Shown here piece after piece: positions 1 to 64,000 of a DNA stretch of 64,000 bases. Below the pieces are notes generated by a model that saw nothing but the letters and a program-made list of their open reading frames with translations, searched no databases and had not been told where the DNA came from. How positions within the stretch are numbered: position 1 is the first letter of the stretch; each line of letters begins with the position of its first letter. The stretch lies in NCBI GenBank assembly GCA_964525125.1, contig CAZGGK010000012.1, positions 16,533 through 80,532 on the forward strand, given 5' to 3'. The stretch is from an uncultured Mycobacterium sp. (GTDB taxonomy: Bacteria; Actinomycetota; Actinomycetes; Mycobacteriales; Mycobacteriaceae). The position numbers and the translations under genes were made by a program.

Positions 1-24
1 GCGCTGTGTCGCCGACTGGGTCAC
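1..24 (-). CDS. bioB: 5' end of probable biotin synthase (runs off the window edge)
   Basis: GTG at 24 preceded by AAGGGAG RBS; reads MTQSATQR, resembling the mycobacterial BioB N-terminus; divergent from bioQ as in other mycobacteria. Only 8 codons are visible. Confidence 0.6.
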
Positions 25-47
25 CCGGGGCTCCCTTGCTCGTCATG

Positions 48-68
48 AACTTGAACGGTGTTCAAGTT
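48..68. promoter_or_regulatory. BioQ operator (TGAAC-N3-GTTCA) between divergent bioB and bioQ
   Basis: Perfect inverted repeat AACTTGAAC-GGT-GTTCAAGTT; abuts a -10-like TATGGT (68-73) 6 nt before the bioQ GTG. Confidence 0.85.
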
Positions 69-79
69 ATGGTAGCGGG

Positions 80-679
80 GTGCAACTGCACCGGGACGAC
101 GTGGTCGCCGCGGCCACGGCGATCCTGGACAACTACGGGATGGCCGATCTGACCATGCGGCGGCTGGCCCGCGAACTCGACATCAGCCCGGGCGGGCTGT
201 ACTGGCACTTCGCCAACAAGCAACAGTTGCTCGGCGCGGTCGCCGACCGGGTGCTGGATCAGGTCGGCACCGGATCCGGTCAGGGCGGCTGGCGGCACCG
301 GATCCATGCGCTGTGCGGCCGGGTGCGCGATGCGCTGCTGTCCCACACCGACGGGGCCGAGCTGGTGTCGGCAAGTTTCGCGGCGGGCCAGTCGAGTCGC
401 GTGCCGGAGGTGCTGGGGCTGCTCGCCGACGCCGCCATCGAGGCCGGCCTGGACTCTGAGCAGGCCGCACTGGCGGCACGCACCCTGATCTACTACGTGC
501 TGGGGGCCACCGCCGACGAGCAGTCCCGACGGCAGTGGGTTAGCGCCGGCGCACTCGCCGACGCTGCGGCGCCGGTGGCCGGGTTCGAGTTCGGGCTGCG
601 GCTGCTGACCGACGGGCTGGCGGTGCGGTCAACGCCCGATCGGGTGTTCGACGCGCTTGTCGCCCTCCCACCGGCGTAG
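80..679 (+). CDS. bioQ: TetR-family biotin regulator BioQ
   Basis: TetR HTH (LTMRRLARELDISPGGLYWHF) plus TetR_C-like domain; located in the biotin locus next to the operator. Confidence 0.85.
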   Translation: MQLHRDDVVAAATAILDNYGMADLTMRRLARELDISPGGLYWHFANKQQLLGAVADRVLDQVGTGSGQGGWRHRIHALCGRVRDALLSHTDGAELVSASFAAGQSSRVPEVLGLLADAAIEAGLDSEQAALAARTLIYYVLGATADEQSRRQWVSAGALADAAAPVAGFEFGLRLLTDGLAVRSTPDRVFDALVALPPA

Positions 680-1141
680 CCCGGCGAAGCCGCCCGGCAG
701 CTGCGCCGGCCGGCCCGCGATCCGCAGCGCCCGCCCGAGCTGGGCGCCGTGGACCCGCCGGGCCAGCGTGACGTGCGGGGTCCACTGCCCGGGCAGGCTG
801 TTCGGCGCCGGCGCCGTCGCCAGGTACGGCCGACTGTGCCGGTGCGCGGCGGCGTGCAGCGCCAGCAACTCCGCCGTCGGCACCACCAGCCGGGCCAGTA
901 CCGGACTCCCCCGGCCGAACAGCACCGGGGCCCCGATGGTGCACGGCAGCGGCAGCTGACCGGTCAGCTCGGTCAGCGCGGCATCGGCGGCTGCGGCGAT
1001 CCGGTCGCTGACCACCAGCGTCACGTGCGGTCGGCTGGCCGGCGCCTGACTGGGGATGCCCGCGGCCGCGAGCGCATCCCAGACCTGCCTGATCGCGGCC
1101 TCGGTGTCGCCGTCGAAGACCAGCTCGATGGTGTGCACCAT
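629..1141 (-). CDS. 2'-5' RNA ligase-like (2H phosphoesterase) protein, Rv1571-like
   Basis: Two HxT motifs (PHVTL twice); coupled to the bioD stop. Confidence 0.8.
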   Translation of the reverse strand: MVHTIELVFDGDTEAAIRQVWDALAAAGIPSQAPASRPHVTLVVSDRIAAAADAALTELTGQLPLPCTIGAPVLFGRGSPVLARLVVPTAELLALHAAAHRHSRPYLATAPAPNSLPGQWTPHVTLARRVHGAQLGRALRIAGRPAQLPGGFAGLRRWEGDKRVEHPIGR

Positions 1142-1818
1142 CAGCCGGCCAACGTCCGCACCCAGTCGCTGTCGAAGGCCTGCGCGCTCATCGCGACGAA
1201 TCCCGCGGCGTCCAGCGCACCGGCCCCGGCGGGCAGTGCCGCCCGCACCGGTGCCAGCCGGGCCAGCGCGGCCAGGTTGGAGACGTGCACGGCATCCGGC
1301 TCGGCGGGCCGGCTGCCGATGACCAGCCCGGCGCAGCCCAGCCCGCGGGTGGCCAGCGCCTCCAGCGTCAACGCGGTGTGGTTGAGGGTGCCCAGTCCGG
1401 CATCGGTGACCACCAGCACCGGCGCGTGCAGGTCGGTTGCCAGGTCGCGCAGCGTGACGCCCGCGGTGAGTTCCACCAGCAGGCCACCGGCCCCCTCGAC
1501 CAGGGTCAGTCGCCCCGGTGCGTCCAGCGCTGCGGCGAAGTCCACCAGTTGGGAGCGGGTCGGCAGCGGGGTGCCGGCCTGCTCGGCGGCCGCCAGCGGC
1601 GCCATCGGCTGCGGATACCGCGCCAGCCCGGCCAGTTCGGTGACGCCGGCCAATCGGGCAATCTCGGCCAGGTCGTCGTCGCCGGCGGCGGTGCCGGTCT
1701 GCACCGGTTTGCCCACCGCCACATCCAGACCGAGAAGTCGGGCGTGACAGGCCAGCGCCGCCGTCGCCACCGTCTTGCCGACCCCGGTGCCGGTGCCGGT
1801 GACGACCAGGACCGTCAT
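1141..1818 (-). CDS. bioD: Dethiobiotin synthetase
   Basis: [10 protein letters not shown]-loop, KPVQTG, VEGAGG, GTLNHT; ATG at 1818 overlaps the bioF stop. Confidence 0.95.
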
Positions 1819-2969
1819 GGCCGCGCGGCCGACAGGGCGATCCTCAGCGCCCGCCGCGCCACCTCGAGTTCCTCGACGCTCAGCGACGCCCGTGCCGTCA
1901 GCCGCAGCCGCGACGTTCCGGCCGGCACCGTCGGCGGCCGGAAGCAGCCGACCCGCACCCCGACGTCCAGGCAGGCGGCGGCCGCCGCCAGCGCCGCCTG
2001 CGGATCGCCCAGGATCACCGACACCACCGCGGACTGCGGCGTTTCGGTCACGTCGCAGACATCGGCCAGGGTGGCGGCGTGCCGCAGCACCGCCTCGGGT
2101 CGCCACGGCTCCGCAGTCAGGACGCCCAGCGCGGCCAGTGCGGCGCCCGCCGCGGCCGGCGCCAGGCCGGTGTCGAAGATGAACGGCCGGGCGGTGTTGA
2201 TCAGGTGGTCCCGCACGGTGTTGCCGGCGAGAACGACCCCGCCCTGGCTGCCCAGTGCCTTGGACAGCGTCGCGGTGACCACCACGTCTTGCGCCCCGGC
2301 CAGCCCGACTTCGTGGACCAGCCCGCGCCCGCCGGCGCCCCGCACCCCGATGCCGTGCGCCTCGTCGACGATCAGCAGGGCGCCGTGCCGGTGGCAGACC
2401 CGGTGCAGTTCACGCAGTGGCGCCAGGGCGCCGTCGGCGGAGAACACCGAGTCGGTGACGACCACCGCGCGCTGCTCGGCGCGGGTGGACAGGGCCGCTT
2501 CAACGGCGGCGACGTCGCGGTGCGGGGTGACCACCACCCGCGCCCGCGACAGCCGGCAGGCATCCACCAGGGAGGCGTGCGAGTGCGCGTCGGACACCAG
2601 CAGCGACCCCGGCCCGGACAGCCCGACCACCGCACCCAGGTTGGCGGTGTATCCGGAGGAGAACACCAGCCCGGCCGGCATGCCGGCGAAGTCGGCCAGC
2701 GCCGTCTCCAGTTCGCGATGCAACTCGGTGTCGCCGGTGACCAGTCGGGAGCCGGTGGCACCGGCACCCCAGGTGCGCAGGGCCCGCACGCCGCCGTCGA
2801 TGACGGCCGGATGCTGGGACAGGCCCAGGTAGTCGTTGGACGCCAGGTCGACCTCGGGAGCCACCGTGGGTCGTGACCGCAGGGTGCGGTGCAGACCGGC
2901 CGACCGGCGCTGCTGGTCGGCCTCCACCAGCCAGGCCAGCGCGGTGGTCTCGATCTCTGCGCCCGTCAT
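1815..2969 (-). CDS. bioF: 8-amino-7-oxononanoate synthase
   Basis: [28 protein letters not shown]-lysine motif. Confidence 0.95.
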
Positions 2970-2973
2970 CGAC

Positions 2974-4278
2974 TTAGAGACTACGAGAGCCGGTGTCCGC
3001 GGCGACCTCGACCATGGCCGCGGTGATCCGGACGATCTCGGCAGGGGTGCAGACGAACGGCGGCATGGCGTACACCAGGTTGCGGAACGGCCGCAGCCAG
3101 ACACCGTGGCGCAACCCGATCGGGGTGGCGGCGGCAAGGTCGACCGGGCGGTCGCATTCGATGACGCCGATGGCGCCGCAGACCCGCACATCTGTCACCC
3201 CGGGCAGATGCCGGGCCGGCTCCAGACCGTCCCGCAGCCCCCGGCCGATTGCGGCGACCGTCGCCCGCCAGTCCAGGCCGAGCAGCAACTCCACGCTGGC
3301 CACCGAGACCGCGCAGGCCAGCGGGTTGGCCATGAAGGTGGGTCCGTGCATGAGCGCGCCGGCTTCGCCCGAGCCGATGGCGCCTGCCAGTTCGGTGCCG
3401 CACAGCGTCGCAGCCAGGCCCAGACAGCCGCCGGTCAGCGCCTTGCCGACGCACATGACGTCCGGGCTGACACCGGCGTGATCGGCGGCGAACAGCTCGC
3501 CGGTGCGACCGAAACCGGTGGCGATCTCGTCGAAGATCAGCAGCACGTCGTGGCGGCGGGTGATGTCGCGCAGGTCGCTCAGGTATCGGGGGTCGTGGAA
3601 GCGCATGCCGCCGGCACCCTGCACCACCGGTTCGACGATCACCGCGGCCAACTCGTCGGCATGCTCGATCAGCTGGGCTTCGAAGGCCGCGCTGTAGGCG
3701 GGGTCGTAGTCGCCGGGCACCTGGGGAGCGAACAGCTGGGTGGCCAGGATGTCGGTCCACAGCTGGTGCATGCCGCCGTCGGGGTCGCAGACGCTCATCG
3801 CGGCGAAGGTGTCACCGTGGTAACCGCCGCGCCAGGTCATCAACCGGTGCTTGCCGGGGCGGCCGCGGGCACGCCAGTACTGCAGCACCATCTTGATCGC
3901 CACCTCGACGGCCACCGAACCGGAGTCGCTGAAGAAGACGGTGTCCAGTCCGGCCGGGGTGATCGCCACCAGCAGTTGCGCCAACCGGGCGGCCGGCTCA
4001 TGGGTCAGCCCGCCGAACATGACGTGGCTCATGACACCGATCTGGTCGGTCAGCGCGGCGTCGAGCGCCGGGTGGCCGTGGCCGTGGATCGCCGTCCACC
4101 AGGAGCTCATCGCGTCCAGCACCCGGATCGGCTCGCCGTCGACGACCACCGTCAGCCAGGCGCCGCGGGCGGCCGTCACCACCAGCGGGGCAGGTCCTTG
4201 CGCGCCGATGGTGCTGTAGGGGTGCCACAGGTGCGCGGTGTCGATCGCGCTGATCTGCTCGGGCGTCAGCGGGGGCAC
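2974..4278 (-). CDS. bioA: Adenosylmethionine-8-amino-7-oxononanoate aminotransferase
   Basis: [36 protein letters not shown]. Confidence 0.95.
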
Positions 4279-4344
4279 GGTGATCGAGCGTAGACCGTGC
4301 GGTAGCGGCTGCCGACCCGCTGCGGGGTGCGGCCACGGCCTCCG

Positions 4345-4402
4345 CCAACGTGAATCCTGCGACGCGCCACACCGGCGCCGGCGTCGCGGTTCGCACGCTC
4401 GC
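4345..4402. repeat. Imperfect palindromic (REP-like) element between bioA and ripD
   Basis: CGTG..GCGACGC arm pairs with GCGTCGC..CACG arm. Confidence 0.45.
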
Positions 4403-4466
4403 GGCGGGTGGGAATGAGAGCCAAATCACAACTGCGACCGAAAGATTGGGCTCAGATGCAGCGGCG

Positions 4467-4482
4467 GTCACCGTTGGGTCAC
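4467..4482 (+). promoter_or_regulatory. Candidate MtrA/GlnR-type box (GTCAC-N6-GTCAC) upstream of ripD
   Basis: Direct repeat GTCAC-CGTTGG-GTCAC with 11-bp period upstream of a peptidoglycan-related gene. Confidence 0.45.
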
Positions 4483-4599
4483 AGGACACCAAAGATTGCC
4501 GTCCGCGGGCCGATAGGTCCCCGAACCGGCGGTAACCTTCAGTTACTGAAGTGATTCAAGTGGCTGCTGTGGAATTCAGCGGCTAGGAGGTGGAACACC

Positions 4600-5310
4600 A
4601 TGAGACGCATCCATGCTGTCGCGACCGGTGCTGCGCTGGCGCTGAGTTCGGCACTGGCCCCGGCGCTGGTCAGCCCCGCGGTGGCGGGCGCCGACCAGTA
4701 CACCTGGCCGGCCGGTTCGAACAAGCCGATCGAGATCGTGATCCAGCGCGCGCTCTCCCAGCGGGGCGTGCCGTACGTCTACGGCGGCGGTGGCGTGTCC
4801 GGGCCGACCAACGGGGTGCGGCCCGACAGCAAGACCCTGCCGGGTGCTGTTCCGGGTGCGGCGCCCGGTCTCGTCCCGGGCGCAGTCCCGGGTGCCGTTT
4901 CGGGCACAGTCCCGGGCACTGTTCCGGGTGCCGTTCCGGGTGCCGTTCCGGGTGCCGTTCCGGGCACAGTCCCGGGCACTGTTCCGGGTGCCGTGCCGGG
5001 AGTCGTGCCGGGAGTCGTGCCCGGCTCGGTGGTCGGCTTCGACTCCTCGGGGCTGATCCAGTACGCCTTCGCCGGCGCCGGCATCAAGATGCCGCGCACC
5101 TCCGGCGAACAGTGCAGCGTCGGCCGCAAGGTGCTCCCGGCGCAGGCGCAGCGGGGCGACCTGCTCTGCTACGGCCCGGACGGCACCCAGAGCGTCGCAC
5201 TGTTCCTGGGCAACGGCCAGATGATCGAGGGCACCGAACCCGTCGTCACCGTCTCGGCCGCGCGCACCACCAACATGGTGCCGTACCTGACCCGCATCAT
5301 CGAGTCCTGA
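4600..5310 (+). CDS. ripD: Secreted non-catalytic NlpC/P60 peptidoglycan-binding protein (RipD/Rv1566c-like)
   Basis: Signal peptide, [25 protein letters not shown] (catalytic Cys replaced) and TQSVAL (His replaced); position next to the Rv1565c homologue. Confidence 0.8.
4840..5031 (+). repeat. 12-bp coding tandem repeat, 16 units encoding (P-G-x-V)n
   Basis: Variants of CCGGGTGCCGTT translating [16 protein letters not shown]. Confidence 0.95.
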
Positions 5311-5313
5311 CCG

Positions 5314-5344
5314 GGGCGGGCCCGTCCGGTGGACGGGCCCGCCC
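5314..5344 (+). terminator. GC-rich hairpin after ripD (probable intrinsic terminator)
   Basis: 14-bp perfect stem GGGCGGGCCCGTCC/GGACGGGCCCGCCC with 3-nt loop, 3 nt after the stop. Confidence 0.7.
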
Positions 5345-5426
5345 GGTCCCGGCAACCACCGCCGGGGGCGCTCCGCGGAAGAGCGCTCGGCTACAGCGCG
5401 AAGGTTGGGTAAATTGGCTATCGATC

Positions 5427-7655
5427 ATGATGACCCTGACCACGGCCCCCGCTGCACCCACCAGCGTTGCGCCGACCGCTTCTGCCGCCCCCGCCGCCAT
5501 GGGGTCCCGGAAGGCCGGCTTCTACCGGCATGACCTGGACGGGTTGCGGGGCGTCGCGATTGCGCTGGTCGCCGTCTACCACGTGTGGTTCGGTCGGGTT
5601 TCCGGCGGCGTGGACGTCTTCCTGGCGCTGTCGGGCTTCTTCTTCGGCGGCAAGCTGCTGCGGGTGGCGCTGAACCCGGCCTCGTCGCTGTCGCCGGTGC
5701 CCGATGTCCTCCGGTTGGTGCGCCGCCTGCTGCCCGCGCTGGTGGTGGTGCTTGCCGCGGCCGCGGTGCTGACCATCCTGGTCCAGCCGCAGACCCGGTG
5801 GGAGACGTTCGCCGATCAGAGCCTGGCCAGCCTGGGCTACTACCAGAACTGGGAACTGGCCCACACCGCGTCGAACTACCTGCGGGCCGGCGAAGCGGTC
5901 AGTCCGTTGCAGCACATCTGGTCGATGTCGGTGCAGGGCCAGTTCTACATCGCGTTTCTGGCATTGATCTTCGGCTTCGCCTTCGTGTTCCGGCGACTGC
6001 TCGGCAACCGGCTGCGGAGCGCGTTCATCGTCCTGCTGGGCGGGCTGACACTCGCCTCGTTCTACTACGCGATCGTCGCGCACCAGGACAATCAGGCCAT
6101 CGCCTACTACAACAGCTTCGCCCGCGCCTGGGAACTGCTGATCGGGGTGCTCGCCGGGGCACTGGTCCCCTACATCCGCTGGCCGCTGTGGCTGCGCACA
6201 GCGGTCGCCACCGTCGCCCTGGTGGCCATCCTCGGCTGCGGGGCATTCATCGACGGCGTCCGGGAGTTCCCCGGCCCCTGGGCACTGGTCCCGATCGGCG
6301 CCACGGTGCTGTTCATCCTGGCCGGCGCCAATCGGCACGCGCACCCCAGCAGCCGCGGAAGGCTGCCGTGGCCGAACCGGTTGCTGGCCGCCGGGCCGCT
6401 GGTGACGCTGGGCGCGATGGCCTATTCGCTGTACCTGTGGCACTGGCCGCTGCTGATCTTCTGGCTCTCCCACACCGGCCATCGGCACGCCACCTTCGCC
6501 GAGGGGACGGCGATCCTGCTGATATCCGGCGTGCTGGCCTACCTGACCACCCGGTTCGTCGAGGACCCGCTGCGCTACCGCGCACCGGTTGGTGCCGGGC
6601 CGACACCAGTGCTGACGATCCCCTGGCAGTCCCCGGCAGGCAGCTGGAATCCGCGGCCGACCGCCGGTCGCTGGTACGGCGTGCTGCGCCGGCCCACGAT
6701 CGCGCTCGGGTCGACGGTCGTGCTGCTGGGTGTGGCACTGACCGCGACCTCGTTCACCTGGCGTGAGCACGTCACCGTGCAACGAGCCGACGGCAAGGAA
6801 CTGGCCGGGCTCAGTTCGCGTGACTACCCGGGTGCTCATGCCCTGACCACCCACATGCGGGTGCCGAAGCTGCGGATGCGGCCCACCATCCTGGAAGCCA
6901 AGAAGGATCTGCCCGCCTCCACCAAGGACGGCTGCATCAGTGACTTCGGCAACGCCGCGGTGATCAACTGCACCTACGGCGACCCCGACGCCACCCGCAC
7001 CATCGCGCTGGCCGGCGGTTCGCATGCCGAACACTGGCTCACCGCGCTGGATCTGCTCGGCCGCACGCACCATTTCAAGGTGGTGACCTACCTGAAGATG
7101 GGCTGCGCGTTGTCCACCGAGAAGGTCCCGCTGATCATGGGCAACAACGCGCCCTACCCGCAGTGCTACGCCTGGGTGCAGAAGGTGATGGACCAGTTGA
7201 TCGCCGACCACCCCGACTTCGTGTTCACCACCTCCACCCGGCCGTGGAACATCAAGCCCGGCGACGTGATGCCGTCCGGCTATGTGGGAATCTGGCAGCG
7301 GTTGTCCGACAACAAGATTCCGATCCTCGGCATGCGAGACACGCCATGGCTGGTTCGCAACGGCGGTCCGTTCGAACCGGCCGACTGCCTGGCCTCCGGC
7401 GGGGACGCGGTGTCCTGCGGGATGAAACGCGCCGATGTCCTGGCCGACCACAACCCGACCCTCGACTTCGTGAAGCAGTTCCCGCTGCTCAAGCCGCTGG
7501 ACCTGTCCGATGCGTTGTGCGGCACCGAGATCTGCCGTGCGGTGGAGGGAAATGTGCTGATCTATCACGACTCCCACCACCTGTCGGCAACCTATGTGCG
7601 AACCCTGGCCACCGAACTCGGCCGGCAACTCGGGTCGGCCACCGGTTGGTGGTGA
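5427..7655 (+). CDS. sucT: Acyltransferase-3/SGNH membrane acyltransferase (Rv1565c/SucT-like cell-wall glycan succinyltransferase)
   Basis: DGLRGVAI, GVDVFLALSGF, HIWSMSVQGQFY, C-terminal GGSHA and DSHH; synteny between ripD and treX. Confidence 0.8.
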   Translation: MMTLTTAPAAPTSVAPTASAAPAAMGSRKAGFYRHDLDGLRGVAIALVAVYHVWFGRVSGGVDVFLALSGFFFGGKLLRVALNPASSLSPVPDVLRLVRRLLPALVVVLAAAAVLTILVQPQTRWETFADQSLASLGYYQNWELAHTASNYLRAGEAVSPLQHIWSMSVQGQFYIAFLALIFGFAFVFRRLLGNRLRSAFIVLLGGLTLASFYYAIVAHQDNQAIAYYNSFARAWELLIGVLAGALVPYIRWPLWLRTAVATVALVAILGCGAFIDGVREFPGPWALVPIGATVLFILAGANRHAHPSSRGRLPWPNRLLAAGPLVTLGAMAYSLYLWHWPLLIFWLSHTGHRHATFAEGTAILLISGVLAYLTTRFVEDPLRYRAPVGAGPTPVLTIPWQSPAGSWNPRPTAGRWYGVLRRPTIALGSTVVLLGVALTATSFTWREHVTVQRADGKELAGLSSRDYPGAHALTTHMRVPKLRMRPTILEAKKDLPASTKDGCISDFGNAAVINCTYGDPDATRTIALAGGSHAEHWLTALDLLGRTHHFKVVTYLKMGCALSTEKVPLIMGNNAPYPQCYAWVQKVMDQLIADHPDFVFTTSTRPWNIKPGDVMPSGYVGIWQRLSDNKIPILGMRDTPWLVRNGGPFEPADCLASGGDAVSCGMKRADVLADHNPTLDFVKQFPLLKPLDLSDALCGTEICRAVEGNVLIYHDSHHLSATYVRTLATELGRQLGSATGWW

Positions 7656-7696
7656 GTTCACCCTCGGCGCTCGACTCCGGCCGATAAGGTCGACTG

Positions 7697-9880
<2,184 letters not shown>

Positions 9881-9883
9881 GAC

Positions 9884-12166
9884 ATGGCCGTTCCGGTTCT
9901 GTCCACCTATCGGTTGCAGCTTCGGGGTCCGGACGGCGGGTTCGGGTTCACCTTCGCAGACGCCGAGAGCCTGCTGGACTACCTGGACGAGCTCGGGGTG
10001 TCACATGTGTACCTGTCCCCGATCCTGACCGCGGTGCACGGCTCGAGCCACGGCTACGACGTCACCGACCCCACCACGGTCTCGGCCGAACTCGGCGGCG
10101 CCGAGGGCTTGGCTCGGCTCTCGCAGGCAGCGCGTTCCCGTGGGATGGGACTGGTGGCCGACATCGTGCCCAACCACGCCGGCGTCGACAAGCCCGACCA
10201 GAACCCGTGGTGGTGGGATGTGTTGCGGCGGGGGCGGGAATCGCCGCATGCGCGGTTCTTCGATATCGACTGGAACCTGGACGACGGCCGGGTCGTGCTG
10301 CCGCTGTTGGGCTCCGACGACGATGTCGCCGATCTGATCGTGGACGGCGAGATGCTGCGGCTGGGTGCGCTGGTGTTGCCGATCGCCCCCGGCACCGCTG
10401 ATGGCACCGGCCCGGAAGTCCATGACCGCCAGCACTACCGGCTCATCGGATGGCGTCGCGGGGTCTGCGGTTACCGCCGGTTCTTCTCGATCAGCTCGCT
10501 GGCCGGCCTGCGGCAGGAGGACCGGGAGGTGTTCGACGCCTCGCACGCCGAGGTGGGCCGCTGGTTCGCCGAGGGTCTGGTCGACGGTGTTCGCGTCGAC
10601 CATCCCGACGGGCTGGCCGACCCGGCCGGGTACCTGGCCTGGCTGCGTGAGTTGACCGGCCCGGGCGCCTGGATCGTGATCGAGAAGATCCTGGCCGCCG
10701 ACGAAGCCCTGGACCCCGCGCTGCCGGTGGCCGGGACCACCGGCTACGACACGCTGCGCGAGATCGGCGGGCTCTTCGTGCAGCCGGCGGGGAAGCCGGT
10801 GCTGACGGCACTGGCCGAATCATGCGGTGCGCCTCCGTCGTTGATCGAACTCAAGGTCACCGCGGCGACGCAGACGCTGGGCAGCGAACTGGCCCGGCTG
10901 CACCGCTGCATCGCGGCGGCGACCGGTGCCGACCATCCGCGGCTCGACGACGCGGTGGCGGGACTGCTCAGCCGTATCGGGGTGTACCGGTGCGACTACC
11001 CGGTCCTGGCCGCGGTGCTGCCGACGGCGTTGGCTGAGACCGAGGCCACCGCACCGGAACTGGGTGCGCCGCTGCAGTTGGTCGCGACGGCGCTGGCCGA
11101 GAATGGCGAGGCAGCGGTGCGGCTGCAGCAGCTCTGTGGCGCGGTGACCGCCAAGGCCACCGAGGACTGCCTGTGCTACCGGGACGCCCGGCTGGTGTCG
11201 CTGAACGAAGTCGGCGGCGACCCGGCCCGCTTCGGGGTGGGCGCCGCGGAGTTCCATCACCGCGCCGCGACCCGGCTGCGGCGATGGCCGCACGCGATGA
11301 CCACCCTGTCCACCCACGACACCAAGCGCGGTGAGGACGTGCGGGCCCGCATCGGTGTGCTTTCCCAGGTGGCTGAGCTGTGGGTGGAGTCGGTGAGCCG
11401 GTGGAGCATGCTGGCCCCGCCCCCGGATTCGGCAACCGGACTGTTCCTGTGGCAGAACATCTTCGGGGTGTGGCCGATGAGCGGCGGGCCGACCGGAACC
11501 GTCCGCGATCGGCTACACGGCTACGCCGAGAAGGCGATCCGCGAGGCGGGAATGCATACCTCGTGGCACGACCCGGACGCCGACTTCGAGGATGCCGTGC
11601 ACCGCTGGCTGGACACCATTCTCGACGGTCCGGTGGCCGACCAGCTGACCGCGCTGGTGGCACAGATCAACCCGCACGCCGAAAGCGATGCGCTGGGCCA
11701 GAAACTGCTCGCGCTGACCGTACCCGGCATACCCGATGTGTACCAGGGCACCGAGCTGTGGGACGACAGCCTGGTCGACCCGGACAACCGCCGCCCGGTG
11801 GATTACCGGGCCCGGCGCGCGGCGCTGCGGACGCGCAATCACCCCAAGCTGCGGGTGGTCAGCGCTGCGTTGCGGTTGCGGCGGGACCGACCGGAAACGT
11901 TTCTGAGCGGCGAATACCATCCGGTGCCGGCGTCCGGGCCGGCCGCCGATCATCTGGTGGCGTTCTGCCGCGGCGCCGACGTGCTGGTGGCGGTGACCCG
12001 CTGGACGGTGCGGCTGGCCGAGACCGGCTGGGGCGAAACCACCTTGGCGCTGCCCGAGGGCCACTGGACCGATCGGCTGACCGGCCTGCCCCGGACCGGC
12101 CTGATACCGGCCGCTCAGTTGTTCGGTGAGCTGCCGGTGGCACTACTGGAGCGCAGCGATGGCTGA
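9884..12166 (+). CDS. treY: Malto-oligosyltrehalose synthase
   Basis: STYRLQ, HGYDVTD, DIVPNH, RVDHPDGL, STHDTKR. Confidence 0.95.
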   Translation: MAVPVLSTYRLQLRGPDGGFGFTFADAESLLDYLDELGVSHVYLSPILTAVHGSSHGYDVTDPTTVSAELGGAEGLARLSQAARSRGMGLVADIVPNHAGVDKPDQNPWWWDVLRRGRESPHARFFDIDWNLDDGRVVLPLLGSDDDVADLIVDGEMLRLGALVLPIAPGTADGTGPEVHDRQHYRLIGWRRGVCGYRRFFSISSLAGLRQEDREVFDASHAEVGRWFAEGLVDGVRVDHPDGLADPAGYLAWLRELTGPGAWIVIEKILAADEALDPALPVAGTTGYDTLREIGGLFVQPAGKPVLTALAESCGAPPSLIELKVTAATQTLGSELARLHRCIAAATGADHPRLDDAVAGLLSRIGVYRCDYPVLAAVLPTALAETEATAPELGAPLQLVATALAENGEAAVRLQQLCGAVTAKATEDCLCYRDARLVSLNEVGGDPARFGVGAAEFHHRAATRLRRWPHAMTTLSTHDTKRGEDVRARIGVLSQVAELWVESVSRWSMLAPPPDSATGLFLWQNIFGVWPMSGGPTGTVRDRLHGYAEKAIREAGMHTSWHDPDADFEDAVHRWLDTILDGPVADQLTALVAQINPHAESDALGQKLLALTVPGIPDVYQGTELWDDSLVDPDNRRPVDYRARRAALRTRNHPKLRVVSAALRLRRDRPETFLSGEYHPVPASGPAADHLVAFCRGADVLVAVTRWTVRLAETGWGETTLALPEGHWTDRLTGLPRTGLIPAAQLFGELPVALLERSDG

Positions 12167-13901
12167 ATTCGCCGTCTGGGCACCCAGACCCGGCTCGGTG
12201 CGCCTCGATCTCGACGGAGCGCAGTACCCGATGAACCCGTACAGCGACGGCTGGTGGCGCGTCAGTGTCGATGCCGGGCCGGACGCCCGCTACGGCTTCC
12301 TGCTCGACGACGACCCGCAGGTGCTGCCCGACCCCCGATCGGCGCGCCAGCCCGGCGGCGTGCACGGACCGTCCCAACTGTGGGATCCCGCTGCGGCGCA
12401 GTGGAGCGATGCCGGCTGGGCCGGTCGCTCGGTGCCGGGCTCGGTGATCTACGAACTGCACGTCGGGACCTTCACCGCGGCCGGCACCTTCGACGCTGCC
12501 GTCGAAAAGCTGGACCACCTGGTCGATCTGGGCGTCGACTTCGTCGAACTGATGCCGGTCAACGCGTTCGCCGGAACCCGGGGCTGGGGCTACGACGGCG
12601 TGCTCTGGTATGCCGTGCACGAACCCTACGGCGGCCCCGACGGCCTGGTGCGCTTCGTCGACGGCTGTCACGCCCGCGGCCTGGGGGTGCTGATCGACGC
12701 GGTGTTCAACCACCTCGGCCCGTCCGGCAACTACCTGCCCCGGTTCGGCCCCTACCTGTCCGCGTTGAGCAACCCGTGGGGCGAGGGCATCAACATCGCC
12801 GACGCCGGCTCCGACGAGGTCCGGCGCCACATCATCGACTGCGCGCTGCGCTGGATGCGCGACTTCCACGCCGACGGCCTGCGCCTGGACGCGGTACACG
12901 CCCTGGTGGACACCACCGCCATCCACCTGCTCGAAGAGTTGGCTTGCGAAACCGACCGGCTGGCAGCGCAGTTGGGCCGCCCGCTGGCGCTGGTCGCCGA
13001 GAGCGACCGCAACGATCCGCGGTTGATCACCGCGCGCGATTCCACCGGCAGCCGGGGCGGCTACGGGCTGACCGCGCAGTGGGACGACGACATCCACCAC
13101 GCGATCCACACCGCGGTCTCCGGTGAACGGCAGGGCTACTACGCGGACTTCGGGTCGTTGGCCACGCTGGCGCGCACGCTGCGGCACGGCTTCTTCCATG
13201 CCGGAACGTACTCGTCGTTCCGGCGGCGCCGGCACGGCCGGCCGCTGGACACCACGGCCATTCCGGCCAGCCGGCTGCTGGCCTACACCTGCACCCACGA
13301 CCAGATCGGCAATCGGGCGCTGGGCGATCGCCCGTCGCAGTACCTGTCCCCCGGGCAACTCGCGATCAAGGCCGCGCTGGCACTCTGCTCGCCCTACACC
13401 GCAATGCTTTTCATGGGTGAGGAGTGGGGCGCGTCGACACCGTTCCAGTACTTCAGTTCCCATCCCGAGCCCGAACTGGCCCGGGCCACCGCCGAGGGCC
13501 GCAAACGCGAGTTCGCCGAGCACGGTTGGGACGCCGACGAGATTCCCGACCCGCAGGATCCGGCCACCTTCGAACGCTCCAAGCTGGACTGGGTGGAAGC
13601 CGGAGCAGGTGAGCACGCCCGACTGCACGCGCTGTACCGGGACCTGATCGCGTTGCGGCGTGCCGAGGCCGATCTGGCCGACCCGTGGCTGCCGCATCTG
13701 GTGGTCGACTACGACGAGGACGCCCGCTGGATCGTGCTGCGCCGGGGCGCCCTGGTGATCGCCTGCAATCTTGGTGCCGGACCGGTGGCGGTGCCGGTGC
13801 CCGGCGAGGTGGTGTTGGCCTGGGGGGAACCGGTGCCGCAGTTGCGCGACACGGTCCTTCCGGGGCACTCGTTCGCGATCCTGCGGGCTGTCGACGACTG
13901 A
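12159..13901 (+). CDS. treZ: Malto-oligosyltrehalose trehalohydrolase
   Basis: WGYDG, DGLRLDAVH, HDQIGNR, FMGEEW; start overlaps the treY end. Confidence 0.95.
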   Translation: MAEFAVWAPRPGSVRLDLDGAQYPMNPYSDGWWRVSVDAGPDARYGFLLDDDPQVLPDPRSARQPGGVHGPSQLWDPAAAQWSDAGWAGRSVPGSVIYELHVGTFTAAGTFDAAVEKLDHLVDLGVDFVELMPVNAFAGTRGWGYDGVLWYAVHEPYGGPDGLVRFVDGCHARGLGVLIDAVFNHLGPSGNYLPRFGPYLSALSNPWGEGINIADAGSDEVRRHIIDCALRWMRDFHADGLRLDAVHALVDTTAIHLLEELACETDRLAAQLGRPLALVAESDRNDPRLITARDSTGSRGGYGLTAQWDDDIHHAIHTAVSGERQGYYADFGSLATLARTLRHGFFHAGTYSSFRRRRHGRPLDTTAIPASRLLAYTCTHDQIGNRALGDRPSQYLSPGQLAIKAALALCSPYTAMLFMGEEWGASTPFQYFSSHPEPELARATAEGRKREFAEHGWDADEIPDPQDPATFERSKLDWVEAGAGEHARLHALYRDLIALRRAEADLADPWLPHLVVDYDEDARWIVLRRGALVIACNLGAGPVAVPVPGEVVLAWGEPVPQLRDTVLPGHSFAILRAVDD

Positions 13902-13938
13902 CTTGCGGCAACGCCGGCAGCCGTCGATGCTTCGCCGC

Positions 13939-14424
13939 ATGAATCATCAAGAGGTGTCGTGAATCCCGCCCATCGAGACCGCCACCGACCCGGTGTTCTC
14001 AGCCGCTGACCTGCGCCAGCGATGGCGCGCCCTGATGGGGCCGCTGGGATTCGGGGAGCGGATGATCTGGCTCACGTTCATCGGGCCCGATCGCCGGCTC
14101 GTGAAGATGTTCAGCCAGGTTCCGGTCGGCCCCCGACCGCAGTCGCGTGTCCTCACCGACCTGATGTCGTCGCTGCGCACCCTGCTCACCGACACCGTGC
14201 CGGCCGGTAGCACCGTGGCCCTGCTGCTGACCGGGCCGGGGCGCGGTCCGGTATCGGCCGCCGATCGGGTCTGGTCCCGGCAGCTGGTCGAGGTGGCCCT
14301 GCGCTTCGACGTTCCGCTGGAACCCATATTCCGGGCCAACGACGAGGCTCTGATGCCCGTCTCCCCGTGTTGGCAAGGTATTTCGCCCCTAGCGGCGACG
14401 TCACCCGCGGGTTACGTTGGCAGC
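13939..14424 (+). pseudogene. Probable disrupted hypothetical gene (in-frame TGA at codon 8; 3' end runs in frame into the next gene)
   Basis: ATG 13939 gives MNHQEVS*IPPIETATDPVFSAADLRQRWRALMGPLGFGER in one frame; no stop before 14425. Confidence 0.5.
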
Positions 14425-14664
14425 ATGGCTGAGGTGCGGATTCACAAGGACGAACGGATGATGACACGCGCAGAGGCGGCTGCCGACCTGCGCCGACTGG
14501 CCGACGAACTGGAAGCCGGCGTCATTTCCTACGGTGCCGGCGGCGGTCTGACAGTGCCCGAGGTGCTCGAGCGGGAGATCGAGATCGAACGCGAAGACAA
14601 GGGCACGACGGTCAAGTACGAGGTCGAAGTCGAGTTGCAGTGGTCGACCACCGAGACGGCATAG
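14425..14664 (+). CDS. Small amphi-Trp domain-like protein
   Basis: 79 aa; TRAEAAADLRRLADELEAG helix and terminal EVELQW; own -10 TACGTT 6 nt upstream. Confidence 0.7.
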   Translation: MAEVRIHKDERMMTRAEAAADLRRLADELEAGVISYGAGGGLTVPEVLEREIEIEREDKGTTVKYEVEVELQWSTTETA

Positions 14665-14788
14665 CCGGCTAAGCCGCACAGGAAGCGTTCGCACAGTATC
14701 AAAATGGCTGTGCCGCTGTGCTCTCCGAGGATCTCGCCGACGGCGAAGGCTACGCCGGCATCCGGGTGGCGAACCCGTTCCGGGCCGG

Positions 14789-16066
14789 CTAGAGCAGGTA
14801 GCGGTACGCCGGTGAACCCGGCTCCAGCGGCTCGACGTGAATGTCGCAACTGCGGATGCGGCTCAGCAGAGCATCCAGGTCGGCCGCCGATCCCAACTCG
14901 ATGCCGACCAGCGCCTCGCCGGTCTCCCGGTTGTTGCGTTTGACGTATTCGAACAGGGTGATGTCGTCGCCCGGTCCCAGCACCTCGTCGAGGAACCGGC
15001 GCAGCGCACCGGGTTCCTGCGGGAAGTCGACCAGGAAGTAGTGCTTGAGACCGAGGTGCACCAGCGAGCGCTCCAGGATCTCCCCGTAGCGGGAGACGTC
15101 GTTGTTGCCGCCGGAGATCAGACACACCACGGTCGATCCGGCACTGAAAACGTCCGGGCCGGCCTCCAGCAGCGCGGCCACCGACAGCGCACCCGCCGGC
15201 TCGGCGATGATGCCCTCGTTCTGGTACAGGTCGAGCATCGCGGTGCACACCGCGCCCTCGTCGACCGTCGTCACCGACACCATGTCCCCGGCGGCGGCAA
15301 GGGCGGCGTAGTTGAGCCTGCCGGCCCGCTTCACCGCGGCGCCGTCGACGAACTGGTCGACGTGGTCCAGGGTCACCAGCTCGCCGGCCGCCAGGGCGGC
15401 CATCATCGCCGCTGCGCCGGCCGGCTCCACCCCCAGCACCGAGGTGCGCTCGCTGCGCTCGGCCAGATAGGTGGTGATGCCCGCGATGCAACCGCCACCG
15501 CCGACCGGGATCACCACCAGATCCGGTTCGCCGTCGAGTTGCTCCAGGATCTCAGCGGCGATGGTGCCCTGCCCGGCGATCACCCGGGCGTCGTCATACG
15601 GCGGGACCAGGGTGGCCCCGGTGCGCGCCACGTCGGCCAGCGCCGCCTCGGCCGCCGCGTCATAGGTTGCCCCGCCCACGATCAGCTCGATGAACTCCCC
15701 GCCGTGATAGCGGATCCGGTCCCGCTTCTGCTTGGGCGTCTTGGCCGGCACGTACACCCGGCCGTGGATGCCCAGCATCCGGCAGGCGTAGGCGAACCCC
15801 TGCGCGTGGTTGCCCGCCGACGAACACACCACACCCGCGGCGATCTCCTGCTCGGAGAGCTGCACCAGCAGGTTGTAGGCGCCGCGGAGCTTGTAGGACC
15901 GCACCGACTGCAGGTCTTCACGCTTGAGGTAGATGGATGCGCCGGTGATCGCCGACAGTCGCTCGCTGCGTTCCAGCGGGGTGTGCCTGACCACTCCGGC
16001 GATGCGCTTGGCCGCCGCATCGATGTCGGCTGCCGACGGCAGGCTGCGACTCAGTTCCGCGGACAC
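14789..16066 (-). CDS. ilvA: Threonine ammonia-lyase
   Basis: KREDLQSVRSYKLRGA, SAGNHAQG, GGGG, C-terminal regulatory domain. Confidence 0.95.
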   Translation of the reverse strand: MSAELSRSLPSAADIDAAAKRIAGVVRHTPLERSERLSAITGASIYLKREDLQSVRSYKLRGAYNLLVQLSEQEIAAGVVCSSAGNHAQGFAYACRMLGIHGRVYVPAKTPKQKRDRIRYHGGEFIELIVGGATYDAAAEAALADVARTGATLVPPYDDARVIAGQGTIAAEILEQLDGEPDLVVIPVGGGGCIAGITTYLAERSERTSVLGVEPAGAAAMMAALAAGELVTLDHVDQFVDGAAVKRAGRLNYAALAAAGDMVSVTTVDEGAVCTAMLDLYQNEGIIAEPAGALSVAALLEAGPDVFSAGSTVVCLISGGNNDVSRYGEILERSLVHLGLKHYFLVDFPQEPGALRRFLDEVLGPGDDITLFEYVKRNNRETGEALVGIELGSAADLDALLSRIRSCDIHVEPLEPGSPAYRYLL

Positions 16067-16094
16067 CGGTTCATGGTGCCATCGACCGGGTGGA

Positions 16095-16532
16095 TCAGCG
16101 CACCGGGGTCAGCACGAATACCGGGATCTGCCGGTCGGTCTTGGTCTGGTAGTCGGCGTAGTCCGGCCACGCCGCGACCGCCCGCTCCCACCAGGTGGCT
16201 TTCTCCTCGCCGAAGACCTCGCGGGCGTCGTAGTCGCCGGTGACGGTGCCGTCCTGCAATTCGACCCGGGGGTGCTTCGTGACGTTGTGGTACCAGACCG
16301 GGTGCTTGGGCGCGCCGCCCAGCGAGGCGACGATCGCGTATTGGCCGTCGTGCTCGACGCGCATCAGCGGGGTCTTGCGCAGCTTGCCGGTCTTGGCGCC
16401 GACGGTGGTCAGCAGGATGACCGGTTTGCCCTTTATCACGGTGCCCTCGGTCCCGCCGGAGGCCATGTACTTCTCGGCATTCGCGCGGGACCAGTCCAGG
16501 GTGCCGGGTGCGTATTCTCCGGAAAGCGGCAT
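16095..16532 (-). CDS. F420-dependent (Ddn-family) oxidoreductase, Rv1558-like
   Basis: [44 protein letters not shown]. Confidence 0.9.
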
Positions 16533-16785
16533 GCCTGCCAGCGTAGCTCCGCAGTGCACCGATTGCGCGCGATCCGGCGGCGGCTATCCGCGCCGCATGG
16601 CGCGGCAGTGGGCTCGGAAATGATCCAGACGGACACCGAAAATTGCCGAGAAGTCAATTACTACCATTTTTCCAGGTTTTTCAAGACGCGATATAAAAAT
16701 TATTCGATTTATCTTATTGAACACTTTTCTTCGAGTCATTTGCGGACTACATTCGATTAAGCCGTCGAATCAACAGGAGGTCATC

Positions 16786-17367
16786 ATGGAAATAATGCAA
16801 CGCGCCTGCGTAACCACTGTTACCGCGGTGACGGCAGCCAGCGTGGCCGTGCTCGCGCCAATCGGCCAGCACTTCGCCGACGTGCAATATCGAGCGGTTC
16901 ATCTCGCCAGCACAACCGGCACCGGCGGCGATGTCGGCACCATCGTCCAACAGGTAATCACCGACGGTCAGGCCAATGTCAGCCAGGGCATGAACGACAT
17001 GGCGACGGGGCACTTCGCAACGGGCCTGCAATATTTTGTCACCGGCGTGGACAATCTCCTCATCGACGCCCCGGCGGATGGTGTCATCGGAACCGCCGAC
17101 ACCGCCGTAGGCCAGCCGATCCTGCCGATCGAGACATTTCCGGCGTCCCCACCGGTGACTCCCCCGGTGGGTTTCGAGGGCACCTTCGCCGACCTGCAGT
17201 ACGCGATCAGCTGGGGCCTCAGCGCGATCACCAACGGTGCGGGACATCTCCTCACCGGTGATCTGAGCGACGGCTTGTTCTACCTGGCGGCCGGTCTGGA
17301 ATCAGAGTTCGTCTTCGCGCCGGAGGTGCTGGGCGAGGGCTTGATCAACAGCCTGCTGGCGCTGTGA
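16786..17367 (+). CDS. Putative secreted hypothetical protein
   Basis: CAGGAGG RBS; hydrophobic N-terminus followed by RAVHLAS; internal duplicated helix motif; AT-rich upstream region. Confidence 0.7.
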   Translation: MEIMQRACVTTVTAVTAASVAVLAPIGQHFADVQYRAVHLASTTGTGGDVGTIVQQVITDGQANVSQGMNDMATGHFATGLQYFVTGVDNLLIDAPADGVIGTADTAVGQPILPIETFPASPPVTPPVGFEGTFADLQYAISWGLSAITNGAGHLLTGDLSDGLFYLAAGLESEFVFAPEVLGEGLINSLLAL

Positions 17368-17421
17368 TCGAAGGCCGCAGACAGCCCATGGCAGCGGTGC
17401 CGGCTCGCCACCGTCCCGGGG

Positions 17422-17970
17422 TTACGCCGGCTCCGGCGACGGCCCGTCATAGATCAGCACCTCCCCGGCCACCCGGGCCTCCGGGATCGGCCGGTGCTGG
17501 CGCAGCTTGCCGTCGTGCATCAGATGGCGCACCCCCACACCACGTACCAGCGTCAGGTAGTCGGCGATCATCCGGCGGTGGCAGCGCCACCACACCGTCT
17601 CCGCGCACATGATCGCGACCTGTTCGGCGGCCGCGGTCACCAGCAGGTCGTCGACCGCGGCGGCGAACTCGGGCGTGCGCATGTAGCCGGCATAGGACCG
17701 GAACGACTCGACGCGCAGCCCGACGTCGGGGCTCTCGCCCGAGCCTTTCGGGGCCCGGCGCCACCCGCCCAGCCGCGGCTCCCACTGGTAGCCGATTCCG
17801 GCTTCCGGAAGCCAGTGCGCCATCGCCTCCCGCGCGGAATCGGGGTTGTGCCGACTACCCGGGGCGCTGCGCACGTCGACCAGCAGCGCCACCCCGGCGC
17901 CGCGCAGCAGGGCGGTGATCTCCGGGGCGCTCGCGGTGCCGTGGCCGAAGGTGAGAACCGTTGGTGCCGT
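17422..17970 (-). CDS. DUF488 family protein (no canonical start; ACG at 17970)
   Basis: TFGHG, VDVRSAPGSRHNP, LGG and MCAE..WWRCHR motifs. Confidence 0.75.
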   Translation of the reverse strand, partial: TAPTVLTFGHGTASAPEITALLRGAGVALLVDVRSAPGSRHNPDSAREAMAHWLPEAGIGYQWEPRLGGWRRAPKGSGESPDVGLRVESFRSYAGYMRTPEFAAAVDDLLVTAAAEQVAIMCAETVWWRCHRRMIADYLTLVRGVGVRHLMHDGKLRQHRPIPEARVAGEVLIYDGPSPEPA

Positions 17971-17982
17971 GATACTCCCCTG

Positions 17983-19791
17983 TCAGGAAGTCGCCGGCTG
18001 GTGGACCTGCGGCCCCGGCTCGGGTGCGTAGAGCTCGTCGATCTCGGCGGCGTACTTCGCGGCGATCGGACGGCGCTTGAGTTTCATGGTCAGCGTCACC
18101 TCGTCACCGCCGGGCTCCCACAGCGCGGGCAGCACCCGGAACCGTTTGATCTGCTCCACCCGGGAGAGTCGGGCGTTGCCGTCTGCCACCCCGGCGGCGA
18201 TCTTCGCGATCACGGCGGGGTCGGCGGCCAGCGCTGCCGGGGACGCGTCGGTGAGCCCGTGCGCGGCGGCGTACGGGCCGACCGAATCGGCGTCGAACAC
18301 CATCAGCGCGGTGTTGTATGGCCGGGCGTCGCCGATCGTGACCATCGCGCCGATCAGCGGGCACGCCCCGAGGATGGTGTTCTCGATGTTGGCCGGCGAC
18401 ATGTTCTTACCGGCCGCGTTGATGATCAACTCCTTCTTGCGGTCGACGATCCGCAGATACCCGTCGGCATCCTGCTCCAGGATGTCGCCGGTGTGCAGCC
18501 AGCCGTCGGCGTCGATCGCCTCGGCGGTCTTGGCCGGCTCCCGCCGGTAGCCGCGCATCACCAGTGGGCCGCGCACCAGGAACTCGCCATCCTGCGCGAT
18601 CCGACTCTCCAGCCCAGGTAACAACTTGCCGACCGTACCCAGCCGAGCGTCACGCGGATGTGCCGTGGAGGCAACGCAACTCAGTTCCGACATGCCCCAC
18701 ACCTCGCAGATCGGGATGCCGATCCCGGCGAAGAACGCCAGTGTCTCCTTCGGGATCGGCGCGGCACCCGAGACCGCGTAGCGCAGCCGGTCCAGCCCGA
18801 GTTTGACCCGCAGCTTGGAGAGCACCAGGTCGTCGGCCTGTCCCCATTCGGTGGCCACGTCGTCGGGGACGGGTTCGCCGGCGAACAGCGGCGCGGCCCG
18901 CTTGGCGCCGACCGCCAGCGCCCACTGCAGGGCGGCGCGCCGGGTGGCATCGGGTTCGTTGGCGACCGCGAATTCGATTGCCGCCTTGAGCTTCTCCCAG
19001 ACCCGCGGCACCGCGGCCCAGATCGTCGGCCGGACATCGGGAAGCGCCGCCGCGATCTCCCGCACGTCGGGGACGACGGTGACCTGGACGCCGAACATCT
19101 CCTGGTTGTACAGCGCCATGGCCCGATCGGCGATGTGCGCCGACGGCAGGTAGGAGGTGGTGCGGTCACCGAACCGGACCCCCAGCACCGCATCGAGCGA
19201 AGCCGCCTCGAACAGCAGATTGGTGTGCGTCATCTCCACCCCCTTGGGGGCGCCGGTGGTGCCCGAGGTGTAGATGAGGGTGATGACATCGTCGGGCTGC
19301 ACTGCCCGCCAAGTGGATTCGAAGTCGAAGTCGGGCCTGCCGAAGGCCAGCAGATCATCGAGCGACAGCGCGCCGGCCGGTGAACCGTCGATGCACACGA
19401 TGTGCTCGATCGGCGCACCACTGGACCGGATCCGATCGACGTACTGCTGCTCGCAGATCACCACCTTGGTGCCGGCGTTATCGAACACATAGGTCAGCTG
19501 CTCGGCGGGCAGCGTGTTGTACACCGAGAACGAGGTGGCACCGACGTGCTGGGCGCCCACCTCCAGCGGGTAGAACTCGATCCGGTTGGCCATCATCAGC
19601 GACACGGTGTCGCCGCGCCGCACCCCGAGGCCGGCCAAGCCGGCCGCCACCCGACGCACCTGGTCGGCGTAGTCGCGCCAGGTCAGGGTCGCGGTATCCC
19701 CCACCGTGCGCAGCGCGACCGCGTCCAGGTCGATCGCCGCGGTTCGCTGAAAGGCCTCGCACACGGTGGCCGGCGGTGCCGGTGTCGTCAT
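17983..19791 (-). CDS. fadD11: Long-chain fatty acyl-CoA ligase
   Basis: YTSGTTGAPKG, WGMSE, HTGD, DRKKELII; intact reading frame. Confidence 0.85.
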   Translation of the reverse strand: MTTPAPPATVCEAFQRTAAIDLDAVALRTVGDTATLTWRDYADQVRRVAAGLAGLGVRRGDTVSLMMANRIEFYPLEVGAQHVGATSFSVYNTLPAEQLTYVFDNAGTKVVICEQQYVDRIRSSGAPIEHIVCIDGSPAGALSLDDLLAFGRPDFDFESTWRAVQPDDVITLIYTSGTTGAPKGVEMTHTNLLFEAASLDAVLGVRFGDRTTSYLPSAHIADRAMALYNQEMFGVQVTVVPDVREIAAALPDVRPTIWAAVPRVWEKLKAAIEFAVANEPDATRRAALQWALAVGAKRAAPLFAGEPVPDDVATEWGQADDLVLSKLRVKLGLDRLRYAVSGAAPIPKETLAFFAGIGIPICEVWGMSELSCVASTAHPRDARLGTVGKLLPGLESRIAQDGEFLVRGPLVMRGYRREPAKTAEAIDADGWLHTGDILEQDADGYLRIVDRKKELIINAAGKNMSPANIENTILGACPLIGAMVTIGDARPYNTALMVFDADSVGPYAAAHGLTDASPAALAADPAVIAKIAAGVADGNARLSRVEQIKRFRVLPALWEPGGDEVTLTMKLKRRPIAAKYAAEIDELYAPEPGPQVHQPATS

Positions 19792-19812
19792 CTCCGGTTC
19801 TCCTTCTGTCGG

Positions 19813-20598
19813 TCAGGGACGCTGGACGCGGGCCAGGTATGCCAGTGCCGCGGCCCGCGACTCGGAATCGTGCAGGGCCGTCACCAGACAATCCGCATCG
19901 TTCCAGCTTCGCGCGGTCGCCACCATCCCCTCGGTCACCGCGTTGGTGTGGCGCTTGGTGGCGCCCAGGGTAAGCGACGATTTGGTGACCAGTTGGGCGA
20001 CCAGGTCTTCGACCGCCGCGTCCAGATCGGCCTCCGGCACCACCCGGTTCACGAAGCCGGCCGTCTTGGCCTCCTGCGCCCCGAACGGACGACACGTCAT
20101 CACCAGTTCCTTGGTGAGTGCGGGCCCGATCTCGCGCACCAGCCGCGGGATGCCGCCCCAGGCCAGCGGGATGCCGAGGTCGACCTCCGGGATCGAGAAC
20201 CGGGTGTTCTCCGCGGACACCCGCAGATCGCACGCCGCGGCCAGCACCAATCCGCCACCGACACAGTGGCCGTGCAGCCGCGCCACCGTCACCGCGCGCA
20301 TCGCCTCCACGGCGTCCGCCATCCGCCGGCCGGCGTCGGCGGCCTCCCGCATCGCATCGGCCCCGAGTTCCGGTCCGGTGAAGGCGGCCAGATCCGCACC
20401 GGCCGAGAAGGCGCGTCCGTTCCCGGCGACGACGACGACCTTCACCTGCGGCCGGTCGTCGAACCAGCGGGCCGCGGCCACCAATTCGTGCAGCGTCTGG
20501 GCGCCCAGCGGGTTGAGCTTGTCGGGCCGGTTCAGCGTGATCGCGCCGCGGGCGCCGTTGGCCACCACCTCGATGGTGGACGCGTCGAAGGTCTCCAC
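19813..20598 (-). CDS. Enoyl-CoA hydratase/isomerase
   Basis: LNRPDKLN, FSAGADL, GGG, PEVDLG; -10 TAACGT 7 nt before GTG. Confidence 0.9.
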   Translation of the reverse strand: METFDASTIEVVANGARGAITLNRPDKLNPLGAQTLHELVAAARWFDDRPQVKVVVVAGNGRAFSAGADLAAFTGPELGADAMREAADAGRRMADAVEAMRAVTVARLHGHCVGGGLVLAAACDLRVSAENTRFSIPEVDLGIPLAWGGIPRLVREIGPALTKELVMTCRPFGAQEAKTAGFVNRVVPEADLDAAVEDLVAQLVTKSSLTLGATKRHTNAVTEGMVATARSWNDADCLVTALHDSESRAAALAYLARVQRP

Positions 20599-20656
20599 GC
20601 CTGCGACGTTAGCGCCGCCGCAGGCGCAACGCTGCCGATTGCGTACCGTGACCGCT

Positions 20657-21535
20657 ATGGCCGTTGCCGTCACCGAACTCAGCCCGGTCGAGCAGACCGC
20701 CCTGCTGACCCTGTATGCCCGCGCCCTGGACAACCGCGCTGAGCACCCGATTCTCGGCGACGCCCCCGCCGCTGAGATCGTCGGGCGGATCGACTACGAC
20801 TTCGCCGGATTCCGGATACCGGCCAACGTGATTCGCCAGACGGCGCTGCGCGCGAAGATGCTCGACGAGCGGATAGCCAAGTTCGTCGACCGCTACCCCG
20901 ACGCTGTCGTGGTGGACCTGGGCGCCGGCCTGGGCACCCCGCTGCTGCGGGTCCGGCCGCCGGCCGGTGTCGACTGGTACAGCGTCGACCTGCCGCCGGT
21001 GATCGCGCTGCGGGACAAGCTGGTTGCGGCCGCACCGGGCGCCCACTCGGTGGCCGCCGATCTGACCGCCGGCGACTGGGCGGACACCATCCCGGCCGAC
21101 CGGCCGACCATGCTGATCGCCGACGGGCTCTTCGCGTTCCTGCCCGAGCCGGCGGTGATCGGGGTGTTGCGGCACTGCACCGACCATTTCGGCTCCGGTG
21201 AGCTGGCGTTCAACGACTACGGCCGGGTCGGCCCAGTCAGCCGGCTCTCGATGAAGCTGGCCCCGCGGGGCATGTTCGCCATGCTGGGCAAGGTGTGGGC
21301 CAACCCCGGCTTCACCGATCCACTCACCCCGCAGCGGTGGAACCCCCGGCTGCGCCTGGTGGAGCAGGCCTGCCTGGCTCACGCCGCCGAAGTGGAGTCG
21401 TTTCCCGGAATGGCCAGGACCGTGACCAGGCTGGCCGGCCGGGTCGAGGCGATCGCCGGCCGGGCCCGGGTGCTGCGCTACCGGTTCTCCAGCGCCGGCC
21501 ACCAGCAGGTGATCGGGGACGTTGCAGCGCGCTAA
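20657..21535 (+). CDS. Class I SAM-dependent O-methyltransferase (LCM/Omt-like)
   Basis: [32 protein letters not shown]. Confidence 0.85.
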
Positions 21536-24500
21536 CCGCCCAGGCAGCCCGGGCCCAGCAGCGCCTTGAGGTCACCCATCAGCGCCGAGGACGGCGTCAC
21601 CCGCAGCGCGGCGTCCAGTTCCAGCACCGTGATCCGGTCCCCGCTGATCAGCCGCAGATGCACCTGAGAGGTCCCGGGGTGCCGCGCCAGCACCTGCTTG
21701 AGCGCGGTGACCTTGTCGATGGTGCACTGCCGGGTGGGCAGGCTGACCGCCAGCGGCCGGTCCGGTGTGGCATTGGTGAAGTCGGGCACCGCGAGCTCGT
21801 TGGCGATCAGCGAGATCCGGTCGTCGCGGATCGCCACCTTGGCGCTGATGAGCACCACCGCGTCGTCGGCGACCTCGGCCCCGTAGGCGGAGTAGGTGTG
21901 CGGGAAGAACATCACCTCGATGCCGCCGCTGAGATCCTCCAACTGCGCTGACGCCCAGGGCATCCCGTTCTTGTTCACCCGACGGCTGACCGAGGCCAGG
22001 ATGCCGCCGACCCGCACCTGGGTGTCGTTGGCGACATCGCCGTCCAGGATCGCCGGGATCGCGGTGTCGGTCTGCGCGGCCAGCAGGTGCGCGACCCCGT
22101 TGAGCGGATGCCCGGATACGTAGAGCCCCAGCATCTCCCGCTCCAGGGCCAGCTTGTGCTTGTCGACCCACTCTTCGTCGGGCACCTTGATGCCGAAGAC
22201 CGAGGCGGACTCCCCGGCATCGGCTTCGGTGCCGCCGAACAGGTCGAACTGGCCGATCGCCTCGGCCTTCTTGGTACCCAGCACCGAGTCGACGGCGTCG
22301 GTGTGCACCAGGAACAGCCCCTTGCGCGGATGGCCCAGCGAGTCGAACGCCCCGGCCTTGATCAGCGATTCGGTGACCTTCTTGTTGCAGGCCGCGATGT
22401 CGACCTTGTTGAGGTAGTCCGAGAAATCGGTGTATCTGCCCTTGGCCGTGCGGGTCTCGATCAGCGAGGCCACCACGTTTGCGCCCACATTGCGGACCGC
22501 GCCCAGCCCGTAGCGGATGTCGGCCCCGACCGAGGCGAAGTTCAGGCCGGACTCGTTGACGTCGGGCGGCAGCACCGTGATGCCCAGCCGGCGGCAGTCG
22601 CTCAGGTAGACGGCGGCCTTGTCCTTGTCGTCGCCGACCGAGGTCAGCAGCCCGGCCATGTACTCGGCCGGGTAGTTCGCCTTGAGGTAGGCGGTCCAGT
22701 AGGACACCAGGCCGTACCCGGCGGCGTGCGACTTGTTGAACGCGTAACCGGCGAACGGCAGCACGGTGTCCCACAGCGCCTTGATCGCCGCGGCCGAGAA
22801 ACCGCCTGCCTGCATGCCCGCCGAGAAGCCCTCGAACTCGGCCTCGAGCACCTCGGCCTTCTTCTTGCCCATGGCCTTTCGCAGAATGTCGGCTCTTGCC
22901 AGCGAGTAGCCGGCCACCTTCTGCGCGATCCGCATGATCTGTTCCTGGTAGACGATCAGGCCGTAGGTTTCGGCGAGGATGTCGGCCAGCGGCTCGGCGA
23001 GTTCCGGGTGGATCGGTTTGACGGCCTGGCGGCCGTTCTTGCGGTCGGCGTAGTCGTTGTGCGCGTTCTGCCCCATCGGGCCGGGCCGGTACAGCGCGAG
23101 CACCGCGACGATGTCGGCGAAACCGGTGGGCTGCATACGGCGCAGCAGGTCGCGCATCGGCCCGCCGTCGAGCTGGAACACCCCCAGGGTGTCGCCGCGG
23201 CCGAGCAGCTGGTAGGTCGCCGGGTCATCCAGCGACAGCGACTCCAGGTCCAGATCGACGCCCCTGTTGGCTTTGATGTTCTCGATGGCGTCGCCGATGA
23301 TGGTCAGGTTGCGCAGGCCCAGGAAGTCCATCTTCAGCAGGCCGATCGCCTCGCACGACGGGTAGTCCCAGCCGGTGATGATCGCCCCGTCCTGTGGGCG
23401 CTTCCACAGCGGGATGGCCTCGGTGAGCGGCTCACTGCTCATGATCACCGCGCAGGCGTGCACCCCCGCGTTGCGGACCAGGCCCTCCAGTCCGAGCGCG
23501 GTCTGGTAGATGGTGCGCACGTCGGGGTCGGTGTCGATCAGCGCGCGCACCTCGGCGGCTTCCTTGTACCGCTCGTGGCCGGGGTCGGTGATCCCCGACA
23601 GCGGGATGTCCTTGGCCATGATCGGCGGCGGCAGCGCCTTGGTGATCCGGTCGGCGATCGCGAAACCGGGCTGGCCGTAGTGGATGCGGGCCGAGTCCTT
23701 CAGCGCCGCTTTGGTTTTGATGGTTCCAAAGGTGATCACCTGGGCAACCCGGTCGGCGCCCCAGCGTTCGGCGGCGTAGCGCACCATCTCGCCGCGCCGC
23801 CGGTCGTCGAAGTCGATGTCGATATCGGGCATCGACGTGCGTTCGGGGTTGAGGAACCGCTCGAACAGCAGCCCGTGCGGGATCGGATCGATGTCGGTGA
23901 TCCGCATCGCGTAGGCGACCAGCGACCCGGCCGCCGAACCCCGGCCCGGGCCGACCCGGATGTCGACGGAGCGGGCGTAGTTGATCAGGTCGGCGACAAT
24001 CAGGAAGTACGACGGGAAGCCGGCGTTGCAGATCACCTCGATCTCGTAGTCGGCGCGTTCGGCGTAGCCGGCGGGCACCCCGGCGGGGAACCGCCGGGCC
24101 AGCCCGTTCTCCACCTCGTGCCGCAGCCACGACGACGGGTCGTGTCCGTCGGGCACCGGGAAGACCGGCATCCGGTTGCGCGGGGTCCAGACGTCGGCGT
24201 AGGACTGCACGCGCTCGGCGATCACCAGGGTGGCGTCGCAGGCGCCGGGCAGCTCGTCGTCCCAGAGCGCCCGCATCTCCGCGGCCGACTTCAGGTAGTA
24301 GCCGTCGCCGTCGAAGCGGAACCGGTTCGGATCCGAGAGCGTCTTGCCGGTCTGCACGCAGAGCAGCGCCTCGTGGTTCTGCGCGGCGTCGCGGGTGACG
24401 TAGTGGCAGTCGTTGGTGGCCAGCGGTGGAATGCCCAGTTTGCGGCCGATCTCCAGCAGCCCCTCGCGCACCCGCCGCTCGATGGACAGCCCGTGGTCCA

Positions 24501-25083
24501 TCAGCTCCAGGAAATAGTTCTCGGCGCCGAAGATCTCCCGCCATTTGGCCGCCGATTCCAGCGCCTCGGTGTCCTGGCCGAGCCGCAGCCGGGTCTGCAC
24601 CTCCCCCGACGGGCAGCCGGTGGTGGCGATGATGCCGGCGGCGTGTTCGGCGACCAGTTCGCCGTCCATCCGGGCCCACTTGCCCAGCTGCCCCTCGAAG
24701 GAGGCCAGCGACGTCAGCTTGAACAGGTTGCGCAGGCCGGTGGCGTTCTCGGCGACCATGGTCAGGTGGGTGTAGGAGCCGCTGCCCGACACGTCGTCGC
24801 TCTTCTGGCCGGGGTCACCCCAGAGGATCCGGCGGGTGTCAAACCGAGAAGCGGGAGCGACGTACGCCTCCACCCCGATGATCGGCTTGATCCCCACCTT
24901 GGTGGCAGCAGAAAAGAACTCGCTGGCGCCGAACATGTTTCCGTGGTCGGTCATGCCGACGGCGGGCATCTCCAGCCGTTGCGCCTCGGCCAGCATCGGG
25001 GTGATCTTGGCTGCACCGTCCAGCATCGAGTACTCGGTGTGGTTGTGCAGGTGCACGAACGACCCGGATGAATAACCGCCCAT
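21532..25083 (-). CDS. dnaE1: DNA polymerase III alpha subunit
   Basis: [16 protein letters not shown] domain, [22 protein letters not shown]. Confidence 0.97.
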
Positions 25084-25189
25084 AGGACCGCCAGTCTAGG
25101 ACCGGCCACCGACCCGTCTCGGCGTGTCGGCGCGTGTGTCTGCTGATAGCGTTTGCGGGCAGCTGTCGCCCAGAGCCGAGGAGACACAC

Positions 25190-25993
25190 ATGAGCGTCTA
25201 TCGGGCCGGCGACACCCGAAAGTTCGACGACCTGGTGGCCGAGGCCGCCGCAGCTTCCGTCGACGGCTGGGATTTCTCCTGGCTGGACGGCCGCGGGACC
25301 GAGCAGCGCCCGTCGTGGGGGTATCAGCGGCTGCTGAGCCGGCGGTTGGCGGGCGCGTCGGCCGCAGTCGACCTGAACACCGGTGGCGGCGAGGTGCTGG
25401 CCGGTGCGTTGGAAGGCGCCGCCGGCATCGGCGGGGTGCCGCCGACCATGGCGGCCACCGAGTCGTGGCCGCCGAACGCCGCCCGGGCCACCGCGCTACT
25501 GCACCCGCTCGGCGTGGTGCTGGTCGCGGTGCCGGACCGGCCGCCGCTGCCGTTCGCCGACGACGCCTTCGACCTGGTGTCCAGCCGGCACCCGATCGCG
25601 GTGTGGTGGGACGAGGTGGCCCGGGTGCTGCGGCCCGGTGGCAGCTACCTCGGCCAGCACATCGGGCCGGCGACGATGATCGAGCTGACCGAGTTCCTGC
25701 TGGGCCCGATGCCGGGCAAGGGCGCCGAATACGCCCCCGACATTCAGCGCGCCGAGGCCGAGGCGGCCGGCCTGGAGGTTCTCGACGTGCGGCTGGAACG
25801 GCTGCGCGCGGAGTTCTTCGACATCGGCGCCGTGGTCTATTTCCTGCGCAAGGTGATCTGGACGGTCCCGGACTTCACCGTGGAACGCTTTGCCACCCGG
25901 CTGCGCGAACTGCACGACGTGATCGAGGCCGACGGCGCCTTCGTCGCCACTTCCACCCGGGTGCTCGTCGAGGCCCGGCTCCCCCGCGATTGA
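25190..25993 (+). CDS. Class I SAM-dependent methyltransferase
   Basis: GAGGAG RBS; GWDFSWL, DLNTGGGE, LPFADDAFDLV, VLRPGG. Confidence 0.85.
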   Translation: MSVYRAGDTRKFDDLVAEAAAASVDGWDFSWLDGRGTEQRPSWGYQRLLSRRLAGASAAVDLNTGGGEVLAGALEGAAGIGGVPPTMAATESWPPNAARATALLHPLGVVLVAVPDRPPLPFADDAFDLVSSRHPIAVWWDEVARVLRPGGSYLGQHIGPATMIELTEFLLGPMPGKGAEYAPDIQRAEAEAAGLEVLDVRLERLRAEFFDIGAVVYFLRKVIWTVPDFTVERFATRLRELHDVIEADGAFVATSTRVLVEARLPRD

Positions 25994-26047
25994 CTCTGCG
26001 CCGGCCAGGGGGTCCACTCGCACTTTCACGTGGTGGACGCAGAGTCA
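25991..26047. terminator. Inverted repeat between convergent genes (bidirectional terminator or REP-like)
   Basis: TGACTCTGCG (25991-26000) pairs with CGCAGAGTCA (26038-26047), flanked by CCCCCGC/GCGGGGG. Confidence 0.55.
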
Positions 26048-26060
26048 GCGGGGGGACTGG

Positions 26061-26981
26061 TCAGCGGCGCAGCACATCCAGGGCGTGCTGCAGGTCCGGC
26101 GGGTACTCGCTGGTGATCTCGACACTCCGGCCGTCGGCGGGGTGCGCGAACGTCAGCGACTTCGCGTGCAGCCATTGGCGTTGAAGGCCAAGCCTTTTCG
26201 CCAGGGTCGGATCGGCGCCGTAGGTCGGGTCGCCGCAGCACGGGTGCCGGATCGCGGCGAAGTGCACCCGGATCTGGTGGGTGCGGCCGGTCTCCAGGTG
26301 AATATCGAGCAGGCTGGCGGCCTGAAACGCCTCCAGCGTGTCGTAGTGGGTGATGCTGTGCCGGCCGCCGGCAGTGACGGCGAACTTCCAGTCGGGCCCG
26401 TGGTGGCGGCCGATGGGCGCGTCGATGGTGCCGCTGGACGGATCGGGGTGGCCCTGCACAAGTGCGTGGTAGCGCTTCTCGACGGTGCGCTGTTTGAAGG
26501 CACGCTTGAGCACGGTGTAGGCCCGCTCGGAGCGAGCCACCACCATCACCCCCGAGGTGCCGACGTCGAGGCGCTGCACGATGCCCTGGCGCTCCGGCAC
26601 GCCGGAAGTGGTGATCCGGTAGCCCAGAGCGGCCAGCCCGCCCAGCACCGTGGGGCCGGTCCAGCCCACCGACGCGTGCGCCGCCACCCAGGGCGGCTTG
26701 TCGACGGCGACGATGTCGTCGTCGGCGTACAGGATCGTCATGCCCTCGACCTCGTCGGGAACGTTGCGCACCGGCGCGGGCGGCTCGGGCAGCCGCACCT
26801 GGAGCCAGGCACCGGCCGTCAGCCGATCGGATTTGCCCGCGCGCGCACCGTCCAGTTCCACATCGCCGCTCTCGGCCAGCGCCGCGGCCGCCGTCCGCGA
26901 CAGGCCCAGCAGCCGGGCCAGCCCGGCGTCGACCCGCATGCCCGCCAGCCCGTCGGGGACGGGCATCGAACGGTCGGTCAC
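26061..26981 (-). CDS. RluA/RluD-family pseudouridine synthase
   Basis: S4 domain, [27 protein letters not shown] overlap with lspA. Confidence 0.93.
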
Positions 26982-27559
26982 TCTTGCTCGCCGGGCCGGT
27001 GCCGCCCGGCGGTGTCGAAGTCGTAACCGAACACCGACAGCACGACCAGCAGCGCGGCCCCGACCACGACCGCCGGATCGGCGACGTTGAACACCGGCCA
27101 CCAGCCGACCGACAGGAAGTCCACCACGTGGCCGCGCAGCGGACCGGGCGCCCGGAAGAACCGGTCCACCAGGTTGCCCAGCGCCCCGCCGAGGATCATC
27201 CCCAGCCCGACCGCCCACCACGGCGACACCAGCCGGCGCCCCATCCAGACGATGCCGATCACCACACCGGTCGCGATCAGCGTCAGCACCCAGGTGTAGC
27301 TGGTGGCCATCGAGAAGGCGGCACCGGAGTTGCGCACCAGCGTCCAGGTCACCGTGTCGCCGATGATCGACACCGGCTGGCCGGGGGTGAGCAGCTTCAC
27401 GGCCAGCACCTTGGTGGCGATGTCCAGGGCCAGCACGAACGCGGCGACCGACAGCAGCAACCGCAGCCGGCGCCGCGGCGCGGGCGCTTCGGCCTTCGCC
27501 GCTACTTCTGCCGCCGGCTCGGCCGCGTCGGTCGTTTCCTCGGTCACGTCCCCCATCAT
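26978..27559 (-). CDS. lspA: Lipoprotein signal peptidase II
   Basis: NSGAAFS, GNLVDR, VVDF, FNVAD. Confidence 0.95.
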
Positions 27560-27589
27560 CCCTTAGCGCGGATGCGGCATGATCGCGGC

Positions 27590-28525
27590 ATGACCAGCCT
27601 GACCGTCATCACCACCGGCGGGACCATCGCCACCAGCGCCGGCGACGACGGGGTCCGCCGGCCCACCCGCAGCGGTGCGGACCTGATCGCGGGGCTGGGG
27701 GCCGGGCCGTCGGTCGAGGTGATCGACCTGATGTCGGTGGACAGCTCGGAGCTGACCCCGACCGACTGGGACCGGATCGCCGCGGCGGTGCGAACGGCGG
27801 TGGACCGGGGCGCCGACGGCGTCGTCGTCACCCACGGCACCGACACGCTGGAGGAGACCGCGCTCTGGCTGGAGCTGACCTACGGCGGCGACGCCCCGGT
27901 CGTGCTGACCGGGGCGCAGCGCGGCGCGGACGCCCCGGACGCCGACGGACCGGGAAATCTGGCCGATGCGCTGACACTGGCGGGGAGCCCGGCCGCCCGC
28001 GGTATCGGGGTGCTGGTGTGCTTCGCCGGCCGGGTGCTGACCCCGTTGGGCCTGCAGAAAACGGCCACCCGGGATCTCACCGGGTTCACCGGCGAGCTGC
28101 TGGGCCGGGTCACCGGCGGCGAGATCGCGCTGACCGGCAAGAAGGCCAGGCCCGGTCTCGGTGAGCTGACTGCGGGGCCGCGGGTGGACATCGTCGCACT
28201 GTATGCCGGCGCCGACGCGGTCGCCCTGGACGCCTGCGCGGCCGCGGGTGCGCGCGCCGTGGTGCTGGAGGCGCTGGGCTCGGGCAATGCCGGGAGCGCG
28301 GTGATCGACGCGGTGCACCGGCACTGCCGGGACGGGCTGGTGGTCGCGGTGTCCAGCCGGGTGCCGGGCGGGCGGATCGGCCCCGACTACGGGCCGGGCC
28401 GGGCGCTGGTCGACGCCGGGGCGATCACGGTGCCGCGGCTGCGGCCCGCGCAGGCGCGGGTGCTGGTGATGGCCGCGCTGGCAGCGGGACGCCCGGTCGA
28501 CGAGGTCATTGCACGGTGGGGCTGA
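27590..28525 (+). CDS. ansA: L-asparaginase
   Basis: [21 protein letters not shown]. Confidence 0.93.
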
Positions 28526-29882
28526 TCGCTTCGGTCTCGTGGGCCCGCAGACCGGCGACGTAGACCGGCCAGTCCAGGCTGTCGACCGGGTCCGCGGCAC
28601 CGAGTTCGCCGGTGTCCACCGCAAAGGTGCGAGCCCGGCCCGGCCCGGTACCGCGGGTCTCGAACCGCACCGTGACCACCCCGTGGCCGGCGCCCTGCAC
28701 CCAACCGTGCCCGAACCGCGGGTGGGCGACGTCGTCGCCCACCCGCCAGCTGTTGTCCGGCGGGGCCGGCGGCGTGCCGCCCGGTTCATGGGTCTCCGAG
28801 GGCTCCGGCACCAGCTCCGGGGCGGGGAACAGCGGCTCCTGGCGCACCTCGGTCAGCCCGGAGAACCCCACCCCGAGCAGCCGGACGGGCCCGATCTGCA
28901 GCGGGTCGAGCAGCAGCCGGTGGGCCGCGGCGATCAACGCGGCGGCGTCGGCGGTCGGGTACGGCAGGGTCGACGAACGGGTCAGGATGCTCATGTCGGC
29001 CTTCTTGAACTTCACCGTGACGGTCCGGGCGCCGCGGCCGTCGCGCAGCAACCGCCGGTAGGCGTGCTCGCCGATCGGGCCGATGACCTCGCGCAGCTGT
29101 TCCAGGGTGGTCAGATCGACGGCGAACGTCGACTCGGCGCTGATCTGCTTGGCCTCGGCGCGCTCCTGGACCGGGCGGTCGTCGATGCCGCGGGCCAGCC
29201 GGTGCAGGGCGACACCGACCGAGGCCCCCAGGATGCCGGTCACCTCGGCGTCGGTCAGTGCGGCGAACTCGCCGATGGTCTCGATGCCCAGCCGGTGCAG
29301 CTTCTCCTCGGCGACCGGTCCGATGCCCCACAGCCGGCGTACCGGCAGCCCGGCCAGCAGGGTCCGCTCTTCGGCGCGCCGCACCACCTGGATGCCGTCC
29401 GGTTTGGCCAGGTCCGATGCGATCTTGGCGACCTGCTTGCCCGAACCGGCCCCCACCGAGGCGACCAGGCCGGTCTGCTCACGCACCCGCTGCCGCAGCT
29501 CCTCGCAGAAGCGCTCCACGTCGGCCGCCGACACCCCGGCCAGCTCGGCCGGCTCGCCGAACGCCTCATCGAAGGAGAGCTGCTCGAGGACCGGAATCAG
29601 CGTGCGGACCGTCTCGAACACCCGACGGCTGGCCACCCCGTACACCGCGCCGCGCGGGGGCAGCACCACCGCCGCCGCGCCGACCAGCCGGCGGGCCTGG
29701 TGCATCGGCATCGCCGAGCGGGCGCCGAACACCCGCGCCTCATAGCTGGCGCCGGCCACCACACCCCGCCCGCCGAGCCCGCCGACCAGCACCGGCCGGC
29801 CGCGCAGCGTCGGGCGGGTGAGTTGCTCGACGGAGGCGAAGAACGCGTCCATGTCCAGGTGCAGGACCCAGCGGGACTCCAC
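28506..29882 (-). CDS. dinX: DNA polymerase IV (DinB1)
   Basis: [27 protein letters not shown]-terminal extension. Confidence 0.93.
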
Positions 29883-29915
29883 AACCGTCGATGCTATTGG
29901 GCTAGCGTTGGCCGC

Positions 29916-30482
29916 ATGCCGATGAACCTGCTGCACCGCAGATGTTGCAGTTCGGATCGCTGGGCCAGGCAGGTCGAGGACGAGATGATCCCGTGGGCAC
30001 TGGCCGGGCTGGACCTGGGCGACGACGTGCTGGAACTCGGGCCGGGTTACGGTGCGAACCTGCGGGTGCTGGCCGGGCGCGCCGCGCACTACACGGCGGT
30101 GGAGATCGACCCGACGCTGGCCGCGCGGCTGCAGAGCCGCTACGGCTCCCGTGCCAGGATCATCCACGGCGACGGCACCGACACCGGCCTGCCCGATGCG
30201 GAGTTCAGCGCGGTCGTGTGTTTCACCATGCTGCACCACGTTCCGACGCCGGCATTGCAGGATCGGTTGTTCGCCGAGGCGCTGCGGGTGTTGCGGACCG
30301 GCGGGGTGTTCGCCGGCAGCGACGCGGTGCCGTCGCTGCGGCTTCGGGTGGTGCACTTCCGCGACACCTACAACCCGGTCTCGCCCGACACCCTGCCGGA
30401 TCGGCTGCGCCGAGCCGGGTTCGGCGAGGTGCGCATCGACACCCGCGACGGCCGCCAGCGCTGGCGAGCCGTCAAGCCTTAG
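29916..30482 (+). CDS. Class I SAM-dependent methyltransferase
   Basis: [29 protein letters not shown]. Confidence 0.85.
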
Positions 30483-33400
30483 CGATCGCCACCCGCACCC
30501 CGTCGCCGAGCTCCGCGGCGGACGGCCCGGGTTCGCCGAATTCGAAACCGGTGGCCAGGATCTCACCGGCGATCAGCTCCCGGTGCGTATGCGCCCATTC
30601 CGCACGCTCCGCGGGCACCGACATCACCACACTGATCCGGTCGGAGACGTCCAGACCGGTCGACTTGCGCAGTTCCTGCAGTTCCCGGATGCGGTCCTTG
30701 GCCCAGCCTTCGGCTTCCAGCTCCGCGGTGACCGTGCCGTCGAGCACCACCAGGCCGGCGCCGTCGGGCAGTGCCGCGGTGAACTCCGGTTCGGCGGCCA
30801 CCAGTTTGGTGGTGTATTCGCCGGGCTGCAGCAGCGCCGGGCCGGCACTCAGCGTGCCGTCGGGGTTGACGACGCCCTCCCCCGCTTTGACCGCCCTGAT
30901 CGCGGCCTGCACGTCTTTGCCCAGCCGCGGGCCGGCCGCCTTCGCGTTGACCGCAAGCTCGAAGCGCCCGTAGCGGTCGATGTCGCCGGTGAGCTCCACG
31001 GCTTTGACGTTGAGTTCGTCGGCGATCAGGTCGGCGAACGGCGCCAGCCGCTGCGGATCGTCCACCGCCACCGTGAGCCCGGCCAGCGGCAGCCGGACCC
31101 GCAGCTTGTGCGCCTTGCGTAACGCGGAGGCCGACGAGCACACCTCGCGGACCTGGTCCATCGCCGCGACCAGCTCGGGGTCCTTCGGCACCGTGCCCGG
31201 TTGCGGCCAGTCGGTCAGGTGCACCGAACGCTCGCCGGTCAGGCCGCGCCAGATCACCTCGGTGATCAGCGGCAGCAGCGGGGCGGCCAGCCGGGCCGTG
31301 ACCTCCAGCACGGTGTGCAGGGTGTCGATGGCGTCGGCGTCCTCGTCCCAGAACCGCTGCCGGGAACGCCGCACGTACCAGTTGGTCAGCGCCTCGGTGA
31401 ACTGCCGCAGTTCCTCACAGGCGCCGGAGATGTCGCAGGAATCCAGCGCGCCGGTGAGCCGGTCGCGCAGCACGGCCAGTTTGGCCAGAATGTAGCGGTC
31501 CAGCACATGCGGTGAATCGGTGCGCCAGGCGCCGACTTTCGGTGCGTACAGGGCCAGGAAGCTGTAGGCGTTCCACAGCGGCAGCAGCACCTGGCGGACC
31601 CCTTCGCGGATGCCCGGTTCGGTGACGATCAGGTTGCCGCCGCGCAGGATCGGCGATGCCATCAGGAACCACCGCATGGCGTCGGAGCCGTCGCGGTCGA
31701 AAACCTCGGTCACGTCGGGGTAGTTGCGCAGCGACTTGCTCATCTTCTGCCCGTCGCTGCCCAGCACGATCCCGTGCGCCACACAGGTTTTGAATGCGGG
31801 CCGGTCGAACAGCGCGGTGGCCAGCACGTGCAGGGTGTAGAACCAGCCGCGGGTCTGGCCGATGTACTCGACGATGAAATCGCCCGGGTAGTGTGCGGCG
31901 ACCCGCTTGTCGGGGTCGGCGCCGCCGGCGCCGAGGAACCATTCCGCGTTCTCGAACGGGTAGTGCACCTGCGCGTACGGCATCGAACCCGAGTCGAACC
32001 AGACGTCGAGCACGTCGGGGATGCGCCGCATCGTCGAACGCCCGGTGGGATCGTCGGGGTTGGGCCGGGTCAACTCGTCGATGTAGGGCCGGTGCAGGTT
32101 CTCCGGGCGGACCCCGAAATCGCGCTCCAGCTCGTCCAGGCTGCTGTAGACATCGATTCTCGGGTAGGCCGGGTCGTCGGACTTCCACACCGGAATCGGG
32201 GTGCCCCAGTAGCGGTTTCGCGATATCGACCAGTCCCGGGCGCCGGCCAGCCACTTGCCGAACTGGCCGTGCTTGACATGTTCGGGGTACCAGGTTATCT
32301 GCTCGTTGAGCTCGACCATGCGGTCCCGGAATTGCGTGACGCGGACGAACCACGACGAAACCGCCTTGTAGATCAACGGGTTCCGGCAGCGCCAGCAGTG
32401 CGGGTAGGGGTGCTCGTAGGTCTCGTGGCGGAGCAGCACCGCGCCGTTGGCCGCGGCCGGGCCGGTGCCGTTCTTGAGGTCGGCGATGATCGCCTTGTTC
32501 GCCTCGAAGACGTGCTGGCCCGCGTAATCGGGCACGCTGGCATCGAAGCAGCCCTTGGCGTCGACCGGGGTGACCGCAACGATTCCGGTCGGGTCGGTGG
32601 TGTTCTTGTCGTCCTCGCCATAGGCCGGCGCCAGGTGCACGATGCCGGTGCCGTCCTCGGTGGACACGAAGTCGGCGGCCAGCACCCGGAAACTGTTCGG
32701 CGCGTCGAGGAAGAACGGGAACGGGGGCAGATACCGCACCCCCAGCAGGTCGTTGCCGCGGTAGCTGCCCAGCACCTCGGGATCTTCGCCCAGTTCGCGC
32801 GCGTACGCACCCAGCCGGGACTCGGCCAGCAGGTAACGCCGGTTCCCGGCGGCGACCAGCGCATAGGTCACGCCGGGGTTGACCGCGACGGCCTGGTTGG
32901 ACGGCAGCGTCCACGGGGTGGTGGTCCAGACCAGCAGGTGCGCCCCGGCGAGTTCCCCCTGCAGAATCCGGAATCCGACCGTCAGCGCCGGGTCCTGCCG
33001 GCTCTGGTAGACGTCGTCGTCCATCCGCAGTTCGTGGTTGGACAGCGGGGTCTCATCCCGCCAGCAGTACGGCAGCACCCGGTAGCCCTCGTAGGCCAGC
33101 CCCTTCTTCCACAACTGCCCGAACGCCCAGATCACCGACTCCATGAAGGGCAGATCCAGCGTCTTGTAGTCATGCTCGAAGTCGACCCAGCGGGCCTGCC
33201 GGGTGACGTAGGCCTGCCACTCGGCGGTGTAGCGCAGCACCGATTCGCGGCAGGCCTCGTTGAACGCCGCGATACCCATCGCGTCGATCTGGGACTTGCC
33301 GGTGATGCCGAGCTGCCGCTCGACCTCGAGTTCGGCGGGCAGTCCGTGGGTGTCCCAGCCGAAGCGGCGCTCCACCTGGTAACCGCACATGGTGCGATAG

Positions 33401-33624
33401 CGGGGCACGATGTCCTTGACGTAGCCGGTCAGCAGGTGCCCGTAGTGCGGCAGGCCGTTGGCGAACGGCGGCCCGTCGTAGAACACGTACTCCTGCTCGC
33501 CGTCGCGGCGGGCGATGCTGGCCCGGAACGTGTCGTCGGCCGCCCAATAGTCGAGCACCCCGGCTTCCAGCGCCGGAAAGTCCGGGGCGCCGCCGGCCGG
33601 TTTCGGGTAGGCGCTGTGCGTCAA
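30472..33624 (-). CDS. ileS: Isoleucine--tRNA ligase (IleRS2 type)
   Basis: [30 protein letters not shown] start after AGGAG. Confidence 0.97.
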
Positions 33625-33649
33625 AGGTCTCGTCTCCTGTGCCGGTCCG

Positions 33650-33818
33650 GCCGGGGACGACGACGCGCTTCTCGCGCGAGCACCGCGGTACCACCCCGCT
33701 TGCCGCACCCGCAAGTGCAACCGCTCGACTGCCGGCTGTGACGGGCCTACCCGTTCGGTTCTACTGGGCTGAGTCGCCGTTCTTCCGAAGGCTCCCCGGT
33801 GATGGCCGGATCGACGCC
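33650..33818 (-). promoter_or_regulatory. Actinobacterial translational T-box riboswitch (Ile, AUC specifier)
   Basis: Ultrashort stem I GATCCGGCC-ATC-ACCGGGGAGCC (AUC at 33801-33803), AGTAGAACCG, and T-box AAGCGGGGTGGTACCGCG at 33684-33701. Confidence 0.92.
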
Positions 33819-33824
33819 GCTGTG

Positions 33825-33885
33825 CCGGAGTCTAGAGGCTGACTTGCCCACCCGCCATGCCGGGTGGTCCGGCTCTAGACTCCGG
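33825..33885. promoter_or_regulatory. Palindromic bidirectional promoter region (two identical TAGACT -10 boxes)
   Basis: 13-bp perfect inverted repeat CCGGAGTCTAGAG/CTCTAGACTCCGG with inner CCACCCG/CGGGTGG. Confidence 0.7.
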
Positions 33886-33887
33886 TG

Positions 33888-34643
33888 GTGGCCTTTGACC
33901 CGGTCGCTGCCCGCGACGTGGCCCTGCCGCTGGCGACGGCGGCCTACACGGTGATGGACGGTGGCAAGCCTGCCCTTCCGCCGGGGTTCGCCCAGACCGC
34001 CCTCATCGAGGCGGATGACGCGGTGGTCGCCGCGAAACACCATCCGGCGGTGACGGCGATGGCCAAGGACACCGGCATCTTCGGGCTGATGGGCCACAAC
34101 ATGACCGGCCGGACCGCGTTCCTGTCGTTTCGGGGCAGTTCGGACGTGGCCGACTGGCTCGCCGACCTCGACTTCGCTCCGGCCGGTTATCGGCCGATCA
34201 CCGGGTTCGGCCAGGTGCATGCGGGGTTTCAGGACGTCTACGAATGTGTTCGAGCCGGCATCGCCGCCAACCTGGCCGTTGCGGCGCAGGGCTGCGATCG
34301 GATTCTGGTGACCGGGCACAGCCTCGGCGCCGCGCTGGCCGTGCTGGCCGCACCGGATATCGCCAGAGCGATGCCGCCCAACACCATCGAGCCCAGGCTG
34401 GTCACATTCGCCGGGCCCCGCGCGGGGCTGACCGACTTCGCCGGCGCGTTCGGCGCGGCGATCGAATGCTGTTTCCGGGTGGTGAATTTCCTCGACATCG
34501 TGCCGCTGCTGCCGCCCGCCCCGTATGTGCACGTCGGCACCGGAATCACGGTCGACAGCGGAGGGCCGATCGACGTCGGGTGGCGGCACAGCCTCGCCGC
34601 CTATCGCGACGGACTCTCGGCGCTCATCGCGGCGCGGTCCTGA
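33888..34643 (+). CDS. Class 3 lipase family protein
   Basis: SFRGS, VHAGF, TGHSLG nucleophile, TFAGPR, DIVPLLP; start is GTG 33885 or 33888. Confidence 0.85.
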   Translation: MAFDPVAARDVALPLATAAYTVMDGGKPALPPGFAQTALIEADDAVVAAKHHPAVTAMAKDTGIFGLMGHNMTGRTAFLSFRGSSDVADWLADLDFAPAGYRPITGFGQVHAGFQDVYECVRAGIAANLAVAAQGCDRILVTGHSLGAALAVLAAPDIARAMPPNTIEPRLVTFAGPRAGLTDFAGAFGAAIECCFRVVNFLDIVPLLPPAPYVHVGTGITVDSGGPIDVGWRHSLAAYRDGLSALIAARS

Positions 34644-34652
34644 AGTCCTGCC

Positions 34653-35777
34653 TCAACGCTGCGCCAGCTCCTCCAGGCGCTGCACCGTGTCGATGAACTC
34701 GCTGACCATGTCGAGTACCACGGCCCGGGTCGGGCGCACCCTGTTCAGCGATCCGACGATCTGGCCGACGAAGTAGGTCGCCAGATCGCGGGCCCGGGTA
34801 TCCGGTTGGCCGGCAGCAGCATTGATGCGCAGCTGCGGTCCGGCGACCAGTGCGCTCTGCAGCGGCATGCCGAGCGGCGCCGGCGCCCCCGGCTCCTCCC
34901 ACTCGTCGGTCCAGGCGGTTCGCAGCATGCGCGCGGGCTTGCCGGTCAGCGAGCGCGAGCGCACCGTGTCCGACGAGGAGGCGGCCAGGAACTTGTCCCT
35001 GACCACCGACGGCGTCTCGGCTTCCTCGGTGGTCAGCCAGACCGAACCGCACCACACGCCTTCGGCGCCCAGGGCAAGTGCGGCCGCGACCTGCCGGCCC
35101 CGGCCGATCCCGCCGGCCGCCAGCACCGGCACCGCACCAACGGCGTCGACGATCTCGGGGACCAAGACCATGGTGGCCACCTCGCCGGTGTGCCCGCCGG
35201 CCTCGGTGCCCTGCGCGACGATCAGGTCGACCCCGGCGGCCACGTGCCGCAGCGCGTGCTCGGTGGTGCCGGCCAGCGCGGCCACCAGCACATCGTTGTC
35301 GTGCGCGCGGGCGACCAAGTCGGCCGGCGGCGGGCCGAGCGCACTGGCGATCAGCCGGATGTCGTGGGCGAATGCGACATCCAGCAGCGGCTGATAGCCC
35401 TTCGGCGACACGTTGAGCCCGGCGGTGGGCGGCAGCCCCAGGTCGCCACCCGAGGCGATGCCGTAGCGGTCGAGCAGGCCGTCGAGGAAGTCGCGGTGCT
35501 CCGCGGGCAGCAGGGCCCGGACCTGGCCGGCATCGATCCCGCCGGATTCCGCACCGACGTACTTGGGCGGAAGCAGCAGGTCGACACCGTACGGCCGCCC
35601 GCCGGTCTGCTCGGAGATCCAGGTCAGCTCGGCGTCCAGCCGCTTCGGGCTGTGTGCGACCGCTCCCAAGACGCCGAATCCCCCGGCATTGGTCACCGCC
35701 GCGACCACGTCCCGGCAATGGCTGAACGCGCAGATCGGAAACTCCACACCGAGCAGCTCGGCGACTTTGGTTCGCAT
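34653..35777 (-). CDS. Nitronate monooxygenase family protein (Rv1533-like)
   Basis: FPICAFSHC, QGTEAGGHTG, LAAGGIG, GVWCGS. Confidence 0.9.
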   Translation of the reverse strand: MRTKVAELLGVEFPICAFSHCRDVVAAVTNAGGFGVLGAVAHSPKRLDAELTWISEQTGGRPYGVDLLLPPKYVGAESGGIDAGQVRALLPAEHRDFLDGLLDRYGIASGGDLGLPPTAGLNVSPKGYQPLLDVAFAHDIRLIASALGPPPADLVARAHDNDVLVAALAGTTEHALRHVAAGVDLIVAQGTEAGGHTGEVATMVLVPEIVDAVGAVPVLAAGGIGRGRQVAAALALGAEGVWCGSVWLTTEEAETPSVVRDKFLAASSSDTVRSRSLTGKPARMLRTAWTDEWEEPGAPAPLGMPLQSALVAGPQLRINAAAGQPDTRARDLATYFVGQIVGSLNRVRPTRAVVLDMVSEFIDTVQRLEELAQR

Positions 35778-35842
35778 CGCACCGACGCTAGTGGGTCGCC
35801 GGGTCGTCTCGGCTGAGGACCCGCTCGGCGCGACTACGGCGC

Positions 35843-36310
35843 TCAGGCCTCCTGGCAGACCCACGAATCGGGGGTGAGGCCGGTCTTGATGAAATCGGCC
35901 AGCTCCGCGGACTGCTCCGGGGTCAGACCGGTGTCGGCGGCCGGATAGATGACCGGCTCCTCCTTCATGTTGTGCGCCTTCAACTGCGTCACCAGCTGCC
36001 CGCAGAGCTCCCGCAGCCGGTCGTGGTCGGCCGCGCCGGCCACTTCCTCGGCCAGGGCGTCCATGGTGTGCCATATCTCGCCGTGCTCGCGCATCATCAC
36101 GAACAGCGACATCACCAGGCCGCCGTGGCGGATCGGCGGGAACAGGATCCGCTCCTCCAGATAGATGTGCCGGCGCAGGAAGTCCAGCGTGGCGTTCAGC
36201 GCGTCGGCCGCCACCGTGCCGCCGTCCAGCTCCGCCAGGAACTCCTCGATTCCCGCGTCGATCTCCTGGTGCTCGCGCTCCAACGCGACTGACAGGGCTT
36301 CGTCGGGCAT
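35843..36310 (-). CDS. Hemerythrin-like protein
   Basis: H...HIYLEE...EH...HNMKEE di-iron pattern. Confidence 0.85.
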   Translation of the reverse strand: MPDEALSVALEREHQEIDAGIEEFLAELDGGTVAADALNATLDFLRRHIYLEERILFPPIRHGGLVMSLFVMMREHGEIWHTMDALAEEVAGAADHDRLRELCGQLVTQLKAHNMKEEPVIYPAADTGLTPEQSAELADFIKTGLTPDSWVCQEA

Positions 36311-36327
36311 AGCGGTCTCCGATCCGT

Positions 36328-36768
36328 TCAGGCCAGTTCGGCTTCGACGCTGATCTGGGCGCCGGCGAACAGCCGCGACACCGGGCACAGCGCGGCGGCG
36401 GCGTCGACGACCCCGGCGAAGCCGTCCGCGCTCAGCCCCGGGACCTGGGCGCGCACCCGCAGCGCCGAGGTGGTGATGGTGGGAACGCCGTCGACCGCGT
36501 CCAGGGTGACGGTGGCGGTCACGTCGAGACGCTGCGGCGGGGTGTTGTTCTCGCCGAGCTTGAGCGACAGGGCCATGGCGAAGCACGACGAGTGGGCCGC
36601 CGCGGCCAGTTCCTCAGGGCTGGTCTTGCCGCCGGGCTGTTCGGTGCGGGCCGCCCAGGTCACCGCCAGGCCGTCCAGCGCTCCGCTGCTCCCCTCACCC
36701 AGCGTGCCGGCGCCGGTTGCCAGCGCCCCCTCCCAGGTGGTCTGCGTGGTCCGCACCGCGATGCTCAT
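36328..36768 (-). CDS. osmC: OsmC family peroxiredoxin
   Basis: SPEEL..AHSSCFAMAL and CPVS two-Cys motifs. Confidence 0.9.
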   Translation of the reverse strand: MSIAVRTTQTTWEGALATGAGTLGEGSSGALDGLAVTWAARTEQPGGKTSPEELAAAAHSSCFAMALSLKLGENNTPPQRLDVTATVTLDAVDGVPTITTSALRVRAQVPGLSADGFAGVVDAAAALCPVSRLFAGAQISVEAELA

Positions 36769-36851
36769 CGTGATGACTCCTTCGGGTTATTTCTATGACT
36801 GAACTTGTTTAAACCCTAGACCATCGGCCTTCCCGCTGACCAGAGCAAGAC

Positions 36852-39737
36852 TCAGGGCGCGGGCTCACCGGCCGGCAGGCCGGCGACCGGTGCCGTCACC
36901 GGGTCGGCGGCGTCTGGGCGCCGTGCGACGACCGGGCGGGTGCGGACCTTCATCGGCCACCAGAACCAGCGCCCCAGCAGCGCGGCGACCGACGGCATCA
37001 GGAACGATCGGACCACCAGCGTGTCGAAGAGCAGACCCAGGCCGATCGTGGTGCCCACCTGGCCCACCATGCGCAAGTCGCTGACCACCATCGAGGCCAT
37101 CGTGAACGCGAACACCAGTCCCGCCGCGGTCACGACCTTGCCGGTGCCGCCCATCGCGCGGATGATCCCGGTCTTCAGCCCGCCGCCGATCTCCTCCTTG
37201 AATCGCGCGACCAGCAGCAGGTTGTAGTCGGAGCCCACCGCCAACAGGATGATCACCGACATGACCAGCACCAGCCAGTGCAACGGGAAACCGAGCAGGT
37301 ACTGCCAGAGCAGAACCGACAACCCGAACGACGCACCCAGGGACGCCACCACGGTTCCGACGATGACCAGCGCCGCGACGAAGCTGCGCGTGATGATCAG
37401 CATGATGACGAAGATGATGCACAGCGATGCGGTGCCGGCGATCAGCAGATCGTAGTCGGCGCCCTCCTGCAGATCCTTGAAGAGCGCGGCGGTGCCGGTC
37501 AGGTAGAGCTTGGCGCCGGCCAGCGGTGTCCCCTTGAGGGAACCCTGGGCGGCCTTCTTTATCGCGCCGATCCGCGCGATCCCCTCGGCGGTGGCCGGAT
37601 AGTCGTCGTGGGTGATGATGAAGCGCGCCGCATGACCGTCGGGCGACAGGAACAGGTCCACGACCCGCTGGAAAGCCGGGTTGTCGAACACCTCGCGCGG
37701 CAGGTAGAACGAGTCGTCGTTGCGCGCTGCGTCGAAGTCCCGGCCCATGGCCGCCGCGTCCCCACTCAGCTCCTCGACCTGCTCGATGATCCCCGACATC
37801 GTGCTGTAGGTGGTCAGCATCAAACCCCGCACCCCCTTGAGGGTGTCGATCTGGGCGGGCAGCAACGCCACCAGTTGCGGCATCACCGAGTCGATGTTGT
37901 CCAGGTCCGGGCCGAGTTCGTCGAGTTTCTCGGTGATCTTGTCCACCCCGTCCGACGCCTCGTAGGTGGATCTCAGCGCCCAGCAGATCGGGATGTCGAA
38001 GCAGTGCGCCTCCCAGTAGAAGTAATTGCGGAGCGGCCTGGCGAAATCGTCGACGTCGGCGATGTTGTCGCGCATCTGCCTGGTGATCTCCACCATTTCC
38101 TTGGTGCGGCCGACCACCCGGCCGGTGCTGTCGGTGAGCTGCCGCATGAGCCCATACGCACGCTCCATCGTCGTGATGGTTTCGGCGATCTCGTCGGCCT
38201 GCACCCGCATGTCGGTGACGCGGTCCTTGACGAACTTCAAGTTCTGTTTCTGGCCGGCGCCCTGCATGCTCAGCAGGAACGGTATCGACGTGTGTTCCAG
38301 GGGGGTGCCCTCGGGCCGGGTCACGCCCTGCACCAGGGCGATCCCCTCGACGGCGAACAGCGCCTTGGCGACCTTGTTCAACACCAGGAAATCAGCGGAG
38401 TTGCGCATGTCGTGATCGGACTCGATCATCAGCACCTCGGGCATCATCCGGGCCTCGGAGAAATGCCGCTGCGCCGCCAGCCACCCGACGTTGGCCGGCG
38501 TGTCCTGCGGTATGAACAGCCGGTCCTTGTAGCTGACCTGGTAACCCGGCAACGCCAGCAGGCCGACCAGTGCGATCGCGCAGGAGGCCAGGAAGATCGG
38601 CGCGGGCCAGCGCACGACGGCGGCGCCGACCCGGCGCCAGCCGCGAACCGACAGCACGCGCTTGGGCTCGAGCAGCCCGAACCGACCGGCCACGGTGAGG
38701 ACCGCCGGAACCAGCGTCAGCGCGACCGCGACCGCGACGAGCATGCCGATCGCGCACGGCGCGCCCATCGTCTGGAAGATCGGCAGCCGGGTGAAACTGA
38801 GGCAGTAGGTCGCTCCGGCGATGGTCAGACCGGAGGCCAGGATCACATGGGCCACCCCGCGGTAGGCGGTGTAGTAGGCCGTCTCGCGATCCTCCCCGGC
38901 CTGCCGCGCCTCGTGGTAGCGGCCGATGAAGAAGATCCCGTAGTCCGTGCCCGCGGCGATCGCCAGCGAGACCAGAATGCTGATCGCAAACGTGGAGAGC
39001 CGGATGATCTCGACATGGCCCAGGAAGGCGACGATGCCGCGGACCGCCGCCAGTTCCACCCCGACCATGGCCAGCAGCAGCACCACGGTGCCGATCGACC
39101 GGTATACCAACAGCAGCATGATGAAGATCACCGCGACCGTCGTCAGCAGGATCTTGACCGTCGCCGCGTCACCGCTGGCAGTCACATCGGCCATCAACGG
39201 TGTCGGGCCGGTGATGTAGGTGGTGACCCCGGCCGGGGAGGGCGTTCGCCGCACGATGTCGCGGATGGCCTCGACGGATTCGTTGGCCAGCGCCTCGCCC
39301 TGGTTTCCGGCGAGATTCAGCTGCACGTAGACGGCCTTGCCGTCCGGGCTCTGAGCCGCCGGCGCGGTCAGCGGATCGCCCCAGAAATCCTGGATGTGCT
39401 GGACGTGGGCGGTATCGGCGGCCAGTTGGTCGATCAGGCCCGCGTAGTAGCGGTGCGCGTCGTCGCCGAGGGGCTGGTCGCCCTCCAGCACGATCACCGC
39501 CACGCTGTCGCTGTTGGACTCCCCGAACACCTCGCCGATACGCGTCATCGCCTGCACCGACGGCGCCTCGGTGGCGCTCAGCGTTACCGCCCGCTCCCTG
39601 GTCACCTGTTCCAGCGCCGGAATAGCGGTGCTGACCAGCACCGTAAGGGCCAGCCAGCCGAGAATCACCGGCACCGCCAGCCGATGCACGGCTCTCGCCA
39701 GGAACATCCGGTCCCCGCCGCTATAGGGGGTGCTCAT
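36852..39737 (-). CDS. mmpL: MmpL (RND) lipid transporter, MmpL4/5 type
   Basis: AAGTDY and VGSDY proton-relay motifs, [23 protein letters not shown]. Confidence 0.95.
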
Positions 39738-40180
39738 GCGCCCTTCGCCAGACAGTGCGTGTAGGCGCTCACTTCATTCGAGATTCGCTCCGCCCGGACG
39801 GCGCCGTCGACCACGATGCGGCAGCCGATGCTGTCGCCGTCGCCCTGTGCGACGACATCGGCGATGACGGACGTGGAGTTGACCGTCATGGTCAACGACC
39901 AGGGCAGCCGCGCCCCGTCGACCTGCTGCGGTTCGGAGTTGACGTCGAAATAGCTGATGTCCGCGGTGGCGCCGGCCGGACCGAAGACCTGGTACAGCAC
40001 CTGCTTGGCGTTGAACGGCTCGGTCCCCGCGCTCGGGCCACCGGTGGCCGCGGGGACCTTCGGATGATTCTCGGCAGCCAAGACACCGTGGATCCGTGAC
40101 ACGACGAATGCCTCGCAACCGACCACCAGCAAGACGACCAGCGGTATCCACACCCGCCCCAGAAGCCTGACGATCGCCAT
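39734..40180 (-). CDS. mmpS: MmpS accessory protein
   Basis: WIPLVV anchor, [21 protein letters not shown], terminal C; ATGA overlap with mmpL. Confidence 0.92.
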
Positions 40181-40265
40181 CCCCGTCACCCGTCCCAACT
40201 GCTCAGCGATGACGAGTAAACCACGGCGCGACGCCGAACGAGCGGCGACTTCGCCATCACCGACA

Positions 40266-41753
40266 TCACGCCATCGCGTAGTCCGTCAACGGGAAGCTCT
40301 CCTGCTCCTTGACGGCGCTTCGCACCGACGTCGGCCGGAAAAGCGGCGCTTCCCCGGTGTTGGGGTTGAACCAGTACGAGTTCGAGGTCGCGCAGTTGCC
40401 CAGGCGGAACACCGATTCGTCGAGCAGCTTGTTCATCCGGTCCAGGAAGCGGGCATTGGCGTCTTCGGTGACCTCGAAAGTGCGGGCGCCGCGCCGCTGC
40501 ATCTCGCCGAACAGCCGGTTCATGTGCCGCATCTGGTACTCCACCGTGTTGAACCAGCACAGCCCCACCCAGGCGAACGGGCTGGCCATGTTCAGGAAAT
40601 TCGGGAAGTGCGGCACCGAGATGCCCTGATACGCCTGGAATCCGGCCTCGCGCCACCACTTCCCGAGGTTGCGGCCCTCCCGGCCGATCACCTCGACCGC
40701 CGGCAGGTTGTTCTCCCAGACGTCGTAGCCGGTCGCCAGCACCAGGGTGTCGACGATCCGCTTGCTGCCGTCGCGCGCGACGATGCCGTCGGGCTCGATC
40801 CGCTCGATGCCGCTGGTCTCCAGGTGCACGTGCGGCTTGGCGAACGTCGAGTAGTAGTCGTTCGAGATCGTCGGGCGCTTGCAGCCGAAGTCGAAATCCG
40901 GCTTGAGCTTGCGGGCCAGCTCCCGGTCGCGCACCGACAGCACCCGATGCAGGCTGGACAGCGCCGACATCGTCTTGTTGACCAGCTTGAACCGGTTGTA
41001 GTGCCACATGGTGATGACCATCATCACGCCGGTGACGGTGTCGGTGAGGTGGCGCACCATGCGCTGGGTGAACGGCACCCTGGCGAACAGCCGCTGCACC
41101 ACCGGCGGGAAGACCACGTCGGACTTGGGCGTCACCAGGATCGGCGTGCGCTGGTACACGGTGAGTTCGGCCACTTCTTTGGCCAGTTCGGGGATGACCT
41201 GGATGCCGGTGGAACCGGTTCCGATGACGGCAGCCCGGCGCCCGGCCATCGAGTAGTCGTGGTCCCAGGCCGCGGTGTGGATGCTGCGCCCGGCGAAAGT
41301 GTCGATGCCCGGGATGTCCGGGGTCTTTGGCAGGCACAGGAAGCCGGTGGCGACGATGAGGAACTGCGCGCTGAGCGTCTCGCCACCGGCCAGTGCGACC
41401 CGCCACACCTCGGCGTCCTCGTCCCACCGGGTGCCCTCCACGCTGGTGTTGAACCGCATGTGCCGGCGCACGTCGTACTTGTCGGCCACATGCTCGGCGT
41501 AGCGCTTCAGTTCGCGACCCGGGGCGAACAGCCGCGACCAGTACGGGTTGGGCTCGAACCAGTAGGAGAACGTCGTCGACGGCTGATCGACCGACAGGCC
41601 CGGATAGTCGTTGACGTGCCAGGTCCCGCCGAGGTCGTCCAGCCGGTCGACGATCAGGATCTTTTCGTAGCCCAGGCGCTTGAGCGCGATGGCCGCGCCC
41701 ATACCACCGAAACCCGCCCCCACGATGATGACGTCGAAGTGCTGCTCGTCCAT
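40266..41753 (-). CDS. Flavin-containing type I Baeyer-Villiger monooxygenase
   Basis: GAGFGG, GGTW..N.YPG, fingerprint [22 protein letters not shown]. Confidence 0.88.
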
Positions 41754-41853
41754 AACCAGTAGACGTTACCCGCCGGAACGGGTACCTACCACACGAGCGG
41801 CGGCGGCAAGGCCAGCACCAGCGCGACCGGAAAAGCTGTGCGATACTCCCAGG

Positions 41854-42690
41854 ATGGTTCGCAGCCCGATCCGGTCGGAGACCCTGGACAAGCTCGGCGT
41901 CAACCTCGTCTACCGGATAGGGTCCACCGCCGTCTTCAAGAAGATCTTCAAGTACTGGTACCCCTACATGACCCGGCGCATGGGCAAGGACGACGTCGTC
42001 TTCCTGAACTGGGGCTACGAGGAGGACCCGCCGCTGGGCATCCCGCTGGACGAGGCCGACGAGCCCAACCGGTACTCGATCCAGCTGTACCACCAGACCG
42101 CGACCCAGGTCGATCTGGCCGGCAAGAAGGTGCTGGAGGTCAGTTGCGGCCACGGCGGCGGTGCCTCGTACCTGACGCGGACGCTGCATCCGGCCTCCTA
42201 CACCGCACTCGACTTCAACTCCGAGGGCGTCGAGTTCTGCAAGAAGCGGCACAACCTGCCCGGCTTGGACTTCGTCCAGGGCGACGCCCAGAACATGCCG
42301 TTCCCCGACGAGTCGTTCGACGCGGTGATCAATGTCGAGGCCTCGCACATCTACCCCGACTTCGACCGCTTCATCTCCGAGGTGGCCCGGGTGCTGCGCC
42401 CCGGTGGGCACTTCCTGCACACCGATTTCCGCAACAGCGAGGGCGTCGCCGAATGGGATGCGCTGGCAAGACCGCCGCTCAAGGTGGTCTCCCAGCGGAT
42501 CATCAGCCAGGAGGTGCTGCGCGGTCTGCGCGAGAACTCACCGCGGTCCAACGAATTGATCAACAGCCACCTGCCGGCGGTGCTGCGCCGCTTCGGCCGG
42601 GAATTCGCGGTGGTGGACGGCTCGTGGTTCTACCACGACCTGGAACGCGGCGAGATCACCTACCGGATCTACCACGCCGTCAAGGACTGA
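41854..42690 (+). CDS. Phthiotriol/phenolphthiotriol-type O-methyltransferase (Rv2952/Rv1523-like)
   Basis: [48 protein letters not shown]. Confidence 0.88.
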
Positions 42691-42724
42691 CCCGGCCCCC
42701 GCTGACCGCCGGCCCGGCGGGACG

Positions 42725-43510
42725 CTAGAGCCCGTGCGTGCCGAGCCAGCCGTGGATGTGTTCGGCGACGGCGGCCCAGCCCGGCTCGACCATCATGTTG
42801 TGGCCCATGTCGGGAAAGAACACCGCCTCGGTGTGGTAGGCACGCGCCGTGGCAAGCACCTCTTTGCGGGTGTGCGCCCCGTCGTCCTCGGCGCCCAGGA
42901 CGAGCACCGGCGCCGTGCCGCGCTGCGGTCGCCGGCGCCCGAGCAGCAGGCAGTCCAGGCCGACCCGCACGCTCTCCCGCTGCAGTCGCGCCGCGTAGGC
43001 CACCACGTCGGACTCGGGGGTGTGCGCGGAGAAGAACCGCTCCCGCGCCAGTTGCGGGGTGTTGACGTAGGGCAGCGAATCACCGCTGACGAGCATCTTG
43101 GCGAAGTGCACCGGATGTTGGCGCAGCCAGCGCAACCCGGATCCGAGGTTGCCCTGCGGCGGCATCGAGGACATCAGGACAGCGGCCGGGGCATCGTGTG
43201 CCCGCAGGTACTGCTGCACGAAGAAGCCGCCCATGGAATGACCGATGACGACCGGTGCGGTGGGCAGACCGCCGGCGACCTCGCTGATGTCGGCCACGTA
43301 GTCGGCGACCGAGCAGTCGCGCAGCGGCTCGGCGGTCGGGCTGTTGCCGTGGCCGCGCAGGCTCAGCGCGAGCGCGCGGTAGCCCCGATCGGCGAAGTAC
43401 CCGAGGAAATGCTCATCCCAGCACCAGGCAGCGTGCCAGGCTCCGTGCACGAAAAGCAGTGGCGCGGAATGGGATTCGGTAACCCTCCCCCGGTCGATCA
43501 CCTCGAGCAC
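42725..43510 (-). CDS. Alpha/beta hydrolase
   Basis: FVHGAWH, GHSMGG, GHNMM. Confidence 0.88.
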   Translation of the reverse strand: MLEVIDRGRVTESHSAPLLFVHGAWHAAWCWDEHFLGYFADRGYRALALSLRGHGNSPTAEPLRDCSVADYVADISEVAGGLPTAPVVIGHSMGGFFVQQYLRAHDAPAAVLMSSMPPQGNLGSGLRWLRQHPVHFAKMLVSGDSLPYVNTPQLARERFFSAHTPESDVVAYAARLQRESVRVGLDCLLLGRRRPQRGTAPVLVLGAEDDGAHTRKEVLATARAYHTEAVFFPDMGHNMMVEPGWAAVAEHIHGWLGTHGL

Positions 43511-43761
43511 GGCACCCCCGGCGGGAAGTCGCCGTGGACCGCTGCACCGGACCGGGTCCCCGACGACAAAAGCCCGGTTCCGTGCTGGCTGGGCAATCTG
43601 GGACTCCTGTCTGCCGCGGCGCGGATTCGGCTGTGCAGCCATCGCAACGTATCACGCACGGGCGGCAGTCCCCGCCGGACACCGGGGTGCGTAAGTTAGC
43701 TTCCACGGCGATCCGCCCGGAGCGCGGATCGCTGCGTCACCACCGCATCGAGGAGCCAGAT

Positions 43762-44604
43762 TTGACGAAGCCCAATCCGGTTGCCCTGGTCACCGGGGCG
43801 ACCAGCGGGATCGGCGAGGCCACCGCCCACCGCCTGCACGACCTGGGGTATGTGGTGTTCGCGGTGGGCCGCGATCCGGCGGCACTGGAGGCACTGCGGT
43901 CGCGGGGGCTGCAGGCCCGCGCCGTGGACGTCAACGACGTGGCCGGGGTGGACCGGCTGACCGAGGAGATCCGCTCGGAGTTCGGCCGGGTCGACGTGCT
44001 CGTCAACAACGCAGGCTTCGGGTTGTCCAGCCCGCTGGAGCAGGTGGCGCTGGGCGATCTGCGGGCGATTTTCGAGACCAACGTGGTCGCGATGCTGCAC
44101 CTGTGCCAGGCGGTGCTACCGATCATGCGGGTCCAGGGTGCGGGCACCATCGTCAACATGGGTAGCACCGCCGGGCGGATGACCACCCCGGGAGCGGGCG
44201 CCTACCACATCACCAAATACGGCGTCGAGGCACTCTCCCATGCCCTGCGCGCCGAGGTGCAGCCATTCGGGGTGCGGGTCGTGGTGATCGAGCCCACCGG
44301 TGTGCGCAACACCAAGTTCATCGCGGGCCGATCCGGGGCCAGCCCGGCCGATGCCGCCGACGACCCGTACCGCGCTTTCAAGTCCCGCTACACCGAACTC
44401 ACCGACAGGCTGGCCGAATCGCGCCTGCTGACCGTGGACGCCGACGCCGTCGCCCGCGTGATCATCCGGGCGGTACGGGCCGGACATCCCAGGACGCGGT
44501 ACGTCGTGGGGGCGTCCGGCCGGGCATCGATGCTCGCCCACTCGTTGCTGCCCGACCGGCTGTGGGACCGCATCCTGATGCGGGGCCTGAGCGGGCGGGG
44601 CTGA
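43762..44604 (+). CDS. SDR family oxidoreductase
   Basis: TGATSGIG, NNAG, YHITK, IEP; TTG start after GAGGAG. Confidence 0.9.
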   Translation: MTKPNPVALVTGATSGIGEATAHRLHDLGYVVFAVGRDPAALEALRSRGLQARAVDVNDVAGVDRLTEEIRSEFGRVDVLVNNAGFGLSSPLEQVALGDLRAIFETNVVAMLHLCQAVLPIMRVQGAGTIVNMGSTAGRMTTPGAGAYHITKYGVEALSHALRAEVQPFGVRVVVIEPTGVRNTKFIAGRSGASPADAADDPYRAFKSRYTELTDRLAESRLLTVDADAVARVIIRAVRAGHPRTRYVVGASGRASMLAHSLLPDRLWDRILMRGLSGRG

Positions 44605-44617
44605 ACGGCACCGGCCG

Positions 44618-45946
44618 CTACGCCGGCGGGAAGAACAGGTCCCACAGCGCGACGTAGTCGAACGGGCCCAGGATTCCGGAGTTGTCGAGGAGCGACTGCG
44701 TGAACTCGCCGAAGTTCGCCGCCACCCAGCCGTTGACTTCGGCCAGGGTGGGCAGGAAGGCGCTGGTGTCTATCGCCGGATCCGGCGGCAGGTCGTTGGC
44801 GTACGGCGGCTGCAGTTCGTTGCTGAAGTCGGTGAAGACCGTCTGCTGACGCCACGCCCAGGTCAGGTAGTCGACGATTTCGGGTGTCGAGACGTTGGCG
44901 GTGCCGTTGTCATACATCGTCAGCCACGTCTCGAGCGACGTGTTGCCGGGCCAGAGTTTGTCGATGGCGCTGATCACCGCGTGGTACAACTGCTCGTCGC
45001 CGGGTAGCACGCACGGCCCGGGGCAGAGCGGGCTGCCGGTCACGAACGGGTTGAAGTCCAGGAAGGCCCCGGCCGCCAGGGCCTGCACCACCCTGGCGAA
45101 CTCCACCAGGTCGGGCAGGTGGAAATTGTTGACGTCGAAGGGTTCCTGCAGGCTGTTGCCGAAGTTCTGGAACGGAGCGACCGGGTCCAGTTTGAAATGG
45201 GTTCCGGCCCACGGCATCAGGTACTGCACGGTACCGTCCTCGGCGGTGCCGGTCTGGGTGCCCGGCCAGGGGAAACCCGGGTACGAATACGCCGGGCCGC
45301 TGGCGATGCTGCCCGGCGCGGCTGGGTCGAAGTAGTACCCGTCCCCGGTGGTCACCGCCGACAGCGGTACCTGGAACCAGTTGTCGATGACCGGCATCTT
45401 CTGCACGAAGGTGGCGATCATCGCGGTCCAGAGGAACTGGTCGACCCAGGTCAGGCCGGTGATCGGGCTGGTCGGGATCATCGGCAGGCAGTCGAAGGTC
45501 GCGCAGCTCGGATTCGCCGGAATCTCGACGGCCGCCAGCCCGGCCAGTTGTTGGCCCAGGCCCGGATATGTCAGGTCGTCTTCATGCCCGGCACCCGACA
45601 GCGCCGGGAACGGCACGGCCAATTGCAGCAGCGATTCGAAATGCCCGGGGTCCCCGGGGTCCTCACCCCAGACGTTGGTCGGGCTGCCGACGAACCACGG
45701 CCCGGTGAACAGCAACGACTGCGCCATCAGGTTCAGTGCCTGGACCTCGTAGTACGGCACGTTGACGATGTTCTGGACCAGGTTCAGCGGGACATTGAGC
45801 AGCGATTCGCCGGCGGTGAGCACGGTCGACAGCTGTGTTGCGTCAACCGCGCCAGGGCGCGGTGCGACCGGTGGGCTGACCGCGGTGGCGCCGGCGATGG
45901 TGAGTGCGAGCCCCGCCGTGAGATACGGGCGCAGCGCAGCGGGCAT
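44618..45946 (-). CDS. Uncharacterised secreted protein, paralogue 1
   Basis: Signal-like N-terminus; TNVWGEDPGDPGHF; CxxxxC and CxxxC pairs shared with neighbours. Confidence 0.85.
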   Translation of the reverse strand: MPAALRPYLTAGLALTIAGATAVSPPVAPRPGAVDATQLSTVLTAGESLLNVPLNLVQNIVNVPYYEVQALNLMAQSLLFTGPWFVGSPTNVWGEDPGDPGHFESLLQLAVPFPALSGAGHEDDLTYPGLGQQLAGLAAVEIPANPSCATFDCLPMIPTSPITGLTWVDQFLWTAMIATFVQKMPVIDNWFQVPLSAVTTGDGYYFDPAAPGSIASGPAYSYPGFPWPGTQTGTAEDGTVQYLMPWAGTHFKLDPVAPFQNFGNSLQEPFDVNNFHLPDLVEFARVVQALAAGAFLDFNPFVTGSPLCPGPCVLPGDEQLYHAVISAIDKLWPGNTSLETWLTMYDNGTANVSTPEIVDYLTWAWRQQTVFTDFSNELQPPYANDLPPDPAIDTSAFLPTLAEVNGWVAANFGEFTQSLLDNSGILGPFDYVALWDLFFPPA

Positions 45947-46114
45947 TACTTTCCCCTCCCGAACGGTGCGGCTGCGACGAACCTACCCAAGGACGACCGC
46001 AAGCGACAACTTGGAGCGGTGCCCGCCGTCAACCGCACGAATGATGTTCGGCGACCCTCCCATGACGCCGATACCGATGCGAAGTGTAACCGATCGGCCG
46101 GTGCCCGGCCCATG

Positions 46115-46161
46115 CCGGAAACCGGCCGGAAGCCCGTCCGGGAACCCGCCCGGGAGCCCGG
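46115..46161. repeat. Degenerate 11-12 bp tandem repeat (4 units, CCGGRARCCCGN)
   Basis: ccggaaaccgg ccggaagcccgt ccgggaacccgc ccgggagcccgg directly after the paralogue 2 stop. Confidence 0.55.
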
Positions 46162-47478
46162 CTAGACGGCCGGCGGGAAGGCCGGTTCGAAGCCGGCGAG
46201 ATCGGCCAGCGTCTGGAAGAATCCCTGCACCCAGCTGCCGTTCATGGCCTGGATGATGCCGCCCACAAACGGGTCGACGTCGAAGGGCGCCGGGTTCTCC
46301 ACGCTGGGCGGCGGATCGGACGGCAGTGGGTTGCCGAAGTCGAAGACCCCCTGCAGGCCCTGCAGGAACTCGACGGCGAAGTCCACCTGCTCCTGGGTCG
46401 GCGCGTTGGCCAGTCCGTTGGCGGTGAGTTCCAGCCAGTGGTCGATGAGCGGGTTGCCCGGCCAGCTGGCGCCGATGGTCTTGACGATGCCCTCCATGGT
46501 CAGGAAATCGGGCAGCTCGCAGTACCCCGGGCAGTTGGGACCGCCCGGGACGAAGGGGTACAGGTCGACCACCAGCCCGGCGGCGACACTCTGCAGAGCC
46601 CGGGCCGTCTCCTCGATGCCGGGGAACTCGAAACCGGCGAGATCGACCGGGGCCAGCAGGCTGTTGAAGAAATTCTGGAACGGCGCGGCCAGGTTCAGCG
46701 TGAACGTGAGGTTCGACCACGGCATCAGGTTCTCGCCGTTGGGGCCGAGGTGAGTGCCCGGGAAGCCGAACACCTCATCGCCGGGAACCGAACCGCCCGG
46801 GCCGACCCCTGAGGAGGGGCTGACCACGGTGCCGAAGGTATACCCGCTGGTCAGCTCCGAGAGCGGCAACTTGAACCACGGGTCGGTCAGCGGGAAGTGC
46901 TGCTTACCGGTCAGGATCGCCAGTGCCCAGATCGTCCAGTCGATCAGCGAGGAGCCGGTGATGGGAGTCGTCGGGTGCAGCGGCGCACACCAGTCCGCGT
47001 TGCACGTCGCGTCCGCCGGGATTTCGGCCGCCGCCAGCAGCGCCAGCTGCTGACCCAGACCGGCGGTGCCGGCCGCGGCGGCCTCCGGGTCGATTTCGGG
47101 GGTGCCCAGTCCGGAGATCGCCTTGAACGGAATCAACAGGTCGATGATCGCCATGAAATGGCCCGGGTCGCCGGGGTCCTCACCCCAGATGTTCGTCGCG
47201 CTCGCGGTGAACCAGGTGCCGGTGAAAAGCAGCGACTTCGCCAGCGTGTCCAGCGCCTCGACCTCGGTGTTGGGAATGTTCACGAGCTGCTGGAACAGGT
47301 TCAGCGGGATGTTGAGGATCGAGTCACCCTCGGCGGTCAGCTGCACCGGCCGGTGGGCGGCCGAGGCCGCGGAGTGCTCAGCGGTGACCGACCCGACCGG
47401 GGCGATGGCAACGGTAGCCGCCGCAGCGATCACTGCGCCCGCCTTCAGATGGCGGCGACGGCGTACAGTTGTCCGCAT
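46162..47478 (-). CDS. Uncharacterised secreted protein, paralogue 2
   Basis: Arg-rich plus hydrophobic leader, VQLTA, TNIWGEDPGDPGHF. Confidence 0.85.
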   Translation of the reverse strand: MRTTVRRRRHLKAGAVIAAAATVAIAPVGSVTAEHSAASAAHRPVQLTAEGDSILNIPLNLFQQLVNIPNTEVEALDTLAKSLLFTGTWFTASATNIWGEDPGDPGHFMAIIDLLIPFKAISGLGTPEIDPEAAAAGTAGLGQQLALLAAAEIPADATCNADWCAPLHPTTPITGSSLIDWTIWALAILTGKQHFPLTDPWFKLPLSELTSGYTFGTVVSPSSGVGPGGSVPGDEVFGFPGTHLGPNGENLMPWSNLTFTLNLAAPFQNFFNSLLAPVDLAGFEFPGIEETARALQSVAAGLVVDLYPFVPGGPNCPGYCELPDFLTMEGIVKTIGASWPGNPLIDHWLELTANGLANAPTQEQVDFAVEFLQGLQGVFDFGNPLPSDPPPSVENPAPFDVDPFVGGIIQAMNGSWVQGFFQTLADLAGFEPAFPPAV

Positions 47479-47566
47479 ATCCGGACCCACTTCCCACATC
47501 GTTACGTACGGTTTGGGTGAGCTTATCCTGAGAGTCGCCTCGTCGCTAATCCGACGCGGGTTCGGG

Positions 47567-48891
47567 TCAGGCCGGCAACACCAGGTCGGTGGCGTCCGGC
47601 CCGAAGGTGGCGGGCTGGAACCCGGCGAGGTCCGCCGCCACCTGAACCACCGCCTGCACCCCGCTGACCTGCATAAGCTGGGTGATATTGGCGACCAGCG
47701 GGTCGACGGCGAACGGTTCGGGGTTGATCGGGTCGGACGGCAACGGGTTGCCGAAGTCGAAAATGGTCTGCAGGCCCTGCATGAACCGGATCGCGAAGTC
47801 GACCTGCTCCGGGGTGGCAGCGTTGGCCAGGCCGGCGGCGTTCAGGCCCAGCCAGTGGTCGATGAGCGGATTGCCCGGCCACAGCGTGCCGATGGCCCCG
47901 ACGATGCCCCCGGTGGTCAGGTAGCCGGGCACGTCGCACGCCCCCCGCAGTAGGGGCTGCCGGGCACCAGCGGGTTGAAGTCGACCACGACGGCGGCCAC
48001 GAGGCTCTGCAGGGTGCGACCCCACTCCTCGAGGGTGGGGAACTCGAAGGCGGACAGATCCGGCGGCGCCAGCAGGCTGTTGTAGAAATTCTGAAACGGG
48101 CCGAGCAGGTTCAGCGTGAAGGTGAGGTTCGACCACGGCATCAGGTTCTCGCCATCCGGCCCGTGGACGGTGCCCGGGAACCCGAAGACCTCGTCGTCGG
48201 GGACTGCCCCGCCCGGCCCCACCCCGGCCGACGGATTGAGAACCGCGGGGAAGGTGTACCCGTTCGTCAGGTCCGAAAGCGGGACCTTGAGCCAATGGTC
48301 GACGATCGGGAACTGCTGCAAGCCGGTGAACGCGGTCAGCAGCCAGATCCCCCGGTCGGTGGGGGCGAAGCCGGTGATCGGGGTGGTCGGCACAACCGGT
48401 GCGCACCAGGTGGCGTCGCATGACTGGCTCGCGGGCAGTTCGGCGGCGGCCAGCAGCGCCAGCTGCTGACCCAGACCCGCGGTGCCGGCCGCGACGGCTT
48501 CCGGGTCGATCTCCGGGCTGCCGAGCCCGGAGATCGCCTTGAACGGGATCGACAGGTCGACGAGCGTCATGAAATGCCCCGGGTCGCCGGGATCCTCGCC
48601 CCAGATGTTGGTCGCGCTCGGGGTGAACCAGTTGCCGGTGAAGAACAGCGACTTGGCGAGCACACCCAGCGCCTCGACCTCGGCGTTCGGGATGTTGACG
48701 AGCTGCTGGAACAGGTTGAAACCGAGGTTGAGGACCGAGTCACCGGCGGCGGCCAGCTGCACGGCCCGGCCGGCGGCCGGCATCGCCGACGGCGCTGTGG
48801 CCGCAACGACCGGGGTGGCTGCGACCACGCTCAGCGCGGCGAGTACCGCCCCGGCCTGTTTACCCCGGTGCCGACCCGCTTCCGCCTGCAT
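47567..48891 (-). pseudogene. Uncharacterised secreted protein, paralogue 3, with a 1-nt frameshift in a G6 run (47941-47946)
   Basis: Similarity to paralogue 2 switches frame at GSPYC|GG; adding one G restores CGGACDVPGYLT...FDFGNPLPSDP. Confidence 0.85.
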
Positions 48892-49009
48892 GCTGCCCCC
48901 TGCTCCCCTGGCGTTGGCGCGCACGTCCCGCATGAGACTCGACCGGCGATCACCGATTCGAACCCGACGCGTGCGGCGGATTCCCAGACCGCTGCAGCGC
49001 GCGCGGTTG

Positions 49010-49744
49010 TCAGTTTAGAGGATGCTCCAGCCAGATCCGGTTGCCGTAGCCGTCCAGGTGCACGACTTCTTCGACCGGTTTGCGGGTGGTCGGCCCGTAA
49101 CGGCCGCGCGGCCAGCCCAGCGGCACGATGCAGCACGGGGTGATCGAGTGCGGCAACCGCAGGGCCCGCCGCGCCGCGCGCTGGCTCCACAGCGGCAGGG
49201 TGATCAGCGAGGCGCCCAGGCCCATGGCCCGGGCGGCCAGCAGCAGATTCTGCACGCTGGGGTAGATCGATCCCCAGTAGGCGGACTCGGCGACATGCGG
49301 CATCCGTACGACCGGCAGCCGTCCGTCCCGGGCACCGAGCCGCAGGCAGGCCACCACCAGCACCGGAATCTGGGTGAAGTGGTCGATCTGCCACTGCATG
49401 GCCTGTGCGATCTTGGCGATCGACTCGTCGCGGGCAACCGCACGCCGCAGCACCAGGCCGCGCTGGATCTTCCAGGCCTGACGGTAGCGCTTGGCCAGCT
49501 GCTCTTTGATTCGACGGTCCTTGACGACGATGAACTCCCAGTTCTGTCCGTCGTTGCCGGTGGGAGCCCGCAGTGCCAGCTCGATGCATTTGAGCACCAC
49601 CGCGTCGTCGACGGGGTCGGAGTAGACCCGGCGGATCGCCCGCTGGGTCATCATCGCCTCGACCAGCGGCATCTCCAGCCGGCCCAGCGCGTCGGCCGTC
49701 GCCGGGGCCGGACCGAACGGGTCGACCGCCGGCCGGTCAGCCAT
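49010..49744 (-). CDS. Nitroreductase family protein
   Basis: TQRAIR, APTGNDGQNWEF, QNLLLAARAMGLG, PLGWP. Confidence 0.9.
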   Translation of the reverse strand: MADRPAVDPFGPAPATADALGRLEMPLVEAMMTQRAIRRVYSDPVDDAVVLKCIELALRAPTGNDGQNWEFIVVKDRRIKEQLAKRYRQAWKIQRGLVLRRAVARDESIAKIAQAMQWQIDHFTQIPVLVVACLRLGARDGRLPVVRMPHVAESAYWGSIYPSVQNLLLAARAMGLGASLITLPLWSQRAARRALRLPHSITPCCIVPLGWPRGRYGPTTRKPVEEVVHLDGYGNRIWLEHPLN

Positions 49745-50240
49745 GTTCGCCGACCCAGGTGGTGGTGAAACGCTGGATCTCGGGCATGCCCCGGGCGAAT
49801 TCACGGGCGATGAAGCCCTCGATCTTGCCGCCGACCAGCGGCACCCTGAACTCCACCGTTCCGGTGAGGTTCAGCCGCGAGCCGTCACCCGACGGCGCCA
49901 GCACGGCCGCACCGCTGCCCGATCCGGGCGCGCCGATCACCGCCACGGTGACCTGTCCGCTCACCGTGCCGTCCCCGGTCGGCGTCCACACCTCGGTGCT
50001 GACGATATTGAGGTCGCGGCGATAGAACGTGGTGAGCATCGACGGCAGCCCGCCGTGCAGCAGATCCTCGGTGACCACCACGGTGACCGTGCCCTCCGCG
50101 CTGACGACCAGCGAGTCCAGTGCCTTCCTGCCGCCGAAGGCCTCGCACCGGGCCAGCCAGTAGTCCCGGTCGCCGAACGCGGCATGCACCTGTTCGACAC
50201 TGGCGGGCGATTCGAACGAGACGTCGAAAGAACGGGGCAT
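49737..50240 (-). CDS. DUF2505 (SRPBCC/START-like) protein
   Basis: MPRSFD, VHAAFGDRDYWLAR, VPLVGGKIE. Confidence 0.8.
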   Translation of the reverse strand: MPRSFDVSFESPASVEQVHAAFGDRDYWLARCEAFGGRKALDSLVVSAEGTVTVVVTEDLLHGGLPSMLTTFYRRDLNIVSTEVWTPTGDGTVSGQVTVAVIGAPGSGSGAAVLAPSGDGSRLNLTGTVEFRVPLVGGKIEGFIAREFARGMPEIQRFTTTWVGEHG

Positions 50241-50246
50241 GCGCGG

Positions 50247-50936
50247 TTACCGGGGCGCGCCGAACAGCCGGCCCGCCAGGCCGGCGGCGAACTTGCGGGT
50301 CAGCTCCAGCTGTTCGGGCGCGACGTTGGTGGGCGGCAGGCGCAGGCCCAGGTACTTCTCGCGGTAGCGTCCGCTGCCCAGGTAGCTGGTCAGCGCCAGC
50401 ATGGAGCGGAGCGAATCACCGGGATAACCGAAATGGATCTCGTCGACGTACCGGCCACCGCATTCCTCGGCGAGCTTGCAGACTTCCTCGAAGTTCTCCT
50501 GCCAGTAGTGCCGGCACACGGTGAACACCGCGAACGGCTTGCCGGCCAACAGTTTTCGCGCGTCGTCGGATTTGAGGAAGGACCGCATCGGCATGCTGGG
50601 GGCACGCCACCAGGTCGGTGACCCGATGCACACCAGGTCGTACTCCCCGTCGTGCACCGCTTCGGGGACCCGGATCTGCCCGGTCTCACCGCGGGACTGC
50701 GCCCTGAACACGCTGAGCATGTCCGGCCAGACCCGCCTCATCGGGAACCGGTTGAATCGCCCGGCATACCGTGGGTCGGTGAACTCGATCGGCGCCTCGA
50801 CCACCTGGCAGCCCCGATCGGCGAACACCTCCCCGGCCGCCCGCAGCACCTTGAGCGACTGGCCCGTGTAGCTGTAGTAGAGCAACAGAATCCGCGTCGG
50901 CGTGCCGCCGCCGCTCGCCCCGTCAGTGTCCGTCAT
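50247..50936 (-). CDS. Flavodoxin-like protein
   Basis: YYSYTGQS FMN loop, IGSPTWW, GKPFAVF. Confidence 0.8.
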   Translation of the reverse strand: MTDTDGASGGGTPTRILLLYYSYTGQSLKVLRAAGEVFADRGCQVVEAPIEFTDPRYAGRFNRFPMRRVWPDMLSVFRAQSRGETGQIRVPEAVHDGEYDLVCIGSPTWWRAPSMPMRSFLKSDDARKLLAGKPFAVFTVCRHYWQENFEEVCKLAEECGGRYVDEIHFGYPGDSLRSMLALTSYLGSGRYREKYLGLRLPPTNVAPEQLELTRKFAAGLAGRLFGAPR

Positions 50937-50983
50937 CGCGTCTCCTTGTTATCCCCGGCCGGTCGCGCACTACCCTCACAGGC

Positions 50984-51814
50984 GTGACCGACAAGATTCG
51001 AGTCGACCTGCACGGCGCCGCCCAGACCATGCTGACCACGCTGTACCTCAAGGCGCTCGACGCCGCCCTGGACCGGCCCATTCTCGCCGACCGGTTCGCC
51101 AGGGCCGCGGTCGAGAAGATCGACTTCGACTTCGACGGCCTGCAGGCAGACGTCAGGTGGGCGCCGCTGGTCACCGTGCGCACCGCCCAGTACGACATCT
51201 GGGCGGGTCAGTTCCTGGCCGTGCATCCGCAGGCCACCGTCATCCATCTCGGGTGCGGTCTGGACAGCCGCGTCTTCCGGCTGGACCCCGGGCCGGACGT
51301 GGCCTGGTACGACGTCGACTATCCGGATGTCATCGCGTTGCGCGAGAAGATCTTCCCCACTCGGCCGGGATATCACCTGATCGCGACGTCGGCGACCGAC
51401 CCGTCCTGGCTGGACCGGATTCCCGCCGGCGGGCCGGTGCTGCTGCTCGCCGAGGGCATCAGCATGTACCTGACCGAGCGGGACGGGGTGGCACTGCTGC
51501 AGCGCGTCGTCGACAGGTTCGGGACCGGCGAACTGCAGATCGACTTCTACAACTGGCTGGGCATCTCCTCCCAGAAGGCGCACCGGCTGCAGCGGCAGTC
51601 CGGTTCGACGCTGCACTGGGCGGTCAACGCGCCCGCCGACATCCTGAACCGGGTTACCGGGGTGCGCCTGCTGGCCGCGGTGACGTTCTTCGACGCGCCC
51701 ACGTTCGGCCGGGTGCCGGCGGGATTCCGCCGCGCCAGCCGCCTGGTGCGCGCGATCGCGCCGGTGCGCCGGATGTTCCAATACCACCGCTACGCCTTCG
51801 GTCCGGTCAGCTGA
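50984..51814 (+). CDS. Class I SAM-dependent O-methyltransferase (LCM/Omt-like)
   Basis: [37 protein letters not shown]. Confidence 0.88.
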
Positions 51815-53066
51815 CGCCGGTCGCGGTGTGCTGCTCGGCGATCCGGCACAGCGTCGAGCGTATCGCCTGCACCGATCGTTCCGGGTCCGGCCCGTGCGAG
51901 TGGTACTCGATGTTCAACTGTCCGGCGTAGATCTGGGTGAAGTAGATGTCGATCCCCGAGCTGACCGTGAAGTACAGCTCGCCGTGGGTGGCGGTGACGT
52001 CGACGCCGGGCGGGGTCCGCATCGGCGGGACCAGGCCGTTGTTGGACAGCAGCACGACGTCGGGCATGCCCGGCGGATTCCCGACGTACTGCGGGCTGAA
52101 GTGCAGCCGCGACTGCGCGATCACGCCGTCGGACAGGTCCTGCTGAAACGTCTCGGCGATGTCGCGGGCCAACTCGACGGCACTGGTCTTCTGGTTGATC
52201 TCGGCGAGGTAGGTGGCCAGGCCGATCGGGTTGGTGCATCCGGTCGCCGACACCGGCGGGGACAGGAAATACCGCAGGTCGACGGTGTAGACGTAGGGCA
52301 CCGGGATGTTCAGCTTGCCGCGCAACTCCCACTCCGCCATCAGCACGGCCGCCGAGAGCACGGCGTGCAGGCTGAGGTCGTGCGCCCTGCCGAATGCGAC
52401 GACGTCGTCCGTCTCGCGTTCGCTCAACCGGCATGATGCCATTGGAACCCGCACCGGTTCGGTGGGCTTCACGTCGGACACCGCACGCCGGCTGGGCGGC
52501 AGGTCATAGGCGAACAGCGCCGGCATGAACCGCTCGATGCCGGAGCGCTGCTGCTTGTGCACACCCCGGTCGGCGAGCACCGCCTCGATCGACTCCGGTG
52601 CGGGCTGGGCGATGACCGCGCCGCTGCGGCCGCCGCCGACCAGGTCGGTGTAGTGCGACAGCATCTCCTCGACCAGGGCGTACATGTGGTGGCCGTCGGC
52701 GACCGCGTGATGGACGTAGAGGATCGGCTGCACCTGCCCGGGGCGAACGACCACCCGGAAGTGCACCAGCGCCTCGTACTGGTTGAAATGCGGCGGCGCG
52801 GGTTCACCGGCCTGATCGTCGAGTTCCACCACCTCGATGCCGGCCGGCAGCAGGTCGTCGGTGACGAACTGGTGCCGCCCGTCGGGCAGCCGCTCGAGGT
52901 GGGCGGTGAGGATCGGGTGCGCTTCCAGCAGCGCGTCGTAGGCGTCCGACAGGGCGTCGATGTCGATCGGACCCGTCACGTGCGCCGCCAGGCCCACGAA
53001 ATTGTGGGTTTCGGCGAGCATCTCCTCGCTGTTGGCCAGTTTGCGGATAACCGAGGTGGGAAACAC
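51807..53066 (-). CDS. papA5: PapA5-like polyketide-associated acyltransferase
   Basis: [11 protein letters not shown]-terminus, HHAVADG catalytic motif, VDLR; TAGTG overlap with the ppsE stop. Confidence 0.88.
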
Positions 53067-56000
53067 TAGGACAACTCCACCAGGGTCATCTCGTCTTCGG
53101 CCGATTCGGCCGACTCCTCCTCCTGGGCCGCGATCGCCTCGGCGACCAGGTCCGTCGCCGCGGTCGCGAATCCCGCCGCCAGCGCTTGCACGACGGCCGG
53201 GTCGGCCCGGCGGCTGTCGTACCACCAGTCGGTGTGCAGCACACCGCCGGCGCGGTACACCCGAAGCTCGACGGCGTGGCCCAGGCCCGGGATCGTTTCG
53301 CGTACCGGCATCGCGGCGTCGGTGTCGAACCGCACCGGGGCGTCCTCGGTGAACACGTCCGGCAGGTCGGGAATCGCACCGGTGTAGGAGAAGTAGACGT
53401 CCGAGGGCCGGACGGCGCCGAGCAGCCGCGCGGTGGGCGCGTACAGATAGCGCAGCAGGCCGTAGCCGATTCCGTAGTGCGGCACCGCGTTCAGCGTGTC
53501 GTGCACCGCGTCCAGCAGTTGCGGCGCGGCACCGGACGAGCAGGTCAGCGACACCGGATAGACGGTGGTGAACCAGCCCAGCGTGCGGCGCAGGTCGACA
53601 TCCGGTTTGAGCACCGAGCGGCCCGGGCCGCCGACGTCGACCGGGAGCACCCCGTCGCCGATGGTGGCGGCGATCGTCCGGCTCAGCGCGGCCAGCAGGA
53701 TCTCGTTGATCGGCAACCGCAGCCGGCGGCGCGCGTCGTCGATCGCGCTGGTCTGCACGGCGGTCAGCGTCGCCGACACCCGCGCGAGGTCCCCGGCGCC
53801 GGGCGGGTCCGCGACGTCGGACCCGATCCGAAGCGCCGGTGACGCCGGCGCCTGCAGCCAGAACTCACGGCTGTCCAGCACCGCGGGGTGGGTGGCCAGT
53901 GCCGCGCAGCGCTGCGACCACTGTCCCCAGGAGGTGGTGGCCGGCTGCAGGACGATGTCCTGGCCGGCCAGTCGCTGACCGAACGCGGTGAAGATGTCGG
54001 TCAGCAGGATGTCCCGCGACACCTCGTCGCCCACCATCGCGTGCACGCTGATCGCCAGGTAGCCCGGTTCGCCGGAACGCCCCCGGACGTAGCCGGCGGT
54101 GAGCACCGGAGCCGACGGGCCCTGTTCGCGGATCTGCTCGCCCAACAGGTGAAGCACCGCGTCGCGCTCCTGCGGACTGCCCGGTGCGACGTCGTCGGGC
54201 AGCGACCAGATGGCCAACCCGGTGAATTCCCGCGGCTGGCCGATCTGCTGTTCCCAGGTGCCGGAACGCTCCGCGACCAGCAGCCGCAGCGCGTCGTGGT
54301 GGTTGGTCAGCGCGGTCAGCACCGCGCGGACATCGTCGTCGCACACATCGGGCCGCAGCCGCAGGATCAGCGGGATCCGCCAGCGCCCGCGCTCCCGCAC
54401 GCCGTGTTCGCAGAAGTAGGCGATGTTCGGCGGCACCGGTGGATGTTCGGTCTCCCCCGGCGTCTGCCGGGCCAGCCCGCCGGCCGCATACCGCGCCGTC
54501 AGGGCTTTGGCGAGCCCGGTCACCGTCGGGTTGTCGTACAGGTCCTGCGGTGTGAGGTCGAGCCCTTCGTGCGAGGCGGCCATCGCGACGCTGATGGCGA
54601 CCAGCGAGTCCCCGCCGATGTCGAAGAAATTCGCGTTGCGGTCGACCGTGCCGACCCCCAGGCACACCGCCCAGATGCGCTGCAGCGTGGCCTGAATCGA
54701 CGAGCCGTCGCCGGTGCTCCCCGCACCGCCGGCGGTGCCGGCGGCCGCTGCGGCCACGCCGGTCGCGCCGGCCCCCGCAACCCAACTGGCGGCGGCGTTG
54801 TGTTCCACCCAATGCCGTTGCCGCTCAAAGGGATAGCCGGGAATTGAGACGAGCCGCGGCGGACGGTCGCCGCGCAGGGGTGCCCAGTCCACGTCGACGC
54901 CCGCCGACCAGAGCTGGCCCAGCCCGAGCAGGAAGGCGTCGCGGTCGCTGCGGTTCTGCGCGTGGTGGCGCATCAGCCGGACCGCCCGGTGGGTGGCCGC
55001 CCACTTCGGGTGCCGCATCGCCGAGCCGGTCAGCGTGCCACCGGGGCCGACCTCGATGAGCACCCGCTGCGGATCGGCCAGCAGGGCGTCGAGTTCGTCG
55101 GCGAACCGGACCGTCGCCCGCACCTGGCGCGCCCAGGTCGAGGCGTTGGTCGCCTCGCTGGGCGCCATCCAGGTCCCGGTGAGGTTCGACAGCAGCGGTA
55201 TCCGCGGCTCGTGCAGCGTCAGCCGGGACAGGTAACCGGTGAACTCCGGGATCACCGAGTCCATCAGCCGGGAGTGGAACGCGTGCGAGGTGCGCACCCG
55301 CCGCGCCGAGATCCCGGCCTGCCCGAGCCGTTCGGTGAAGGCCCGGATGTTCTCCTCGGACCCGGCCACCACGCAGCTGCCCGGGTCGTTGATGGTTGCC
55401 AGGTCGACCTGATAGGAGCCGTCGGAGAGATACTCGGCGACCTGCTCCGGGCTCAGCGCCACCGCGACCATCACCCCGCGCGGTGCCGCGTGCATCAGCC
55501 GGGCCCGCATCGACACCACCTTGATCGCGGTCGGCAGGTCGAAGACACCGGCGATGGTGGCCGCCGCGTACTCACCGATGCTGTGGCCGGCCATCGCGGC
55601 CGGCTGCACGCCGTAGCGCAGAATCGACTGCGCCAGCGCGTATTCCACGGCGAACAGCGCGGGCTGGGTGCGGTCGGTGCGCTCCAGGTTGCGTGCGGTG
55701 CCGTCGAAGATCTCGGAGCGCAGGTCGATACCCAGTTCCGCGTCGAACCCCGCGGTGCAGGCGTCGAAGTGCTCGGCGAACACCGGATCGGATTCGTAGA
55801 GCCCGCGCGCCATGCCGATGTGCTGGGCGCCCTGGCCGGGAAAGAGCAACACCACGCGCTCGGTGCTGCTCACGTTCGGCACGGCGTCGCCGATGAACAC
55901 GTTGTCGTGCTCGGGTGCCGCCAGCACGGCTGCGGCGTCCCGGCGGCCGTCGACCACCGCGGCCATCCGGACCTGCCCGGTGCGCCGGCGGGTCAGGGTG

Positions 56001-57487
56001 TAGGCCACATCGGCCAGGTCGGGCAGGTCGGCCTCGTCGGGGCCGGACAGTTCGGTGGCCAGGTCGGAGCGGGCCTGCTGCAGCGCATCGGCGGTACGCG
56101 CGGACAGCACCAGCACCTGCGGGCCCGGCACCGCCGCGGGCACCGCCGCGGTCTCCGGCCACTCCTCCACCACCACGTGCGCGTTGGTGCCGCCCACCCC
56201 GAACGAGCTGACCCCGGCGCGCCGGATGCCGTCGGACTCCCAGGGGCCGTACTCGCTGCGGATCGCGAACGGGCCGGAGTCCAGGTGCAGTTCCGGGTTC
56301 GGGCTGGTGTAGTGCAAGGTGGCCGGGATCGCCCGGTGCTTGAGGCACAGGATCGTCTTGATCAGGCTGGCGATGCCGGCCGCGGACTCCAGATGGCCAA
56401 TGTTGGACTTGACCGAGCCGACATAGCACGGGCCGGAACGTTGTTCCTCGGAGACGGCGAAGGCCTGGCGCAGGCCGTCGATCTCGATCGGGTCGCCCAG
56501 CGGGGTGCCGGTCCCGTGCGTTTCGACGTAGCCGATGGTGGCGGCGTCGACCTCGGCGACCGCATGCGCCTCGGCGATGACGTCGGCCTGGCCGGCCGCA
56601 TTGGGTGCGGCGTAGGTCATCTTGGTGGCGCCGTCGTTGTTCAGCGCCGACCCCCGGATCACCGCATGGATGCGGTCGCCGTCGTCGACCGCGGCCTCCA
56701 GCGACTTGAGCACCACCACCCCGACACCGCTGCTGAAGATGGTCCCGTCGGCGCGCACGTCGAACGGCCGGCAGTGACCGGTGGCCGACACCATCGAACC
56801 GGGCTCGTGCCAGTACCCGACGCGGTGCGGCACCCGCAGCGAGGCACCGCCGGCCAGCGCCATGTCGCACTCCCCGTTGAGGATGCTCTGGCAGGCCAGG
56901 TGCACCGCCACCAGCGCCGACGAGCAGGCGGTCTGCACCGACAGCGCGGGCCCGCGCAGGTTGAGCTGGTGCGCCACCCGGGTCGCCAGGTAGTCCTTGT
57001 CGTTGCTCAGCGACAGGTTCACCATCTCGAACGAGACACCCTGACCGATGATCAGGTTCGGGTCGTAGTGCGACATCAGGTTGTGCAGCAGGTAGCCGCT
57101 GGTGGTGCTGGTGCCGTACACGCCGACCGCGCCGTCGAGCCCGGCCGGGTCGTAGCCGGCGTCCTCCAGCGCATGCCAGGCCGACTGCAGGAACAGCCGG
57201 TGCTGCGGGTCCAGCGTCCGGGCGGCCAGCGGGGTGAACCCGAAGAAGTCGGCGTCGAATTCGTCGATGCCGGCCAGCAGTCCGGCCCGCCGGACATAGC
57301 CGTGATTCGCCAGCGCCTTGTCGCTGACCCCGGCGGCCCGCAGGTCGTCCTCGGACAGGTCGACGATCGACTCCACGCCGTCGCGCAGGTTGTCCCAGAA
57401 CGCCGAGAGCGTACTGGCGCCGGGAAACCTTCCGGCCATGCCGATGACGGCGATCGCGTTCGGCGGCAGTTCGGTGCTGCTGGTCAC
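53066..57487 (-). CDS. ppsE: Type I PKS, PpsE-like (KS-AT-ACP-condensation)
   Basis: QTACSS, HGTGT, GHSIG, HAFH, GGDSL, C-terminal condensation-like domain (VHAMVGD). Confidence 0.9.
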
Positions 57488-60400
57488 GCTCGGTCTCCTA
57501 CCTTTCGCCGCGAGGCCGCACGTTGCCGCGCGGCCGCGCGCTGCTGGGCCCGGGTCCGGACCCCGCCGCCGCTCTCGGTGTCGTCCGGCCCGCCGAGACC
57601 GAGTTGACGGATGAGATCGGTGGCCAGGTCGGCCAGGGTGGCGCCCTGCAGCAGCAGCGCCACCGGTGGCTCCACCCCGAAGTCACCGCGCACGGTGTTC
57701 CGGATCCGCACGGCCATCAGCGAATCCATGCCCAACTCGGTCAGCGGCTGCGCGCTGTCGATGACGCTTCCCTTCGGGTAGCCCATGATAGCCGTGATCC
57801 GGCCGCCCAGCCGGGCCACGACGACCGCGTGGGCGGCTGCCGGATCCAGTTCGCGCAGCGCGTCGGGGCCGGCCCAGTCGTCGTCGACGTCGAGGTCCAG
57901 TTCCTCGGCCAGCGTCGCGAAGAACCCCAGCTGCCGGATCTCCGGGAAGGCGGCCGCCGCACGGTCCAGCCGCAGCCGGGCCACCCCCACCCGGGTCAGG
58001 TCGCCGGCCAGCACCGCCTCCAGTGCCTCGATGCCCTCGGCGGGGGCGATCGGGTCCAGCGCGCCGAACTTCAGCGCCTGCGCCACCCCGACATCGGACC
58101 ACTGACCCCAGTTGATCGTGATGGCCGGCAGGCCCGCCGCGTGCCGCCAGGCCACCAGGCCGTCCAGCCATGCGCTGGCGGCGGCGTAGGCGGCCTGCCC
58201 GGGCGCCCCCAGCAGCGACGACGTCGAGGAGAACCCGGACCACCAGTCCAGGTCTTTGCCGGCGGTGGCGACGTGCAGTCGCAGCGCGCCGGCCGCCTTG
58301 GGCGCCCAGACCCGTTCCAGGGTCTCCCGGTGCAGGCCGACGACGATCTGGTCGTCGATGACGGCCGCGCCGTGGATGACGCCCCGCAGGGCCAGCCCGG
58401 TCTGTTCGGCGGCGCCGACCAGCCGTTCGGCCACCCCGGGCTCGGAGATGTCACCGCAGACCACTTCGATCGCCGCGCGCTGCTCCAGTTCGGCGATGGC
58501 TGCCCGCTGCTCGTCGGACGGCTCGGAACGGCCGTTGAGGACGATGCGCGCGGCGCCGTGGGCGACCAGCCAGCGCGCCACCACCAGCCCGATGCCGCCC
58601 AGCCCGCCGGTGACGATGTAGGCGCCGTCGGAGCGCACCAGCGGGGCCGGCCCGGCCGCGCCGAGCTTCGCGCGGGACAGCCGCTCGACGAATCGCTGTC
58701 CGCCCCGCCAGGCGATGATGTCGTCGGTGCCGCCGCCGCCCAGTTCGGCGAGCAGCACCGACGGATCCGCCGCTGAATCCAGATCCACCAGCGTGGTGTG
58801 CAGATCCGGGTGTTCGTAGGCCAGCACCCGGACCAGTCCCTTGAGGGCGACGGCGGCCGGATCGCCGGGTTCGCCGGCGAGCACCGACAGTCCGTCGCGG
58901 GTGACCAGCCACAGCTGCGGCGGCTTGCCGTGCCAGCCGCCGACGATCGCTCGCACGGTAGCCGAGACACCCCAGGTCGATTCCAGCCCGCGCCGCACCG
59001 CGTCGCCGGTGTCGGTTCCGTCGAACGAGCCCGGGCGGGCGAAGACGACCACTCCGACCGGTGGAAGTTGCGGATCGGCAGCGGTATTCGCGAATGCCTC
59101 CAGCAGCCCCGGCTCCTGCGTGACGTCCGCGCGGACCACGCGGCGCGTCGGTGCGCCGAGCTGCACGACGAAATCATCGGCCAGCCGGTCGGTTTCGGCG
59201 CCGTCGGTCAACACCAGCCAGCTGCCGTCCGGCGGCACGGCACCGGCGGCGGCGTCCGGGGCGCCGGTGGCCTGCGTCCAGGTGGTGTCGAAGATCTTCT
59301 GGCTCAACGGCAGCGGCACCGTGCGGGCCTGCACCCGCTGCAGGTAGATCCCGCCCAGTTCGGCGGTCGGCGTCCCGGCGTCGTCCATCAGGATGACCCG
59401 GCCCACGATGCCGTCGTCGCCGTGGCTGACCACCTCGGCGCGGCAGCGGGCGCGCCGGCCCACCTCGCCGAAGACCCGCAGGGTCTCCACCGCCACCGGC
59501 AGATAGGTGGCCTCGGCCGATTCGGTCGTCGATTCCTCCGGCAGCGCCGCCGCCAGGCACTGCAGTGCCGCGTCGAGCATCACCGGATGGATCCGGTAGC
59601 CGCGGTGCGCGGTGGCTTCCTCCGGCAGCACGATCTCGGCTTCGGAGAACCCGCCCGGTCTGCGGGTGATCCGGGTCAGCGCGGCGAACGCCTTGCCGTG
59701 ATGCAGGCCGGTGCGGTGCAACGCGAAGTAGAAGTCCGCCGGGGACAGTGCCGTGCCGGCTTCGGTGGCCGCCGGCCGCTCCGGCGGCGGCCCGGCCGGT
59801 GCGGCCTGCACCCGCGCGACCGCGTGCCGGCGCCAGGCGCCGGTTGCCGCGCGGGAATGGATCTCCACCCGGATGTCCCCGGATTCGCCACCGGAGATCA
59901 ACTGCGTCGTCAGCCGGGTCTGCTCGTCGAGCGGCAGCATCTGCTCGACCTCGAGGCGGTGCACCGTTATCGCCGTTGCTGGCAGTCCCAGCGCCTCGCT
60001 GGCCGCGGCCAGTGTGATCTCGGCGTAACCCGTTGCCGGCATGACGATCTGGCCGTGCACCTTGTGATCGGCCAGCCAGGGAACGAGTTCGGTCCCGACG
60101 TCGGCCTGCCAGAGGTGGTCCTGGCTCATCGGAAGTTCCACGTGCGTCCCGAGCAGCGGGTGGGTGCTGGCCGACTGCCGGTTCGCCGCCGAGGCCGCGA
60201 CCCAGTGCCGGACATGCAGCCAGGGCGTCGGCGGCAGGTCGGCGCGCCGAACCTGGCCGCCGGATGGAGCCGGCTCGGCCGACGGTGGCCGGACCGCCGC
60301 CAGGTTGGTGTGGAAGGTCAGGGTCTCCGGGTTGTCCCGGGTGAGGGTGGCCACTACCCGGCCACCGCCGCGGGGCCGGGCGGACGCCAGGTTCTCGCCG

Positions 60401-62904
60401 ATCGCGTGGGTGAGCAGCGGGTGCGGGCTGACCTCGACGAAGGTGGCGTGCTCGCGTGCGGCGGCCGTCACCGCCTGGCTGAACCGCACCGGGTTGCGCA
60501 GGTTGGCCACCCAGTAGTCGGCGTCGAAGCTCGGTGCGCCGGCTCCGCTCTGGTCGACGGTGCCCAGCACCGGGATCTTCGGCGCGCCGGGCGTCAGGCC
60601 GGCCAGCGCGGCACGCAACTCCGGCAGGATCGGATCGACCGTGGGGTGGTGCGAGGCAACGTCGACCTCGACGCGGCGCGCCAATCGGCCCTGGGCGTCC
60701 ACCACCGCCACCACCGCGTCCACCTGGTCGGGCGGTCCGGCGATCACGGTCTGCTGCGGGGCGGCATACACCGCGACGGTGATGCCGGGCCGGTCGGCGA
60801 TCAACTTCTCGACCGCCTCGGCACCCGACTCCAGCAGCGCCATCGCGCCCTGTCCGGACAGCCGGGCCATCAACTTGGACCGGGTGGCGATGACCTTCAG
60901 CCCGTCGGCCGTGCTGAGCGCCCCGGCCACCACCGCGGCGGCCACCTCCCCCATCGAGTGGCCGATCACCGCATCCGGCTCCACCCCGTAGGACCGCCAG
61001 AGCGCGGTCAGCGCCAACTGCATGCCCACCAGCACCGGCTGGATCCGGTCGATGCCGACCACGGTCTCACCGGATTCCAGCACCTGGCGCAGCGAGAAGC
61101 CCACCTGCGCGACGAACGTCGGCTCGAGTTCGGCGACCGCGGCGGCGAAGGCCGGCTCGTCGGCCAGCAGTTGCCGGCCCATGCCGGCCCACTGCGAGCC
61201 CTGCCCGGAATAGAGGAACACCGTGCCCGCCCCGTGCCAGGCGTCGTGCGGTCCGACGACCCCCGGCGCCGGCTGGCCGGTGGCCACCGCCCGCAACCTG
61301 GACACCGCGTCCGCGCGATCGCCGGCACACACCGCGGCCAGCTTGTTGTAGCGGCTGCGATGGCGGTTGACGGTCTCGGCGACCTCGGCCAGGCGCACCC
61401 CGGCGCCGTCGGTCTCCATCCAGTCGGCCAGGGTCGACGCCCACGCCGCGATGCGCTGGTCGCTCTTGCCGGAGAGCACCACCGTGGTCACCGGCGAACC
61501 CGGCCCGGCATCCGGGCCTGCCGCCGGGGCCGCCTCGGGTCCCTGTTCGATCACCACGTGCGCATTCGTCCCGCCCAGGCCGAACGACGACACCACGGCA
61601 CGGCGCGGGCCTTCCGCGATCGGCCAGGGTGTCGGCTCGGTGGGCACGAACAGCCGGGTCGGCGTCGGGTCGATCGCCGGATTCCATTGCGAGAAGTTCC
61701 GATTGGGCGGGATCTGGCCGCGCTGCACGGACAGGGCGGCCTTGATGAACCCGGCGATGCCGGCGGCCGCCTCCAGGTGGCCGATGTTGGTCTTCACCGC
61801 ACCGAGCGCGCAGGGCCCGTTGCCGCGGCCGTAGATGTCCGCCAGCGCCTCGAACTCGATCGGATCGCCCAGCGCGGTGCCGGTGCCGTGCGCCTCGATG
61901 TAGTTCACCGAGTTGGCCGGGACGTCGGCGCTGCGCAGCGCGCGGGCGATGACGTCGACCTGGGCGATGGTGTTCGGCGCGGTCAGCCCGTTGGAGCGGC
62001 CGTCGGAATTGATCGCCGAACCGCGCACCACCGCGAGCACCCGGTCGCCGTCGGCCACCGCGTCGGTGAGCCGCTTGAGCACCACCACACCGGCGCCCTC
62101 GCCCCGCACGAACCCGTCCGCGGCGGAGTCAAAGCTGTTGCACTGGCCGCGCGGCGACAGCATGCCCCACTTGGCCATCGCGATCTGGGTCTCCGGACGC
62201 AGGATCAGGCTGACGCCGCCGGCCAGGGCGAGATCGCTCTCCCGCAGCCGCAGGCTCTGGCAGGCCAGGTGGATGCTGACCAGCGACGACGAGCATGCCG
62301 AGTCCACCGCCACGGCGGGCCCCCGCAGGCCCAGCAGGTAGGCGATCCGCCCGACGGCGACGGCGTGCGCGTTGCCGGTCGCCGAATAGGCATCGATGTT
62401 GTCCGGGTTGGCCGCCGAAATCGTCTGGTACTCCGTGTAATACACGCCCATCATCACCGCGCCCCGGACCCCGGACAACTGGTCGGGCGCGATCCCGGCG
62501 TGCTCCAGCGCCTCGAAGGCCACCTCGAGCATCAGCCGCTGCTGCGGGTCCATCTCGTCGGCTTCGCGCGGGGATATCCCGAAGAAATCGGCGTCGAAAC
62601 CGGCGACGTCGGGCAGGAAACCGCCCCACTTCGAGGACATCCGGCCGGGCGCGAACTGGTCCGGGTCGTAGAACTCGTCGGCGTCCCAGCGGTCGGCGGG
62701 GATCTCGCTGATCCCGTTCCCGGCGTTCTGCAGGAACTTCCAATAGTTCTCCGGGCCGGCCGAACCACCCGGGAAGCGGCAACCGATCCCCACCACGGCC
62801 ACCGGTTCGGCGGCGGCGATCCGCGACGCCTTGCTGAACTGCTCGGTCAGCGCGCTGCGCTGCTCGGCGCTCATCGCCGAAACCCTGCTGAAGATCGTTG
62901 CCAT
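57484..62904 (-). CDS. Type I PKS module KS-AT-DH-KR-ACP (PpsD-like body, PpsB-like N-terminal docking region)
   Basis: DSACSSS, GHSMG/VASH, HPLLG..LADH..MP dehydratase, TGGLGGIG KR, GMDSL; no ER domain. Confidence 0.9.
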   Translation of the reverse strand: MATIFSRVSAMSAEQRSALTEQFSKASRIAAAEPVAVVGIGCRFPGGSAGPENYWKFLQNAGNGISEIPADRWDADEFYDPDQFAPGRMSSKWGGFLPDVAGFDADFFGISPREADEMDPQQRLMLEVAFEALEHAGIAPDQLSGVRGAVMMGVYYTEYQTISAANPDNIDAYSATGNAHAVAVGRIAYLLGLRGPAVAVDSACSSSLVSIHLACQSLRLRESDLALAGGVSLILRPETQIAMAKWGMLSPRGQCNSFDSAADGFVRGEGAGVVVLKRLTDAVADGDRVLAVVRGSAINSDGRSNGLTAPNTIAQVDVIARALRSADVPANSVNYIEAHGTGTALGDPIEFEALADIYGRGNGPCALGAVKTNIGHLEAAAGIAGFIKAALSVQRGQIPPNRNFSQWNPAIDPTPTRLFVPTEPTPWPIAEGPRRAVVSSFGLGGTNAHVVIEQGPEAAPAAGPDAGPGSPVTTVVLSGKSDQRIAAWASTLADWMETDGAGVRLAEVAETVNRHRSRYNKLAAVCAGDRADAVSRLRAVATGQPAPGVVGPHDAWHGAGTVFLYSGQGSQWAGMGRQLLADEPAFAAAVAELEPTFVAQVGFSLRQVLESGETVVGIDRIQPVLVGMQLALTALWRSYGVEPDAVIGHSMGEVAAAVVAGALSTADGLKVIATRSKLMARLSGQGAMALLESGAEAVEKLIADRPGITVAVYAAPQQTVIAGPPDQVDAVVAVVDAQGRLARRVEVDVASHHPTVDPILPELRAALAGLTPGAPKIPVLGTVDQSGAGAPSFDADYWVANLRNPVRFSQAVTAAAREHATFVEVSPHPLLTHAIGENLASARPRGGGRVVATLTRDNPETLTFHTNLAAVRPPSAEPAPSGGQVRRADLPPTPWLHVRHWVAASAANRQSASTHPLLGTHVELPMSQDHLWQADVGTELVPWLADHKVHGQIVMPATGYAEITLAAASEALGLPATAITVHRLEVEQMLPLDEQTRLTTQLISGGESGDIRVEIHSRAATGAWRRHAVARVQAAPAGPPPERPAATEAGTALSPADFYFALHRTGLHHGKAFAALTRITRRPGGFSEAEIVLPEEATAHRGYRIHPVMLDAALQCLAAALPEESTTESAEATYLPVAVETLRVFGEVGRRARCRAEVVSHGDDGIVGRVILMDDAGTPTAELGGIYLQRVQARTVPLPLSQKIFDTTWTQATGAPDAAAGAVPPDGSWLVLTDGAETDRLADDFVVQLGAPTRRVVRADVTQEPGLLEAFANTAADPQLPPVGVVVFARPGSFDGTDTGDAVRRGLESTWGVSATVRAIVGGWHGKPPQLWLVTRDGLSVLAGEPGDPAAVALKGLVRVLAYEHPDLHTTLVDLDSAADPSVLLAELGGGGTDDIIAWRGGQRFVERLSRAKLGAAGPAPLVRSDGAYIVTGGLGGIGLVVARWLVAHGAARIVLNGRSEPSDEQRAAIAELEQRAAIEVVCGDISEPGVAERLVGAAEQTGLALRGVIHGAAVIDDQIVVGLHRETLERVWAPKAAGALRLHVATAGKDLDWWSGFSSTSSLLGAPGQAAYAAASAWLDGLVAWRHAAGLPAITINWGQWSDVGVAQALKFGALDPIAPAEGIEALEAVLAGDLTRVGVARLRLDRAAAAFPEIRQLGFFATLAEELDLDVDDDWAGPDALRELDPAAAHAVVVARLGGRITAIMGYPKGSVIDSAQPLTELGMDSLMAVRIRNTVRGDFGVEPPVALLLQGATLADLATDLIRQLGLGGPDDTESGGGVRTRAQQRAAARQRAASRRKVGDRA

Positions 62905-64000
62905 CAGATACCGCTCTCATTACCTGCCGCCGCGGATTCCACGTTGGCGAACAATTCGTCCAGTACGCCGACCTCCGAGCCGGCCGGCGCCTCGGCGTCG
63001 GCGGGCTCGTCCGGAAGCTGTCGCGGTGCCAGGAATTCCACCAGATGCGCCGCCAGCGCCGAGATGCTGGGGTGATTCCAGAACATCGACGCCGACAACT
63101 CGATGCCCATCAACTGCTGGGTCTCCTTGAGCACCGTCATCGCCATCATCGAGTCGAGTCCCAGTTCCGGGAACGGCTGATCCACATCGACCGCCGACGG
63201 CGCCTTGCGAAGTTCCCGGGCCAGGATGGCCCGGAGCCGCGTCACGAGTTCGCCGAGCCGGTCCTCGGCGGGCAGCTGCGACCAATCCGGCACCGCGGCA
63301 ACGGATTCGTCGGTGACTGCCGACCCGGCTGCTGCTTCGGCAGACTCGCATTCGGCGACCAGCGGTTCGAAGTAGCCGAGTTGGCGGAACTGCGGGGTGG
63401 TGGCGATCGCCCGATCGAGGCGCAGCCGGCCCACTCCCACCCGGGCCAGGTCACCGCCGAGCAGTGCCTCCAGCGCCTCGACACCTTCGCCGGGGCTGAT
63501 CGGATCGAGCACACTCAGTGTCATCGAGCGCCCGATCCCGACATCCGACCACTGGCCCCAGTCGATCGCGGTGGCCGGCAGCCCCGCGCCGCGCCGGAAC
63601 TCCACCAGGGCGTCCAGCCAGGAGTTCGCGGTCGCGTACGCGGCCTGGCCGGGCAGGCCCAGCAGCGCCGCCATCGAGGAGAAGCCGACCCACCAGTCCA
63701 GCTGCCGGCCGGCCGTCGCGGTGTGCAGCCGCAGTGCGCCGACCGCTTTGGCCGCCCACACCCGCTCGAGACTCTCTGGCGTCAACGCCGTCACCAGCCC
63801 CTCGCCGAGCACACCGGCCGCGTGCACCACGCCGCGCAGCGCAAGCCCGGTCTCCTCGGCTGCCGCGACCAGCCGCTCCGCCACCCCGGCCGCGCCGATA
63901 TCACCGCGGACGAAGACGACCTCGGCGCCGGTTTCCAGTTCGGCCATGACGTCGCGCTGGGCCTCCGAGGGCTCGCTGCGGCCGTTGAGCACCAGCCGGG
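62904..64000 (-). CDS. 3' part of a type I PKS (KR-ACP with PpsA-like C-terminal tail); truncated by the window edge
   Basis: HAAGV, GQAAYATAN, GLDSMM, FWNHP, VLDELFANVES tail; TGATG coupling to the next gene. Confidence 0.88.
   Translation of the reverse strand, partial: RLVLNGRSEPSEAQRDVMAELETGAEVVFVRGDIGAAGVAERLVAAAEETGLALRGVVHAAGVLGEGLVTALTPESLERVWAAKAVGALRLHTATAGRQLDWWVGFSSMAALLGLPGQAAYATANSWLDALVEFRRGAGLPATAIDWGQWSDVGIGRSMTLSVLDPISPGEGVEALEALLGGDLARVGVGRLRLDRAIATTPQFRQLGYFEPLVAECESAEAAAGSAVTDESVAAVPDWSQLPAEDRLGELVTRLRAILARELRKAPSAVDVDQPFPELGLDSMMAMTVLKETQQLMGIELSASMFWNHPSISALAAHLVEFLAPRQLPDEPADAEAPAGSEVGVLDELFANVESAAAGNESGI

Follow-up and report, generated by a model that had tools for sequence, protein, structure and literature searches.

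A likely five-gene, ER-less relative of the PpsA–PpsE polyketide synthase line next to papA5 in an uncultured Mycobacterium

The window analysed here, a 64,000-nt stretch of DNA from an uncultured Mycobacterium sp., ends in a run of polyketide synthase (PKS) genes and a papA5-type acyltransferase gene, all on the minus strand and joined by overlapping stop and start codons (TGATG at 62904, GTGA at 57484–57487, and TAGTG at 53066), as described in the first-pass annotation. The papA5-type gene (51807..53066, GTG start at 53066) codes for a protein with a PapA_C match and an intact HxxxDG motif, scoring 617 against the cut-off of 716 for NF006790, i.e., below the NCBIfam PapA5 cut-offs. It is preceded by the ppsE orthologue (53066..57487), whose product has the annotated KS-AT-ACP-C organization with the HAFH motif in the AT and shows 63% identity to canonical PpsE; PpsE and PapA5, both members of the PDIM locus, are thus present. 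Further upstream lie g4 (57484..62904), coding for KS, AT, DH, KR, and ACP domains, with no ER family match in this interval, in agreement with the annotation, and the C-terminal part of g3 (62904..64000), coding for a KR, an ACP, and a PpsA-type tail and running on beyond the window. The annotated lack of drrABC from its usual place was confirmed, since there is none between ppsE and papA5, and the best drrA match in the genome reaches only 37%. In the RNA-library contigs X14 and X18 parts of the operon appear at a depth of 0–10, as do the neighbouring genes, and such contigs cannot show transcription.

The modules are mosaic when their segments are compared with canonical PpsA–D of M. ostraviense. 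The front of g4 is of PpsB type, with 61% identity to PpsB and 21% to PpsD in the docking region and 76% and 71%, respectively, in the KS, while its AT (72% PpsD, 59% PpsB), DH (56% PpsD), KR (69%), ACP (66%), and tail (61% PpsD, 16% PpsB) are of PpsD type, which bears out the PpsB-like start and PpsD-like domains and tail noticed before. A recent ppsB–ppsD fusion was considered as the source of g4 and dropped, as the g4-type KS domains form their own clade (support 99/95) beside PpsB and not within it. Grouping of the N-terminus of g4 with PpsD was likewise not found in the best tree, a tree constrained to place the g4 KS with the PpsD KS being not rejected (p-AU 0.12). g3 shows 52% identity to PpsA in the ACP and has a PpsA-like tail, 62% and 52% identity to PpsD in the KR and DH, and, as read through contig C92, 64% and 73% identity to PpsC in the docking region and KS. 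To judge by these identities, g3 consists of a PpsC-type front, a PpsD-like DH-KR, and a PpsA-type ACP and tail, and both PpsA and a normal PpsC are ruled out; the proposed likeness of this upstream gene to PpsA held for the ACP and tail and failed for the KR, DH, docking region, and KS.

Contig C12, which carries the window, ends 1.8 kb past it (window-equivalent position 65762) within the AT of g3, in a collapsed KS-AT repeat across which g3 continues to contig C92. The last 55 nt of C12 are the first 55 nt of C92, and the end of C92 matches the end of contig C65 at 97% across 1526 nt. The read depth approximately doubles across the shared KS in three runs (from 28 to 50 in X1, from 110 to about 220 in X3, and from 74 to 150–188 in X5), C12 remains at single depth until the repeat, and a double-depth contig of 1957 nt extends off C92 through the missing AT. 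By these inferred joins, C92 and C65 hold the remaining parts of a cluster of five PKS genes, with tesA and a FadD26-like FAAL gene located on C65 upstream of them. The order tesA–FAAL–g1–g2–g3–g4–ppsE–papA5 is contiguous in 15 regions of relatives, among them the single-contig genomes G136, G187, G132, G034, and G308, and four draft genomes break off in the same gene as C12. The contig overlaps, the doubled depth, and the contiguous relatives together lead to the same order here, and the PKS genes of the window, taken previously for a line of three, are likely the tail of a five-gene relative of the PDIM pathway, cut by an assembly gap. The assembly graph is also compatible with a path C65–repeat–C12 in which C92 forms a loop, and with a mixed population.

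The types of front, body, and back (the ACP and tail) of the four extension genes are C/A/A in g1, A/B/B in g2, C/D/A in g3, and B/D/D in g4. A docking front is present in g1, which lacks a loading ACP; in g2 a loading ACP is present and a docking front is missing. In KS trees the KS domains of the locus fall in the PpsA, B/D, C, and E clades, with matching ACP/tail partners. The KSs of g1 and g3 pair by genome in seven of seven genomes, and the first 2.5 kb of the two genes are 87–100% identical in six of six, indicating that gene conversion maintains the likeness of the KS-AT common to g1 and g3.

The KS Cys-His-His, AT Ser, KR Tyr, and ACP Ser motifs are intact in the cluster, and a family search of the C65, C92, and C12 pieces found no ER domain. 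Two more PKS genes do precede g3, as in the case envisaged earlier of a normal ppsC behind ppsA and ppsB, but g3 is not a normal ER-bearing ppsC. The g3 DH carries an internal deletion, of ca. 40 residues in 8/8 relatives, and the catalytic His or Asp is altered in some of these relatives. In the present genome the Pfam match of the g3 DH spans profile positions 52–160, versus 3–162 for the g4 DH; the DHs of g3 and g1 both retain His and Asp, so either could dehydrate. As for substrates, the AT motif VAPH is found in the solved PpsA and PpsC ATs and VASH in Mas, as in g4, where VDVASH represents the methylmalonyl signature of PpsD and Mas. The motif of g2 is NMEVASH, and ATs with this motif form a separate clade having a Gln in common with the malonyl class; g2-type ATs are thus a third class, which weakens the reading, suggested by VASH, that all modules use methylmalonyl. 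No malonyl-type VAPH AT was seen among the ATs read from type II (rapid-grower pps-like) and type III clusters; here, those of g2 and g4 were read directly, while the g1/g3 AT, missing from the assembly, was typed from relatives, all non-VAPH, and from a partial contig match.

The modules of such clusters are combined according to a pairing grammar. In 58 regions the pairs between a back and the following KS were A–B (48), B–C (40), C–D (13), and D–E (51), and where anything else followed an A-back, it was a gene provided with a loading ACP of its own (34). In an independent search, the junction before the pre-ppsE gene was visible in 57 of 80 loci, with 38 A-back/B-dock, 19 C-back/D-dock, and no mixed cases. 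The grammar has exceptions, since a B-back feeds PpsE directly in three regions and a C-back/D-KS pair occurs without ppsE in two. From the fixed pairings, a non-colinear fork is predicted, from g2 to g1 or g3, then to g4 and PpsE. G406 and G407 carry a colinear version (g2-type, g1-type, g4-type, E), and in G106 g1, upstream of g2, is the only PpsC-type front available to g2. With a probability of about 0.6, this likely five-PKS, ER-less relative of PpsA–E would run as a fork and make a shorter methyl-branched hydroxy-ketone, esterified by PapA5 to a wax other than PDIM. The predicted line has four steps, one below PDIM, so that one extension cycle would be skipped and not two, as first proposed; with no ER and no malonyl-type VAPH ATs, the earlier view that the product is not PDIM is shared here as a prediction.

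In the proposed route, FAAL would put a long fatty acyl chain onto the N-terminal ACP of g2, which would carry out extension and reduction to a hydroxyl. The PpsB-type ACP/tail of g2 would then address a PpsC-type front, carried by both g3 and g1. With the DH of g3 probably dead, a second hydroxyl would be left, while g1, having a PpsA-type KR and a DH with His and Asp, could give the other diol form or an alkene. Two hydroxyl-forming steps are thus probably kept, contrary to the less hydroxylated product suggested initially. The PpsA-type ACP/tail of g1 or g3 would dock onto the PpsB-type front of g4, for which methylmalonyl addition followed by dehydration is predicted, and PpsE would add the final unit, with release of a methyl or ethyl ketone. 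By the g3 route a 4-methyl-3-keto-7,9-diol would result, whereas the diol of phthiodiolone is at 9,11. A C4=C5 alkene would be present if no unlinked reductase acts, and as many as two additional methyls if the NMEVASH-type ATs accept methylmalonyl. The linked monooxygenase, hydrolase, short-chain dehydrogenase, and methyltransferase may tailor the ketone end, and MmpL may export the product, likely a shorter, methyl-branched, possibly unsaturated diol ester.

A single four-step line g2–g3–g4–E, with g1 as a relic, dispensable or structural, whose likeness to g3 is maintained by gene conversion only (or with the roles of g1 and g3 exchanged), is conceivable and less probable than the fork: G136 has a frameshifted g1, G126 a g1 with the DH deleted, and one second module suffices in G406 and G407, but the unconverted DH-KR-ACP half of g1 keeps its KR and ACP motifs and 63–68% identity to PpsA, and g1 and g3 are both present in the 15 regions. 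It is unlikely that all five genes act colinearly (g1–g2–g3–g4–E) to give a backbone of phthiocerol length, more oxidised or branched. The single operon of five PKS genes, the FAAL gene directly before g1 in 15 regions, and the conservation of g1 across wide distances favour such an order, which is contradicted by the docking front of g1 and the loading ACP of g2, by the position of the g1-type gene after g2 in G406 and G407, and by canonical lines, in which no A-back stands directly before a C-KS or is paired with a gene lacking a docking front.

The genes that may act after the predicted fork lie elsewhere in the window. The MmpL transporter gene (36852..39737, minus strand) has a linked counterpart at a level of at least 70% in 6/6 type III relatives without drrABC and in 0/2 type II relatives with drrABC. 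The flavin monooxygenase (40266..41753, minus), with the Baeyer–Villiger fingerprint FxGxxxHxxxW, is tightly linked to this cluster type: at a cut-off of at least 68%, chosen after viewing the list and following relatedness to the query, it is located no more than 30 kb from papA5 in 68/104 high-identity and 1/45 low-identity papA5 rows, the sole low-identity one being a B/D-type cluster. The next gene (41902..42690, plus) codes for a member of the phthiotriol/phenolphthiotriol dimycocerosate methyltransferase family (NF045823, 455 bits, cut-off 300) and is linked in 7/8 type II/III relatives; the ORF at 41838–42728 was rejected as a shadow frame. The alpha/beta hydrolase gene (42725..43642, minus), present in a single genome copy, is linked in 8/8 type II/III relatives and in 0/6 other clusters, and the short-chain dehydrogenase (43534..44604, plus), a candidate ketone reductase, is linked at a level of at least 58% in 4/8 relatives. 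Mycobacterial wax-ester mycolates form by Baeyer–Villiger oxidation of an alpha-methyl ketone, and the predicted PpsE product here is also an alpha-methyl ketone, with a monooxygenase and a hydrolase linked; the substrate differs, and the parallel is one of predicted reaction type.

With the queries used, neither Mas, drrABC, mmpL7, lppX, a Rv2951c-like gene, nor a locus-linked Rv2953-like trans-enoyl reductase gene was found in the assembly (109 contigs, 99.95% complete by markers). Of the genes suggested earlier as worth seeking, FAAL is present on C65, a mas-like PKS was not found, and the one Rv2953 homologue (69%) is unlinked, on contig C2 beside valS and a rpf-like gene, which we take to be the position of the paralogue Rv2449c; on position, it was not accepted as the Rv2953 orthologue.

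The PDIM line (PpsA–E, FadD26, TesA, PapA5, DrrABC, and Mas; references M. ostraviense G401 and M. gastri G402) shares with the cluster the order tesA–FAAL–five PKS–papA5, four identical ACP/tail-to-KS pairings, the PpsE and PapA5 orthologues, and a phthiotriol-type methyltransferase close by. It differs in having unmixed PpsA–E modules in order, whereas all four extension genes are mosaic here, an ER-bearing PpsC, and VAPH ATs in the first three modules. Moreover, the present cluster has two second modules and, instead of drrABC and of linked Mas, Rv2951c-like, and Rv2953-like genes, a linked monooxygenase, hydrolase, and MmpL. That the product is ordinary PDIM or phthiodiolone dimycocerosate, made with the help of unlinked genes, is very improbable, even with papA5, tesA, FAAL, ppsE, and the methyltransferase present and at least one unlinked Mas/Pks5-like PKS (56–68%) in each of five relatives, because the assembly yielded no ER-bearing PpsC, VAPH AT, Mas, or drrABC. 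Furthermore, in PMC3089613, pps-like genes are noted in M. gilvum and M. vanbaalenii, and related rapid growers are taken as non-producers of PDIM (section 20).

papA5 is present in 183/400 mycobacterial genomes, chosen for long contigs and kin rather than independent, and most of the clusters read are not PDIM lines. The B/D module lies directly before ppsE in 40/54 regions, which marks it as old and frequent rather than as a local fusion; an ER occurs in 0/40 regions with a B-type pre-ppsE KS and in 11/11 with a D-type one. Judging from its sequence relationships, the module is an old, widespread lineage in environmental mycobacteria, in line with the earlier expectation of similar loci there, and leaves the idea of a contracted PDIM line unsupported. 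The A-(B/D)-E line skipping two cycles that had been proposed for this locus is largely refuted and hardly credible, for although the B/D module and the upstream PpsA-type tail are real and A-front modules are predicted to feed the B/D module directly, in a three-step route, in G146, G348, G060, G016, and type II clusters, the front of g3 is of PpsC type, C92 and C65 carry two further PKS genes, and a C65–C12 join alone would leave no loading module.

PDIM is usually regarded as a pathogen lipid. The non-PDIM clusters suggest that soil and water mycobacteria commonly carry a class of surface waxes so far undescribed, and that Pps lines of two to five steps form a natural library assembled from fixed docking pairs; they also offer a testable evolutionary route to the PDIM line. 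The fork at one module, if true, would allow a single operon to produce two lipids in a simple way. A literature search covering few subscription journals found no description of the five-gene architecture or its lipid. It may be conjectured, with considerable doubt, that two interchangeable second modules are held alike by gene conversion, that the ER-less, methyl-rich fork is the older and the PDIM line derived, and that the Baeyer–Villiger-tailored multi-ester made by this fork accounts for the orphan "saturated polyester" in smooth colonies of the M. vaccae group. The M. vaccae polyester serves here as no more than a lead, as an additional reductase would be required for a saturated product.

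The type II clusters of rapid growers, exemplified by M. chubuense G405, resemble the one described here in the g2-type and B/D modules, ppsE, papA5, the lack of an ER, and the linked monooxygenase and hydrolase. They differ in having two FAALs, a true ACP-loaded PpsA, a KS-AT-KR-DH-ACP third gene, and drrABC, and their fork is predicted at loading, with three- or four-step routes, while here it is predicted at step two.

The genes of the cluster that lie in the window are joined by overlapping stop and start codons (TGATG, GTGA, and TAGTG), the middle one, g4, coding for KS-AT-DH-KR-ACP, the following ppsE for KS-AT-ACP-C, and the last, with its start at 53066, for a PapA5-type acyltransferase, as the first-pass annotation had read them. 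That annotation also took the gene upstream of g4, here called g3, for ppsA and the locus for a contracted three-gene line, a misreading caused by an assembly break: contig C12 of the genome (G000), of which the window comprises positions 16533-80532, ends at 82294 within the AT of g3, and further PKS genes lie on contigs C92 and C65. The three-gene contraction is thereby made very unlikely, and the locus is a variant of the already known Pps line.

The last 55 nt of C12 are identical to the first 55 nt of C92, which comprises a DH-KR-ACP half, a complete ACP-KS-AT-KR-ACP gene, and a repeat of the KS of C65, the latter contig carrying tesA, a gene for the loading ligase FAAL, and KS; at its other end, C92 shares 1526 nt with the end of C65 at 97% identity. 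On the public contigs, read depth is approximately doubled over the repeated KS in three DNA runs (X1 and X3, which may represent the source sample, and X5, from another study), and a 1957-nt contig with a depth of 50 (28-32 in its flanks) leaves C92 and continues into 1051 nt of AT sequence that the assembly lacks. We infer from the simplest path through the contigs the order tesA-FAAL-g1-g2-g3-g4-ppsE-papA5, contiguous in 15 of the 58 regions read (in genomes G136, G187, G132, G034, G321, G308, G260, G126, G029, G107, G245, G396, G398, G030, and G184). In M. kumamotonensis, g2 lies 16.5 kb upstream of papA5 on a single contig, while four drafts (G280, G318, G332, and G145) stop inside the same gene as C12, with g2 on a separate contig in all three of them tested. 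The KS of g1 and g3 pair by genome (7/7), and the first 2.5 kb of the two genes are 87-100% identical (6/6), so the KS-AT repeat is biological, g1 and g3 being held alike by gene conversion. In the single-contig genome G315, g2 and g3-g4-E lie on opposite strands and 0.63 Mb apart (C1, ca. 4.216 and 4.852 Mb), owing to either an inversion or a misassembly at the g1/g3 repeat. A frameshift within the KR of g1 is found in G136, also a single-contig genome, and frameshifts in several MAG regions may be sequencing errors.

The modules are mosaics. Each was divided into a front (docking and KS), a body, and a back (ACP and tail) and typed against the canonical PpsA-D of M. ostraviense (G401), whose genes were identified from their order and domain make-up. 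This gave C/A/A for g1, A/B/B plus a loading ACP for g2, C/D/A for g3, and B/D/D for g4. Thus g3 matches neither PpsA nor an ordinary PpsC: its front is of the PpsC type, but its body and back are not, and it has no ER, a domain absent from every module of the cluster. The PpsB-like start of the PpsD-like g4, noticed in the first pass, is borne out by segment identities: its docking region is 61% identical to that of PpsB and 21% to that of PpsD, its KS 76 and 71%, respectively, and its AT, DH, KR, ACP, and tail 72, 56, 69, 66, and 61% to PpsD. All nine g4-type KS form one clade (99/95), sister to the PpsB KS (98/97) in the best tree, but a constrained topology that groups them with PpsD passes the AU test (p-AU 0.12). 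The catalytic motifs of KS, AT, KR, and ACP are intact. The g3 DH lacks ca. 40 residues in 8/8 relatives, some with the His or Asp altered (an alignment without the G000 copy), and in G000 its Pfam match covers only positions 52-160 of 166, with His and Asp retained. The PpsA-type DH of g1 may be able to dehydrate, since it keeps both residues in G000 and several relatives, unlike PpsA of M. ostraviense, with Tyr at the position of the catalytic His.

In the 58 regions, the ACP and tail precede the next KS in the combinations A-back/B-KS (48), B-back/C-KS (40), C-back/D-KS (13), and D-back/E-KS (51), the exceptions being B-back/E-KS (3), B-back/A-KS (1), an A-back at the cluster end (3), and an A-back ahead of a self-loading A-front gene (34). 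An independent search gave 80 loci, 57 with a visible junction: 38 A-back/B-front, 19 C-back/D-front, and none mixed. By sequence, the ACP/tail and the downstream KS move together as pairs. Under these pairings g1, with no docking partner in g2, would be unable to start the line; g2 would start it, its B-back handing over to either C-front, that of g1 or g3, and the A-backs of both would feed g4. This reading is supported by G406 and G407, with g2-type, g1-type, g4-type, and E in that order, and by G106, in which g1 is the sole C-front open to g2. The line would thus make four extensions without the fully reducing step of PpsC, the g3 route leading to a 4-methyl-3-keto-7,9-diol and the g1 route to a diol isomer or to a mono-ol with an additional alkene. 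The module mosaics, fixed pairings, ER absence, gene conversion, and linked tailoring genes are the firm parts of this description; the forked route and the product structure are what we infer.

The ATs fall into three classes. VAPH occurs in PpsA-C, including the ATs of PpsA and PpsC with solved structures; PpsD, Mas, and g4 have VDVASH; and all g2-type genes, as well as g1 and g3 of the closest relatives, have NMEVASH. The NMEVASH ATs form their own clade (95), and the VAPH ATs are nested among the VASH ones (FastTree). Since PpsA-E use three malonyl and two methylmalonyl units, according to section 20 of PMC3089613, VAPH would fit a malonyl and VDVASH a methylmalonyl class.

Of the components to be sought beyond the window, FAAL is encoded on C65, and the single Rv2953 homologue of G000 (69%) adjoins valS, away from the locus. 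Loss of the trans-reductase Rv2953 reportedly leaves a C4=C5 alkene, and with the lone homologue unlinked an unsaturated product is plausible. Neither Mas nor an Rv2951c-like gene (best match 35-38%) was found in the G000 assembly. Unlinked Mas/Pks5-like genes (56-68%) occur in five relatives.

Within 15 kb downstream are genes for an SDR, a hydrolase, a methyltransferase scoring above the NF045823 cut-off, a flavin monooxygenase with a Baeyer-Villiger fingerprint motif, and MmpL. In 20-kb stretches, the monooxygenase and hydrolase occur in 8/8 relatives of type III (five-gene, like G000) or type II (rapid growers with drrABC, two FAALs, and an ACP-loaded PpsA) vs 0/6 other clusters, the methyltransferase in 7/8 of these relatives, and MmpL in 6/6 of type III. 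Among the matches listed (149 of 195 non-self papA5 rows against the best 99 non-self monooxygenase rows), the monooxygenase lies within 30 kb of papA5 in 68/104 rows with papA5 of at least 54% and in 1/45 below, at a cut-off of at least 803 bits set after viewing, a weaker or equal homologue being present in 261/400 genomes. The tailoring genes are linked to the cluster, and oxygen insertion at the alpha-methyl ketone, followed by hydrolysis and O-methylation, is a reasonable prediction for the ketone end. Directly after papA5 lie a flavodoxin-like looking ORF with no Pfam match (50247-50936, minus strand) and an LCM-family methyltransferase gene (50984-51814, plus strand). Three tandem alanine-rich, signal-peptide-like genes (44618-48933, minus strand), two of them tested and without a Pfam family, have homologues downstream of papA5 in 5/6 type III relatives; the third seems to contain a frameshift (47917-48933 and 47567-48421, minus strand).

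The B/D-type locus is a genuine variant of the Pps line, and one that is both old and widely distributed. papA5 was matched in 183/400 genomes of the genus; the 58 regions, from 57 genomes, were picked for long contigs across identity bands, and counts among them are not frequencies. Among the 54 with ppsE, the gene is preceded by a B-type KS in 40, a D-type KS in 11, and an A-type KS in 3; ER is found in 0/40 B-type regions, some of them incomplete, vs 11/11 D-type ones, and drrA follows ppsE in 20/40 of the former. Similar loci in environmental mycobacteria, as the first pass had supposed, do exist: the A-back/B-front junction is present in, among other named taxa, seven Mycolicibacter species and Mycolicibacterium palauense, chubuense, and chlorophenolicum. 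The kansasii group, M. leprae, M. szulgai, and M. triplex are among those with the C-back/D-front junction. DNA of the organism is present in wastewater, aquatic, and seawater metagenomes.

Reviews mention pps-like genes in rapid growers. A literature search that covered mainly open-access papers found no account of the mosaic architecture. M. gilvum and M. vanbaalenii have papA5 and lack mas, from which no PDIM (phthiocerol dimycocerosate wax) was concluded in PMC3089613, whose passages on these species give neither module mosaics nor a product for these genes. Smooth M. vaccae makes an estolide-like saturated polyester, its origin unknown according to PMC8657684; a link to these clusters is conjecture.

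Other Pps-like lines vary as well. In every type II region read (e.g., L104:3-2063, G366), the third PKS gene has the unusual order KS-AT-KR-DH-ACP, with a PpsA-type DH behind a PpsB-type KR (Pfam). Two-gene lines, in which loading ACP-KS-AT-KR-ACP leads directly to PpsE, with drrABC, papA5, and a neighbouring Mas-like gene, are found in G259, G340, and G002 (L123-L124, L137-L140) and are predicted to give short mono-ol ketone esters. Four-gene lines (A/B fusion-PpsC-PpsD-PpsE, Mas near) in G255, G208, G239, and G054 (L121-L132), with no FAAL detected within their stretches, are predicted to make a mono-ol phthiocerol-like product. In the pps-like clusters of G368 and G211 (L209-L212), of G279 and G331, and in the second cluster of G029, no KS of the PpsE type was found ahead of papA5. 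Canonical-like lines have exchanged PpsC and PpsD AT classes in M. szulgai (G404, L147-L149), ER in the second module in G046, and a B-front ER module in G242. Finally, contig C10 of G000 codes at ca. 24-32 kb for a 2600-residue fusion PKS, FAAL-ACP-KS-AT-DH-KR-ACP.
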